Shown: positions 1 through 64,000, numbered from the stretch's first letter. The stretch: 64,000 nt of DNA from an uncultured Thermoplasmata archaeon (GCA_963749235.1 CAVVLV010000001.1:28920-92919); one strand, 5' to 3'. The notes: a model not told the origin generated them from the sequence alone. Made by a program: numbers and translations.

Positions 1-102
1 GACTGCACCTGGATCTGATGCTCCAAGATGGCGAGGGCCCGTCGCGAACCGGGGCTCGAGCGTCGGCGGTGGCAAGGAGTAGTTCGGCGCGATGATGCTC
101 AT
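1..102 (-). CDS. 5' end of a probable ABC transporter permease (runs off the window start)
   Basis: ATG at 102-100 overlaps the ATPase stop (ATGA coupling). Reads MSIIAPNYSLPPP, then probably ..RALAILEHQIQVQ after a frame change. Product inferred from position only. Confidence 0.35.
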   Translation of the reverse strand, partial: MSIIAPNYSLPPPTLEPRFATGPRHLGASDPGAV

Positions 103-1031
103 GCGACCCTCCCCGGCGGGCCGGCCCGTACGAGGCGAAGGAAGAGCTCCTCCATCGTCCGCGCCCCCGGCCCCAGGTACCGGATCTGCACCCCGGACTC
201 CCGGGCGGCCTCGAACACGACCCGCTCCCCGTCGGCCGGCCGGTCCAGGCGGAGTTCCGCCAACCCGACCCGCGGCACGATCCCGCGGCGGCGGAGCGCC
301 TCCACGAAGGGGGAGGGGTCGCCCTTGAGGCGCACGACCAGCTCGTCCCGCCCCGTGCTCGCGAGTTCGGCGAGGGGACCGACAGCGAGCAGCCGGCCTC
401 CGTTCAACATCAACACCTGATCGCAGACCCGCTCCACATCCCCGAGCAGGTGGGTGGAGAGCACCATGCTGCGTTCCGGACGCCCGGCGAGGATGCGGAG
501 GAGCGCGAGCATTCCCTCGCGTCCGGCCGGGTCGAGGCCCGCCGTCGGCTCGTCAAGGATGCAGAGTGGGGGGTCATGGACGAGCGCTTGCGCGAGCTTG
601 ACCCGCTGGCGCATCCCGACGGAGTACTCGGAGATCGTCCGGTATCGCTCCTCCTTGAGGCCCGTGAACTGGAGCACCTCGTGGGCCCGGCGAAAGGCGA
701 GCTCCTTGGGGAGGCCGCTGACCCGTCCCATGTACGCCACGAAGCCGATGCCGGTCATCTCCGGCAAGAGGCAATCGTCCTCCGGCATGTACCCCACCCG
801 CTCCCGGATGGAGAGGCCGTTCAGGGACGTGTCCTGGCCGAGCACCGACGCACCCCCGGACGTGGGAGGGATGAGTCCCATCAGCACCCGAAGGAGGGTC
901 GTCTTACCGGCCCCGTTCGGGCCGATGAGGCCGATCGCCCCCTCCGGAAGGGAGAACGAGACCCCCTGGAGCGCGTCGACTTCCCCGAAGCTCCGGGAGA
1001 GATCCCGAGCCTCCAGGAGGAGCGCGGCCAT
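99..1031 (-). CDS. ABC transporter ATP-binding protein (ABC-2/DrrA type)
   Basis: Walker A GPNGAGKTT, signature YSVGMRQR, Walker B ILDEP, H-loop LSTH. Confidence 0.93.
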   Translation of the reverse strand: MAALLLEARDLSRSFGEVDALQGVSFSLPEGAIGLIGPNGAGKTTLLRVLMGLIPPTSGGASVLGQDTSLNGLSIRERVGYMPEDDCLLPEMTGIGFVAYMGRVSGLPKELAFRRAHEVLQFTGLKEERYRTISEYSVGMRQRVKLAQALVHDPPLCILDEPTAGLDPAGREGMLALLRILAGRPERSMVLSTHLLGDVERVCDQVLMLNGGRLLAVGPLAELASTGRDELVVRLKGDPSPFVEALRRRGIVPRVGLAELRLDRPADGERVVFEAARESGVQIRYLGPGARTMEELFLRLVRAGPPGRVA

Positions 1032-1107
1032 CTCACCCGATGGACCGGGCGAACGCCATAACCGTTCCTCCGGACCCCGCGGGGAGTGGTCCGCGGGACC
1101 GGGGACG

Positions 1108-2429
1108 CTACTTCGGGTGGGCGGCGAGGAACTTCGCCAGACGGTCCGTCACGCCCCGGCCGACGTCCTCGAAGTCGTAGGTGACCGTGACGATCGGCTG
1201 GGGGACGTGGATGAGACGGCCCAGGTCGACCGGGCTCCCGTCCAGGACGATCTCCGCCGAGGAGCGTCGGATGGTCTCCTCGAGCTCGTGGATCTGGTCG
1301 GGGCTGTAGCCCATCGCCGGCAGGACCCGGGTCAGGTGCGGGAAGTCCGTGTACACCTTGACGAGGCTCCCCACCGCGGTCGCCTTCGCCTCGACGATCG
1401 TCGCACCGTGGGCCTCCGCCGCGAGGGTCCCGGCGCCGTAGGCCATGCCCCCGTGGGTAAGGGTCGGTCCGTCCTCCACCACGAGGACCCGACGTCCGCG
1501 GAGCTTCTCGCCGTCGACGACCCCCACTCGCAGCGCCCCCCGCACGACCTGAGCCTTGGGGTTCGCGCGCGCGGCGTTCTCTTCGACGATCCGGATGTTC
1601 TCGGTCTTCGCCGAGTCGGTCTTGCTGATGACGATCACGTCGGCCATCCGGAAGTTCGTCTCCCCCGGATAGTAGCTCAATTCGTGGCCGGCCCGGTGCG
1701 GGTCGGCGACGACGAACTGGAGGTCGGAGGCGTAGAACGGGAGGTCGTTGTTCCCGCCGTCCCAGAGCACGATGTCGGCTTCCTTCTCCGCGGCGCGGAG
1801 GATCGGCTCGTAGTCCACGCCCGCGAAGACCACCGTACCGTCCCGAATGTGCGGCTCGTACTCCTCGCGTTCCTCGATCGTGCAGTCGGCCCGGTCGAGG
1901 TCCGCCATGGTGGCGAACCGCTGGACGGCCTGGGCCTGAAGGTCCCCGTACGGCATCGGGTGGCGAACGATGGCGACCCGCCGCCCCTGGGACCGGAGGT
2001 ACCGGGACACGAACCGCGTCAGGGGGCTCTTTCCGGCCCCGGTGCGGACGGCGCAGATCGAGATCACCGGTCGGGTCGACTTGACCGTCGTGTCGCGGGG
2101 CCGGGAAGGAGGAAGTTCGCGCCCGCCGCCTGGGAGATCGACGCCTTGTGCATCACCTCGACGTGGGGGAGGTCGGAGTAGGAGAGGACGGCGAGGTCGA
2201 CCTTCTCCCGGCGGATCAGGTCGGGGAGCTCCGACTCCGGAACGATGGGGATCCCCTTCGGGTAGCCGGGTCCGGCGAGCCCGGGTGGGTAGGTCCGGCC
2301 CGCGATGTTCGGGATCTGGGCGGCGGTGAACGCCACGACGTAGTACTCGGGATGTCCGCGGTACAGGAGGTTGAAGTTGTGGAAGTCTCGCCCCGCGGCT
2401 CCGATGATGACGACCCTCGTGGGCGGCAT
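1108..2429 (-). CDS. COG2403 P-loop protein (cyclic 2,3-diphosphoglycerate synthetase-like, probably arginine synthetase ArcE family); one indel near 2090-2100
   Basis: ORFs 2064..2429 and 1108..2067 join into one ~440 aa protein: GAAGRDFHNFN, AVRTGAGKS, RHPMPYGDL, CTIEEREEYEP, WDGGNND, EDGPTLTHGGM. Confidence 0.8.
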
Positions 2430-2789
2430 GGTGGATTCGTAGCCCGCCGGGAGGTTAAACGGTCCGCGTCAACGGGATTGAACGACCCCCCGTACCATGA
2501 TGTAGCGAGGGTCGGCCCCCTTCCGCGTTGGACACAGGATTATAACCACCGTACGGGGGTTTTGGAGTTGTGAGGCTTACCGGGTCGACGCAGCCCTTTC
2601 CGCGAGCGGGAGGGCACCGACCCCCCGTTCGGAGCGTCGCCCCTTCCGTCCCCCCGTTGGGCGTCCGCAGACTCGGGCTTCCTCTTCGAGAGAACCCACA
2701 GGGTTTTTATGCTGCCCTCCCGGTTGGGCACTGTCTCGACCGTGCGGACATTCCCCGGGATGGGGACGCGAGGCGGGGCTAGGGATTCG

Positions 2790-4037
2790 ATGCCGGGTAC
2801 AGAAGACCGCTCCGCATGGGTCGTGGTCCACACGTCCTTCGGGCGTATCGGCGGGGCAGAGCGCCAGCTCGCGCGCTTCGTCCGGGCCGCCCGGGAGCAA
2901 GGCGAGCCGGTCGACATGTACTACTTCGGTCCCTCGTTTCCGGAGCTCGAGGGCCTGGAAAATCGCTACCACGGCCCCGAATCCGGCGACCCGCTCAGCA
3001 CCGCCCGAGCGTATGCGACCGTCTTGGCCGAACTGAAGGCGTACCGATCGATCCTGATCTACCACCACGTCGAGCCGATCCTGCTCGGGATGATCACGGC
3101 GCTCTACGGCGACAAGTGTGTCGTCTACCTCGGGGAACCGCTGCGCCCGCTGTGGGAGGAGTTCGTGAGCGGCGACCGGTCGCTGGTCTCCTACCCCGAG
3201 ATGAAGGGCACCGTTCAGCAGTTCTACGGCCCCAAGGCGGCCTTCGTCCTGAAGCGACCCCGCCTCATGGAGATCATCGTCCGGGTCCTCCGCCAGTGGG
3301 ACCGGATGTCCATGCGACGCGCCCGCGTCATGCTCGGGAATTCGGCGTTCACCTCCCAAGTGCTCCAGCGCGTGTACGGGCTCCCGGAACCTCCCGGCGT
3401 GGTCTACCAGGGTCTCCCCGACAGCCCGGACGAGCCGAGCCCAGCCGAGAACGGCACGCGCATGGTCCTGAGCGTCGGCGCGTTCATCCCCCACAAGGAT
3501 CAGCAGACTCTCCTCCGCGCCTGGCAGCTGGTCGAGGAAGGGGTCCAGTTCCCCGACACCCAGCTCGTGCTGGTCGGCAATGGCCCCACCCGGCCGGCCT
3601 GTGAGGAGCTGGCTCGCCAGCTCGGGTTGAAGCGGGTCCGGTTCGAGCCGGCGGTTTCCGATTCGGCGCTGGCCCACCTGTACGAGCAGGCGTCGGTCCT
3701 GGTCCACCCGGCGATCGCGGAACCGTTCGGCATGGCGCCGCTCGAGGCGGCGACCCACCGGGTCCCCTCCATCGTCGCGAACTCGGGCGGGATCACCGAG
3801 TTCGTCCGGGAAGGGGTCAATGGCCGCGTCTTTCCTCCCCGGGACGCCCCGCGTCTTGCGGTGCTGATCAAGGGCATGCTGTCCAACCGGGCGGAGTGCG
3901 CCCGGATGGGATTCGAAGCGTACCGGAAGCAGCGCACCCTCTTCACGATCGAGAGGACGGCCTTGCAACTGCTCGCGATGTCGGGACCGGTCCTCGTCGA
4001 CCGCCCGTCGGAGCGGTACCTGGCCACCCCGCACTAA
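2790..4037 (+). CDS. GT4 (GT-B) glycosyltransferase
   Basis: GGAER N-terminal motif and AEPFGMAPLEAA (E-x7-E). Start placed at MPGTEDRS. Confidence 0.9.
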   Translation: MPGTEDRSAWVVVHTSFGRIGGAERQLARFVRAAREQGEPVDMYYFGPSFPELEGLENRYHGPESGDPLSTARAYATVLAELKAYRSILIYHHVEPILLGMITALYGDKCVVYLGEPLRPLWEEFVSGDRSLVSYPEMKGTVQQFYGPKAAFVLKRPRLMEIIVRVLRQWDRMSMRRARVMLGNSAFTSQVLQRVYGLPEPPGVVYQGLPDSPDEPSPAENGTRMVLSVGAFIPHKDQQTLLRAWQLVEEGVQFPDTQLVLVGNGPTRPACEELARQLGLKRVRFEPAVSDSALAHLYEQASVLVHPAIAEPFGMAPLEAATHRVPSIVANSGGITEFVREGVNGRVFPPRDAPRLAVLIKGMLSNRAECARMGFEAYRKQRTLFTIERTALQLLAMSGPVLVDRPSERYLATPH

Positions 4038-4058
4038 GCCGGGGGCGGCCGCGCTCCT

Positions 4059-6158
4059 GTGGACGGTCCGACGGACGCGCGAAGGGAAGCAGCGAGCGGG
4101 GGGCCGCCTCCGACGGGGCTGGTCACCCGCATCCGGTCCTGGACCGGAAGTCTACGGCGCGTGCCGCGCGAGGAGTTCCTGGCGCTCGCGATCCTCGCCG
4201 TCGCGGGGATCCTCTTCACCTACTGGTGGACGGAGCTCAACTGGATCCGGTTCCTGGCGTACCACCTCTCGGTGTACGACCTGGGGGTCGACTACCAGGT
4301 CGTGTGGGCCGCGGCCCACGGCTACTCCATCAACGAGGCCGGACCGAACACGAGCCACCTCATCCTCTACACCTTCCTGATCCCGTACTGGCTGATCCCC
4401 TCCCAATCCGGATTCTTCCTGTTCCTCCTCGCTTTCCAGCCGGCCTTTCTCGCGCTCGGGGCGTTCCCGCTGTACTGGGTTGCGAAGGAGCAGCTCGGCC
4501 GCCGCTGGATCGGCGTCGCCCTGGGCCTCGCCTACCTCGCCTACCCCGCGGTGTCGGGGCCGGTCTGGTTCCCCTTCCACTACGAGGCGCTCTTCCCGAC
4601 GTTGTTCCTCTTCGGATATTGGCTGTACCGCCGAGGGAGCTTCTGGGGCGCCGGCGCGTTCTGGGTCGCCTCCCTGTTCACGGACGTGGGCGCGACGTTC
4701 CTGATCGCCGCCCTCGGGCTCGGCATCGTTGTCGAGCCGGTGATCGCCCGAAGCGGGATCTGGGATCGGATCCGGGGCCGCCCCCGCCCCGCCCCCTTCA
4801 GGGTCCGCACCCGTCGATGGTGGTTCGGCGTCTTCCTCATCGCCGCCGGAGCCGCCGTCTTCTTGGGGCTCGCCTTCTCGTACGGGTTCGAGCAGTTCCT
4901 GTTCTTCACCACCCGGCAGAGCTTCACCTCCGGGTCGGCCCTGGCTCGCGCGATCCCGTTCGACCCGTTCACGAACGGCATCCGGAAGCTGGCGACCATC
5001 TTCTTCCTCTTCGCACCACTTCTCGCTCTCCCTCTCTGGGGGCGGGAAGAGCGATGGGCGCTGATCCCCTACCTCGTCCCCGGACTCCTCGCGATGAGCT
5101 TCACGGGGTTCCTCTTCCCCTTCGGTGACCAGTTCACCTCCTTCGTGTTCCCGATCACGTTCGTCGCGACCGTGCGCGCGTTGGAGCGCCCGTGGGGATT
5201 CCGTTGGCCGACCCCCCCGCCCGCGGCGGCGGTCCCGACGCGGCGACGTCGGTGGGGACGCCCCCGCGCGAACCCGATGTGGGCGGCGTCGAGCCTCCTC
5301 GTCGTGACGCTGGTCTTTGCCCTGATCTTTGCCCCTTGGGGGCCGTTCAACCACGAGATCCGCCAGGACCCGGTGCTCGGAGCCGGCTACTACGACATCC
5401 CGTACGAGCGCTCGTTCAACCAGACGGCGGTGAACGACCTCAACCGGATGGTCGATATGGTCCCGCCCACGGGATGGGTCTTGGACCAGAACAACATCCC
5501 GCAGCTGCTCAACCGCACCGATTGGACGATCCCCGGGTACTACTCGGTCGGCCAGCCCCTCTCCTACGTCATTACCGACCCGTACGACTTCAATTTCTAC
5601 AGCACGAACGCCTTCGGGCCGGTCCCGGAATCGATGCTCAGCTGGGCGAACTACTTCCTCACGGGGGATTGGCACGTTGAAGCGGACGCCGCGGGGTGCG
5701 TCCTCCTGAGTGCGACCGGGAGCGGGCCCCCCGCGTTCTACGACCCGCTCGTCCAGACGTTCACCCCGCACGACTTCCTCGGGGTCGGGCCGTGGGTCCC
5801 CGACCACCAGATCTTTGACGGACCCTACCTGCCGATCGATGGGGCCTACAGCGTGTTTCCTCCCGGGAACTACGCGGTCACGCTCACGCTGGTCGTCGAC
5901 CATCCGCGACCGTCGGACCAGCTCTTCTTCGGGATCGGCTACAACTACAGCGGCGTCCTCTTCACCAACACGTCCATCCTCGGCGCACCCTGGTCGGGGA
6001 CCAACGGGACCGTCTCCATCTCGTTCCCCCTTTCGCTGGCGGAGTACTACCCCGGCATGGCCTTCACGTTGTACGAGACCCACTGGACCGGCCCGGTCCG
6101 GTTCGTATCGGTCCGCGTCGCGCAGACCGCCCCGGCCTTCGGGTCGGTCGGACCGTAA
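4059..6158 (+). CDS. DUF2079-like polytopic membrane protein (putative GT-C glycosyltransferase) with C-terminal extracellular domain
   Basis: YDLGVDYQVVW and WFPFHYEALF motifs, many TM segments, lies between two GT4 genes. Confidence 0.7.
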   Translation: MDGPTDARREAASGGPPPTGLVTRIRSWTGSLRRVPREEFLALAILAVAGILFTYWWTELNWIRFLAYHLSVYDLGVDYQVVWAAAHGYSINEAGPNTSHLILYTFLIPYWLIPSQSGFFLFLLAFQPAFLALGAFPLYWVAKEQLGRRWIGVALGLAYLAYPAVSGPVWFPFHYEALFPTLFLFGYWLYRRGSFWGAGAFWVASLFTDVGATFLIAALGLGIVVEPVIARSGIWDRIRGRPRPAPFRVRTRRWWFGVFLIAAGAAVFLGLAFSYGFEQFLFFTTRQSFTSGSALARAIPFDPFTNGIRKLATIFFLFAPLLALPLWGREERWALIPYLVPGLLAMSFTGFLFPFGDQFTSFVFPITFVATVRALERPWGFRWPTPPPAAAVPTRRRRWGRPRANPMWAASSLLVVTLVFALIFAPWGPFNHEIRQDPVLGAGYYDIPYERSFNQTAVNDLNRMVDMVPPTGWVLDQNNIPQLLNRTDWTIPGYYSVGQPLSYVITDPYDFNFYSTNAFGPVPESMLSWANYFLTGDWHVEADAAGCVLLSATGSGPPAFYDPLVQTFTPHDFLGVGPWVPDHQIFDGPYLPIDGAYSVFPPGNYAVTLTLVVDHPRPSDQLFFGIGYNYSGVLFTNTSILGAPWSGTNGTVSISFPLSLAEYYPGMAFTLYETHWTGPVRFVSVRVAQTAPAFGSVGP

Positions 6159-6162
6159 CCCC

Positions 6163-7263
6163 ATGGCCGTACGCTCGCTCGCGATCGTCCACGCGACCCC
6201 GCCCCGGGGCAACACCGGCGGCCACCGGATGAATCGGCTGATGTATGACCTCCTCGCGCGCCACTTCGACACGCGGGAGTACGCGTTCGCACGAGGCACG
6301 CCTGCGCTGTCCGCGGCGTTCTACCCGTTCTACCCTCTCGCCCGCCCGCTCGCCGAGGGGCTGATGACTCGGTACGATGTCGTGTTCTCGGAGTGGTGCG
6401 GCTACTTTCCGACCCCGGGCGACCTCACCTACATAGGACCCCCGACCCCGCCGCCGGGGGGCCCGATGGCCCTTCGACGGTTGATGGGGGTCGGGCCCCG
6501 ACCGGCGCGCGGGTTCTGGCCGCCGCCCCTCGAGTGGTTGTACTACAATCCCCTCGTGCGTCCGCTCTTCGACGCGGCCGCGATGGACGCGCTCCAGCGG
6601 ATCGGCACGATCTGTGCGACGGGCACGACCATCCAGGCGCAGATCCGCGAGGACCTGGGCCGGGAATCCCGCGTGATCTATCCGGCCATTCCCGCCGACG
6701 AGCTCGCGCAGCTGGTCGCGATGCGCTCGCGGACTCGGGAGCGGCGGGTCATGGTGGTCAGTCGCATCGTCCCCGAGAAGCATCTCGAGGACGTGGTCGA
6801 GATCGCGAACCGGATCCCCGACGTGCCGTTCGCCCTGGTCGGCTACGTTCCGTCCCAGGGGAGCACCTACCTGGGGGAGCTCCGCCGGGCGAGCCGCGCG
6901 GGGAACGTCCGCTTCTTCCCGAACCTCAACGACGCGGCGAAATGGGAGCTCGTCGCCCGCTCGCGGGTCTTCTTGAACCCCTCCCAGAACGACACACTGG
7001 TCATGGCGCTCCTGGAAGCGATGGCAGCCGGTCTTGCGCCCGTCGCGCACGCGAGCGGCGGCCCGCTCGAGTACCTCGAACCCCACCAGACGTACCGGAC
7101 CGTAGAGGAGGGAGTCGCTGCCGTGCGGGCGGCGCTGGACGCCCCGACCGAGCCCGGCCGCAACGAAGGCGCCGAGCGGGCGCGGGCGATCCTCGACCCG
7201 GTTCGGATGGAATGCGAAATCGTCCAAGCGGTCCACGACGCGGCCGGTGCCAAGCGCCGGTAG
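6163..7263 (+). CDS. GT4 glycosyltransferase
   Basis: ATG 6163 (MAVRSLAIVH), SRIVPEKHLE, DTLVMALLEAMAAG, SGGPLE. Confidence 0.85.
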   Translation: MAVRSLAIVHATPPRGNTGGHRMNRLMYDLLARHFDTREYAFARGTPALSAAFYPFYPLARPLAEGLMTRYDVVFSEWCGYFPTPGDLTYIGPPTPPPGGPMALRRLMGVGPRPARGFWPPPLEWLYYNPLVRPLFDAAAMDALQRIGTICATGTTIQAQIREDLGRESRVIYPAIPADELAQLVAMRSRTRERRVMVVSRIVPEKHLEDVVEIANRIPDVPFALVGYVPSQGSTYLGELRRASRAGNVRFFPNLNDAAKWELVARSRVFLNPSQNDTLVMALLEAMAAGLAPVAHASGGPLEYLEPHQTYRTVEEGVAAVRAALDAPTEPGRNEGAERARAILDPVRMECEIVQAVHDAAGAKRR

Positions 7264-7280
7264 GGCGCGAAGCCCCCCGT

Positions 7281-7305
7281 TAGAAGAAGAAGAGAAAGGA
7301 AAGGG
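7281..7305 (-). terminator. Pyrimidine-rich archaeal-type terminator after the Fe-S carrier genes
   Basis: Minus strand reads ccctttcctttctcttcttcttcta about 15 nt after the stop at 7321. Confidence 0.4.
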
Positions 7306-7320
7306 TTGGACCGGGGGCGT

Positions 7321-7776
7321 TTAACCGCACCCGCACCCGCCCGAGCCACAACCGCAGCCGCCGCCCTCGCCGCCTTCCGCGTGGGGCTCGCTGTGGCCCC
7401 CCGCGGGAACATTGGGCGCGCTGATCTTGAAGCCGGTCGCGTTCAGTTCCTGGACGAAGTCGATCTGGGCCCCGTTGAGCATCTCGGCGCTTAAGTCGTC
7501 GACGACGATCTTGAACCCGTTGACGGAGATCACCTGGTCCCCGTTACGGACCTGATCGAACGCCATCGCGAAGGCCGGACCGCCGCCTCCGCCACCGCTG
7601 CCGCACCCGCATCCCCCGCCGCCGGAACCGCAGCCGCCGCTTCCGCAGCCACCGCCGCCCCCACTGGACTGAAGGAATACGCGTACCGCGGTGCCGGGTT
7701 TCTGGGCCTTGATGAGGTCCTTGACCTGGTCCTGCGCGGCTTTCGTAACTTCCAATTTGATTTCACTATCGCTCAT
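7321..7776 (-). CDS. Atypical HesB/IscA-family protein with Cys/Gly-rich expansions
   Basis: HesB framework (VTKAAQDQVK, AVRVF, FDQVRNGD, VVDDLS, IDFV, GFKISAPN) with GCGSGGCGSGGGGCGCG internally and GGCGCGSGGCGCG at the C-terminus. Confidence 0.75.
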   Translation of the reverse strand: MSDSEIKLEVTKAAQDQVKDLIKAQKPGTAVRVFLQSSGGGGGCGSGGCGSGGGGCGCGSGGGGGGPAFAMAFDQVRNGDQVISVNGFKIVVDDLSAEMLNGAQIDFVQELNATGFKISAPNVPAGGHSEPHAEGGEGGGCGCGSGGCGCG

Positions 7777-7850
7777 TCAACGGGGCCTCCTGTGCTCCCC
7801 CATGTTCCAGACCCTAGGGGAGGTATAAAGACCCGGTTCCCGGCGGGTGC

Positions 7851-8180
7851 CTACGCCGAGAACGACTTGCCGCAGGAACAGGTCTCTTTGGCGTTCGGGT
7901 TGTAGATCTTGAACCCGGAGGCCTCGAGTCCGAGGAGGAAATCGACCTTGACGCCCTGGAGGAGGGGCGCGCTCGCCCGGTCGACCACGACCGTGAGCTT
8001 GGGGTCCTGAAAGGCGACCTCGTCCCCCGTCTCCTGCTTGTCGAACGACATCCCGTAGGTGAGGCCGGAGCAGCCCCCGCCCTGGACGTAGAGCCGCAGG
8101 GCCGCTCCCGGCTTGCCCTGCTTCTCCATGATCTTGACGACCTGGTCCCGCGCCGCGGGAGTGACTTCGATGAGCGCCAT
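7851..8180 (-). CDS. iscA: A-type Fe-S cluster carrier (IscA/ErpA/HesB)
   Basis: GGGCSGLTYGM and C-terminal CSCGKSF. Confidence 0.93.
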   Translation of the reverse strand: MALIEVTPAARDQVVKIMEKQGKPGAALRLYVQGGGCSGLTYGMSFDKQETGDEVAFQDPKLTVVVDRASAPLLQGVKVDFLLGLEASGFKIYNPNAKETCSCGKSFSA

Positions 8181-8294
8181 GGGTGGTACGACCGTTCTAG
8201 CCCCACCGGGCGGTAAAAGACTTGCTTACGCGGTGGCAACCGTTTCAGCCCCCATCGAGGAGCCTTATCTATCGGCCCGCGGTGGGCGGGACCG

Positions 8295-9162
8295 ATGTGC
8301 CGATTGTTCGGGCTGCTCGCGACCCAACCGGAGAGCGCCGAGCCGTGGCTCGTCCGCTCCGACCGCTCCCTTCTGGCCCAGTCGAACCACTCCCCCGAGG
8401 AGGCCCAGCGGGACGGCTGGGGCATCGCGTGGGTACTTGCCCTCCGGACGGAGCCGGATCGTGAAGGGCACCGGCGGGGCCTTTGAGCCGGGAGAGCGGG
8501 AGCGCTACGTCCGCACGGCGGGTGAGGCCCAGGGACCCCTGGTCCTCGGCCACCTCCGCCACGCCAGCAATCCCTTGGGGCTCCCCCGCGAGAAGCTGAT
8601 CGCGCTCGACAACTCCCAGCCGTTCGGCACGCACACGGTGCTTTTCGCCCACAACGGCTCGATCCCCTTCCCCAACGAGACGCGCCCCTTCCTCGGGGTG
8701 CACGAAGGAGACGTTCGGGGCGTCAACGACAGCGAGGTCCTCTTCTACCTCCTCCTGCGCCACTTTGACGAGATCCGCGATCCGGTCAAGGCGTACGCCC
8801 GCGCGGTCGAGGACATAGACCGCGTCTGGATCGGTCTGGGGCGGCCCCCGTCGGGCCCGTACTCCGGTCTCAACGTGCTCTTCGCGACCCACCCCGATGA
8901 GCTGTGGGCGTTCTGTGCCTACACCGGCGATCACGGCGGCTGCTTCTTCGACCCGGGCCGGCCCTACTACGAGATGACCTACCGAAAGGATCCGCACCGC
9001 GTCGTGGTCGGGAGCGAGCCGTTCGACCATCTCCACGGGGGCTGGGAGAATCTCTCCTCGGGGACCTTCCTTCACGCGACGCGGACGGCGGAGCACGTGC
9101 AGGTCGAGACCGGGCCGATCCCCATCCCGAACCTCGCCCGAACCGTGCCGGCGCGGGCGTAG
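8295..9162 (+). CDS. Class II glutamine amidotransferase (EgtC/YafJ-like); indel near 8450
   Basis: N-terminal MCRLFG, DGWGIAW, GHLRHAS, FAHNGSI, NDSEVLF, GSEP. Confidence 0.85.
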
Positions 9163-9197
9163 CCGCCCGGCGGGACGGCCGGTGGGCCGGGTGTTCG

Positions 9198-10097
9198 ATG
9201 CCGAGCGAGATGATCTCGGGTCCCGACCTCGGGGCGGGCTATCTTCACCAGCTCACGATCGACCGGGAGGGCGAGCGGACCACGTTCACCTACCACGCCC
9301 AGGAGGGGGGCCAGGACGCGGGAGGACCGCCCAAGGGCTCCCTCGAGCCGTACGGGTACACGCATCCGCCCTCCCCGTGCCAATTCGGGGGTTCGAGGTG
9401 CTGGCACCGCCGCTTCCTCCTCCCGTTCGCGGAGACGGCAAAAGTGCGGATGGCCTACAACCGGTCCCGGTTCGTCCTCGAGGCGATGCTGGGCCAGACG
9501 TACGACGCCGTCCCGGTGAACGTGAAGACCGCGCTCGGCGAGGTCGCGCACCGACTCCAGTCCCCCCTGGCCGCGGAGGGAGTCGATTGGTACATCGGTG
9601 GATCGACCGCCGCGTGGTTGCTCGGCGCTCGGTTGGACCCTCACGACATCGACTTGGGTACGAGCCGGCCCGGGGTCGATCGGATCGCGGCGCTGCTCAC
9701 GGAGTACTTGATCGAACCCGTAGGACCGACCGATTGGCCCCACGCCGGGATCGTCCACGGGGCCCGCGCCTTCGTCGGAACCTTTCGGGAAGGGGCCCGC
9801 GTGGAGTGGTCGGTCCCGATCGACCCTACCGCGACCGGTCGTTGGGGCGAATGGACCGGGCGAACGGGGGAAGCGAGAACCTTGGCCGCCGAGTATGACG
9901 GCGTGTCTCTCCGGGTGACGCGTCCGGAGTATGCGTTGGTCCGCGCCTGGGAATCCAACGCACCGAAGCGCGTAGATTCCCTCCTCCCTCTCGTCCGACG
10001 CATCGGACCGGATCGGGAGCTGCTCGGCGAACTGATCGCACGGTCGACCCTCGTGCCCGACGTACGCAAGGCCGTGTTCCGTTCTCTGGACGTATAA
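9198..10097 (+). CDS. Hypothetical protein with C-terminal nucleotidyltransferase-like domain
   Basis: WYIGGSTAAWLLGARLDPHDIDL matches the hG[GS]x9-13DhD signature of the Pol-beta NTase fold. Confidence 0.6.
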   Translation: MPSEMISGPDLGAGYLHQLTIDREGERTTFTYHAQEGGQDAGGPPKGSLEPYGYTHPPSPCQFGGSRCWHRRFLLPFAETAKVRMAYNRSRFVLEAMLGQTYDAVPVNVKTALGEVAHRLQSPLAAEGVDWYIGGSTAAWLLGARLDPHDIDLGTSRPGVDRIAALLTEYLIEPVGPTDWPHAGIVHGARAFVGTFREGARVEWSVPIDPTATGRWGEWTGRTGEARTLAAEYDGVSLRVTRPEYALVRAWESNAPKRVDSLLPLVRRIGPDRELLGELIARSTLVPDVRKAVFRSLDV

Positions 10098-10170
10098 CCC
10101 CGCCACGAGAGAGAAGTCGGACTTCCGTTCGAGCCGTAGCTTCATAGCCCCCGGCCCGGAGGGCTGCGCC

Positions 10171-10972
10171 ATGCTGTCATCGGAGACCGCCCCGATCCTG
10201 GAACACCTGACCCCGCACGACCTCGTGACGTACTTCCGTTGCCCGCACGAGATGGAGCTGGCGCGCGCGAACCACAATCACGCTCCGGGCGCGGTCCCCG
10301 GGACGGTCCTCACCCCGCTCAATGTAGTCCCTCTCCACCACTCGCCCCTGTTCGCGCCCCCGCTCGGTCATCTCCTCGTGAACGAAGGACGCCTCGACCT
10401 TACGGACAAAGACATCTTGGTCTACGAGGACGAGGGCGAGGACGACCTTCCGATGCTATTCCCGCCGGAACGGGTCCGTCCGGACATCCGGTTCTCGGGA
10501 CCACGGAGCACGCTCGGGGACCCGGAACTCGGACTGAGGGGACGGCCGGATCTGATCATCCAGCGCGCGGACGGCTCGCTCGTCCCGGTGGAGTGACAAG
10601 GAGACCCACCTCTTTGTCGGGTACCACGAGGCGCACGGCCGCCTGTTCGACACCATCCAGGTCGTGGCCGAGTGCCGCCTCGTGGAGGCCGCGTTCGGCC
10701 GGAAGGTTCCCTACGGGATCGTGCTCTACGGAGACGAGTCCGGCGGCGGCGTTCACGAAGGGTGGGTCCGCATTCCGTACGGCGAGGCCGAGCAGAGCTG
10801 GCTCCGGGTAGCCCTCCGGCAGGTCCGGGAGGACCGGGAACGAGCTCCGGTACCCGCGGAACGGAACTGCGGGGGCTGCGAACCGAACTCCAACGGTCTG
10901 TGCCGGTACGCGGCCGCTCGCTACGAGGGGCCGCACCGGCACCACGAACTCTTCGCGAGCCGACGGACCTGA
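10171..10972 (+). CDS. cas4: Solo Cas4-like PD-(D/E)XK nuclease with four-Cys Fe-S motif; 1-nt insertion at ~10594
   Basis: YFRCP, LRGRPDLI, VE(Y)K restored by removing one G from GAGTGACAAG, IQVVAEC, C-terminal NCGGC..LC. Confidence 0.75.
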
Positions 10973-10996
10973 GCTCCGCCTCGGTGCATTTCGGCC

Positions 10997-13900
10997 CTAG
11001 TCCGGGGCCTGACCGAACGTCGTGAACGCATAGAAGCTCCCGTTCGCGTCGGCGACATAGATCGTCCCGTCGACGATCGCAGGGGTCGTCGTCAAGACTC
11101 CCGTCGTCGGGTACTTCCAAACATTAAGGGGCGTGTAGGCACGGGCCGCGCTGATCTGCCCCTTGGCGGTCTCCATGACGAAGATCCCTTCTGCTGCGGC
11201 GACCCCGACGATCGGCCCGTGGGTCGTTACCGTATAGAAGAGGGCTCCCGTCAACGCGGAGAGCACGTAGAGCTTACCGTCGCTCGCGCCGACCGCGAAC
11301 TCGAGCTGACCTCCGTTGTACGTGTAGTGGTCGCTCAGGACCCCGGTGTCGATGACGGTGCCTCCGGTAGTGAACGACCAAATTTTCGTCCCGGTCGACT
11401 GGTCGATCGCGTAGACGTTCTTGTCCGTCGAGCCGATGTAGACCACGCCACCGGAGATAGTAGCCGCGGCGTCGACCGCGCCGCCAGTCTTGAAGTTCCA
11501 CTGCGTCGCCCCGGTCAGCGAATTGAGCTCGGTCACGTTCCCGCTCGACTGTCCGACTACGAGGAGGTTCGCGGTCGAGTTCAGCGATACCGCCGAGGTG
11601 ATCTTACTCGGGAGGGTCACCGTCCAGTAGGTCGCCCCCGTCGATTCATTGATGGCGGAGACGTTGCCGGTAGAGGTCGTTACGTACAGCCTCCCCTGCG
11701 CGTAGATGGGTGCCGAGACGTTGCCGCCGACCGACGTCGACCAAGCGGTGGTGCCGTTCGACGAATAGACCGCATCGACGGTGCCGTCGTTCGCCCCGAC
11801 GAAGACCAGTCCCAGGCCCGGGTCGACGGCGGGGGAGCCATCGATCGGTCGTCCGCTCGGAAGGGTCCAGTTCCAGAGCATGCCGGCGTTCTGGATATTG
11901 AGGGTGTACAGGTTGCCGGCATGATCTCCGACATAGGCCACTCCGTCCACGATCGCCGGGGATGTGGTGAAGGCCGAACCCACAGTGAAAAGCCACGCGA
12001 GGTTCACCCAATAGTTCCCGCCGGGGTGGATGAGGAAATTGAGCGTCGGGTCGTTCGGCTCGTACCCGGTGTGACCAGGGTTGAATCCCAACTGGTCCCA
12101 GTTGTTCGAGACGATGATCGGAGTGCTCGCGGACTTGCCGGAGGTCATCCCGGTCGCGGTCAGGGAGGTGTCGCCGAACGCCGCCTTGCTCGGGATCTTG
12201 ACGCTCGTCGCCTTGAGGTCCCCCGTGGAGGACGCCGTCACCGTGGCGAGCAGGGTGCCGGTGAGGGTGATCTTCACCTTCTCGCTCCGGTTGAATCCGG
12301 CGCCGTTGACGACCACGCTATCGCCCGGGGGAACGAACTTCTGGGAGGCTTGGATGTGAGGGCCGGAGGTGCTGTACAGCACGCCAAACCCGACGACGTC
12401 TGAGTGAATGCCGGACTGACCGGAGGAGGAGACACCGTAGGTCGTAACGACGTAATCACCTCCGCCCCGCGCGGGCGGGAAGGCGAAGCTCCAGGAGCTG
12501 GTCTTGGATCCGCTCGACGCGAGCGTCGCCCAGTTCACATAGGGACCGGCAACCCAGCTCTGCGTTGGGCCGTCCCACCAAGTCCCGCCGACCCCGTTCG
12601 CCTGGATGGCCACCTCGACCCCGGCGACCCCGAGCGAATCCGTCGCGTTGCCCCGCACGGTCAGGTTGCCGTTGGGATTCGGGAGGTTGGCCGATGCGGC
12701 AGGGTACGATACCGAGGCGGTCGGGAGGGTTGAGTCATTCCCACCGCCGACCGCGAAATCGTACAGGAACCCATCCGTCGAGGCCAACAGGATGTTCCCC
12801 CCGACGATCGCGGGGGACCCCGTGATGTAACCCCCCGTCTGATAGCGATACAATTGGGTGCCCCCCGACGCCGACAAGACATCGAGCCCACCGGCGATGT
12901 CCGCGGTCGCGACCACGGCCGTCCCGTGGCCGCCCGCGATGGCCGGGGAGGCGATCGACTCCTGCTTGACGGGGTCCTGATAGTTCCACACGAGGGCACC
13001 CGTCTTCGCGTTGAGGTTGAACAGCCCATCGGAATAACCGAAGATCAGGTCCGTTCCGTCGATCGCGGCGGTGGACCGACCGCCGTCCGTCCCATTGGCG
13101 ATCCCCGCCAGGCGGTCGAAATTCGTGGACCAGATGGGGGTGCCGTTGTTGAGATTCAAGGCGTACATGATCCCGTACTTGCTCGGAACGTACGCAACGC
13201 CTTGGGTGAACCCGTTCTTGCCGGGGGCCGAGATGGTCACGCCGGCCCCGATGTCGTAGACGCCGGGGGGCGGGTTGTAGGCCTGGAACCTCCAGATCAG
13301 AGTTCCCGTAAGGGCGTTGAGTTCGTAGACGGCCGCATCTGGGTCGGCGGTCCCAAAGAGGACGACCGGGGTCCCGTTGGCCAAAACCCCGTAGGACGCG
13401 GAGTCCCACGTGCCGGAAGTGCCACCCTGGGTCCCGAAGTTGCTATAGGTCCACTCGAGGGAGCAGTTCCCGGCATTGATCGCCTCCATCGCCCCGTCCG
13501 TACTCACGTCGTCCTCGCTCCCGATGTAGATCGTGGCCACTCCGCCCGGAGGAGTCCCCTCGGTCGGGGTCCCTTCGAGCGGGCGGCTCGAGATGGCGGA
13601 GCAGTCGGTAGCCCCCGTCGTCGCGTTGAACTTGATGAGGGTCGGGTTTGAGAATGTGCCGACGTACAGCGAGCCGTGGTACACGAGCGGAGAGGACCGG
13701 ATCGGGGATCCCACCCAGGTGGCCCACACGATCTGACCGTTCGAGACGTTGATCGCGAGAATGTTCCCGCTCTCGGTGCCAACATAGGCCAACGTCGCGT
13801 GAAGGGTCGGGTCGTACGCCGCGACCGGCGAATCGAGTGCCGCGCCGAACATATCGGTGGCCCAGGCGACCCCCAGCGTGGAAGCGTTGGACGAGGAGAG

Positions 13901-14164
13901 GGGACTGTTCGTGGCCAAGCCGGTCAGGAGGGGGTTCAGATGAAGTTCAGGCCAGTCGTCAGCGGAACTGTGGGCCACGACTGCGTGCGGCAGTGCGGAC
14001 GACGGGACACCCCGCACGGTCGGAGGCAAGGTCCCCATCGATCGGCCCGGGATAGTCGCGAACGCGCTGACCGGTAGGGCGACCAGCAACGCCACGGCTA
14101 GCGCCGCTCCCAATAGGGCGGGACGGCCCGTGGATCGGGACCCAAGCCCCCGAGCTCGATGCAC
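10997..14164 (-). CDS. Secreted protein with two PQQ/BamB-type beta-propellers separated by Ig-like domains (paralogue 1)
   Basis: Signal peptide; DDWPELHLNPLLTG and NWDQLGFNPGHTG propeller starts; repeated W.(F/Y).TGG.(I/V)..SP(A) blades; central LTVRGNATD and GDSVVVNGAGF Ig-like segments. Confidence 0.8.
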   Translation of the reverse strand: MHRARGLGSRSTGRPALLGAALAVALLVALPVSAFATIPGRSMGTLPPTVRGVPSSALPHAVVAHSSADDWPELHLNPLLTGLATNSPLSSSNASTLGVAWATDMFGAALDSPVAAYDPTLHATLAYVGTESGNILAINVSNGQIVWATWVGSPIRSSPLVYHGSLYVGTFSNPTLIKFNATTGATDCSAISSRPLEGTPTEGTPPGGVATIYIGSEDDVSTDGAMEAINAGNCSLEWTYSNFGTQGGTSGTWDSASYGVLANGTPVVLFGTADPDAAVYELNALTGTLIWRFQAYNPPPGVYDIGAGVTISAPGKNGFTQGVAYVPSKYGIMYALNLNNGTPIWSTNFDRLAGIANGTDGGRSTAAIDGTDLIFGYSDGLFNLNAKTGALVWNYQDPVKQESIASPAIAGGHGTAVVATADIAGGLDVLSASGGTQLYRYQTGGYITGSPAIVGGNILLASTDGFLYDFAVGGGNDSTLPTASVSYPAASANLPNPNGNLTVRGNATDSLGVAGVEVAIQANGVGGTWWDGPTQSWVAGPYVNWATLASSGSKTSSWSFAFPPARGGGDYVVTTYGVSSSGQSGIHSDVVGFGVLYSTSGPHIQASQKFVPPGDSVVVNGAGFNRSEKVKITLTGTLLATVTASSTGDLKATSVKIPSKAAFGDTSLTATGMTSGKSASTPIIVSNNWDQLGFNPGHTGYEPNDPTLNFLIHPGGNYWVNLAWLFTVGSAFTTSPAIVDGVAYVGDHAGNLYTLNIQNAGMLWNWTLPSGRPIDGSPAVDPGLGLVFVGANDGTVDAVYSSNGTTAWSTSVGGNVSAPIYAQGRLYVTTSTGNVSAINESTGATYWTVTLPSKITSAVSLNSTANLLVVGQSSGNVTELNSLTGATQWNFKTGGAVDAAATISGGVVYIGSTDKNVYAIDQSTGTKIWSFTTGGTVIDTGVLSDHYTYNGGQLEFAVGASDGKLYVLSALTGALFYTVTTHGPIVGVAAAEGIFVMETAKGQISAARAYTPLNVWKYPTTGVLTTTPAIVDGTIYVADANGSFYAFTTFGQAPD

Positions 14165-14249
14165 GTCCGTTTCCGACCTGCGCAGGGTTATACGTCTATC
14201 GGCGGGCGTTCGACGGCGCTTTCGACGGGGTCGGTGACGGGGTTGTCAC

Positions 14250-16441
14250 CTAGATGTATTCCTGGGCGGCCTCGGGGCCGAAGGTGCCGATCGCTTCGAA
14301 GCGGAAGGTCTGCTTCAGAACGTTCAGGAACGGGAAGGCGACGATCCAAGGTAGAGCGTCGTACCGTCGGAGCCGGACGAGGAAGTAGGCGAGCGGCACC
14401 CCTCGGATGACGATGGCTAAGGCGAGCAGGATCGCGGTATCAAAGAGGGCCGGCACTCCGAGGATGACGACGAGCAGGTACCGAGGTAGACATAGACCAG
14501 GCTCCGCAGCCCGGATCGGATCGCCAAGAGGAACCAAAATAGGACGGCGAGGCCGGCGAATTCCGGGGTCGGCCCGAAGAGGGATTCATAATGCTGGCCG
14601 TTGGCCATCAAGATCCCCCGAGACCACCGAACGCGCTGCTTTCGGAGCGCGGTGTAGTTCTCGGGCACGTCCTCGAACGCGACGGCGCCGAACTCCATCC
14701 GAATCTGGTAGCCGAGGCGTTGGATCCGGATCGTGATCTCGGTGTCCTCCCCGTTCCAGGGCACCCATCCACCGAGCTCGACTAGGTCCGCCCGACGGAA
14801 GGCCGAGAAGAGTCCGTCGATGACTTCCGCACTGCGCGTTCCCATGCCCGCGGGGCGGAGGAAGTAGTGCTGCCAGGCGATCTCGAGCGCCCGCATCTTG
14901 CGGGTCCACCCGTTCTTCTGGCGCGGGTGGATAGCGCCCTGCACCCCCCCGACCTGCGGGTCGGCGAAATGTCCGACGATGGCGCCGAACCCGGGAGTAA
15001 CGGAAAGGTAAGTATCTCCGTCCACCCGAATGACGATCTCGTTCCGGGCCACAGCGAGGGCGCCGTTCAGCGCATTGGATTTTCCCCCGTGGGGCATATC
15101 GACCACGACCCCGGTGGCGTGGGACATCTGGGCGATGGCCGCGCGAGCGATCTCGAGCGTCCGGTCGGTCGACCCGTCATTCCCCACGACGACCTCGACC
15201 GACCCGGGATAGTAACCCGCGGCCGCGTCGGCGGAGAGGATCGCGCCCCGGATCCACTCTTCTTCGTTGTACGCCGGGATCAGGATGGACACGGAGGGGT
15301 GGTAGGCCACTAGGGGCGGCGGCGGATGCCTCCGAATGCGGCGAAAGTACAGCGTCCGCCCCATTACACCGAACAAGGGGAGGGTCAGCACGGGAAGGAG
15401 GAGTAAGAGCGTAAAGGCGAGGACGATCGAGTTCGCGCGGAGGAGGGCAAGGACGGCGACAATGATCCCCACGCCAAGGAGCACTGCGGTAAGCCCGAGT
15501 AGGAAGAAGGTAGAGATCGCCCGACGATCCCGGGGGAAGCGGGCCCGAATCTCCTGAGGAGGAGGTAGGTAGATGGCGCAGAAGGTCAGCAGGGTGAAGA
15601 ACAATCCACCCGTGAGGGCGCGGGCGAGGAGACCGAAGTTCCGGAAGATCGAGCCCGGGAACGTGAACAGGAGTGCGTCGAGGATCAACTCGACGGCCAA
15701 GTAAACGAAGATCACCCCGAGCGCGAGAAGTCGTCGTCGCCGTGAGAAACGGGCGGAGTTCGAGGCGAGCCCGCTCGCGAGGAAGAGGGCGATCATGCCC
15801 GCGACGTACATCGGGAAGATGTAGTCGGGGACGATGAGGCTCGAGTTCCCAACGGCAAAGACGCCGGGCCAAGAGAGGGGCCAGTAGAGGAACGTCCCGG
15901 TCAGGGCGACCAGGTAGTCGTAGGGTCCGAACAAGGCCGCGTAAAAGACGAGGACCACCAGAGCTCCCAACCCGAAGGCGATCGCGAGCTTCACGACAAA
16001 GCCCAGCGCCCGGGGAAGGGGAAGGGAAGGGTGGGAACCTGCCCCGACCATTCGAACGACATGGGTCCGGCTCTTGGTGTACACTCGCACGACGGGAGCC
16101 GGGTCGGGGGCGGAGGGGGCTGGGGCCGACGGATCGCTCGGACGCGGCGAGGCGACCGAGGAGACATCCAGGCTCATCTGCACGGTCCTGGCTCCTTCCG
16201 TTCGGGGTCGGTTCTCGAGCCAGACAGCCGTTAGGTAGAGTATCACCCCCAACCCTACTCCGACAAGCATCGCCCCGATCGGAAGGTCGAGGGGTCGGAG
16301 CCAGACCCCCAACCGATGGATTCCTTCGCGCAGCCAGCCGAGCTCGTTCCACAGCCAAACTCCGATGGCGACCAGGGGGTTTCCGAGGGCCAACCAGCCG
16401 AAGAGCGGAGCGGTCTCGAAATCCGCGCGCGCCGACTCCAA
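14250..16441 (-). CDS. Processive GT2 polysaccharide synthase with N-terminal multi-TM domain (GT2a); indel near 14490; start uncertain
   Basis: IPAYNEE, GNDGSTD, GGKSNALN, RVDGD, GEDTE, KQRVRW; C-terminal TMs continue in ORF 14250..14537. Confidence 0.85.
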
Positions 16442-16467
16442 CGGTTGTCGGTCCAGTAGTGGGCCGT

Positions 16468-19400
16468 TCAGGGCCGGGCTCCGGAGCGGCCCCGGCGCAC
16501 GGCGCTGAGCACGGCAAAGGTTCCCCAAGTAGCGACCCCCAGCGCGGCCACTACCGTCAGGGCTGCGCCTCCGACCGCCCAAATGGACGGCAGGAGAGGT
16601 CCGTCAGGGATGGGAGAGAAGGTAATCAGCAACGAGGACGGATTTCCCTCCACACTTCGCGTTCCTTGCCGGGGGGAAGCGGAATATCCGTGCGGTGCGA
16701 CCACGGTGAAGTTGAAGGTCCCGTTGCGAATCTGGAACTCGGTAATCTCGACGGTCGAGATTTCGGATAGGTCCCCGACGTAGACCCTCCACATCGCTCC
16801 CGCCGGCAACCCAGTCTCCGCGAAGATGACCGAGTAGACGATTGGTTCGAAGGTGACACGAACCTGGAACGAGATCCCGTCGACCGAGATCGATCCCGAC
16901 GCCGGCGTGGCGGCGTAACCCGGGGGCCCGAGAACCCGGTAGAAGTGGGTGCCGTTGAGAAGACTGGCATTGGTCCACGCTCCTCCCCCAGTGTGTGGCG
17001 CCCCGTCGACCAGGATCGACCACACAGGCGCGCGCCCGAGTCCGGTTTCGGTCCAGATAATCTTGTAAATGTCCACCTGGGTGAAGGTGACCGCGACCTG
17101 GATGGGGCTTCCGTCCACGTCGAACCACCAGCTCGATGGCTGCGCCACGAACCCGGTCACGGCCGAAACGTGGTAGCCAAAGGTCCCGTTGATTTCCATC
17201 GCCGTTATTGCTGGGGTATCGGATGAGAAGCTGCTGTTCCGAACAGTTACGAACCAGCTCGCTCCGGCAGGAAGTCCCGTCTCATCGAAAGTAACGGTGT
17301 AGCGGGTGGGTGGTGGGTGCAGGGGCACGAAGGTAATCGTGATGGTCAACGCTTGGCTCTGGATCGAGAAGGAGTAGTTGCTCGGGACAGCCCGGTACCC
17401 GCTCACCTGACCGATCTGGAAGCCGTACTTGCCTTCCTTCTCCTGGAAAGCCACGACTGCGCCCGTCGTAACTTCCTTGATCCCGCGGACGGTCACGTTC
17501 CAACTCATGCCGGTAGGGAGCCCGCTTTCCTCGAAGGTGACCGGGAAGGTCGCAACGAATAGGACGGGTACGGTGAGATTGGCTCCATTCACCCCGAACG
17601 ACGAATTCTCCGGCGCTCCCCGATACCCGGGCACTGAGCCGAGTTGGTACCCGTACGTACCGCTGGTTTCCGTAAGGACGATCACTCCCGGGGAGGAGTT
17701 GGTTGAGCTGTAGCTGACGTTACGAACCGTGACCGACCAGATCGTCCCCGTCGGGAGGCCCTCCTCCGCTAACTCGACCTGATAGGGGTTTTTCGCGAAA
17801 ACGAGGGAGATGGGGGAAGGGGACGCACCCGCGATCACGAACGTGAGGTTCGCCGGTTTCACGAGGTGATACCTGGGGATTGTCGAGACTTGGAAAGCGT
17901 ACGTGCCGTTGCGTTCGGGCACGGTGAGGTTCGTGCTGGAGCTGGGGTAATTCAACCCCCGAATCGTGACGTTCCATGGAGTGCCCGGGGGCAGATTCAC
18001 CACCTGGAAGGTAACCGAGTAAGCCGAGGTGAAGAACGCCTTCTCAGAGATCGGCCCCGTAGGCGTGACGGTCACGGGATCCGTCTTTCCCGAGTAGTTG
18101 CCCGGACCGTAACCGCTCCAGTGGGAGAACACGAACCCCGGATTGGCCGACGCCACGAGGGTGGTCGGAACGCTCGCGTTCAACCACGAGACGGAAGGGG
18201 AAACCGTGCCCCCATCGGAGGGGAGCATCGTGAGGGTGAGGGAGGACTGGTTGACAAATTGCACGGGAACGGTCGTTGGGGAACCTCCGACCACAATCGA
18301 GTTGGTCAGGAAGGGCTCGAGCCGCTCCGTAGAGTTCGTCCCGTTGCCCGTCACCGAAAGGGGGAACTTGCCGGTCAGCGGGAGCGCAACGGCCTCGGAT
18401 TGCGCGGAATAGGTACCCCTCGGCAGGAACGCAGTGATGTTCCCCGTGTGGTTGGTCGTTTCCATTTGGCCGTTCACATCGACGAACCATCGGACAGGCC
18501 CGTGCTGACCCGAATTGAGGTAGTTCGGCAAGCCGGACTCGGTGAACTGGATGGGGACCCCCGCCGAATTGGGGTACGACTCGAACAGGACCAGGCTCTG
18601 GGCCGGCAGGGTCCACGTAGAAGGAAGCCCGTTTGGCAGGTATTCGGCGACGGGTTCGGGGGTGTTGGAGAAGGAGGTGCGTCCCCCGGTCCCGTTGACT
18701 TCTGTCCCATTCCAGTACCATACTTCGACTGGATTCCCCGGGGAGATTCCGGGGAGCTGCGGCGTGAAGCTCACATTGTTCGGCGCTGTCAGCGAGGTGT
18801 TGAGGTTCACGGCCATGAGGTCTGCGCGATTCGAGTCGCTCGGGTCGGTGGTGGCGATCGCATAGAGGTTGGCGTGCAACGTGCGATTCGAGCCTCCGTA
18901 GTACGCCGTCACATTGGGCGGCGTGAGTGTTGCGGGGTAGACCACAGTCCCCAGGTGCGGCAGGATCTCGCTAAAGAGGGTGTAATCCGGGCGTGGGACC
19001 AGGGTCGCGGCGTCGAACCAAGAATTGCTGGTGTAGAACACCGAGGCATAAACGTCCATGTTGGTCACGTTGAGCGCCATACCCTGGATGGCTTGGGCAG
19101 CGTAGGAAAGCGCTCCGGGGTAGCCTACGCTGTATCGTTCGAACCCGTAGTGGGAGAGGCCCGAACCGTCCTCCGTCACCCAAACCTGGACGGTGTGATG
19201 GACCCCGGGCCAGTAGGTGGCCATCGTATTGTTAACGCCCTGGCGAATGCTGTTGACCCGGGCGGGGAGACCGGCGGGACTGGCGAGGAAGGCGTAGAAC
19301 TGGGCCAGCGTGGAGTTGCCGGAGTTCCCTGCCGGATAATCGTGAAAGGCAACTCCGGTGAGATTCGGACCGTTGATCTGCACCGTGGCATTGGCCCACG

Positions 19401-20226
19401 CGGTCACCGACCAGTTCCCGTTGTTTCGACCGGTAACCGGCACGCCGATGATCTGAATATTCGGGTCCACCACTCTCATCGCCTGAGTGTAGTTGTTGAC
19501 CTCCCAGGCGTATTGGATTGGGGTCACGTCCTTGTCCGTTCCGCGTAGATTGAGGTTGATCTGTCTGCAAGCGTCGTCCCAGTCCTGCCAAGGACAATTC
19601 CAGTGTCTCCAGATCTCGGGCTCGTTGCCGATTTCCCACGCTGTCGCCTTGAAGTGGAGAACGTCCTCCGTGTAGGCCACGATCTGTTGGGCGAGCGTGG
19701 TGTTGTTGACCTCCCCCGGCACTTGCATGATCGCCGTGCAGTTGATCGAACGGCACCACTGGACGAACTCCGCCTCGCTCGCCGAGGCGTTCACCGTGAC
19801 AGGAGGCGAACCCACTGTATGGATTTGGGTGGGGCCGCTCATGCTGCCAGAGGTCGAGACGACGCCGGTTGGATTGCTGACGGAAATGCTGAGATTCGTG
19901 GGGATTGGGTCATATTCATCCCCTGCCGAAGCACCTGGCCACACGATGACGCGGGCGGGTGTCGCCTCGACGAGGCTGCTCACGTTCGCATAGATTGGGG
20001 TGTGGGGAGTGACGGTCGTTCCCCAGAACAGGCTGGACAAGTTGATGCCCCTCGAGTTGATCGTGAGGTTCACCGGCACGGCTCCGCCGGCCTGAGGCGT
20101 AGGCGAAAGCGGGGCCGGGCTCGGGGAGCGAAGGTTCGCTGGGCTCGCCATACCCGGCGGTGGGAGCAGTAGAGCGAGGACCACGATGGCCCCGATCACG
20201 CTCCAGGTTCGGATGCTAAATCTCAC
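16468..20226 (-). CDS. Cell-surface clan GH-A (GH79-like) glycoside hydrolase with Ig-like repeat stalk and C-terminal TM anchor (GH1)
   Basis: GTG 20226 then signal peptide (RFSIRTWSVIG); WEIGNEP acid/base, VWVTEDGSG nucleophile; seven F.E.GLP.G..W repeats; TM plus RRGRSGARP tail. Confidence 0.75.
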   Translation of the reverse strand: MRFSIRTWSVIGAIVVLALLLPPPGMASPANLRSPSPAPLSPTPQAGGAVPVNLTINSRGINLSSLFWGTTVTPHTPIYANVSSLVEATPARVIVWPGASAGDEYDPIPTNLSISVSNPTGVVSTSGSMSGPTQIHTVGSPPVTVNASASEAEFVQWCRSINCTAIMQVPGEVNNTTLAQQIVAYTEDVLHFKATAWEIGNEPEIWRHWNCPWQDWDDACRQINLNLRGTDKDVTPIQYAWEVNNYTQAMRVVDPNIQIIGVPVTGRNNGNWSVTAWANATVQINGPNLTGVAFHDYPAGNSGNSTLAQFYAFLASPAGLPARVNSIRQGVNNTMATYWPGVHHTVQVWVTEDGSGLSHYGFERYSVGYPGALSYAAQAIQGMALNVTNMDVYASVFYTSNSWFDAATLVPRPDYTLFSEILPHLGTVVYPATLTPPNVTAYYGGSNRTLHANLYAIATTDPSDSNRADLMAVNLNTSLTAPNNVSFTPQLPGISPGNPVEVWYWNGTEVNGTGGRTSFSNTPEPVAEYLPNGLPSTWTLPAQSLVLFESYPNSAGVPIQFTESGLPNYLNSGQHGPVRWFVDVNGQMETTNHTGNITAFLPRGTYSAQSEAVALPLTGKFPLSVTGNGTNSTERLEPFLTNSIVVGGSPTTVPVQFVNQSSLTLTMLPSDGGTVSPSVSWLNASVPTTLVASANPGFVFSHWSGYGPGNYSGKTDPVTVTPTGPISEKAFFTSAYSVTFQVVNLPPGTPWNVTIRGLNYPSSSTNLTVPERNGTYAFQVSTIPRYHLVKPANLTFVIAGASPSPISLVFAKNPYQVELAEEGLPTGTIWSVTVRNVSYSSTNSSPGVIVLTETSGTYGYQLGSVPGYRGAPENSSFGVNGANLTVPVLFVATFPVTFEESGLPTGMSWNVTVRGIKEVTTGAVVAFQEKEGKYGFQIGQVSGYRAVPSNYSFSIQSQALTITITFVPLHPPPTRYTVTFDETGLPAGASWFVTVRNSSFSSDTPAITAMEINGTFGYHVSAVTGFVAQPSSWWFDVDGSPIQVAVTFTQVDIYKIIWTETGLGRAPVWSILVDGAPHTGGGAWTNASLLNGTHFYRVLGPPGYAATPASGSISVDGISFQVRVTFEPIVYSVIFAETGLPAGAMWRVYVGDLSEISTVEITEFQIRNGTFNFTVVAPHGYSASPRQGTRSVEGNPSSLLITFSPIPDGPLLPSIWAVGGAALTVVAALGVATWGTFAVLSAVRRGRSGARP
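16600..18560 (-). repeat. Protein-level tandem ~80 aa Ig-like (thermopsin C-terminal type) repeats in GH1
   Basis: Repeat heads FTESGLPNY, FQVVNLPPG, LAEEGLPTG, FEESGLPTG, FDETGLPAG, WTETGLGRA, FAETGLPAG, most with an NGT(Y/F) motif, plus one InlB-B-like unit. Bounds approximate. Confidence 0.75.
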
Positions 20227-20709
20227 GCTCGTGTGGGACTCCTGGACCCGGGGATGCGATCCCGCTGCCCGACGGGCGGGCGACGGGTGTGGATTGGGGG
20301 GGTCGTAAGACTTTCGGAGGACGCTCGAAACGGGTGGATTGGTCGGGGGGTGCCACGGGTCGGGCCTCCCCCCGCAGAACGCAGTTCCGTCTCTCGGGAT
20401 TGTCGGCAAGAGTGATGCGGGATAACCGCAAACATGTGCCGATTGTGCGTGTAAAGTGCCCGCTCCATTATTTCCTTCTGTGCCGAAGGGGGGAGGGCCA
20501 CCCTCGGGCTGCGTATATGCGTTGCTCCCCTCGGGGTTGACGGGAGCGGGTGTACGGCGTCGTCCTGCTGTGATACGTCCGGCACGTGCCGACCCCAATC
20601 GCGGGAAGCGCGTAACCCGGCACCCGTGCGATTCGGCGATGTGAATTGAGCTGTGCCCGCAACCCGGGTGTCGGCGACGCCTAGGTATCCCAATCAAACC
20701 GGGGGCGGG

Positions 20710-23700
20710 TCAAGATCGACGTCCCCGTTTCCGACTCACGGCGCCGAGCGCGGCGAACGTCCCCCACGCGGCGAATGCGAGCACCGCCGCCACGCTCACC
20801 GCCGTTCCGGCCACGGTCCAGTCAGAGGGAAGCACCGGCCCATCGGGAATGGGGGCGAAGGTGATGTGCAACGACAGCGGCCCCCCACTTACAGACAAGG
20901 TTCCCTCTCGGGGTGAAGCGGAGTAACCGTGAGGCCCTACGATGCTGTACGCGAAGCTGCCGTTCCGGATCTCGAACGTGTCGCTGGTGTCGGTTGAGAG
21001 GGTGACCAGGGTCCAGAGGGTGACCCTCCATCCACTACCCCCCGGTAGCCCCGACTCCGAGAACGTTACGGTGTAGTTGATCGGGCGGAAGAGGATCCGA
21101 ACCTCGAGCGACGTCCCGTTCATCGAAACCGATCCCGATGCCGGCGTGGGCGCGAATCCTTCCGGTCCGTGGACCCGATAGGTGTGCGTACCGTTGGAGA
21201 CGAGAGCCATCGTCCACGCGCCGCCCGAGTTGTACGACGCCCCGTCGACCGTGACCGACCACTGGGGGGCCGGTCCAAGCCCCGACTCGTTCCAGACGAG
21301 CCAGGTACAGGTCGACCTGCGTGAAGTTGACCGATACTTGCACGGGCGCTCCCTGCACCTCGAAACCGGCGTGCTGGGGGTGGGCGGCAAAGCCCAGGAT
21401 CGGGGTTACCCGGTACCCGAACGAACCGTTGATCTCGACCGTGGAGACCACCGGGCCGACTGAGGAATAGGTCGCATTGCGAACGGTGACGGACCATGCG
21501 GTTCCCGAGGGGAGCCCCGCTTCGACAAAATCGACCGGGAAGGCGGCCGCTGGCGGCGTGCGTTGGAGAAACGCGACGACCGTCGTTAGCGGGGCGCCGT
21601 TCACCATCACCGAAGCATTGGTGGGGATCGAGCGGTATCCGGAGACCGCTCCGACCTGGAATCCGTAGGTGGCGTTGACCAGTAGGAACACGATGGCCGA
21701 ACCCGAAGCGGATTCGGTCACGTTCCGGACGGTCACCGTCCAATCGATCCCGGCGGGGAGGCCGGTCTCGTTGAATGTGACGGCGAATTCGGCCGGGGGG
21801 TGGTACTGAGGGATGAACGAGATCATGATTGTCTGGGGACTGCCCTCGATCGAGAACGAGAAATTCTTCGGGGTGGACCGGTACCCGCTTACCGCCCCGA
21901 CCTGGAAGCCATAGGTGCCGTTCTTCTCGAGGAAGGCGAGGCTGGTCGTGGAGGACCACTCGGTAACGGCACGAACCGATACGCTCCAATTCGTTCCCGT
22001 GGGCAGCCCAATCTCCTCAAAGGTGGCCCAGTACCGAGGGGGGCGGGGGTGGCGGCGGAGTTCGCTTGATGAAGGTCACCTCTACCGTGACATTGGCCCC
22101 ATCGATCGAGACTGAACTGTTCTCCGGCGCGGCCCGATATCCCGGAACGGCTCCGACCTCGTAGCCGTAGGTGCCGTTCGTTTCTGCTATGAGGAGGCTC
22201 GCGGTGGAGCTCTGGTACGCCGTCCCCCGGATGGTAACGGTCCAGGGTGTGCCGGCGGGCAGGTTCTGTTCCAGGAACGTCACGAAGTAGGCTGGGGTGA
22301 AAAACGCCTTCTCGGTGATCGGTCCGGTGGGGGCGATGGTGACCGGATTCGCCTTTCCGGTGTAGCTGCCCGGTCCGTACCCGGTCCAACGGGAGAAAGC
22401 CTCCCCAGGATTGGCCGACGCCGTGAGTACAGCCGTCGCGCTGGCGTTCAGCCACGAAACGGTCGGGGACACGTTGCCCCCGCCGTCGGGCACCGACGTG
22501 ACGTTGACGGACCATTGGGTGGAGAAGTTGACCGGGTCGATTGTGGGAACGCTTCCCACGGTCAGCGGACTTGTGAGGAACGGTTCCAATCGTTCGACCG
22601 GAACCTTCTCGACTCCGTTCAGCGGAAGGGAGACCGGCTCGGAGTCCGGGGTATAGGTCCCCGGGGGAAGGAAGGTCGAGATCGTGCCAGAGTTGTTGGA
22701 AGTCAGTAGGAGATTATCCACCCGGACGTACCATCGTGTGGAGACCGGGAGCCCCGAAGCCGGGAACGTCACCGGTACCCCGACTAGGGAGGGGTATGCC
22801 TCGAATACCACCAGCGATTGGTTGCGCATCGTGAAGTTCTGTGGGAGTCCGCCGGGAAAGTACTGACTGGTGGGTTCGACCGTGGTCGCGACGGCCGTAA
22901 CGTTCCCGTTCAGATTCGCGAGGGTTCCGTTCCAGTACCACGCCTCAACGGGTACGCCCGTGCCGATCCCGGGCAGTTGGGGCGTGAAGTTCACGCTCGT
23001 GGTGAGGTTCAGGTCGACGGCCATCAGGTCTGCGCGATTCCCTGCGGCCGGGTCAACCGTGGCGACCGCGTAGAGGTTCGAATGCAGGGTGGAGTTGGAG
23101 TTCGATTCATTGCCGAAGTACAGGCTGGAGTTCGGCGGGAGCAAAGTGGTGGGGTAGACTTCCGTACCCAGGTGGGGGAGCACTTCGCTGTAGAGCGTGT
23201 AATCGGGGCGGGGGATGAGGCTCGAGGGCGGAAACCAAGAATTGGTGGTGTTGAGAACAGCTGCATAGAGGTCGAGGTTGGTGAGGTTGAGGCTGATCGA
23301 TTGCACGATCTGCGCGGCCAGGTCGAGGGCCCCGGGGAAACCCAAGCCGGTACTGGCTGTAGTTCCAGTGGGAGAGGGACGAGCCCACCTCCGTCACGTA
23401 GACGGGGACGGGCTCGCACGAGAGCCCGGCACAAAGCTTGGTAGTCTCGTTCGAGATCGCACTTCGGATCCCCGTGATCCGGGCGGCCAGGCCCGCTGGA
23501 CTCGCGATGGTCCCGTAGAACTGGGCGAGGGTCGGGACGCCAAACTTTCCGGCGGGGTAGTCGTGGAACGCGATTCCCGCGAGGTTGTCGTTCGGGGTGC
23601 CGTTCGGGTTCAGGAGGTTGACCGATACGGTCGCATTCACCCAATCGGAAACCGAGAGGTGGTTCTCGGGGCGGCCGGTCGCGGGCACTCCCAGGATCTG

Positions 23701-24459
23701 GATGTGCGGGTCGACCAGTCGCAAGGCTTGCGTGTAGTTCTGGACCTCGTACGTGTACTCGAGCGGGGTGACCAACTTGTTGTTGTGCCCGACCTTGTTG
23801 TTGTAGCTGGTGCAGAGGGGCTTCGTCCAGTCGTCCCAAGGACAATTCCAGTCCTTCCACAGCTCCGGCTCGTTCCCGATCTCCCACGCGGCCGGCGTGA
23901 AGTTGAGAATGTGCTCGGTGTAGTACACCACCTGCTGGGCGAGGGTAGTGTTGTTGACTTCTCCCGGAACCTGCAGGATCGCGGTGCAGTGGATCGACTC
24001 GCACAATGCGACGAACTGGGCCTCGTTGGCGACGGCAACGGTGTGGGTTGCGCCCACGTCGTAGAGCAGTGTAGGTCCGCTCGTATTGCCGCTGACCGAG
24101 GCCGAACCGTTCATCGGATTGATGGAGATGTTGAGCGAGGTGGGAATGGGATCGTACTCATCCCCGGCAGCGGCGCCCGGCCAAACCAAGACGTGGGATG
24201 GGGTCGCGGCGATCAGGTCGCTCAGGTTGGAGTGGAGGTCGGCCCGGGGCGTGACGGTGGTTCCCCAGTAATCGAGGGAGAGATTAAACCCGGTCTTGTT
24301 CATCTGCAGCGACACGGGCACGACACCAGGGTTTCCAAATGGCGCCCCCGAATTCAGCGCGGGCCGGCCATTCGAACCGCTGCTCGCCGAGATGCCCGAT
24401 GGGATGAGAAGCAGGAGGACAACCACCCCTAGTACGGACCATGCTCGGATTCCCATCAC
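20710..24459 (-). CDS. GH79-like surface hydrolase with repeat stalk and TM anchor (GH2); three indels (~23340, ~22050, ~21300)
   Basis: Segments join into a colinear paralogue of GH1: GDEYDPIPT, PGEVNNTTLAQQ, WEIGNEPELW, VYVTEVGSS, seven GLP repeats, PIPDGP-TM-RKRGRRS. Confidence 0.72.
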
Positions 24460-24750
24460 GCGCTCCCCTCTCGGCCTCGAGCCAGATGATCGATCTCTCG
24501 TGGCGAGTCACACATTTGGAAGGGGTAGTTCCTAAACGTTTCTGCGCGAACCGGCGCGGACCGAGTTCTCGGGATGACAAACAGACGGGCGGGGAAGAAC
24601 GCGGATTCGCCGTCCATCCCTTCGCAATGGCGGCGGAGGAGGCCCCGGGGGAGCGGGAGCATACGCCGATCTCGCGTGGTTCGCTGGAGCTGGCTGGCCC
24701 GTGCCCGAACGACGTGGCCGTGCCTTCGACGTAAGTTCGAGCCCATGGTT

Positions 24751-26879
24751 TCAGAAGAACTCGCTCGCCGCGCCGTACCGGACCGTGCCAAAGCCCTCGA
24801 ACCGGTAGACTGCCTTGATGATGCCGAGGAAGGGCCACGCCGCGATCCAAGGGAGGACATCGTACCGCCGCAGTCGGATCAAGAAGTACGCGAGCGGGAT
24901 CGCGCGAAGTGCGATCAGGGCCACGAGCAAGTAGAACGCATGAAGGATCCCGGGGAGCCCGAGGAACACCGCGAGCAATGCGAGGTAGACGTACACGAGG
25001 CTTCGCGCGCCGGCGTGCAGCACAAGGAGATAGTAGAACAACACCGCCAGACCGCCAAATTCCGGTGCCGCGGAAAATATCGCAGGGTAGTGGCGAGCGT
25101 TCGCGAACACGCCGCCCCGTGTCCATCGGATGCGTTGCCGTCGGAGAGTGGCGTACGTGGGCGGGACATCCTCGTAAGCGATCGCTTCGAACGCTAGGCA
25201 GACCCGATAGCCCACCCGCTGGAGCCGGATCGAGATCTCGGTATCTTCCCCGTTCCAAGGTTGCCATCCGCCGAGTTCCACGAGATCCTTCCGACGGAAG
25301 AGCGAGAAAGCTCCGTCCAGGACCTCGGCGGCCCGAGCGCCCATCCCCGCTGGCCGGACAAAGAGGTGTTGCCACGCGATCTCCATCGCCCGTAGCTTTC
25401 GGGTCCACCCGGTCTTCTGGCGGGGTTGCAACTGTCCTTGCACCCCGCCCACCTCGGGGTCGGCAAAGTAAGAGACAGCCGGGCCGAACCCGGTTTCCGC
25501 TGAGATTCGTGTGTCGGCGTCACAGCGGATCACGATCTCGCCCGTGGCGAGGGCGAGTGCCCCGTTGAGGGCGCTTGATTTGCCGCCGTGCGGAAGGTCG
25601 ACGACCGTCCCGGTCATGTGGTGCAGTTGCGCGATCGCATTCCGCGCGACCTCGGAAGTGCGGTCCGTCGAGCCGTCGTTCCCGATCACGATCGATACGG
25701 GTCCGGGGTAATTCGCCGCGGCCTGGTCCGCCGCGAGGATCGCGTCCCGGATCTCGGCCTCTTCGTTGTACGCCGGGACGACGAGCGTCACCGAGGGATG
25801 GTAATCGGCGAGCGAAGGCCGCGGGTGCCGTCTCCGTTGACGGAAGTAGAAGGGACGAACCATCACCGCCCAGATCGGGATCGCAACGGCCGGGAGGAGC
25901 AGTAGGGCGGTGAAGGCCGGGATGATCCCGTTGAGGGCCAGGTAGATGCTGACGTAGTAGATCGCGACGCCTCCGGTGAGGATCGCGACGCTCCCCAGCC
26001 CGAGGAACAAGGCGAGAGCACGCCGGTCCCGGGGGAACCGAGTCGCCACCCGAGGGAGGGGAGCGGGGAACGAGAACGTGCAGTACATCACGAGCGTCAG
26101 GAAGATTCCGCCGGTCAGGGCGCGGACGACCAGAGAGAGGTTACGGACCGGATCTCCCGGGATCGTGAAGAACAGGGCGTCGATGACCAACTCCACGCCG
26201 ACGTAGAGAAGGAGGAGTCCGGCCCCAGGACCCATCGTATTGCTGGGAGCCGTCCCTTCCGTATGCGAAGCCCATTCGCCAACAGCCAAGTGGTCGTCAA
26301 GGCGAGGTACATCGGGAAGATGTAATCGTAGACCAGCGGTGGGCCAACGGACTGACTATAGACCCCAGGCCACGGCTGGGGCCAGTAGATCGCCTGCCCC
26401 ATCCACCCGACCAGTCGGTCGTAGGGGCCGAAGAACTCGTGGTAAAACAGGAGCAAGATGGAGGCCAGTCCGACAAAGACGAGCAACAGCGCGAGCGAGA
26501 ATCGGTTGTCCCGGGGCACCGGGGTCGAGCCGGAATGGGTAGGGAGCGCGACGGACCCGGCTGTGTGCTCGGCCGCCGTCCATACATCCACCGTCACGTT
26601 GCGAGTTTCGGGTACTTCGGGACCCGGGTGCGCCGGTGCGGTGCCGCGAGTCCGAAGGAAGCGCACGGCTCGGTAGAGCGCGTACCCGAGGCCGAACCCT
26701 ACCGGGATCGCTCCGAGCGGGATGCCGGCATGCAGGAGTTCAGCGTAAACGGAGGTTAGGAATACCGGGATCGCAACGAACATCACCCCACGGCCGGGTT
26801 CGGTTGCCCCCCACACGGGTTGCCTACCGACGTTGCCTTCGCTCACCCCGCGGCTTACGGGGTTGGACCCGGGCCTCAA
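24751..26879 (-). CDS. Processive GT2 polysaccharide synthase with N-terminal multi-TM domain (GT2b); indel near 26250-26290
   Basis: VPAYNEE, GNDGSTD, GGKSSALN, RCDAD, GEDTE, RQRIRW. TTG start overlaps the GH3 stop (TTGA). Confidence 0.85.
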
Positions 26880-29800
26880 CGGGGCAACGCGTCCTCGTGG
26901 TAATCCGGGGCCACGTGAGAGCTGAGGGGAGGCTCCGAATCTTCAATGTATTCCGGCAGTGCGGAGGTCGGCGTCGCGGTCAGGGCCGTCGTGTTCGGCC
27001 GGGATCGACGGCTGAAGACCAAGAAGGTGGCAAGCCCGACCAACGCCAAGACGCCCACGACCGCGAGGGCTCGGCCGACTTCCGTCCACTCGGACGGAGG
27101 CGGGGGCGGACTGGGGAGGCCGAGGGTGAGGGCAATGATCTGGGGGGCTCCGGCTACGACCACCGTTCCGCCCCCGGGGGTGACGTAGCGACCCGACGGC
27201 GGTGTGACTCCGTAGTGGAAGGTTCCGTTGGCGACGAAGAAGGTCAGGACCGCGTTCGAGGAAGTGGCGTTCTGGCCGGCGAAACTGACGGACCAGTTCA
27301 GGCCGGGAGCCAGGGTCCCGACCGAGAACGTCACGGTGTACCGCGGAGGGGGAACCGGGGTCCATCGGACCCCGAGGGTGATCCCGCTCCCGGAGACCGT
27401 GATCCCTCCCTCCGGCGGGCTGGCCTGATATCCTGTCACGTTCCCGAACTGGTAGGTGTAGGTCCCGTTCAGGAGCGGGATTTGTAGATCCGATGTCGTC
27501 GAGTTGACCTGTTCGGAACGGACGGTCACCGACCATCGGGTGCCGTTGGGGAGCCCGGATTCTTCCCAAACAATTGGGTAGAAGACCGGGATCACCGAGA
27601 AGTCGAGGGTCATCGATACATCCGCGCCGGCCACGGTAAAGTACAACGACGCCGGGTGCACGGTGAACCCGGTCTCGTTCGCCACTTGGAACCCGTACGT
27701 GCCGTTGAACTCGGCAAGGACGAGGATTGGGGTGGTCCGGAGGTAGGTGGTGTTCCGGATCGTGACCGACCACTCCCGCCCCGCGGGGAGACCGGACTCC
27801 GTGAAGGTAACGGAATAGAGGACACGTAGGGCGGTGAACGTCACCGGGATCGTGACGTTGCTGCCCGCCACACTCACGAACGAGGAAACGGGGTGGACGG
27901 TGTACCCGGTCACATTCGGCACCTGGAACGCGTACGTGCCGTTGGGTTCCTGGACGACCACGGTCGAACCAACCCCGGCCAAGGGAACGCCCCGGAGAAG
28001 GACCGACCACGGGGTCCCGGTCGCCAGGCCGGACTCGACAAAACTCACCGAGTACCCCTCCGCGAAGATAGCCCGCTCATGGAGCGGTGCTCGCACGGTG
28101 AAGGTCGTGGGGTTCCGCGAGCCGCTATAGTTCCCCGGTCCCCAGCCATACCACGCTAGGAATCCGTATCCCGGACTCGGTGTGGCCGTCAGGGTGACGG
28201 TCGAGTTCACGTCGGCCCAGACTGTCGAGGGAGAGATCGTGCCGCTGGCGAGCGGGGTCACGGCCAGTTTCACGGAGTACTGGAGGAAGTACGGGACCGA
28301 GATGTTGACCCCGGCCGTGGAGAGCGTGAACTCGACGGACGGTCCCGGCGCATACCGTTCGGTGGTCAGATGGCCCGCGATTCCCACGACGGGGCCCGGC
28401 ACGGTCGCGTAGGATCCCGGTCGCAGGAAGAGGGTGATCGTGGGCGTCGAGGAGGTCGCGGTCTGGTTGCCGACGCCTACGAACCATCGAGTATCGCTCG
28501 GCAATCCGGTCTCCGTGAGTCGCACGGGTGCCGCTCCCCCGGGGAGCGCTTCGAAGAGGACGACCGATTGCTCGGGAAGGGTCCAGTTCGCCGGCAGGCC
28601 CCCGGGGTAGAATTCGGGAGTTGGGTTGGGAGTTGCCCGGCGCGACGTTATTGCCGTTCGGCCCGGAGATGTTCGTGCCGTTCCACTCCCAGATCTCCAC
28701 GGGGTCCCCGGCAGCGTCAGCCGGAGAGCCCCGGAGCGAACGAGACGTTGTTGAACTGGTTCAAGTTGGCGACCATCAGGTCCTCCCGGCCTCCCGCCGC
28801 GGGGTCGACCGTCGCGGTCGCGTAGAGGTTCCCGCTCACTCCGGGATCGCCTTTCACGGTCAACGTCGCCGGATACACGACCGGACCCAAGTGACTCAGG
28901 AAGTCGGTGTAGAGGGTGTAGAGCGGATGGGGGCTCCCGGAGATCGTATACCAGGAGTTGCAGGTGTCGAGGACGGCCGCGTAGGCCTCCACGGTCGTGA
29001 TGTTCACCGCGAACGCCTGGACGAACTCGGCGGCCATGAACAGGGCGCCGGCGAACCCCTCGCTGTAGTTGATCCCGTCCGGACGATGCGAGATCGCGGA
29101 TCCCATCTCGGTGTACATCACCGGTTCGGGTCCACATCCCAGCGCCTTGCAGCTCGGGCTGTAGGCGAGGGCCTCATGGATCCAGTTCTCCAGGTTCGGC
29201 ATGCGTCCTGGGATCGAGTTGTAGTTGGAGACGTTGAGATAGTGGTAGAATGTGGTGAGCGAGTTGGTCGAACCGGAAACATCCGGGTAGACGTGGACCG
29301 CCATTCCGGAGATGTTGGGGCCGTTCAGGGCGACCGTGGCGTTGATCCAGTTGTACAGGACCCCCCCAGGCCCGACCCCGGGAATCCCGATGAACTTGAA
29401 GCCCGGGTCGACCTTATCGATCGCCTGCGTATAGTTCCACTCTTCCGAAGCATACTGGGCGGCGTTCGGGGGGCCGGTGTAGCCGGTCCAGTCCGCCCAT
29501 TTGGCCGAGTAGGAGCTCCAGTGGTACCAGAGACCCGGCTCGTTCCCGATCTCCCAGTACGCCGGGGTGAACGAGAGGTTCTGCTCGGTGAACTGGACCA
29601 CCTGGGCCGCGAAGGTCGCATTGTTGATCTCTCCGGGTAGCTCCATGATGGCGGTGCAGTTGATCGACTTGCACCAGGTGACGAACTGGGCCTCGCTCGT
29701 CGGCGCGGTGCGATAGTCCGTGGAGCTGGAGTAGAGCTGGTTGTTGAACGGGTCGTAATCGTCGCCCGCGAACGCCCCTGGCCAGAGGGCGACCCGAGTT

Positions 29801-30066
29801 CCGGCGGCGCTGATCAGGGCGGATTCGTTCGCGAAGAATGGGGATCTCGCGGACACGGTCGTGCCCCAGAAGCTCTGGTTGAGCACGACGGCACTCGAAT
29901 CCATACTGAGGGTCGCGTTCAGGGCCGAGCCCGATAGAGGTTGGAGCGCGATGCCGAGGGAGGGTGGGGCCTGGGCGATCACGCCCCCCAACCCAAACCC
30001 GGAGACGACCACGAGCAAGGCCACCGTCGTACCGAAGAGTGCGAGGAGCGGACGGGTGGAGTGCAT
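26876..30066 (-). CDS. GH79-like surface hydrolase with shorter repeat stalk, TM anchor and acidic tail (GH3); two indels (~28750, ~28630)
   Basis: Signal peptide MHSTRPLLALFG, WEIGNEPGLW, VMYTEMGSA, five GLP-type repeats, TM, tail ending PDYHEDALPR. Confidence 0.72.
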
Positions 30067-30296
30067 GGATCGTTTGCAACCGGGCACGGGGCCGCGGGGG
30101 TCCCGGTGGGGTGATGTATATCTTGCGAGAGGGGGTTGTTAATCCTTCCGACAAGGCCCGACCGGGCTTTCGGACCACGGTCCCCTGGTCGCCGAGGGTT
30201 GTCCCGAGATTTCGGACGGCCCGGCCCTTCGCGAGTGTCTCACGGCCCCGGCGGAGCCTCGGGGTGGGCGGACGTCACGCGCGGCGCCCGGGAGGG

Positions 30297-30306
30297 ATTA
30301 AATATA
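30297..30306 (+). promoter_or_regulatory. TATA box of the 23S rRNA transcription unit
   Basis: attaaatata in a GC-rich background, preceded by purine-rich ggaggg, about 135 nt before the processing stem. Confidence 0.55.
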
Positions 30307-30440
30307 ACGCGTTGGTGCGAGACGAGGCCGCGCCACGGCGCAGCTGTTCGGTCGGCACATGCACCCGCAGAGGCTTTGGGCCTCTCCGGGGAAGGGCGAG
30401 GGCTCGCCGCCCAACCCGGCAGCGGGCCGATGACGCCGAT

Positions 30441-33448
<3,008 letters not shown>

Positions 33449-33449
33449 G

Positions 33450-33460
33450 TTTCTTTTTTT
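33450..33460 (+). terminator. Oligo-T terminator of the 23S unit
   Basis: tttcttttttt immediately after the stem's 3' arm. Confidence 0.7.
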
Positions 33461-33525
33461 GAAAGAAACTTCGACCACCGGGCCGACCGGCTCGACCGCA
33501 GCGGGGGGCGGGGTTAAGGTCGCGA

Positions 33526-33945
33526 GTGACCTCGGAACCCGATAGGCCGACGATGCCGAGTCTGGGAGCCCCGCGCACCCATTGGCCGGTCGTCGCCTGG
33601 ATCCGGCTGACCCTCCCGGTCCGCCCTGCTCTGATTCTTCTCACCCCCGGAGTGGCTCCCCCGCCCAACCCCCCGCTCGATATTCTACTGCCTAACCCCG
33701 TTACGACCGACCCCCGGAAGCGCGTGTACGCCTACGAGGAGGAGCGCGGCGACTGGGTCGTGCGCCTCGTCTGGGACGCGGACGACCCCGAGATCCTCGA
33801 AGCCGAGTGTCGCATGCCCCTCTACGACCGGCGCCTTCCGACGGAGGAGGTCGGCCGCTTCTGGGGGGCGGTCAAGGAACTGATCGTTCCCCTGGGACCT
33901 CTTCGGGTCGAGTCGGCCGACCCGAGGCCTGTACCGAAGGGCTGA
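33526..33945 (+). CDS. Hypothetical protein
   Basis: ORF after a ttaagg TATA-like box; globular-looking C-terminal half; no family recognised. Confidence 0.5.
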   Translation: MTSEPDRPTMPSLGAPRTHWPVVAWIRLTLPVRPALILLTPGVAPPPNPPLDILLPNPVTTDPRKRVYAYEEERGDWVVRLVWDADDPEILEAECRMPLYDRRLPTEEVGRFWGAVKELIVPLGPLRVESADPRPVPKG

Positions 33946-34005
33946 GGCCGGACGAGCCGGGGCCCGGGTCGTTACGGTTAAGGCGGACTTTAGGTCCGAA
34001 GGCTC

Positions 34006-34791
34006 GTGCTGCGATCCACCTTCCTCCATCTCCCCGGCATCGGGCCGGCCACCGAGGTCGCCCTCTGGCGCGACGGAGTACGGGACTGGCGGGAGCTCAC
34101 GGAGCTCGTCTCCCACGCCGACTGGAGCCCCAAGCACCGGGACCGGGTCGTGCAGGAGTTGGAGGGCAGCGAACGCGCGCTCGCGGAAGGGGACCCCGCC
34201 TGGTTCGGGCGGCGTCTCCCCGAATCGGAACACTGGCGTCTCTATTCCCACTTCCGCGAACGGACCGCCTTCCTCGACATCGAAACGACCGGTCTCTCTC
34301 CCTACGGAGGGATGGTCACGGTCGTGGCCGTCCACGGAGGCGGGACGACCCGGAGCTTCATCGCGGGGGAGGACCTCGAGGAACTGCCGGCGTACCTCCG
34401 ACGGTTTCCCATCCTCGTGACCTTCAACGGGCGTCACTTCGACGTCCCATTCCTCCAGGCCTCCTTCCCGGCGCTCGTGGCGCCGCCGGTGCACATCGAC
34501 CTGCGCTTCGTCTTCTATCGGCTCGGCCTGGCCGGGGGTCTCAAGCGGATCGAGGAACACCTTGGGATCGGCGATCGCTCCGGGGTCGAAGGAATCCGGG
34601 GGCTCGACGCGGTCCGCCTCTGGAAGGAGTATCGTGCGGGCGACCCCCAGTCACTGGAGAGGCTCGTGCGGTACAATCGCGCCGACACAGTCAACTTGGA
34701 ACCGTTGCTGGAACGCGCTTCGACCGATCTCGAACGTCGGTTGCTCGGTCCAGGGTCGACCGGCCCGGCCACACGGCGGATCCCTGCCTAG
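34006..34791 (+). CDS. YprB/MrfB-like RNase H-fold (DEDD) 3'-5' exonuclease with N-terminal HhH
   Basis: FLHLPGIGP, FLDIETTGL, TFNGRHFDVPFL, GGLKRIE, YNRADTVNL. Confidence 0.85.
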   Translation: MLRSTFLHLPGIGPATEVALWRDGVRDWRELTELVSHADWSPKHRDRVVQELEGSERALAEGDPAWFGRRLPESEHWRLYSHFRERTAFLDIETTGLSPYGGMVTVVAVHGGGTTRSFIAGEDLEELPAYLRRFPILVTFNGRHFDVPFLQASFPALVAPPVHIDLRFVFYRLGLAGGLKRIEEHLGIGDRSGVEGIRGLDAVRLWKEYRAGDPQSLERLVRYNRADTVNLEPLLERASTDLERRLLGPGSTGPATRRIPA

Positions 34792-34806
34792 CACGTCGCC
34801 CCGAGT

Positions 34807-35856
34807 TTACGGGGGTACACCCGCACGGGGCGCCGAGCTCCCGAAACGCCGAAGGCGTTCGCCGGCCCATCCCCGCAATCCGCCGGGTCCGGCGGCCCGC
34901 AGCGTGTGCACGTAGCTGGTCCCGAATACGGCGACGGCCCACACCGGCCAGAGGAGGTAGTTGAGGTGGTCGAGCACGCCGAGACCCAGCACCGATCCGG
35001 CGCCCTTGCTACAATCGCCGGGCTGGATCAGGATCGCGTGACACCAGACGTTCTGAGGGGAAAAGTAGGCGAAGGGAGCGAGGATCGCGGCCGTGATCAC
35101 GACGGCCAGCGCCGCGTCCCGCCAGCGTCGATGGTACAGATGCAGGGCCACCACGACCACGTTGGCGAACTGTTTCAGCCCGAGCGAGACGACTTCTGCG
35201 ACCCGGGAAGAACGACCGTCCAGTGTGACGTATGCCAGGATGAGCGTCAGGAACGGGACAAAATCGTTGAACCCGTTCGCGGCCATCAGGCCGACCCACG
35301 ATCCGCCCCACAGGACCACCGAGGCGCCTCGGCGGCGGAGGAGGTACACGCCGGCGATCCAGGCCCCGAGTGCGGTCCACTTGTAGCTGATCCCGGGGAT
35401 CGCGGCGAACGCGAGTCCGGGAAGGTAGACATTGTACACATTCGATACGGTGTAGGCGGTGCCGTACTGATCGTAGGTGACCGAGACCGACGTCCCGTAG
35501 AGATTGGGCCAGACCTGCGCGAACACCGGCGTTACGAACGGTTCGTCGGTGAGCCCGTTGTGCCAGCCTGTGATCACGGACGCGACGGCCACGACGACGG
35601 CAATGCCGACCCAGCTGGCGAGGAAGGCGTGGTCCCGCACGAGGCCCCACTCATACGCCACGACGAACGTGGCCAAGAGGAGCAGAACGATCAGGAGCTC
35701 GGCCGATAGAGTGGGAAGGAGGAACGAGAGCACGGCCAGGGTCCCGAGCACATTGGCCCCGACCAGCCCGACGATCCGGACCCAACGAATTCCGGCGGGT
35801 TCGGTGAGGGCCGGGGGGCCGCGAGGTTCGCGGACACTCGGACTCCCCTCCTGCAT
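34807..35856 (-). CDS. Polytopic membrane protein, putative GT-C (GT87-like) glycosyltransferase
   Basis: About 10 TMs; NGLTDE, NGFND, LGLKQFANV; paralogous to 41005..42426. Confidence 0.55.
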   Translation of the reverse strand: MQEGSPSVREPRGPPALTEPAGIRWVRIVGLVGANVLGTLAVLSFLLPTLSAELLIVLLLLATFVVAYEWGLVRDHAFLASWVGIAVVVAVASVITGWHNGLTDEPFVTPVFAQVWPNLYGTSVSVTYDQYGTAYTVSNVYNVYLPGLAFAAIPGISYKWTALGAWIAGVYLLRRRGASVVLWGGSWVGLMAANGFNDFVPFLTLILAYVTLDGRSSRVAEVVSLGLKQFANVVVVALHLYHRRWRDAALAVVITAAILAPFAYFSPQNVWCHAILIQPGDCSKGAGSVLGLGVLDHLNYLLWPVWAVAVFGTSYVHTLRAAGPGGLRGWAGERLRRFGSSAPRAGVPP

Positions 35857-35873
35857 CGGCCCCCTACTGTCGA

Positions 35874-36773
35874 TCAAGCGTGGGACGTGGTGGAAGAAGG
35901 ACGCGGAGTTCGATGGCGGGGCCGATCCGCTGGAGGGAGTGCGGCTGGAACGGGCGTCGACGGAGCCGGAACGATCGCGGGCGCCGGGATGGGGGTCCCT
36001 TCGGGTGGGGTGGCGTGACGCACTCGTTCCGCGGCTTGCGCACAGTCCTCGGGGGACGAGTCGATGTGCAGGTAGTGTCGGGCCAATCGACGGGCGACCG
36101 CAGCGACCGTTCCGGTCCCTCCGAACATGTCCAGCACGACGTTCTCCCGGTAGCTGTAGAACTTCACGATCCGTTCGATGAGCTCCTCCGGGAACGGTGC
36201 CGGATGCCCGTGACGCTTCCGTTCCGGTGGAATGTGCCAGAATCCGTCCGAGAACGTCTCGAATTCCTGGGCCGTGATATCGGCCAAGTCCGGGTTCCCG
36301 GGAAGTTTCCACTGCCCCTTCGAGAAGACGAGGACGTACTCCCAGGAAGGGATGATGTGCGGATTGGACGGGCTCCGCCAGCTGCCCCACGCTGTCCGCC
36401 GGCCCATGGTCTGCTTGTACCAGATGATCTCGGTGCGCATGATGTAACCCAGGTCGCGGAGGTCGCGGGAGAGGTCGTGGTGGATCGGCCGGAAGTCCTT
36501 GATCGAGGTCGGCGCGACGTTCAGGACGAACCGGCCTCCCGGCACCAAGACCCGGTAAAGGGCCCGCCATACTTCCTTCAGCCACTGCAGATACGCCTCG
36601 GGCGGCAGGTCGTCCTCGTACCCACGATAGGCGATGCGCACGTTGTAGGGGGGACTCGTGACGGCGAGATGGACGGATTCCGGAGGTAGGGACTCCAGAA
36701 CGACCCGGGCGTCGCCAAGAACGATCCGGTCGCGCCAGTCCGGCGCCCTCGGCCGGCGTCGCCCTCCCGCCAT
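35874..36773 (-). CDS. Orphan beta-class DNA amino-methyltransferase (N4-C/N6-A)
   Basis: Motif IV TSPPY before motif I VLDMFGGTGT; HPAPFPEEL. Confidence 0.9.
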   Translation of the reverse strand: MAGGRRRPRAPDWRDRIVLGDARVVLESLPPESVHLAVTSPPYNVRIAYRGYEDDLPPEAYLQWLKEVWRALYRVLVPGGRFVLNVAPTSIKDFRPIHHDLSRDLRDLGYIMRTEIIWYKQTMGRRTAWGSWRSPSNPHIIPSWEYVLVFSKGQWKLPGNPDLADITAQEFETFSDGFWHIPPERKRHGHPAPFPEELIERIVKFYSYRENVVLDMFGGTGTVAAVARRLARHYLHIDSSPEDCAQAAERVRHATPPEGTPIPAPAIVPAPSTPVPAALPPADRPRHRTPRPSSTTSHA

Positions 36774-36822
36774 CCGAGGCGGGGACCGTCCTGCCCCTGA
36801 TGAGGATATCTCCGAACCGATC

Positions 36823-38037
36823 TCAGGACGCGGCGACTCCGCCTGCCAGGCACTCTTCCGCGATGCGATCGCCGATGGCGAACGAGGCGGTGGCCGCCGG
36901 GCTGGGGGCGTTCAACACATGGAGCGCGGCCGGCCCGTGGGTCAGCACAAAATCCTCGACCAGGGAGCCGTCGCGACGCATCGCCTGCGCCCGGATCCCA
37001 CTCCGCCGGGCTCCCAGGTTTTCCGGCCCGGCCTCCGGCCAGAGCCGACGGATCGCCGAGAGGAACTCCGTGGGGCTCCACGAGCGGAGCCATTCCCGAG
37101 CGGCCATGCCGGGGTAGCGACGCAGCAGGCTCCAGACCCCGGGGAACTCGGCCAGGCGGGCCAATTCACTCGCGTCGAACGCGCCCGGGCGGTAACCCTC
37201 CCGGGCCAGGGCGATGGCCGCGTTGGGTCCGGCGAGGAGTTGGCCCGAGACCGTGGGGGTGAGGTGAACGCCGACGAACGGAACTCGGGGATCCGGGACC
37301 GGGTAGACGAGCATGCGGACCCGTTCGCGAGGAGTTCCCTCGAGTTCGAAAAAGTCCCCTCGGAAGGGCACGATCGAGACCGACGGCTCGACGCCAAGGC
37401 AGCGAGCCACCAGGTCGGCCCGAAGGCCGGCGCAATTGACCACGAACTGCGCGCCGACGAGACCGGCGGAGGTCTCGAGTCTCCAGCCGCCTTCCTCGCG
37501 ACGGGCGCCCGTGACTTCGTGAGCTCGAAGTAGCGCGACGGAATCCTTCTCCAAACGGCGTGCGAGGCGGTCGACGACGGCCGGGTACTCCACGATCGCG
37601 GTGGTCGGAACCAGGACCGCTCCCGTTCCGGCGACGCCCGGCGCAGTGTCGTTCAATCCTTCCCGGTCCAGACGCGACACCCCCGGCACTCCGTTGACCC
37701 GAGCTCGTTCGAGAAGGTCCACAAGGGCGGGTTCCTCGGAAGTGCGACTCGCCACGATGAGCTTCCCGACCGGGAGCGTCGGGATCCCCTCGGTACGGCA
37801 GAATTCGAGGAGCTGACGACGGCCTTCCAAGGTCAATCCGGCCTTGAGCGAGCCCTCCGCGTAGAAGATCCCGGAGTGGATCACACCGCTGTTGTGGCCG
37901 GTTTGATGCACGCCCAGGTCGGATTCCATCTCGACCACGGCGATCTCGGCCGAGGGTCTCCTCCGCCGCAACGAGCGAGCCGCCGCCAGACCCACGATCC
38001 CGCCGCCGATGATCACAAGGTCGTACCGGTCGACCAC
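36823..38037 (-). CDS. lhgO: L-2-hydroxyglutarate oxidase-like FAD oxidoreductase
   Basis: IIGGGIVG, HQTGHNSGVIHSGIFY, YPVPDPRVPFVGVHLT, HVLNAPSPAATAS. Confidence 0.9.
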   Translation of the reverse strand: MVDRYDLVIIGGGIVGLAAARSLRRRRPSAEIAVVEMESDLGVHQTGHNSGVIHSGIFYAEGSLKAGLTLEGRRQLLEFCRTEGIPTLPVGKLIVASRTSEEPALVDLLERARVNGVPGVSRLDREGLNDTAPGVAGTGAVLVPTTAIVEYPAVVDRLARRLEKDSVALLRAHEVTGARREEGGWRLETSAGLVGAQFVVNCAGLRADLVARCLGVEPSVSIVPFRGDFFELEGTPRERVRMLVYPVPDPRVPFVGVHLTPTVSGQLLAGPNAAIALAREGYRPGAFDASELARLAEFPGVWSLLRRYPGMAAREWLRSWSPTEFLSAIRRLWPEAGPENLGARRSGIRAQAMRRDGSLVEDFVLTHGPAALHVLNAPSPAATASFAIGDRIAEECLAGGVAAS

Positions 38038-38135
38038 AGGAGCCCAAAGGGTGACGGCCCCTAGCACGGGGTGTCATCCTTCCGACGCTAAGCACCAACC
38101 GTATAATCTCGTTCGGCACGACGGTACCGATTCTC

Positions 38136-39276
38136 ATGGTCGTGCGTGTCGCCGTGCTTCGGGAGGTCGCTGCGGGGGAGACGCGGGTCGCGCTCACGCC
38201 CGAGGTCATCCCGCGCATGCGCAAGTCGGGGATCGAGGTCGTCGTCGAAACCGGCGCCGGAACGGCCGCCGGATATCCGGATGCGGGGTACGTCCAGGCC
38301 GGCGCCCAGATCATGAACGACCGGGCCGCGACCGTGAGTGGTGCGGCCGTAGTCGTAAAGCTCCAACCTCCCACCGTCGAGGAAACGGATGCGATGGCTT
38401 CGGGGACGATCGTCATCGCGGTCATGAACCCCGGTCGCAACCTCGACCGCGTCGCCCGGATGCGGGACCGAAAACTGACCTCCTTTGCGCTCGAACTGCT
38501 GCCGCGGATCACGCGGGCCCAGAGCATGGACGTCCTCTCTTCGCAGGCGACGGTCGCCGGCTATCGGGCCACGCTCGTGGGCGCCGGCCTCTGCCCCAAG
38601 TTCATGCCGATGCTCACGACGGCCGCCGGCACGATTCGCCCCGCCAAGGTCCTCATTCTCGGGGCCGGGGTCGCGGGCCTGATGGCCATCGCGACCGCGC
38701 GCCGACTGGGCGCGCTGGTCGAGGCCTACGACGTGCGTCGCGCCGCCGGCGAGCAGGTCCGTAGCCTGGGGGCGAAGTTCCTGGAGCTCCAGATCAACGC
38801 CGAGGGCGTCGGCGGGTACGCCCGCGAACTCACGGAGGACGAGAAGAGGCAGGAGGCGGAGATGGTCTCCAAGGCGGTCGCCGAGGCGGACGTCGTCATC
38901 ACGACCGCCAACGTCCCCGGTCGGCGCGCTCCCCTGCTCGTCCGAAAGGAGATGGTCGGGCGGATGCATCGCCGGGGCCGTCATCGTCGATCTTGCGGCC
39001 GAATCCGGGGGCAACTGCGAGCTCACCCAACCCGGAAAGGAGATCGAGTTCCAGGGGGTCCACATCACCGGTCCGCTCAACCTGCCTGCCCAGCTCCCCT
39101 TCCACGCGAGCCAGATGTTCGCGAAGAACCTGGAGGCATTCCTGAAGCTCCTCGTTACCCCCGAGGGGGCGCTCGTCACGGACTTCAAGGACGAGATCCT
39201 GGCCGCGAGCCTCCTCACGTTCCAAGGGGCGGTCAACCACGCCCCGACGCGGGACGCGCTCGCAGGTGCGAAGTGA
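38136..39276 (+). CDS. pntA: NAD(P) transhydrogenase alpha subunit part 1 (domain I); indel near 38970
   Basis: ETRVALTP, PRITRAQSMDVLSSQA, GAGVAGL; after the frame change VIVDLAAESGGNCE..HASQMFAKN; stop 39274-39276. Confidence 0.92.
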
Positions 39277-39280
39277 CGGC

Positions 39281-39583
39281 ATGACCGCGGACCTCTGGAC
39301 GGCCCTGTTCATCGGCATCCTCGCTGCGTTCGTCGGATACGAGGTCATCAGCCGGGTCCCGGTGCTCCTACACACCCCGTTGATGTCGGGGTCGAACTTC
39401 ATCCACGGGATCGTCCTCGTCGGCGCGATCGTGGCCCTCGGCATCGCCACCACGCCCCTCGAGGAAGCGATCGGCCTGGTCGCGGTGATCATGGGCGCGA
39501 TGAACGTCACGGGCGGCTACGTCGTGACGGAACGGATCCTCGCGATGTTCGACCGCTCCAAGAAGAAGGGAGGGACTCCGTGA
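39281..39583 (+). CDS. pntA: NAD(P) transhydrogenase alpha subunit part 2 (membrane)
   Basis: LHTPLMSGSNFIHG, NVTGGYVVTERILAMF. Confidence 0.92.
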   Translation: MTADLWTALFIGILAAFVGYEVISRVPVLLHTPLMSGSNFIHGIVLVGAIVALGIATTPLEEAIGLVAVIMGAMNVTGGYVVTERILAMFDRSKKKGGTP

Positions 39584-40971
39584 TCGCCTGGCAGGAGCCC
39601 CTCGTCGACGGCGTCTACGTCATTGCGGTCATCACGTTCATTCTCGGCCTCAAGGCGATGAGCTCGCCCGCCACCGCCCGGCAGGGGATCGTGCAGGCGG
39701 GCATCGCGATGTTGATCGCGGTCGCTGTCACGATCGTCGAACCCGGCCTCTCGAACTTCGCGCTCATCGCACTCGGGGTCCTGGTCGGTGGACTCGCCGG
39801 TTGGTACTGGGCGCGCGTGGTCAAGATGACCGCGATGCCCCAGATGGTGGCGATCTTCAACGGAATGGGAGGAGGGGCGGCGGCCGCCATCGCGGCGGTC
39901 GTCCTGCTCGGAAACCTCTCCGATCACACGATCTCGGGCCTCGCGCTCGCTGGCGCGGTCATCGGTGCCGTCTCGATCGCCGGCAGCATGATCGCCTTCC
40001 TGAAACTTCAGGGATGGCTGCGGTCGAAGGCGATCGTCTACCCGGCCCAGCAGCCGACGAACATCGCCGTGCTCGTCCTCGGGGTCGGGTTCGGCGTCTA
40101 CGCGGTCGTGAGCGGCCTTGCGTTCTGGCTCCTTCCGTTCTACGTCTTCCTGCTCCTGTTCGGGATCCTCATGGCCCTCCCGATCGGCGGCGCGGACATG
40201 CCTGTCGTCATCAGCCTCTTCAACGCGCTGACGGGCATCGCGGTCGCGTTGGATGGATTCGCGCTCGTGAACGGCCCGCTCGGCGATGCCGGCTATGCCA
40301 TGGTGATCGCGGGAACCCTGGTCGGGGCCGCGGGTTCGCTCCTGACCCTCCTCATGGCCAAGGCGATGAACCGGAGCGTGGGGAACGTTCTCTTCGGGGC
40401 CTTTGGTGCGGTCGAGGAAACCGGCACCACCATGAAGGGCTCGATGAAACCCATCGAGGTCAACGACGTCGCTGCTCTGATGGCGTACGCGAACTCGGTC
40501 ATCATCGCGCCCGGTTACGGAATGGCGGTGGCCCAGGCCCAGCAAAAGGTGAAGGAGCTCGCCGATGTCCTCGAGTCGAAGGGCGTCTCGGTCAAGTTCG
40601 CGATCCACCCGGTCGCGGGCCGGATGCCGGGCCACATGAACGTCCTCCTCGCAGAGGCGGGGATCTCCTACGACAAGTTGTTCGACCGCGACGAGATCAA
40701 CCCGGAGTTCCCGACGACCGACGTCGTGCTGGTCATCGGGGCGAACGACGTCGTCAACCCCGCCGCGCACCGCCAGGGGAGCCCGCTCCAGGGCATGCCG
40801 ATCCTCGATGTCGAGGGCGCCCACAACGTGATCGTGATCAAGCGCGGCCAGGGGAAGGGGTTCGCGGGCATCGAGAACGACCTGTTCTACCGGGACAACA
40901 CACGAATGCTCTACGGCGACGCCCAAGCGGTCGTCGGCCAGCTCGTCTCGGCGATCAAGAGACTGGACTAG
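39580..40971 (+). CDS. pntB: NAD(P) transhydrogenase beta subunit
   Basis: MPQMVAIFNGMGG, IGGADMPVVIS, PGYGMAVAQAQ, HPVAGRMPGHMNVLLAE, GANDVVNP. Confidence 0.96.
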   Translation: MIAWQEPLVDGVYVIAVITFILGLKAMSSPATARQGIVQAGIAMLIAVAVTIVEPGLSNFALIALGVLVGGLAGWYWARVVKMTAMPQMVAIFNGMGGGAAAAIAAVVLLGNLSDHTISGLALAGAVIGAVSIAGSMIAFLKLQGWLRSKAIVYPAQQPTNIAVLVLGVGFGVYAVVSGLAFWLLPFYVFLLLFGILMALPIGGADMPVVISLFNALTGIAVALDGFALVNGPLGDAGYAMVIAGTLVGAAGSLLTLLMAKAMNRSVGNVLFGAFGAVEETGTTMKGSMKPIEVNDVAALMAYANSVIIAPGYGMAVAQAQQKVKELADVLESKGVSVKFAIHPVAGRMPGHMNVLLAEAGISYDKLFDRDEINPEFPTTDVVLVIGANDVVNPAAHRQGSPLQGMPILDVEGAHNVIVIKRGQGKGFAGIENDLFYRDNTRMLYGDAQAVVGQLVSAIKRLD

Positions 40972-41004
40972 GCGGAGGTCCGCCCTCCCGGGCGGCCGCG
41001 CGCT

Positions 41005-42426
41005 TTACGTCGCTGCCCCGCGCGCCGGCGCACGGAAATTCCACCGAAGGTTGGCCGCGTACCCAAGACCACTCCCGACCAGGATTCCGATGAGCTGGCT
41101 GTCGAGCGGGGAACCGCCCAGATCGACCGCGATAGCGAGAACGAGAAGGTTCACCGCGAGCACGCCGGCCTGGATCGTTCCGTAGACGGCCAGGTGGTAA
41201 GCCGTGGAACGGTCGCCCCGTCCCGCGAACGCCCAGGCCCGGTTCCAGCTGAAGTTCCAGCCCATGGCGACCACGAAGGCCCCCGCGCTGGCCAGCAGGT
41301 AGGAGCCCGCCACATCGCCCAGGCGGAAGTCGATGAGCGTGAACACGCAGAGGTTCACGAACACGCCCGAAACGCCGACGACCAGGAACGCCGGGATCCG
41401 AAGGAGGTCCTCAAAGGTGAGGCGGAATCGACGGAGCCACCGCGCGATGACCCCACCGGACGCCCGCCGTTGGACGGCCTGGATGAAGGGGACGTAGAAC
41501 AGGGCGAGCGCCCAGACGACCCATACGGAGTAATCGAACTGAAGGCCGAAGGCCCCGCTCCTCGAGCAGGCCGGGAGGGCCGCTCCGATCGCGATGGGGC
41601 AGAGGACCGCCGAGCCACTCCAAAGGAGGAAGGGGGCGAGGAACGCGAGGCTGATCCCGAGCGTGACGGCCGTCTTTCGCCAATCCCGGTGGATCACGTA
41701 GTACGCGACCACGAACACGTTCGCGAACTGCTTGCAGCCGAGCGCGAGCCACTCGGCCCACTTCTGGCGACGGCCCTCGAAGCCGAGGAAGCCGAGCGTC
41801 AGGAGGAGGAGGACGACCAGGTCGTCGAACCCGCTCGCGGCGACGATCACCATGTACGGCTGGGCCAGCATGACGCCCGCATCGAAGCGTCGCCGGGCGA
41901 GGAAGGCCATCCCGGCCCAGCACGCGAGCGCGAACCACTTGTAGCTCAGGCCCGGGACCTGCAGGAACATCAAGAGGGGGAGATTGGAGAAGGTCGACTG
42001 GGAGGTGAACGTCGTCCCATACTGCTGGTACGAGAAGGAGAGAAGGACCACGTAGGGGTCGTGGTGGGCGAACAGGAGGGTCACGTAGCGGGGGGTCGTG
42101 TACGCCTGGTCCGTGAGCCCGTTCGCCGCCCCCGTGAGGATCGAGACGACCCCGAACCCGACCCCGGCGAGCAGCAGGAAGGAGACGAATTCCCCGCTAC
42201 GCTCGACCCGGAGTCGGCGGACCGCGACCGGGAACATCAGGGCGAACGCCCCGAGAGAGATCCCGCCGACCTCTTCGAAGGCGGTAGGATAGAGCCAGAG
42301 CGCCGTGACGACGGCGAGGGCTGGCAGGGCCCCGGCGGCCCACGCCGCACCGTAGCGCAGATATCGCTCCCCTGGCGACTGGGTCTCGGAGGACGCACGC
42401 TCCGGCATCCCACCGGAAGCCGCCAT
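41005..42426 (-). CDS. Putative GT-C membrane protein fused to a C-terminal GtrA-family domain
   Basis: N-terminal part shares NGLTD, QYGT, PG.SYKW, GF.D, KQFANV with 34807..35856. C-terminal FLVVGVSGVFVN..NFSWNRAWAF..NLRWNF is a GtrA pattern. Confidence 0.65.
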   Translation of the reverse strand: MAASGGMPERASSETQSPGERYLRYGAAWAAGALPALAVVTALWLYPTAFEEVGGISLGAFALMFPVAVRRLRVERSGEFVSFLLLAGVGFGVVSILTGAANGLTDQAYTTPRYVTLLFAHHDPYVVLLSFSYQQYGTTFTSQSTFSNLPLLMFLQVPGLSYKWFALACWAGMAFLARRRFDAGVMLAQPYMVIVAASGFDDLVVLLLLTLGFLGFEGRRQKWAEWLALGCKQFANVFVVAYYVIHRDWRKTAVTLGISLAFLAPFLLWSGSAVLCPIAIGAALPACSRSGAFGLQFDYSVWVVWALALFYVPFIQAVQRRASGGVIARWLRRFRLTFEDLLRIPAFLVVGVSGVFVNLCVFTLIDFRLGDVAGSYLLASAGAFVVAMGWNFSWNRAWAFAGRGDRSTAYHLAVYGTIQAGVLAVNLLVLAIAVDLGGSPLDSQLIGILVGSGLGYAANLRWNFRAPARGAAT

Positions 42427-42531
42427 CAGGAACCGCCCACGGAGCCGAGCGACCGAGGAGGGCCATATTAGCCGGGTCCACGGGCTCAAGGACCCGTGAA
42501 AGAATGTAGTCGAGCTCCTGTAGCGGGGGCG

Positions 42532-43849
42532 ATGCCCGCGCCTGCACCGGAGCGGACCCCGACCTCGCAGACCGCGGGCGTTCTGCCACCGACCCCGCAG
42601 GTCGTACCCACCACGCTCGTCTCTCCCCAGGGTCCGATCCGCGGCTTTCGTTCCGTTCTATCGAACCGAAAATACCTGTTGTACCAGTCGGCCGTCATCG
42701 TCGCCAGGTACCGGGTACTCGGTCTACGCCGTTTCCATCCCGTGGCTGGCCTTCCAGAACTCGGGCTCGTTCCTGGTCGTGGGCCTCGTCCTGTTCGTCG
42801 AGGTCGGGATCTACGCGCTGACCTTCCTCGTGGCCCCTCTGGTCGACCGAATGCCGGACAAGCGGGGGATCCTGTTGGTCGGCTTTCCGATCCAGGCGGT
42901 GGCGGCCCTCGTCCTGGGACTTTCCGCCTCTCGAGGCGAGTTGCACTTGCCCCTCTTGCTCGGCATCGTCGCCGTGCTCTCGGTGATCTGGGACTTCGAA
43001 TGGGCCGTGTTTCAGGTCGCGCCCCGGATCCTGCTGACGAAAGACGAGCTCTTCGCTGCGCAGGGGGTTTCGGGAGCCCTCGGCGGGGGCGCCTCCATCG
43101 GCGGATTCGCCGCCGGCGCCGGTTTCATCCTCCTTTCCGGCGTTTCGGGGAGTGCCTTCCTCTATGCGGGCCTCCTCCTCGTCGCGACCGTTCTCGCCTC
43201 CCGAGTTCCGCTGCGGGGAGTCTTGCCGACCGACCCCGGCTACTTCGCGGGGTTCTTGGAAGGTTGGGAATACCTTCGATCGGCCGAGGGACGTCCGCTC
43301 CTGCAGCTCGGGGTCCTGGACGCCGTGGTAGGATTCTTCGCGACGGCCCCGGCGCTAATGATCACCTTGTTCGCCGACCGGTCGTTCCCCGACTCGGGAC
43401 TAGCCTACGGCGTCCTGTTCACCTCCTTCGTCGTGGGAGGAGTGGCGGTGGACCTGACCCTCGGCCACTTCAACCCCCGTAAGCGGGTCGGCTTCGTCCT
43501 AGTGGGGGGCCTCGCGGTCGCCGCCGTTGCGCTCGCGTTGGCCGGCCTCGCCCCGCCCGCTCTCGTTGCAACGGCGGCGGCGTGGGCGATGGCCGGCGGT
43601 GCGCTCGGGGGGTACACTTCCGGGAAGTTCACGTTCCAATGGGGCTACGTGCCGAGCGACCGGCTCGCGCGGGTCACGGGCAACCTCTACGTGTTCCCCG
43701 GAGTTTCCGGGGCACTGGGGGCGATCGTCCTCGGCGATCTTGCGGGAGTGATCCCGGGTTCCTCTCTCCTCCTGCTCATCGCTGCGATCCTCGGTATCGC
43801 GGTTCTCTTGGCTCTGCTCCTCCCGTCGGTTCGTCGGTTCGCGTTCTGA
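42532..43849 (+). CDS. MFS transporter; indel near 42710
   Basis: About 12 TM pattern, APLVDRMPDKR loop motif; ORFs 42496.. and 42779..43849 join. Confidence 0.8.
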
Positions 43850-43976
43850 AGCAGCGACGACCCGTACGGCACGTTCGTTGCCTTCCCCTCCGTCGAAAGT
43901 GGGATAACATCGGGTCGAATCTTCTCGGGCCGTGCACGGCGATGTTCCGTCCGCCTCGGCATTGGTCCCACCGAAC

Positions 43977-44912
43977 ATGGCCGTGACCGACCCCCCTCCT
44001 CCGAAGTTGGTCGTGGAGCATGGCGTCGCGACGAGCCTCATGTGGAAGTTCCAGTTCAACCGGTCCGCGTTCGACGACCCTCGTCTCGAAGGTCGGCGTT
44101 TGTTCGCCGAAGCATTCGGAACATTCCTTCTGGTGGTCGTCGCCGCGGGCGCGGTCGTAGTGTCGGCCGTGAGTCACGGGGCCGTCGGTCGGGTCGAGGC
44201 TGTGGTTGCGCCGGGGCTGATGGTGATGGCCATCATCCTGTTCATGGGAGCCGTCGCGGGGGCCCACCTCAACCCCGTCGTGAGCATCTCCTTCGCCGCG
44301 CGGGGAGATTTCCCGTGGCGACGGGTCCCGGGGTACATCGGCGCTCAGTTGCTGGGCGCGGCGCTCGCCTGCCTGTTCCTCTGGGCGATGTTCGGCCGGG
44401 TGGGGATGATGGGCGCCACCGAACCCGGTGTCGGCATCTCGGATCTCCAGGCGATGCTCATGGAACTCCTGCTGACGCTAGGGCTCGTGAGTACGATCCT
44501 CGGCACGGCGTCCAAGGCCCAGAACGTGGGCCCGATCGCCGCCCTGGCCGTGGGCGGATACATCGCGCTCGCGGGCCTATGGGCGAGCCCGATCAGCGGG
44601 GCCTCCATGAATCCGGCGCGCTCGTTTGGACCGGACCTGGTGCTCCTCAACTTCGGCCATTTCTGGGTCTACCTGGTGGGCCCGATCCTAGGAGCATTAC
44701 TGGCGGTTCTCGTAGCTTATGTGCTTCGAGGACCCGGCGGAGACGAGCCCGCGATTCAGGCCGCTCAAGGTCGGCTCGCCGAGTTCCTCCCACTCACCCC
44801 CCGACCCGCGCAATCGAAGAGAGTGGCGGGGGGGGCCGCGCCCTCTTCGGAACCACCGGCCTCTCCCTCGGTCCCCGGAAGCTCTCGGGGGAAAGGTCCA
44901 GCGAGCGGCTAG
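43977..44912 (+). CDS. MIP-family aquaporin/aquaglyceroporin
   Basis: AEAFGTF, GAHLNPVVS (NPV), GASMNPARS. Confidence 0.93.
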   Translation: MAVTDPPPPKLVVEHGVATSLMWKFQFNRSAFDDPRLEGRRLFAEAFGTFLLVVVAAGAVVVSAVSHGAVGRVEAVVAPGLMVMAIILFMGAVAGAHLNPVVSISFAARGDFPWRRVPGYIGAQLLGAALACLFLWAMFGRVGMMGATEPGVGISDLQAMLMELLLTLGLVSTILGTASKAQNVGPIAALAVGGYIALAGLWASPISGASMNPARSFGPDLVLLNFGHFWVYLVGPILGALLAVLVAYVLRGPGGDEPAIQAAQGRLAEFLPLTPRPAQSKRVAGGAAPSSEPPASPSVPGSSRGKGPASG

Positions 44913-44969
44913 AAACGCCGGACCCCGACGGCCGCGGGCCGGGGTTATCTGGACGACGTGTGTGGTCGG

Positions 44970-45836
44970 ATGATGACCGAGCCCGCCGTCCGAGGGAACG
45001 CCCCCGTGCCGGGAGGGCAGCTCTATTTCGAACGAAGCGGTCAGGGACCCGCGATCGTCCTGATCCACTCCGCGTTCCTTGACGGGCGGATGTGGGAGTC
45101 CCAGGTCGCGACGTACTCCCGCACCCATACGGTCGTCCGGTACGACGTGCGTGGTCACGGGGCCTCCACCCACGACCGCACGGGCACGTCGGACGGGCAG
45201 GACCTCCTGGAACTTCTCAACCATCTTGCGATCCCCCAGGCGTACCTCCTCGGGAATTCGGACGGGGCTCGGATCGCCTGTGAGTTCGCGGCCGGCTTCC
45301 CGGACCGGGTCCCTGGGCTCATCCTCGTCGCGGGAACCCCCCACGACCTCGATCCCACCAAGGAGGAAGAGGCGAGTTTCATGGACACCTACCCCGATCG
45401 TGAGGGTCCCCTGCTCGAGCTCATGCGCGCCATGAAGAAACCGGAGGCGCTCGAGCTGATCCTCGACTTATGGGCCCCCCAAGTACCGCTCGAGGAGCGG
45501 GGGACGCTTCGCTCGATCGCCTCGGACAACTACGACCGGTTCGTCGAGTTCCTCCTGCGGAGCGAACCCGAGGGACGCAAGCCGGCGTACCCGGTTGCGG
45601 AGTCGCTCAAGAAGGGGCGCGTCCCGATCCTTTCGCTATCGGGGGCGCACGACGAGCCTGCGACCAACATGATGATGGCCCGGTTTGCGGCCGAGGTACC
45701 CAGCGCGCTGCACCACGAGATCGCGGAAGGGGATCACACGCCCAACGTGTCGGCCCGAGCCGAGTTCGATACGCTCGTGCTTGAGTTCCTGGCCACGATC
45801 GAAGGTGGTCAAGCCTGGCCACCGCCGCGGCCCTGA
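44970..45836 (+). CDS. Alpha/beta hydrolase
   Basis: VVRYDVRGHG, nucleophile elbow GNSDG, GDH catalytic His near the C-terminus. Confidence 0.88.
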   Translation: MMTEPAVRGNAPVPGGQLYFERSGQGPAIVLIHSAFLDGRMWESQVATYSRTHTVVRYDVRGHGASTHDRTGTSDGQDLLELLNHLAIPQAYLLGNSDGARIACEFAAGFPDRVPGLILVAGTPHDLDPTKEEEASFMDTYPDREGPLLELMRAMKKPEALELILDLWAPQVPLEERGTLRSIASDNYDRFVEFLLRSEPEGRKPAYPVAESLKKGRVPILSLSGAHDEPATNMMMARFAAEVPSALHHEIAEGDHTPNVSARAEFDTLVLEFLATIEGGQAWPPPRP

Positions 45837-45855
45837 GCTCGATCCGGACACGCCT

Positions 45856-46821
45856 TCAGTTGGCCGTCCTCTTCTGGGGAACGGCACGGCCGTGCTTTGT
45901 CTCCAGTTTGTATTGACGGGCTAGATTCATGGGAAAAAAGAACGAGGACCTCCAAGAGCGGAATCGCTCCGGTACCGGCAAGGCTCGCACCTCCCGAAGG
46001 GTGGCGCCACGTCGCACAGCCAACGTCACCATTCGCTTCAGATTAAGCATGTACTGACGTTCCTTCTCGAGATCCTTTCCCGAACCGATCGGACCATGAC
46101 CGGGCACTATCTGATCGACTCGGAGGCGCTGGATGCGGCCGAGGATGCGGGCCCACGCCTCAGGCCATCCATCACCGGCTGACGGGTGGAAGTCCACCAT
46201 CACGAGGTCCCCCGCGAACAGGATGTGTTCGTCCGGGAGGTAAGCGAACACATCGCTGGGAGAATGGCCGCCGCCGTACGTGATCAAATGGAGCGACCGA
46301 CGGCTTCCCCTCAGAACAAGCTCGTCAGTAAAGGTCGTGTCCGGGGCCACGATCCGGTGGGACGACGGGCTCTCAATCACGCCCCGGTACCAACCCCGGA
46401 CCCACGGACGATCTCGCTCGGGTATATTCGAGTCGGAAGCGTCGAGTACTGCGAGCTCCTTCGGGAATTCGCGCCGACAGGCGCTCCATTGATCTCGGCT
46501 CTTTCGGAGGATAAGTTGCCGGACGCGTTGGGAGGAAACGATGTGACTTTCGAGGAACGCGGAGTTGCCCCAGATATGGTCACCGTGCCAATGGCTGTTG
46601 ATCACCCAATCGGGCGAGCGACCCGTGCACCTTCTGGCAGCCACGCCCAGTGCTTTTCCCGCCATCGGGGTGAGCATCGAATCGAAGACGACCGTCCGCC
46701 CCCCCAGATTGACGATTCCGGAGTTGCACAGGCCGAATCCATTGATGGTGGCTAGGGCGGCGTGAACCCCGGGGGCGAGAGACATCAGCCGGAAATGCCG
46801 TCCCATTTCGGTGCGTCGCAT
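45856..46821 (-). CDS. MBL-fold metallo-hydrolase (cyclase-like)
   Basis: SHWHGDH, GHSPSD, FAGDL, VPGHG. Confidence 0.9.
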   Translation of the reverse strand: MRRTEMGRHFRLMSLAPGVHAALATINGFGLCNSGIVNLGGRTVVFDSMLTPMAGKALGVAARRCTGRSPDWVINSHWHGDHIWGNSAFLESHIVSSQRVRQLILRKSRDQWSACRREFPKELAVLDASDSNIPERDRPWVRGWYRGVIESPSSHRIVAPDTTFTDELVLRGSRRSLHLITYGGGHSPSDVFAYLPDEHILFAGDLVMVDFHPSAGDGWPEAWARILGRIQRLRVDQIVPGHGPIGSGKDLEKERQYMLNLKRMVTLAVRRGATLREVRALPVPERFRSWRSSFFFPMNLARQYKLETKHGRAVPQKRTAN

Positions 46822-46923
46822 CGATTCCCACAGCGACTCGAGGGATAGTTCAGTTGCGGATGATGACCTTCGGGCGCATACGGGGTTCTCGGGGGTTGCG
46901 CCTGAATCGGATGCGGAGTGTAA

Positions 46924-48402
46924 TCAGTGTGAGCCTGGCGAGATTGAGGGAGGCGGGAAGAGGGAGATCTCGGTTACCGCGCCCACACCAGCGACTAGCA
47001 TGACGGAAAGCGCCGGGACAGTGACGGAACCAATTGCCGTGGCACTGATGTTCGACTCGGAGGGCGACGAGTCTGAAGGGCTCCAGGTCCAGACTTTGAC
47101 TGATCCCGAGAAGGCGAGGCCGGAAGAGTTGAGCGAAACTGCCACCGGGGTAGTGGTATTCGTATTGACAACCAGGAGCTCGTTAGTGCCGTTTCCGCCG
47201 GTAACGGCCGCGAAGACGTCGGTCCGGTTTACAGAAGCATTGTACTCCAACGGACCCAGTCGGTTGAAGAAGGAGGATTCGACCACATAGCGTGGAGCGA
47301 CTCCGCTCGAGTTGATGATGCCGTTCTGGCCGCCCTCCCATGCGAAGGGGTCGATATTGCTAGTTTGGGAGTTCAATCCCTGGGTGATTTCGGCGGCGAA
47401 GAATAGTCCGTTGTAGTAGGTATCCAGAAAGGCCGAGAGCGGCTGTCCCACACTAACCGAATCCATTTCGGTGATGAACACTCGAGTTGGGCACGTGGAA
47501 CAGGCACCCTCGAGCGCATTGCGGGCCGCCTCAAGGAGCCGCGGCACGGCGGTCGGGCCCGTCAGGCCCCAGAAGAAGTTGGCCAGGGAGAGATTGGTGG
47601 GATTGGGGTCGAGGTCGTCCACATAGGAGTGAAGGGAGATGGCGGCTAAGTTGTGACCATCCGCCTGCTCGAGGGGAGTGATCCAGGAGGCCTCATTCGT
47701 GCCTCCGAGGCCGATGAACTGGGCAGACGGGTCGACTGCGCGCACTGCGGGAATGTACTTCCCGACTTCGGTGGCATAACTGGTGGCATTCACTCCCCCG
47801 GGACAATCCGTTCCCCAATCATGCCACGGAACTCCGTAACAGGTCCAACTTGCGGGTTCGTTGCCGAGCTCCCAGTACGCGGGATGGAAAAGGAGCGTAT
47901 TTTCGATATAACCCACCTCGTACGCCGCGGTATAGGGCCGGTCAATTTCGAGGGGCAACTCGATGATGGCAGCACAGTCGCTTGCGTTGCAGACCGAGAT
48001 GAAGTCGGCTAGCGTCACCTGGGCCTGCGTAGTGCCGTTCTCTCCCGGAGCGTAGATCGTTCCGTTGACGAGATCCATCGTGTCTCCGCTGGTCCCGTCC
48101 GGGAATCGAATGTAATGGATCGGTGTAGCTGACAGCAGGGGTACGGTATTGGAGGATAGTCGGGTACCCGACTCGATCCCAACGCCGTAGAATGCGGGTG
48201 AAACTGGATGGGGGTCGGACGACACCGTAAGCTGGGCCTTGAGAACGGGTGGTGGGGGCGGTGGAGGAGGATTCTGTTGCGGGGGAGGTTGAGAGGAAGG
48301 GGTGCTGGGAACTGAGGTCAACGAGAGTCCCACCAGGAGTATGGCCACTACCGTGGCGAGGGTAACCAACAAGACGTTTCCAGGAGGCGGACCTCGTCTC
48401 AT
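46924..48402 (-). CDS. GH79-like hydrolase with N-terminal membrane anchor and Pro-rich linker, no stalk (GH4)
   Basis: TM NVLLVTLATVVAILLVGLS, poly-Pro linker, WELGNEPASW, VFITEMDS. Confidence 0.72.
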   Translation of the reverse strand: MRRGPPPGNVLLVTLATVVAILLVGLSLTSVPSTPSSQPPPQQNPPPPPPPPVLKAQLTVSSDPHPVSPAFYGVGIESGTRLSSNTVPLLSATPIHYIRFPDGTSGDTMDLVNGTIYAPGENGTTQAQVTLADFISVCNASDCAAIIELPLEIDRPYTAAYEVGYIENTLLFHPAYWELGNEPASWTCYGVPWHDWGTDCPGGVNATSYATEVGKYIPAVRAVDPSAQFIGLGGTNEASWITPLEQADGHNLAAISLHSYVDDLDPNPTNLSLANFFWGLTGPTAVPRLLEAARNALEGACSTCPTRVFITEMDSVSVGQPLSAFLDTYYNGLFFAAEITQGLNSQTSNIDPFAWEGGQNGIINSSGVAPRYVVESSFFNRLGPLEYNASVNRTDVFAAVTGGNGTNELLVVNTNTTTPVAVSLNSSGLAFSGSVKVWTWSPSDSSPSESNISATAIGSVTVPALSVMLVAGVGAVTEISLFPPPSISPGSH

Positions 48403-48988
48403 TCCGCCAAATAGGTCCTCGGACCTTCAAAGCGAGGAGGTCTCAAAGGAAGATACAATCGCTAGCACGAAGGGGTTTGAGCCGATCGTAGGTCCCTTTC
48501 GCGTCTGATAGGGGGACGATAGACGAGTTGAGGGGGCGGCAGCAAGGCGGGGTAACGATCCGACAGGAGCCGGTTCCAAACAAGAACTTAGGAACTAGTA
48601 CCCGGAAGATAGGGTAGGGCAAAGATGGTGCCCCGGCACTTTCGGAACGAGAGAAATGGGGGAAACATCGGAGGAATACTTCGACCTGCAGATATGGGAG
48701 AGTGAGTGGGGCCAGACAGATCTTGCCGGGCAGTGCAAATCTCCAAAACCGGGGGACCCGTGAACCGGGTGACTAAGCCACCCGCGAGTTGGCCCACACC
48801 GCACTCACACGCGGAGAGCGCTTGGGCCGGGTCGATCTACGCAATTTGCGCTTGCGCGGCACAATCCGGAACCTTTCCGGCCCGCCAACATAAGGGACTC
48901 CCTGGTGACACGCGCAAGAAGTGGCCGACCGACAAATCCAGAAAAACACCCGGAGCCATCATAACCCCGTCCCCGGTGGCCGAACGTA

Positions 48989-51900
48989 ATGTTGGCTGCG
49001 TCCGCCCGGGTCGGTCGCCCATTTTATCGCGTTTCAATAGTCGTCCTCGCCCTGTCGATCGTTGTCCTATTGATGGTCCCCACGTCGGCGGTGGGGACCG
49101 TGCCGCAGTTCCGGGGCTCGAGCGGGCTCGTCCCGGCGTCGGCATCCAAGACGTACGGCTACCGACCAAACGTGGTCGTGCCGGCGAGCCCGACCTACAA
49201 CTGGCCAGAGCTCCACGCGAACCCCCAACTCACTGGATATTCCCCGAACTCCACGCTAACCACCGCCAACGCGTCGAGCCTCGGCGTGGGCTGGTCGGTG
49301 GACCTCTACGGGTCCTCGCTCGATACCCCGGCAGTTGCTTACGACTCGATCTCGGGTCGGACCTATGCGTACGTCGGTACGGAGACCGGGAATTTCCTCG
49401 CCATCAACGTTGGGACCGGGCGTATCCTTTGGAGCACCTGGCTCGGGTCGATTATCCGGAGCTCCCCACTGGTCTGGAACGGCTCGGTTTACGCGGCGAC
49501 CTTCACCAACCCCGAAGTCGTACGGCTCAACGCGAGCACGGGGGCCGTTCAGGCGCGAGTGGTTGCACCCACGCCGATCGAGGGGACGCCGACGCTCGCC
49601 ACCCCCCCCGGCGGCGTGCCGACCATATACGTGCCCTCGCTGGATAGCGGAAATTCCAATGGGCCGCTGCTCGCCCTCAATGCGGTGACGCTCTCGACGG
49701 AGTGGACATATTCTAAGTACAACTCGAGTTCGTACGGCTCGACTGCTGGCTCGTGGGACTCCGCCTCGTACGGCGTCACCAAATCGGGGGTTCCTCTCGT
49801 CATCTGGGGAACGGACAACCCGGACTCCTCGGTCTACGCTGTGAACGCGCTCACGGGAAAGCTCGTCTGGTGGTTTCAGGCGTACAACCCGAACCGTCTC
49901 GACTTTGACGTCGCGTCGGGCCCCATGATCTCGCTCCCCGGTGTGAACGGGTTCGCCCAGGGCGTCGTCTATGTGATCAATAAGATCGCCCGGATCTACG
50001 CTCTCGACCTGAACAACGGGACGCTGATCTGGGAGACCAACTTCCGGGGCCTCTCGACCAACTCGAGCCCGCTCTCGCGTTCGACGGCGGCCCTCGAAGG
50101 GACCAACGTGGTCTTTGGCTACGGCAACGGTCTGATGGACGTCAACGCGACCACGGGCAAGTTCATCTGGCAGTACAAGGACCCGACCCAGACCGAGTCG
50201 ATTTCCTCCCCCGCGATCGTCGGTCCGGCGAGTGAGGCCGTCGTCGTTACCGGAGATGTCGGGGGCAGTTTCGACGTGGTTTCGCTGGCGACAGGCCACC
50301 AACTCTACACCTATGCGACCGGCGGGTACATCACTAGCTCCCCGGCATTGTGTGACGGGAACGTGATCCTCGCATCGTCCGACGGATTCCTCTATGACTT
50401 CGTGGTGAACGGGGGCAACGGACCCACCGCACCGACAACGTCCATTAGCTCCCCGGGCCAATATGCGAATGTGACTAATCCGAACGGCTTCCTCACGGTC
50501 CACGGGAATGCGACCGCGTCCGGGACGGTCTATGAGGTCGAGGTTGCGATTCAATCGGGGGGTCCGACGGGTCCCTGGTGGGACGCGATAAACCAGACGT
50601 GGTCGTTTGGGCCGATCACGGACCTGGCTACCCTTCAGAGGTCAAGTGCTTCCACTGCCTGGACCGAGCGATTTCCGGTGCCGAACATCGGCGGCACCTA
50701 CCAAGTCGTCGCGAACACGGTGTCGACGGCCGGACTTACGGATACGTCCGGTGCTGACGTCACCTTCGATGTCGCCTACAGTCTGACAGAGCCCACGCTT
50801 CAAATTTCTCCGTCCTACGTTGCGCAGAATTCGAACATGACCATCCAAGGCGGAGGGTTCCCGGCGAATCTTTCCCTCAGCCTCGAACTACAAGATAAGA
50901 CCCTCGTGAACCTTACAACCAGCGCATCCGGCAAGATCGTGTCGACCGTCGTCCACATCGCGGAAACCGCCCTCTTCGGCCTATCGTCGGTGGAAGCGGT
51001 CGCCGCGAACGGAACGAGCCTAAGCAGCGCGCCTGTAACGATTTCCAACTCCTGGGACCAGCAAGGCGAGGCTCCCTCCCATGTCGCCTACGAGGCGTAC
51101 GACAGGACGTTCAGTCAGCTCACCTATCCGGGCCACGGCGTCTGGGTCCAAGTCGCCTGGCACTTTGACGCGGGGACCGCTATCGACTCGGCGCCGGTGA
51201 TCGCAGACGGGTTCGCGTACTTTGGGGATATGGCGGGCAGCGTGTTCGCGGTCGACATCCACAACGGGGGCCTCCTGTGGTCGTACGCGCTCCCGAATGG
51301 TGCCGGTATCCCGAATTCTCCAGCGATCGACGTCAGTCGGGGCCTCCTCTTCGTTGGCGACAACAGCGGCAACCTGACCGCCCTCTCGATCACCACCGGA
51401 ACGGTGCTCTGGCACGACGTGCTGGGGGGAAACGTCACCGCCCCGGTTTTCGACAACGGGCAGATCTACCTCGTAGCCCACCGCGACCGCCTCGAGTCGA
51501 TCTCCGAGGCGACGGGAGCCGTCGCGTGGACGCGGAACTTCGCGAGCTCCAGCTTCGCGGCACCGGGCTTCAACGCGACCGCGAATGTGCTGGTCGTCTC
51601 CGAAACCAGCGGCAACGTCGCCGCGTTCAACGCCTCGAACGGTCGGATCAAGTGGACGTATGTTACGGGAGCCCAGATCCAAGACTCCCCGGTCGTGGTC
51701 GGTGGTCTTGTCTATGTGGGCTCGGATAGCAAGTTCGAATACGCAATCTACCAGGTGAACGGGACCCTCGACTGGAAGTTCAATGCCCACGCCTCCGTGA
51801 CCGACCCGGTCGCCCTGGTCTACAAGCAGAGCGCCAAACCGTTCGCCGTCGTCGTGGGCTCGAGCAACAGTCACGTTTACGTGCTCTCGGGAACGACCGG

Positions 51901-52156
51901 CGTGCAGCTCTTCAACGTCACGGCCGCGGGGCCGCTCGCCGGCGTTTCCGCCGTCCCAGGGGTCATCCTGTTCAGCACGCTCTCGGGCACGGTCGCCTCA
52001 ACCCGGTCATACCTGGCCGAGGACGCGGTCTTCTGGCACTACACGAGCGGCATTGGAATGGCCTCCGCTCCGGTCCTTCTCGACGGGACGATCTACCAGT
52101 CTTCCGAGGACGGGAACTTGTATGCGTTCACGTCGTACGGTCAGGAGCCGGCCTAG
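48989..52156 (+). CDS. Secreted double PQQ/BamB-type beta-propeller protein (paralogue 2)
   Basis: Colinear with 10997..14164: YNWPELHANPQLTG, AYVGTETGN, TGGYITSSPA, SDGFLYDF, NPNGFLTVHGNAT, DGTIY..FTSYGQ. Confidence 0.8.
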   Translation: MLAASARVGRPFYRVSIVVLALSIVVLLMVPTSAVGTVPQFRGSSGLVPASASKTYGYRPNVVVPASPTYNWPELHANPQLTGYSPNSTLTTANASSLGVGWSVDLYGSSLDTPAVAYDSISGRTYAYVGTETGNFLAINVGTGRILWSTWLGSIIRSSPLVWNGSVYAATFTNPEVVRLNASTGAVQARVVAPTPIEGTPTLATPPGGVPTIYVPSLDSGNSNGPLLALNAVTLSTEWTYSKYNSSSYGSTAGSWDSASYGVTKSGVPLVIWGTDNPDSSVYAVNALTGKLVWWFQAYNPNRLDFDVASGPMISLPGVNGFAQGVVYVINKIARIYALDLNNGTLIWETNFRGLSTNSSPLSRSTAALEGTNVVFGYGNGLMDVNATTGKFIWQYKDPTQTESISSPAIVGPASEAVVVTGDVGGSFDVVSLATGHQLYTYATGGYITSSPALCDGNVILASSDGFLYDFVVNGGNGPTAPTTSISSPGQYANVTNPNGFLTVHGNATASGTVYEVEVAIQSGGPTGPWWDAINQTWSFGPITDLATLQRSSASTAWTERFPVPNIGGTYQVVANTVSTAGLTDTSGADVTFDVAYSLTEPTLQISPSYVAQNSNMTIQGGGFPANLSLSLELQDKTLVNLTTSASGKIVSTVVHIAETALFGLSSVEAVAANGTSLSSAPVTISNSWDQQGEAPSHVAYEAYDRTFSQLTYPGHGVWVQVAWHFDAGTAIDSAPVIADGFAYFGDMAGSVFAVDIHNGGLLWSYALPNGAGIPNSPAIDVSRGLLFVGDNSGNLTALSITTGTVLWHDVLGGNVTAPVFDNGQIYLVAHRDRLESISEATGAVAWTRNFASSSFAAPGFNATANVLVVSETSGNVAAFNASNGRIKWTYVTGAQIQDSPVVVGGLVYVGSDSKFEYAIYQVNGTLDWKFNAHASVTDPVALVYKQSAKPFAVVVGSSNSHVYVLSGTTGVQLFNVTAAGPLAGVSAVPGVILFSTLSGTVASTRSYLAEDAVFWHYTSGIGMASAPVLLDGTIYQSSEDGNLYAFTSYGQEPA

Positions 52157-52404
52157 TCGACCCATTCGATCCCGCTCACTGGCGGCTTCGGTGGGCGGCC
52201 GGGTCGGCCTATGCGCTCAGCAACGAGTCCAGCACCTTGTTGTCGGCGCTGCGAGCAAGTACTTGCGCCTAGGGATCGGCGGGTGGGCGAAACGGATCCC
52301 GGAATGGTACGTTCGGTTGCGGTCTCCTGCCCCACGCTCACTCCATCGGTGGATCGATGATGGATACGAAGCGGGAGCTGATCGGGAGTCTCCAATCCAG
52401 GCAG

Positions 52405-52477
52405 TGGGCGCGGCCAGATTCGAACTGGCGACCTTCACCGTGTCAGGGTGACGTCATAACCACTAGACTACGCGCCC
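52405..52477 (-). tRNA. trnV: tRNA-Val(GAC), no intron, CCA not encoded
   Basis: Minus strand GGGCGCGTAGTCTAGTGGTTATGACGTCACCCTGACACGGTGAAGGTCGCCAGTTCGAATCTGGCCGCGCCCA folds as a cloverleaf with anticodon GAC and TTCGAAT T-loop. Confidence 0.97.
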
Positions 52478-52529
52478 GCGAGGGCGGCCACCGACGACCC
52501 GCTCAAAACCCCTTCGGAGTCGTAACGTT

Positions 52530-54078
52530 CTACCCGTATCCACCGGGGAACGGGCTCGAGTCCGGCGGATGGTCGTTCCAGTGGTAGTAGCCCATCGATT
52601 GCCGTTGGGATTCGGTGACCTCTTGACGCAGACCGCCCTGGAAAGAACCGTACGTCTCCCGGATCTGTTCCTCGATCGACCGTGCGCGACGCAGGGCCTC
52701 GGCAAGGTGCTTCGCCTCGATGAGGTCACTTCCTGAGACGGCGGCGAGATCTCCGGCGGTTCGCAGAAGACCGCCCAGCTCGCGGAGCCGCAGGGTCAGG
52801 GCATTCCGACGGCCGTCCAGTACTTCGGCTCGACGACGTGCCTCCTGGATCAGCTCGATGACCGCCTCCTTCGTGGCCGGGCGGATCCGCCCGTCGACCG
52901 CAATCTCCTGCGCGCAGAACTGAGCTAGCCGCAGCCGGTTCGCCGGGGTGTCGGGCATCGCGGTCTCGAGCAACACCTCGTAGCCGCTGCCCGCGATGCG
53001 CGAGCGCAGGGGCGACAGGATGCGGTGGATGTCCTGGATGTTCGCGGCCGCGACGAGGATGAAGTCGCACGGGACGTTGTCGACCCGGACCGAGGCGCCC
53101 CCCGACTGGGGGTTCCGGCCGCTGATCGGGAACCGCTTTTCCTGCATCGCGGTCAGGATGTGGCGTTGGATGTAGCCCAGCGACGGGAGTTCGTCGATGA
53201 AGAGCACTCCCTCGTGGGCCTCGTGGATCTCTCCGGGAATAACCCGGTCGTACGGAAGGGTGCCGAGGGTCGGGTGGCCGCCGTAGGGGTCGTGGCGGAC
53301 GTCCCCCAGGAGCTCGGTCTCGCTCGCCCCAGTCGCCATCACGAAGGTGTTGCGGTCCAGCTTGACCAGGACCTTGCGCGGGCTCTCCCGCTGGAGCGTT
53401 CGCCGGCGTTCGAGCGCCCGTTGGTCGAGGACCTTGATGTGGTCCTCTGCCCGTTCGTACGAGACCACCTCCTCGACCCCGTTCCGGAGCCGAGTGGTCC
53501 GAACGGACTCCTGCGGGTTGCCGCCGGGGGTGACGGTCAGCTCGAGGATCCCGCCGACGAGGTCCCGGAATGGGTTGCCGCTCCCGCCGACCCCGGGCAG
53601 GGTCTGCTTCACATTCCCGCAACTGGGGCAGTACCGTTCGTTCGGTGTCGAGTAGAAGCTGCATCGGGGGCAGCGGTAGCCCAGGCGCTCCGCGACGGTC
53701 GCCGGCGCATCGGTGGGGAGGATCAGCTCGCCCTCGACCGACCGGGCGGCCTCCCGCTCGTGGTAGACCTCCTCGCGCCCGACGATCTCGATGCTGGGCC
53801 GTTCCGGGTTCTCGGGGTTGTGGACGACGCGGAGCTCGCTCCGGGGTCGGTCGAGGTGGAGCGCGAGGGCCTGGGCCGTCATCGACTTCCCGATCCCCGG
53901 AGGTCCCGACGAGAAGGAGGTGCCGGTGCTGGTAGGCCGCGATGCGCGCGGTCTCGACGGCCTTCTCCTGACCGATCACCCGCTCGAGCGGGTCGGTGGG
54001 GATGGGGATGTCCGCGGTGCTCTGGATCTCGTCCAGGGCCGCGGGGAGTCGGCGGGAAGCGTCCGCATTGCTCGGCAT
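52530..54078 (-). CDS. LonB-type AAA+ ATPase with Zn-ribbon insert and no protease domain; indel near 53905
   Basis: LERVIGQEKA, restored Walker A GPPGIGKS, LLGDVRHDPY, Walker B LFIDE, LTLRLRELGGL; CPRC..CPSC insert; stop right after the AAA+ lid. Confidence 0.8.
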
Positions 54079-54159
54079 CGTTCGCTCGGGACTAGAGCCA
54101 CCGAGGTATAGGTGCGTCGCGGGGCCTCCCGACCCCGCGACAGGGGAAAGGGTAGAGCC

Positions 54160-55506
54160 TTAGCGAGCGCCGGCCACGGGGGCGAGGTCGGCCTTGGTGA
54201 AGACCCGGACCTGTTCCGGGAGCTTCCCGATCGGACCCAGCCGGGTCGCGACCACGGTGCCGATGCCCTTCTCCTGGGCCACGTCGAGTAGTCGCTGGCT
54301 GACGATCCCATCGAAGACGAGGGCCTTCGCGGGGCCACCGAACGAGCTGATCGTCTCGATCATGTCCTTCACGGGGGCCTCGGCGACGACCGAGTCGTCC
54401 TCTCCGACGATGAGGCACTTCGACGCGTTCTCGACCCCGTTCAGGAGCTCGAAGTAGTGCGCCAGATCCGCGGGGAGCTGAGCCAGTGGCACGGGCGGCG
54501 GCGGGGGCGGGATCGGCATGGGTGCCCGGGGGGGCGGCGGCGGCATGCGCTCGCGGTCGTCACGGCGGTCGCGGTCGCGGCCACCGTTGCGCGAGTCGTC
54601 GCGTCGGGAATCCGGGCGACCGCCCTCCGAGTCGCCGCGGTCCTCGCGGGGGGCCCGCGTGCCACCGGTCGACTCGAACCCGCTCATCTCCAGGTACTGG
54701 TTGAGCGGGATCTTGTTCCGCAGGCACTTCAGAAGCTGTTTCTGGGTGAGTTCCTCGACCTCGCTGCCGCGCGGCGCGCGGGCGACGAAGTCGATGTCCA
54801 TCGTCTGGAGCATCTCGCGGAGGATCAGCTCACCGGCGCGGTCCCCGTCCGTGAAGACGGTCACCGTCTTGCCGCGCGAGAGATCCTTCACGGTCTGCGG
54901 GACGCTCGTCCCTTCGACCGCGATGACGTTCTTGATCCCGCATCGGAGCAGGTTCAGCACGTCGGAGCGGCCCTCGACGACGATCAAGGCGTCCGCCTGG
55001 TCGATGTTCGGTCCGGCGGGCAGATGCTCGGGCCCGTAGGTCGTGATCTCTTCGACCTGGACCGCCTTGCGGACGGCCTCGGTCAAGTCCATCCCGACGC
55101 CCTTGGACTCCTCTTGGAGCCGGCCCAGGATCTCCTTGGCCCGGTCGACGACCTTCTGGCGCTTGGAGATGCGGATGTCCTCCACGCTGACGATCTCGAT
55201 CTTGGCCCGGCAGGGGCCGATCCGGTCGACGGTCTCGAGGCCGGAGGCGAGGATCGCGGTCTCGACCTGGTCGAGCGACGAGGGGATGATGATCTCGCCC
55301 TCGCTCTTGCCCTTGCGGCTGTCGATCTCGACTTCGATGCGGCCGATCCGGCCGGACTTCTGAAGGTCGCGGAGATCGAGCTCGTCGCCGAGCAGTCCTT
55401 CGGTCTGTCCGAACACCGCGCCCACGACGTCGGGCTTGTCGATGACGCCCTCGGCAGTGATGCGGGCTCGGATCTGGTATTTCGCGGCGCTGGGGTCGTT
55501 GGTCAT
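54160..55506 (-). CDS. dnaG: Archaeal DnaG primase-like protein
   Basis: KPDVVGAVFGQTEGLLG, LRDLQKSGRIGRI, TOPRIM VVEGRSDV and FTDGDRAG. Confidence 0.97.
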   Translation of the reverse strand: MTNDPSAAKYQIRARITAEGVIDKPDVVGAVFGQTEGLLGDELDLRDLQKSGRIGRIEVEIDSRKGKSEGEIIIPSSLDQVETAILASGLETVDRIGPCRAKIEIVSVEDIRISKRQKVVDRAKEILGRLQEESKGVGMDLTEAVRKAVQVEEITTYGPEHLPAGPNIDQADALIVVEGRSDVLNLLRCGIKNVIAVEGTSVPQTVKDLSRGKTVTVFTDGDRAGELILREMLQTMDIDFVARAPRGSEVEELTQKQLLKCLRNKIPLNQYLEMSGFESTGGTRAPREDRGDSEGGRPDSRRDDSRNGGRDRDRRDDRERMPPPPPRAPMPIPPPPPPVPLAQLPADLAHYFELLNGVENASKCLIVGEDDSVVAEAPVKDMIETISSFGGPAKALVFDGIVSQRLLDVAQEKGIGTVVATRLGPIGKLPEQVRVFTKADLAPVAGAR

Positions 55507-55846
55507 TGTTGGTTCTCCCTGGTCGGAAGGGGTCCCGCGAACACGCGGGGGACCTCGCGGGAGGACTAGTTCGAGCCGATGCCGCCGGGCGATGCGCGGA
55601 GCCTACGACAGGACAGGACGTGGATCATGAGTCGCGATTCCGGATCTCCAGCGACGTCAGGAGTCGAGCTCCGTCCGTCTCCGGGGGGTTCCTTCCGCTC
55701 CTCGAAAGCCGAATGCGCTATTTAAGCGGGAGGTGGAACGAGAGTGCGTCCCGGACCGGGCCTGGGTCGCTCTCGGAATCGCATCGCTCCTCGAGGGGGA
55801 GTGTCTTTATAGCGGCCAACTCTACGCGCCCTCGGAGAGAGTTTTC

Positions 55847-56527
55847 ATGCCTCGTCGTGCACCGAAAAAGACGGAGTCCGTCCCGACCCCCGGCGAGCCG
55901 GAGACCATCCCGTCGCCCCATCTCGCCGATGACGATTTCGTGAGCTCGCTCAAGAACGAGCTCGTCCGCACTCAGGAGGCGGCGAGCGCGAACAAGGGAG
56001 AGGACCTCACCCACCGGGCGAACCTCAACAAGCGGCTCCTCCAGGACCTCTGGGAGGTCCACAACCAGTTCGAGGAGGTCAGCGTCCACTTGGCGGTCGA
56101 CCCCTCGCAGACCCTCTTCGCGACGTTCGTGGAGTATCCGACCAAGTGGACCTTCCGCGAGAACTTCGACTTCGGCGCGGTCAAGACGATCGAGCTCGGC
56201 GACCGCGCGGCCGGCTGGGTCGGCTTCACCCTCCGCTTCTGGTACTACCGCGCCCCGGACGGAAAATCCCGTCTCCGCGGGATCTTCGAGTGGTGCGACG
56301 GCGAAAGCTACCACCGCTACTCCGGCTGGATGCGGATGATGAGCCAGGCCGTGCTCTACGACATCCTCGAGGACGACGTCGACGTCCGAGACGTCCACCG
56401 GATCCTGAAGGACGTGGTCGTCCAGTGGTACGCCGCCCACTTGGAGCGCACCCCCGAGAAGTTCGTCGCGCACCTCAAAGAGAAGTATCCGAAGGGCGCC
56501 TCGTACGCGAAGGAATCGTATCGCTAA
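55847..56527 (+). CDS. Hypothetical protein upstream of DP1
   Basis: TTTATA at ~55805, ATG 55847, strongly GC3-biased codons; no family recognised. Confidence 0.75.
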   Translation: MPRRAPKKTESVPTPGEPETIPSPHLADDDFVSSLKNELVRTQEAASANKGEDLTHRANLNKRLLQDLWEVHNQFEEVSVHLAVDPSQTLFATFVEYPTKWTFRENFDFGAVKTIELGDRAAGWVGFTLRFWYYRAPDGKSRLRGIFEWCDGESYHRYSGWMRMMSQAVLYDILEDDVDVRDVHRILKDVVVQWYAAHLERTPEKFVAHLKEKYPKGASYAKESYR

Positions 56528-56641
56528 CGCGAATCCCAAGGACGGTCTTGAAATAGGCCGAACCTCCTTCGCGGCCGCTGGGCCGACGGTTCGGCGCGGC
56601 GCCTCCCTCGCGCGGCGCGAGCTTCGACCGGGACGAACGAA

Positions 56642-58149
56642 GTGGCGGCGAACCTACGGGAACACCTCGTCGCGTACTTCGAAGAGCACCACAAGCTCGT
56701 CGAGGCCGACGCGCTCGATCTGTTGCTCGACCACCGGCAGCCGCTCGTCGTCTCCCGCGAACTCATCGAGCGGGCCGGCGCCGCCTCGCCCTTCGTGACC
56801 CGCGAGATGGTGGAGACCGTGCTCGCGGAAGGTCCCGACGGCGCCGCCGGGCTCACGCTGCGCACCCACGACCCGCGGGTCGCGATCCTGGCCCCGCCGG
56901 CCACGGGGTTCCACCTGATCAACGAAGGGTACAGCGGGCCGGTTGTCTCCGACTCCCCGCTCGTGGCGTACTCGGCGCTCTTCCACTCCCGGTACCGTGC
57001 TCTGGCACGCATGGTTCGGGGCCGACCCGAGCTCGAGAACCTCCGCCCGGTCCGCGAGATCCGGACCAGTGAGGGACCCACCTCGATTATCGGCATGGTC
57101 CGTGACATTCGCGAGACGGTCCAGCGCCACCACCTGATCCTGACCCTCGACGACGAGACCGGGAGCTTGGAGGTCCTGGTGCCGAAGGATTCGCCCGGGT
57201 CCCGTTCCCCCTTCCTTCCCGACGAGGTGGTGGGGGTCCGCCTCGAGTTCTCGAAGGAGCCGAGACGGCTCCCGCGGGTCGTCGCGGTCGAGCGACCCGA
57301 AGTACCCCGGAATCGGGTCCTGGGTCGCTCCCGGCGACCGGTCCGGGCCCTCTTCCTCTCCGACCTCCATCTCGGAAGCCGTTCGTTCCTATCCGAGAAC
57401 TGGGGACATCTCGTGGACTTCCTCGCCGGCCGAGGGCCCCAGGGGGCCCTCGCGAGCTCGGTCGAGTACGTGGTGGTGGCGGGAGATCTGGTCGACGGCA
57501 TCGGGATCTATCCTCGCCAGGAGCGGGACCTCGCAATCCCGGACGTGGTCGAGCAGTACACCGAGCTCGGCCGTCGGCTCGCGGAGCTCCCCCAGCGGCT
57601 CACGGTGATCGTCGTTCCGGGGAATCATGACGCGGTCTGTCCCGCCGAACCCCAGCCGTCGCTCCCCGCCAGCTTGGCGCAGACCCTGCCTCCTAATGTC
57701 CGGGCCCTCGGCAATCCGTCGACCTTCGCGGTCGAGGGGGTGGTGATCTCCGCGTACCATGGTCGCAGTTTCGACGACCTCATCCCTGCGATCCCGGGCG
57801 CTTCCTACTCCCGGCCCACCGACGTCATGAAGCGGATGCTGCAGATGCGTCACCTCGCCCCCATCTACGGCGACCGCACGCCGCTCACGCCGGCGGACGC
57901 GACGGTCTCGTTCTCGACCCGGCGCCGGACATCTTCGTGACCGGACACTCGCACACGTACGGGGTCGACCGGTACCGCGGCGTGCTCCTCCTCAACGCAT
58001 CGACCTGGCAGGGGGAGACAGAGTACCAGCGGATGCGCAACATCGTGCCCGTTCCGGCGCGAGCCGCCCTGGTCGATCTCGCGAGCCTCGCGACCGCCAC
58101 GCTCGATTTTTCGAAGGGCGACCCGACGGTCGTGGAAGCCGGACCATGA
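56642..58149 (+). CDS. dp1: DNA polymerase D small subunit (DP1); indel near 57900
   Basis: OB fold (IIGMVRD, LDDETG); phosphoesterase motifs SDLHLGS, GDLVDGIGIYP, PGNHD, YHGRSFDD, TGHSH, NASTWQ. Confidence 0.95.
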
Positions 58150-58607
58150 CGCCGTATCCCATGGACGTCGCGCACGCCGTCGGTCCGGTCCGGCTCGTCC
58201 TCTCGACCTACCCCTCCCGGGAGTCCGCCCTTAGGGCGGTCAACGGAGCGGTGGAGCGCCGTCTGGCGGCCTGCGGGACGCTCCTCGAGGCGGAGTCGAG
58301 GTACTGGTGGAAGGGCTCGGTCGTCGCGAGCCCGGAGTCGCTCGTGCTGTTCAAGACGGTGCCGAAGCGCGTGGGGGCGCTCTTCGCCTTCCTCACGGAG
58401 ACCCACCCATACGACGTCCCCGAGATCCTGGAGATCGACGTGCCGAGGGTGGGGTCGAACTACCTGACCTACCTCGCGCGGTCCATCGACTCGACGGCGC
58501 CGCCTCCCCCCCTGGGTGGCGGGTCTACGCGTCGGGAAGTACCGCGAGGCCGGGAAGCTCGAGTCCCTGGACGAACTCGAGCGCGGCGCCACCGCCCGTC
58601 GAAATGA
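58146..58607 (+). CDS. cutA: Divalent-cation tolerance protein CutA
   Basis: RRLAACG, SRYWWKG, HPYDVPEI. Confidence 0.92.
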   Translation: MTPYPMDVAHAVGPVRLVLSTYPSRESALRAVNGAVERRLAACGTLLEAESRYWWKGSVVASPESLVLFKTVPKRVGALFAFLTETHPYDVPEILEIDVPRVGSNYLTYLARSIDSTAPPPPLGGGSTRREVPRGREARVPGRTRARRHRPSK

Positions 58608-59707
58608 ACTGAAATCCCCCGGTGACCCCCAGGTCCTGGGCGATCCGTGCGGAATCCCCGCCGGCCGCAACGTGGTGGCCCGCGACCGTCCCGAGCGAGC
58701 CCAGCACCTCCCGGGTGCCGTCCGCGAACCGGGCATCCTCCGCGCGACCCAGCGGGCCGTTCCAGAAGACGGTCTTCGAACCGGCCAGGACGCGACGGTA
58801 CTCGGCCCGCGTCGCGGGTCCGATGTCCTGGACGACTGCGTCCTTCGGGATCCGGTCGAGTGGGTAGACCTCCGTGTCGGACTTCCCCGGTCGCTCGACC
58901 ACCACGTCGGTGGGCAGGAGGATGTTCGTGTGGGCGGCGTCGGCCATCTGGAAGAACTCGGTCACCGCTTCGACGAGGCCGCCCTCGACCGGGCTGGCCC
59001 CGAGCGCCACGCCCCGCGCCGCGAGGAACGGGTTCGCCAGCGCGCCCCCGATCAGGAGTGTGTCGGCCCGGGAGAAGAAACTCGCTAGGCAGGGGGAGCT
59101 TGTCGCGCACCTTGGCGCCGCCGACCACGACGACGTACGGCCGCTCGGGCGTGCCGCGGAGCGGGGTGAGCTCCCGGATCTCGCGCTCCACGAGGAGTCC
59201 CGCGAACGACGGGAGGCGCTTCGGTACTCCGACCGTGGAGGCGTGGGCCCGATGGACGGTCCCGAAGGCGTCCTCGACGAAGAGCTCTCCGAGACGGGCG
59301 AGTTGGGCGGCGAACCCGGGGTCGTTCGCCTCCTCTCCCGGATGAAAACGCAGGTTCTCGAGGAGGAGGAACTGGCCGTTCTCGAGCCGAGCGGTGAGCT
59401 CGAGCGCCTCCACGCCCACGACGTCGCTGGCGAGGGGAACCGGCTGGCCCAGGAGGGCGCTCAGGCGATGGGCCACGGGGCGCAAGCTGAGGCGAGGGTC
59501 CCGCTTCCCGTCCGGCCGTCCGAGATGCGACATGAGGATCGCCCGCGCACCGGCCGCTCGCAGGTGGTTGAGCGTGGGAAGTGCCTCGACGATCCGACGG
59601 TCGTCCGCAACTTGGCCGGTGGCGTCCTGGGGGACGTTGAAATCGACCCGGACGAGCACGCGTCGGCCTCGGACGGGCGCGCCCTGCATCCCTCGCTTGG
59701 CCAGCAT
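58525..59707 (-). CDS. pgk: Phosphoglycerate kinase; indel near 59090
   Basis: VRVDFNVP, SHLGRP, LLENLRF, DAFGTVHRAHAS, GGAKV, WNGPLG, STGGGA. Confidence 0.96.
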
Positions 59708-59738
59708 CGAAGAGGCGAGGGCCCGCCCCGTATAGGGG

Positions 59739-60674
59739 TTATCTTCGGGTCGCGGCGGCGACCCGAGACCGGATCTGCGCGACGGCCGCCCGGGTGTACA
59801 GAAGGTCAAGGCCATGGCCATTGGCCGAGCGGAGGATCTCCCCGGAGATCGCGTCGACCTCGGTGGGCCGCCCCCGATCCAAGTCCTGCAGCATGCTGGA
59901 CCGGTTCTCGGCCGTGGCCCGCACGACGCGGTCGAGGTCCGCCCGAGCCTCCTCGTCGCTCACCTCGATCCCCACGGCCCGCGCCGCTCGCGCCGCCTCC
60001 TCGAGCAGGTGGGCGGCCTCCTCGCGGTACGGAGAGTCGAGGAGTCGACCGTTTACGACCCCGTGGAGGGCGGTCACCGGGTTGACGGCGGCGTTGACGA
60101 TGGCCTTCTTCCAAACCTCGCGACGAAGGTCGGGAACGGAGCGGGTTCGGATGCCGGCATCCCGCAGCAGACGCTCGAAAACCTGGATGGAGGAGGCGGA
60201 AGGCCCCCGGGCTTCCGGCAAGACCATCTCCCCTTCCCCAGCCACTCGGACCTCTCCCGGTCGGACCCACGTGGCGGGGAGAGAGTTCACGGCCCGGACC
60301 AGGACCCGCTCGGGGTCGCTCCAGCCCCCCGACCGGAGGGCCCGGGCCGCGACCTCCTCGATCCCCAGCCCGTTCTGCGGGAGGAGCACGGGGGTCCCCG
60401 GTCGGGTTCCTCGCGCGACGGCAGCCGCCGCGGCCGCAAGGTCGAAGGATTTCACGGTCAGGAAGATCGCATCCGGCACTGGGCCGGGTGGGAGTTCCTC
60501 GGCCGCATCAACCCGGAACGTGCCCTCCGCCCGGCCCGTGAGCCGGATGCCCCCCTCCCGAATCGCCGCGACCTGTTCCCGTCGGGCGACGAGCAGGACG
60601 GAGTGACCCGCACGATCGAGGTACGCGCCCAGGACGGATCCGATCGCCCCGGCCCCGAAGACGACGACGCGCAC
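59739..60674 (-). CDS. panE: Ketopantoate reductase
   Basis: GAGAIGS, TVKSFD, PQNGLG, WKKAIVNAAVNP, NRSSMLQD, EVDAISG. Confidence 0.93.
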   Translation of the reverse strand: MRVVVFGAGAIGSVLGAYLDRAGHSVLLVARREQVAAIREGGIRLTGRAEGTFRVDAAEELPPGPVPDAIFLTVKSFDLAAAAAAVARGTRPGTPVLLPQNGLGIEEVAARALRSGGWSDPERVLVRAVNSLPATWVRPGEVRVAGEGEMVLPEARGPSASSIQVFERLLRDAGIRTRSVPDLRREVWKKAIVNAAVNPVTALHGVVNGRLLDSPYREEAAHLLEEAARAARAVGIEVSDEEARADLDRVVRATAENRSSMLQDLDRGRPTEVDAISGEILRSANGHGLDLLYTRAAVAQIRSRVAAATRR

Positions 60675-60683
60675 GGACGGGGT

Positions 60684-60914
60684 CTACCCCAATCGACGGA
60701 CCAGGTCGGACAAACCGGATCCCTCGCCCCAGTCGCGCTTGAGCAGCCGTAGTACGCCCTCGTAGTACCGGACCTGGTCGCGAGCCTGCCGCACCTTGAG
60801 GAGGACGTACCGCTCCTCGCGGCGCAGCCGGTCGACCTCGGCCCGGAGCTCCCGCTCGACCAGGCGGAGGGTCTCCATCCTACCGGTAAGTGAGAGGGAT
60901 CCTCTGCGAGCCAT
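60684..60914 (-). CDS. Small coiled-coil protein
   Basis: GGAGGT Shine-Dalgarno before ATG 60914; heptad-like ELRAEVDRLRREE..QARDQVRYYE. Confidence 0.65.
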   Translation of the reverse strand: MARRGSLSLTGRMETLRLVERELRAEVDRLRREERYVLLKVRQARDQVRYYEGVLRLLKRDWGEGSGLSDLVRRLG

Positions 60915-61146
60915 CGTACCTCCCGGGGTTGCCTTGCCGCGCGGCCCCATCGAGCACCGCCTCCAGGGTCGCTTGCAGGTGCGCCATCTCCTTATGGACG
61001 CGGTGGAGGCGGAGTTCCTCCCGCATCCGTTGGTCCCGCACCTGCACGAGCGAGCGCTCGAGGGTCGCCATCCGGCGCCTCCACTTGTCCCGTTCCTGGA
61101 CATTCAGGAGGACCGATTCGGCATCGACCATCCGCAGGCCGACCAC
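60880..61146 (-). CDS. Small coiled-coil protein
   Basis: Heptad-like MATLERSLVQVRDQ..LHRVHKEMAHLQATL; overlaps the next gene. Confidence 0.6.
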   Translation of the reverse strand: MVGLRMVDAESVLLNVQERDKWRRRMATLERSLVQVRDQRMREELRLHRVHKEMAHLQATLEAVLDGAARQGNPGRYDGSQRIPLTYR

Positions 61147-61249
61147 CCCGGTTGAGAATCAACCTTTCGCTCTAGGAGGCGGCGGGGAGCGGGGCGGGGG
61201 AGGTATCGTTTAAGGGTCGGGGCGGGTCGGGGCGGACGGGGAAGCGCAC

Positions 61250-62194
61250 ATGACCGGTCTTGGCAAGGTAGTGGTGCTCGGAGCCGGGAACATCGGCGGA
61301 TCCCTCGCCCAGCGATTGGCCGAGATGGACGTCGCGCGCGAGGTCGTCCTCGTCGACATCGTGGACGGACTTCCCCAGGGGAAGGCGCTCGACATCCAGG
61401 AGTCGGCTCCGATCCTCGAGTTCTCCACCCGGGTCACCGGTTCCACGTCGCTCGACGCGATCCGCGGGGCGGACGTTGTGGTCGAGACCGCGGGCCTCGC
61501 CCGGAAACCCGGGATGAGCCGCTCCGACCTCCTCTCCAAGAACGCCGCGATCGTGAAGGGCCATGCCGAAGCCGTCCGGGCGCAGGCCCCGAACGCGACC
61601 GTCGTGGTCGTGACGAACCCGGTGGACGTGATGACCTACTGGTTCCGCCAGATCTCGGGATTCCCGAGCCCCCGGGTCTTCGGCGAATCGGGGACGCTCG
61701 ACACGGCCCGCTTCCGTTGGTTCGTCGCGGACGCCCTGGGGGTCGCCCCGCGCGATGTCACGGGCTTCGTGCTGGGAAGCCACGGGGACACGATGGTCCC
61801 GATCCTCTCCCTCACGAGCGTCTCCGGCGTCCCGCTCACGAAGCTCCTCCCGGCGGACCGCCTTTCCGCCATCGTGGAGCGGGCGAAGCAGGGCGGCGGC
61901 GAGATCGTGAACCTCCTCAAGAGCGGCAGCGCGTTCTACGCACCCACCGCGGCCCAGGCGGAACTCGTACAAGCGATCGCGCGGGACGAGCACCGCCTGC
62001 TGTCCGCGAGCGCCCACCTGAACGGGGAGTTCGGGGAGAAGGACGTTTACATCGGGGTGCCGGTCGTCCTCGGCCGGAACGGCGTGGAACGGGTGGTCGA
62101 GGTCGAGCTCTCGCCCGCCGAACGTTCCGCGTTCGGAGCGAGCATCGCCGCCGTGCGGTCCGACCTTCAAATCCTCGCGTCGCTTCCCCTGTAA
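61250..62194 (+). CDS. mdh: Malate dehydrogenase (LDH-like)
   Basis: GAGNIG, GKALDI, ARKPGMSR (Arg specificity residue of MDH), NPVD, LDTARF, GSHGD. Confidence 0.95.
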   Translation: MTGLGKVVVLGAGNIGGSLAQRLAEMDVAREVVLVDIVDGLPQGKALDIQESAPILEFSTRVTGSTSLDAIRGADVVVETAGLARKPGMSRSDLLSKNAAIVKGHAEAVRAQAPNATVVVVTNPVDVMTYWFRQISGFPSPRVFGESGTLDTARFRWFVADALGVAPRDVTGFVLGSHGDTMVPILSLTSVSGVPLTKLLPADRLSAIVERAKQGGGEIVNLLKSGSAFYAPTAAQAELVQAIARDEHRLLSASAHLNGEFGEKDVYIGVPVVLGRNGVERVVEVELSPAERSAFGASIAAVRSDLQILASLPL

Positions 62195-62207
62195 GGAGGT
62201 AGGGAAC

Positions 62208-62521
62208 GTGCCCGAGGCGACCGGACCTTCCGCTTCCTCCGGCCTCATCGAGATCAAGCGCCGGCTGGGAACGCTCCGCTACACCACCGATTCGAAGGAG
62301 CACGCCCACATCACGGTCAAGCCGCCAATTTGCGCGAAGTGCCCCCACTCCTTCTGCACCTTCGTCTGTCCGGCGAAATGCTACGAGCGGATCGAGGGGC
62401 GTCTCGTCTTCCGCTACGAGGACTGCGTCGAGTGCGGGGCCTGCGACATCGCGTGCGACCAGGGCTCCGTCACCTGGACGCTCCCCCGGGGCCCGTACGG
62501 GTCAAGTACACCTACGGCTGA
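62208..62521 (+). CDS. fixX: FixX-like 4Fe-4S ferredoxin; indel near 62500
   Basis: AAGGAGGT SD before GTG; CTFVCPAKCY, CVECGACDIAC, restored end RGPYGVKYTYG. Confidence 0.85.
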
Positions 62522-62549
62522 AGCGTCCGACCGGGCCGGGATTCGCCAC

Positions 62550-63272
62550 CTAGCCGGGAGTCGCGGGGGCCTGCCGATGCTCCAGGAACGCGCGGAGTTC
62601 CGCCCCGCCCGACGGGACCCACCAATATACGACGGACGGGAATCCTCGCCGAACGACCTCGTCGTACGCGCCGAGCGCCGTCGGGATGTCGACCGCGTTC
62701 GGGAGTCCGGGCGTGACGGTGATCTGGACCGGCGGTTTCTCGCCCCCGAACTGCTGGCTGAGCCGATCGAGCGCTTCGGCCCACCGGTTGTGGCGGAGGG
62801 CCGATTGAGTCTGGATGACCAGGAGGTCCGCGGCCCCCCGGAAGTCGGCGTAGTTCCACGTGTGTTGGGGGTTGAAGATCCCCTGGCCGGTGAGGTACCC
62901 CACGAGACGGAGCCCGTGGGGTCGGGCGAACCCGGTCGCCTTCGTGAGGTTCTGGGTGGTCACGACGGGGTCGAACGAGAACTCGGGTTCGTTCGGATAG
63001 TTCGGCTCGTAGTCGTAGAAAATGCCGACGATCGGGGGTCGGAGGGCCCCGCTAAGCAGTTCGACGTTGGCGAGTCCACTCGTGAAGGCGAACAGCGGGC
63101 ACTGGGGGAATGAACGGGCGAGGAGCTCGGCTCGTTTCTGGACGTTGTCGGGGTTCGCCGGGCGATTGACCCCGCCCGAATTGACCAGGAGCCAATCCCC
63201 CGGTGCGATCCCTTCCTTCAGGCCGAGGACCGTTTCCACCGCATCATTGGTCACCGGGATGATCGCGATCAT
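62550..63272 (-). CDS. Hypothetical protein (possible TIM-barrel)
   Basis: Alternating beta/alpha pattern; FYDYEP, LLVIQTQ, VVYWW; no family recognised. Confidence 0.55.
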   Translation of the reverse strand: MIAIIPVTNDAVETVLGLKEGIAPGDWLLVNSGGVNRPANPDNVQKRAELLARSFPQCPLFAFTSGLANVELLSGALRPPIVGIFYDYEPNYPNEPEFSFDPVVTTQNLTKATGFARPHGLRLVGYLTGQGIFNPQHTWNYADFRGAADLLVIQTQSALRHNRWAEALDRLSQQFGGEKPPVQITVTPGLPNAVDIPTALGAYDEVVRRGFPSVVYWWVPSGGAELRAFLEHRQAPATPG

Positions 63273-63420
63273 CGAGCCCAAGCGCGACGCCCCCTCTTCA
63301 CCTCGGCGGGTCGAAATGCGGGTTACCGCTGGGAACGATTCGAGGGCCGAAAACCGGCGTTCCGACGGCCGTGAGCACCTTCCAGTGAACACGCAACTTA
63401 AAACCCCGACCGCGGGGTCG

Positions 63421-64000
63421 TTGGGGCGGAGTCGAGACTACGCCGAGCACTGCATCCGCCGGGACCTCCCCGCTGTTCCCGTACCGCGTCCGAGCGGGCC
63501 AGGACCTGGTCCTCGACGCCGTCGGCGACCTCACGTCCCGGGGGGGCGCCCTTCTCGTCAACGCCCCGACCGGGAGCGGGAAGACGGTCGCGACCCTCGC
63601 GCCGCTGCTCGAGCACGCGGCGGCCGCCGACCACAAGATCCTGTACCTGGTCCGGACCCACTCCCAGGAGGTCCAGGTCCTCCACGAGGTGCGGACGATC
63701 GCCCACCGATTGGAGCGCCCCATCCTCGCGGTCGGCCTCCAGGGCCGAGCCCGCCGCTGCTTCCTTTTGGAGAACGTCGCCGAGGTCAAGGGGGCGACCG
63801 CCGAGGAGCACGGGAAGCTGTGCGCGGACCGGAAACGGGCCACCGAGCGGGCGATGGCCGGGGAGGCGCCCCTCCTTCCGCCCCCCGAGCTCCCCGAGGG
63901 AGGCGAGATCGACCTCACGGACCTGGACGGGTGTCCGTACTATGCGCGCGTGGTGCAGACCGACCTCGAAGGGTTCATCGAGCGGATCGGGGCGAAGCTT
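63421..64000 (+). CDS. xpd: XPD/Rad3-family Fe-S helicase, N-terminal part; start uncertain, truncated by the window end
   Basis: FPYRVRAGQ Q-motif, NAPTGSGKT, YLVRTHSQ, GRARRC..C..CPYY Fe-S cysteines. Confidence 0.88.
   Translation, partial: MGRSRDYAEHCIRRDLPAVPVPRPSGPGPGPRRRRRPHVPGGRPSRQRPDREREDGRDPRAAARARGGRRPQDPVPGPDPLPGGPGPPRGADDRPPIGAPHPRGRPPGPSPPLLPFGERRRGQGGDRRGAREAVRGPETGHRAGDGRGGAPPSAPRAPRGRRDRPHGPGRVSVLCARGADRPRRVHRADRGEA

Follow-up and report, generated by a model that had tools for sequence, protein, structure and literature searches.

Conserved pairs of a membrane GT2 synthase gene and a surface-anchored glycosidase gene suggest a surface-polysaccharide system in a soil Thermoplasmata archaeon

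Five neighbouring genes of an uncultured acid-soil archaeon (Thermoplasmata, Lutacidiplasmatales group) seem to encode a surface-polysaccharide system of two paralogous synthase-hydrolase pairs plus an additional hydrolase, an interpretation that we favour somewhat over all others together. These archaea probably make and trim a surface polysaccharide. The first-pass annotation of the locus had proposed an archaeal make-and-trim system for a surface polymer; the processive-type GT2s and the conserved GH-GT2 pairing speak for that proposal, while its GH79 and uronic-acid parts did not hold. Our literature search found no published archaeal system with this layout, in agreement with the annotation.

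The genes lie within the window (the whole 64-kb stretch of DNA analysed) on the minus strand, from 30066 to 14250, in the order GH3-GT2b-GH2-GH1-GT2a. Our re-derived coordinates agree with the order and common strand given before. GH3 (30066..26876), GH2 (24459..20710) and GH1 (20226..16468; intact in the window, protein P0001) are predicted to encode surface-anchored clan GH-A glycosidases, and GT2b and GT2a (16441..14250) membrane GT2 synthases. GT2b ends at 24751; with the ATG at 26783 as its start it has 677 aa, and with the TTG at 26879 it has 709 aa. The GH1 stop and the GT2a start are 26-27 nt apart, which an independent gene call on locus L009 supports and which fits the 27 nt reported earlier. 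The overlap described between the GH3 stop and the GT2b start is possible, since the TTG start candidate overlaps the TGA stop (TTGA), but uncertain, as the gene caller used on the sister contig described below favours the ATG 93 nt downstream. There is no sugar-nucleotide, deacetylase, regulator or export gene within the cassette.

Evidence for the pairing comes from related genomes, where the first-pass annotation had proposed to look for the GH-GT2 adjacency and where we found it conserved. A GT2 gene follows 38 of the 45 evaluable terminal stalked GH genes, typically after about 70 nt, and five further stalked GH genes head GH-GH-GT2 tandems. Seen from the synthase side, all core-type GT2 loci in relatives (14/14) have a stalked GH gene directly upstream on the same strand. 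The divergent GT2 subtypes also adjoin a GH gene, with the order reversed. Among 25 genomes of the genus, nine have both families, two have only the GH and none has only the GT2 (Fisher P=2.7e-5). The two partners have also diversified together (Mantel r=0.86, reached by 0 of 2000 permutations). The GH-GT2 arrangement is far beyond chance. No GT2 lies next to six of the 45 stalked GH genes or to any of the short paralogues, so the GH family also works without a synthase.

All three GH proteins contain the WEIGNEP motif and a second glutamate motif (VMYTE, VYVTE or VWVTE). They have the architecture that had been recognised before: an N-terminal signal-like hydrophobic segment, a stalk of approximately 80-aa GLPxGxxW repeats and a C-terminal TM segment, with 34-48 N-x-S/T sequons per protein. 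The intact GH3 (1062 aa) begins with a signal peptide, followed by a TIM barrel plus beta-sandwich and some 3-4 GLPxG repeats, and ends in a TM segment and a 42-aa acidic cytoplasmic tail. GH2 has about 1250 aa counted from its signal peptide. In GH1 (1252 aa) the catalytic domain spans approximately residues 46-610, and its glutamates E202 (NEP) and E352 (VWVTE) fall in the columns numbered E157 and E307 when the family's domains are aligned. Because the NEP and TE glutamates are invariant in 50 homologues, the family is expected to consist of active enzymes and not of purely structural proteins.

The AF2 model of the GH domain (pLDDT 92) predicts a TIM barrel with a beta-sandwich, in which strand 151-154 (beta-4) is followed by GNEP (155-158) and strand 302-308 (beta-7) bears E307. 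A search of the PDB with this fold gave 202 matches at E<=1e-3, led by clan GH-A families. Structures of GH79 (heparanase, AcGlcA79A beta-glucuronidase, leech hyaluronidase), GH51 (alpha-L-arabinofuranosidases) and GH44 (endoglucanase/xyloglucanase) matched equally, with E values of about 1e-17 (range 1e-18 to 1e-15) and Foldseek TM scores of 0.55-0.73. All of them share with the cassette GHs the (beta/alpha)8 barrel, the C-terminal beta-sandwich, the NEP acid/base after beta-4 and the nucleophile Glu after beta-7. The cassette GHs differ from them by an identity of only 12-16% and by an additional barrel insertion near residues 60-100. By sequence, GH51 was a weak match (profile versus PDB, E 2e-3) and GH44 a weak Pfam match in 8 of 30 members (best E 6e-4). 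The Glyco_hydro_79 Pfam model had no match at E<=1 among the 30 family members, and the profile-versus-PDB search with the family returned no GH79 chain. The structure prediction that had been suggested for these proteins thus gave the clan GH-A fold and did not single out GH79. The earlier label 'GH79-like' is too specific, since no GH79 signal appeared in the sequence; the barrel, the sandwich and the two glutamates are common to the whole clan and do not discriminate GH79. On the basis of the model, we assign the GH domains to clan GH-A, retaining 4/7 type, as an unclassified family.

Both GT2s carry the D, DxD, GED and QxxRW motifs listed in the first-pass annotation (GNDGSTD, DAD, GED and QRIRW in GT2b; GNDGSTD, DGD, GED and QRVRW in GT2a), and these are invariant in 47 homologues. 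Only GT2 families were matched in Pfam (Glyco_tranf_2_3 and Glyco_trans_2_3). The best NCBIfam models were PgaC_IcaA (E 3e-32), NodC and CelA, and all scores to curated synthase models were far below the cut-offs: 112 and 105 bits against the equivalog cut-off of 422 bits for PgaC_IcaA (TIGR03937), and 49 against 699 bits for CelA. The GT2 profile (positions 276-627) aligns to BcsA residues 66-445, across TM-GT-IF-TM. In the AF2 model (pLDDT 82) a GT-A domain and the QxxRW helix are accompanied by three C-terminal and about seven N-terminal helices, two of the latter directly before the GT domain and five further N-terminal. Foldseek retrieved BcsA, chitin synthases and hyaluronan synthases, the last at TMt about 0.6 and rmsd 4-5 A, and the alignment to Cv-HAS covers about 430 columns, helices included. 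The sequence matches and the model support placing both GT2s in the membrane-embedded, processive-synthase branch (cellulose/PNAG/hyaluronan-synthase-like), the grouping expected by the earlier annotation.

The first approximately 320 residues of the GT2s form a separate membrane domain (15302..16441 on the minus strand in GT2a, residues 1-320 in GT2b), modelled as about seven helices and a small beta-hairpin. Nothing in Pfam or the PDB matched it, and among 1.84 billion proteins the matches came to just 28 cluster representatives, by which measure it is lineage-specific. GT2a, of 729 aa in the sister assembly, shares 52% identity with GT2b, and the two belong to separate clades. The description of the synthase as 'duplicated' is right in that the pairs are paralogous; judged by these sequences they are two old GH-GT2 pairs and not a recent duplication.

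We propose that each GT2 is an inverting, membrane-embedded enzyme resembling cellulose, PNAG and hyaluronan synthases. It would polymerise a nucleotide sugar at the cytoplasmic face and thread the beta-linked chain outward through its own helix bundle. The partner GH would be a heavily N-glycosylated ectoenzyme held on its Ig-like repeat stalk by the C-terminal membrane anchor, and its retaining clan GH-A domain would use the two glutamates to cut, trim or release that beta-glycan. By analogy, its role may be that of BcsZ, PgaB, PslG and KORRIGAN for their polymers. Several points weigh against this picture: the long stalk places the catalytic domain far from where a nascent chain would come out, the cassette carries none of the accessory genes named above, the GT2s score well below the curated synthase cut-offs, and part of the GH family has no synthase neighbour. 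From the features described above we infer the processivity and translocation of the GT2s, the action of the GHs on the GT2 product and the identity of the sugar.

Bacterial systems of a synthase with a dedicated glycosidase include BcsA/BcsZ (cellulose), PgaC/PgaB (PNAG), CslA/CslZ (Streptomyces) and PslG (GH39, Psl). The archaeal cassette has in common with them a membrane-embedded, TM-flanked GT2 with D, DxD, ED and QxxRW and an extracytoplasmic glycoside hydrolase in the same operon, and with PslG also a membrane-anchored clan GH-A hydrolase of TIM barrel plus beta-sandwich. However, the archaeal host has a single membrane and therefore no porin or TPR scaffold, and the cassette lacks the PilZ/c-di-GMP module and the CE4 deacetylase. 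Its GH gene precedes the synthase gene and encodes an unclassified enzyme with a glycosylated repeat stalk of 500-700 aa and a C-terminal anchor. Its GT2 scores far below the cut-offs of the curated PgaC, CelA and NodC models and bears the unique N-terminal membrane domain.

As to the polymer, the first-pass annotation had considered a uronic-acid, glycosaminoglycan-like one. This is disfavoured because cassette-bearing genomes (G000, G010 and G017) lack the UDP-sugar 6-dehydrogenase family, on which the supply of UDP-GlcA depends; the genomes without it include the source genome and a 99%-complete relative with two cassettes. The same absence speaks indirectly against a GH79-type -1 subsite that binds the glucuronate carboxylate. 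Most likely the polymer is neutral, in the first place a beta-glucan and then a beta-GlcNAc or beta-mannose polymer. A neutral product is suggested by the lack of nucleotide-sugar 6-dehydrogenases together with that of CE4 deacetylases (PF01522), which none of the family's 25 genomes has, the source genome included. It is also suggested by the two-carboxylate retaining GH-A mechanism, typical for Glc-, Man-, Gal- and Xyl-type sugars in the -1 position, and by the weak GH sequence signal, which points to GH44 and GH51.

The most serious alternative, which we nevertheless regard as unlikely, is that the GT2s are glycosyltransferases of lipid-linked glycans or lipoglycans that act on a dolichyl-phosphate-linked acceptor, and that the GHs are surface glycoproteins which need them. 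The stalked GH-like proteins would then be an abundant S-layer-like or glycocalyx scaffold whose glycans or anchoring depend on the GT2. Among proteins of solved structure, the one nearest in sequence to the GT2 catalytic domain is indeed the crenarchaeal PcManGT of Pyrobaculum calidifontis (PDB 6YV7; E 2e-26, 24-25% identity), which is also its top Foldseek match. PcManGT is archaeal and membrane-integrated like the cassette GT2s and has a 'minimal cellulose-synthase-like fold'. It is reportedly a mannosyltransferase that depends on dolichyl phosphate, acts in N-glycan synthesis without polymerising and has only a 'half tunnel'. Thermoplasmata are known for mannose-rich lipoglycans, the window has other glycan genes (GT4, DUF2079 and a GtrA/DPMS_TM protein), and the GHs with their sequons, signal peptide and C-terminal anchor look like archaeal surface glycoproteins. 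On the other hand, PcManGT has approximately 350 aa and three TM helices, whereas the cassette GT2s have 680-730 aa, about ten helices distributed before and after the GT domain and, unlike PcManGT, a glycosidase partner. QxxRW and GED are conserved, and the alignments to BcsA and to the hyaluronan synthases take in the membrane segments, all of which fits a polymerising synthase better. The invariance of both GH glutamates likewise argues against a purely structural role of the GHs.

A more far-reaching version of the synthase-hydrolase interpretation, which we think rather improbable, makes the pairs an envelope-building machine of wall-less archaea, with the GHs acting mainly as transglycosylases or 'molecular rulers'. 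The N-terminal seven-helix domain of the GT2 would serve as a platform for binding a primer, lipid or partner while the synthase extrudes the beta-glycan. The tethered GHs would cut and re-graft the chains at a fixed height over the membrane, set by the length of the stalk, which differs between the paralogues. If this were true, a covalently organised polysaccharide coat would replace the cell wall or S-layer. Wall-less Mycoplasma have synthase-type GT2s for capsular beta-glucan and galactan, and by description they are alike in that a wall-less cell coats itself with a beta-glycan via a single membrane GT2. Mycoplasma is unrelated to the Thermoplasmata host, and we know of no paired stalked hydrolase there.

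Slightly less probable still is that the GHs are nutritional ectoenzymes for foreign plant or microbial beta-glycans in soil and that the adjacent GT2 reflects co-regulation or hitch-hiking. The hosts live heterotrophically in soil and peat, and the GH family is expanded, with 9 domain matches in the source genome and as many as 12 in one relative. The members without a GT2 neighbour and the weak affinity to the plant-cell-wall enzymes of GH44 and GH51 would also suit such a role. However, in many species and for three GT2 subtypes the two genes lie close together on one strand and often overlap, no genome has the GT2 without the GH, and the partners co-diversify. Moreover, the cassette has no sugar transporter or catabolic gene, and no recognisable carbohydrate-binding module was found.

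In the window, the reading frames of four of the five genes are broken by seven 1-nt indels. The first-pass annotation had rightly flagged the indels for repair. GH3 has two insertions (28718 and 28636) and not one; GT2b has a deletion in a G-run at about 26222; and GH2 has three insertions (23349, 22034 and 21304), all at GTAC. The single frameshift of GT2a, in GGTACC at about 14478, lies past the end of the sister locus. This sister is the NCBI contig JBAVAJ010000094.1 (GCA_049585655.1), an independent assembly that is 99.92% identical to the window over 15.77 kb; the two differ by six transitions and six 1-nt indels. The contig carries intact copies of all five genes (1062, 677, 1202, 1252 and 729 aa, in cassette order), so we regard them as functional. 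Six of the 12 differences lie within 2 nt of a GTAC, where 3.1% would be expected (P=8e-7), a pattern that typically arises when long-read base calling errs systematically at a methylated motif. The source genome is a 2-contig assembly with an estimated completeness of only 78%. Assembly errors account for the frameshifts. Pseudogene decay of the cassette, which so many real frameshifts over four genes would imply, is very improbable given the intact sister copy and the GTAC pattern, which includes GT2a.

Directly downstream of GT2a lies a gene for a secreted 1055-aa protein with a PQQ/BamB-like double beta-propeller (10997..14164, minus strand). Such a gene follows the GT2 in only about 4 of about 35 related loci, so it accompanies the cassette now and then but does not belong to its core. 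On the upstream side the cassette is bounded by a 23S rRNA gene (30474..33411, plus strand), which accounts for the lower-GC stretch. Further away, a short stalk-less paralogue of the cassette GH family (492 aa; 46924..48402, minus strand) stands divergent to a second PQQ-like propeller gene (48989-52156, plus strand).

The five genes of the cassette occupy positions 30066 to 14250 of the window, all on the minus strand, in the single-strand order GH3-GT2b-GH2-GH1-GT2a described by the first-pass annotation, where GH stands for stalked surface glycosidase genes and GT2 for membrane synthase-like genes. We favour, with modest confidence, the reading that they form a synthase-dependent module for a surface polysaccharide, in which a cognate ectohydrolase trims the chain or sets it free. 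The upstream boundary is a 23S rRNA gene (30474-33411, plus strand), and a gene for a 1055-aa PQQ/BamB-like beta-propeller protein (10997-14164, minus strand) adjoins the cassette downstream. The genes beyond these two are housekeeping or other glycan genes unrelated to the cassette, and we found no nucleotide-sugar synthesis gene among the flanking genes in the window. The window covers C1:28920-92919 of the source genome (1.81 Mb, 2 contigs, 78% estimated completeness) and has a G+C content of 60-70%.

All three GH proteins (GH3, 30066-26876; GH2, 24459-20710; GH1, 20226-16468; all on the minus strand) have a signal-peptide-like N-terminus, the catalytic-glutamate motifs WEIGNEP and V(M/Y/W)xTE, and a stalk of GLPxGxxW repeats of about 80 aa followed by a C-terminal TM segment, so each of these features claimed earlier was seen again. 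Each protein carries 34-48 N-x-S/T sequons. The catalytic region had no match in Pfam or NCBIfam, an exact-sequence look-up of GH1 returned no entry, and the more than 130 homologues of the GH domain are nearly all labelled "hypothetical protein [Thermoplasmata archaeon]". In an alignment of 50 sequences the NEP glutamate, the TE glutamate, one histidine and several tryptophans were invariant. AF2 modelling of the domain (pLDDT 91.9) gave a (beta/alpha)8 barrel followed by a C-terminal beta-sandwich, and the catalytic glutamates sit where strands 4 and 7 end, as in clan GH-A. When the model was compared with the PDB using Foldseek, GH79 (proheparanase 5LA4, AcGlcA79A 3VNY and leech hyaluronidase 7EYO), GH51 (6D25, 2Y2W) and GH44 (3II1, 2YIH) were tied, with E-values of about 1e-18 to 1e-15, TM scores of 0.55-0.73 and 12-16% identity. 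A single-sequence phmmer search of the domain against the PDB gave no matches, and the 50-sequence profile matched GH51 weakly (E 2e-3). Among 30 members scanned singly, there was a weak GH44 match in eight, a GH5 match in one and a GH79 match in none. Since the fold ties three families and no GH79 match was seen by sequence, the domain is an unclassified clan GH-A family and the label "GH79-like" was over-specific. The stalked GHs probably define a new clan GH-A glycoside-hydrolase family.

GT2b (24751-26783, or up to 26879 with a TTG start) and GT2a (14250-16441), both on the minus strand, carry GNDGSTD, DAD/DGD, GED and QR(I/V)RW, in agreement with the reported retention of D, DxD, GED and QxxRW. 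Their Pfam families are Glyco_tranf_2_3 and Glyco_trans_2_3, and their family placement is based on NCBIfam model scores and Foldseek. PgaC_IcaA (112 bits) ranked above NodC and CelA among the NCBIfam models, all far under their cut-offs, and AglJ- and DPM-type models reached E-values of just 1e-4 to 1e-6. The nearest solved sequence was the crenarchaeal PcManGT, the membrane GT2 of Pyrobaculum calidifontis, followed by BcsA, with which the profile alignment covers the membrane and catalytic parts. We used an intact, 98%-identical protein (P0122) for AF2 modelling (pLDDT 82). The model has a small beta-hairpin and about seven helices at the N-terminus, then a GT-A domain and the QxxRW helix, and a further three helices at the C-terminus. 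Foldseek matched this model to PcManGT, hyaluronan synthases, BcsA and chitin synthases; the alignment with the hyaluronan synthase Cv-HAS covers about 430 columns, with a TMt of about 0.6 and an rmsd of 4-5 A. The first ~320 residues had no Pfam or PDB match and recur in only 28 cluster representatives among 1.84 billion; the full-length proteins that contain them are all 665-805 aa long. This region is a lineage-specific module fused to the synthase and probably a new membrane domain. The GT2s could instead be PcManGT-like transferases of lipid-linked glycans, with the GH-like proteins as major surface glycoproteins. We consider this unlikely, as the conserved catalytic glutamates of the GHs and the synthase-like membrane architecture of the GT2s both argue against it. 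A role of the stalked enzymes as transglycosylases, or as rulers, in organising a wall-like coat is more doubtful still.

The GH-GT2 adjacency is conserved in relatives. Among 41 relatives the GH family was present in 11 genomes and the cassette-type GT2 in nine, all from one genus-level group, and each genome with the GT2 also had the GH (Fisher P=2.7e-5 within the genus). In the whole class, the GT2 was found in 15 of 301 genomes, all from one family with three genera. In the fetched loci a long stalked GH lay directly upstream of the core-type GT2 on the same strand in 14/14 evaluable cases, some of them arranged as GH-GH-GT2 or GH-GH-GH-GT2. A scan of 185,579 species genomes from the GH side gave 156 loci, and among the matches listed all were Thermoplasmata MAGs (among others Candidatus Lutacidiplasma silvani, acid-soil AcS/SubAcS, Danish MFD and SPRUCE peat). 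The terminal stalked GH was followed by a GT2 in 38 of 45 evaluable cases, typically after a gap of ~70 nt; one was followed by a propeller gene and six were without a GT2, while five further stalked GH genes head tandems. Divergent GT2 subtypes (loci L076, L080, L083, L099 and L106) keep the GH neighbour downstream, and the pairing has therefore persisted in no fewer than three subfamily lineages that differ in gene order. These five and loci L028 and L020 have HMM scores of 450-700 and adjoin a GH of the same family, usually with the GT2 in first place and a GH of middle or short length. The distance matrices of the GT2s and their partner GHs were correlated (Mantel r=0.86, 0/2000 permutations).

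Since GT2a and GT2b share 52% identity and belong to separate clades, the window holds two old paralogous GH-GT2 pairs and an unpaired GH2. The "duplicated" GT2 of the first-pass annotation thus stands as two paralogues, with the qualification that the pairs are old. In the closest other species (DATGZO010000016.1, Thermoplasmata archaeon SMAG_U10666) the order is GH-GT2-PQQ-GH-GT2-GH-PQQ. There the GH-GT2 and PQQ genes behave like modules that have been shuffled, yet a GH still precedes every GT2. Considered as a third core part, the PQQ-like propeller was rejected, since just ~4 of ~35 loci have it after the GT2. An apparent GH-GT2 fusion in a relative (G065:C51, 2154-aa open frame) was an extended stretch of GC-rich DNA without stop codons, with the GH in another frame, and is no fusion. 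The GH family expansion and the unpaired members would suit nutritional ectoenzymes, a possibility to which we give little credence as the pairing is tight, ancient and co-diversifying.

A uronic-acid, glycosaminoglycan-like polymer, named as a possibility by the first-pass annotation, would need UDP-GlcA or a similar donor and was set aside as the favoured idea. PF00984, the UDP-sugar/GDP-mannose 6-dehydrogenase family to which enzymes for UDP-GlcA-type donors belong, is absent from the source genome and from the cassette-bearing relatives G010 (99% complete, two GT2s, five GH matches) and G017, and its distribution does not follow that of the cassette. We also rejected a deacetylase-containing system in the style of PNAG or Pel, because none of the 25 genomes of the family has a CE4 deacetylase. 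GT2 enzymes invert and give beta-linked products, the beta-glycosidases of clan GH-A are retaining and use a protein nucleophile, and enzymes acting on 2-acetamido sugars mostly use substrate assistance. From the inverting GT2 and the protein nucleophile of the GH we infer a neutral beta-glycan, which would most likely be a beta-glucan and could be beta-GlcNAc or beta-mannan.

To our knowledge, archaeal exopolysaccharide synthesis is little understood. The first-pass annotation knew of no archaeal system with this layout, and the literature that we searched likewise described no archaeal synthase-dependent exopolysaccharide system. The Lutacidiplasmatales genome paper reported only GH57, GH15 and GH133 (PMC9287336). 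The cassette is thus a conserved, testable candidate for a minimal two-gene synthase and ectoglycosidase module of Lutacidiplasmatales-type soil and peat Thermoplasmata. If this is true, it would account for a surface coat or biofilm matrix of abundant acid-soil archaea and extend to archaea the principle, known from bacteria, plants and fungi, of pairing a synthase with a dedicated hydrolase. Both the GT2 and the GH are candidates for heterologous expression, which could reveal the polymer identity.

GH1 is the sole intact cassette gene in the window, and the other four are each broken by 1-nt indels, seven in all. The sister locus on an independent contig (JBAVAJ010000094.1, GCA_049585655.1) is 99.92% identical to window positions 14748-30513 and yields intact calls for GH3 (1062 aa), GT2b (677 aa), GH2 (1202 aa), GH1 (1252 aa) and GT2a (729 aa); the GT2a C-terminus, beyond the end of this locus, was taken directly from the window. 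The two sequences differ at 12 positions (six indels and six transitions), and GTAC lies within 2 nt of six of them, compared with 3.1% expected (binomial P=8e-7). The GT2a frameshift, outside the sister locus, sits at GGTACC. The frameshifts are assembly errors, and this clustering, together with the GGTACC site, suggests that they come from systematic miscalling of bases in long reads at a methylated GTAC motif. The assembly names fit this explanation, as relatives with megabase contigs are named "MFD...bin" and their Illumina counterparts "..._ilm_asm_bin". True pseudogenisation of the cassette genes is essentially excluded. Annotators of the source genome should note that the apparent pseudogenes of its long-read assembly are GTAC-linked errors, and the completeness figure of 78% is probably an underestimate caused by frameshifts of this type.

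Several minor features were also observed. Beyond its TM segment, GH3 has a cytoplasmic tail of 42 aa that is acidic and rich in proline (~26876-27005, minus strand), unlike the short, basic tails of GH1 and GH2; a partner in the cytoplasm, for instance the GT2, could make contact there. A TATA-like TTAAATATAA lies ~170 nt upstream of the 23S rRNA gene, in the spacer shared with GH3; a scan for sigma-70 promoters and terminators found no enrichment, and the sigma-70 model does not apply to archaea. The 23S rRNA gene is complete and stands alone, without 16S or 5S rRNA in the 64-kb window, so the rRNA genes appear to be unlinked, as in Thermoplasmatales. The only tRNA of the window is at 52405-52477. 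An N6/N4 DNA methylase gene is located near the cassette (35874-36911, minus strand). A GT4 glycosyltransferase gene directly followed by one for a DUF2079 polytopic membrane protein (2574-6158, plus strand) and a gene for a GtrA/DPMS_TM-domain protein (41005-42657, minus strand) are glycan-related and unlinked to the cassette. A short stalk-less GH-family paralogue (46924-48402, minus strand) is divergently oriented to a second 1055-aa PQQ/BamB-like double-propeller gene (48989-52156, plus strand). The same neighbourhood recurs in a relative (G004, locus L013), and the short GH and the propeller may be a separate conserved pair.
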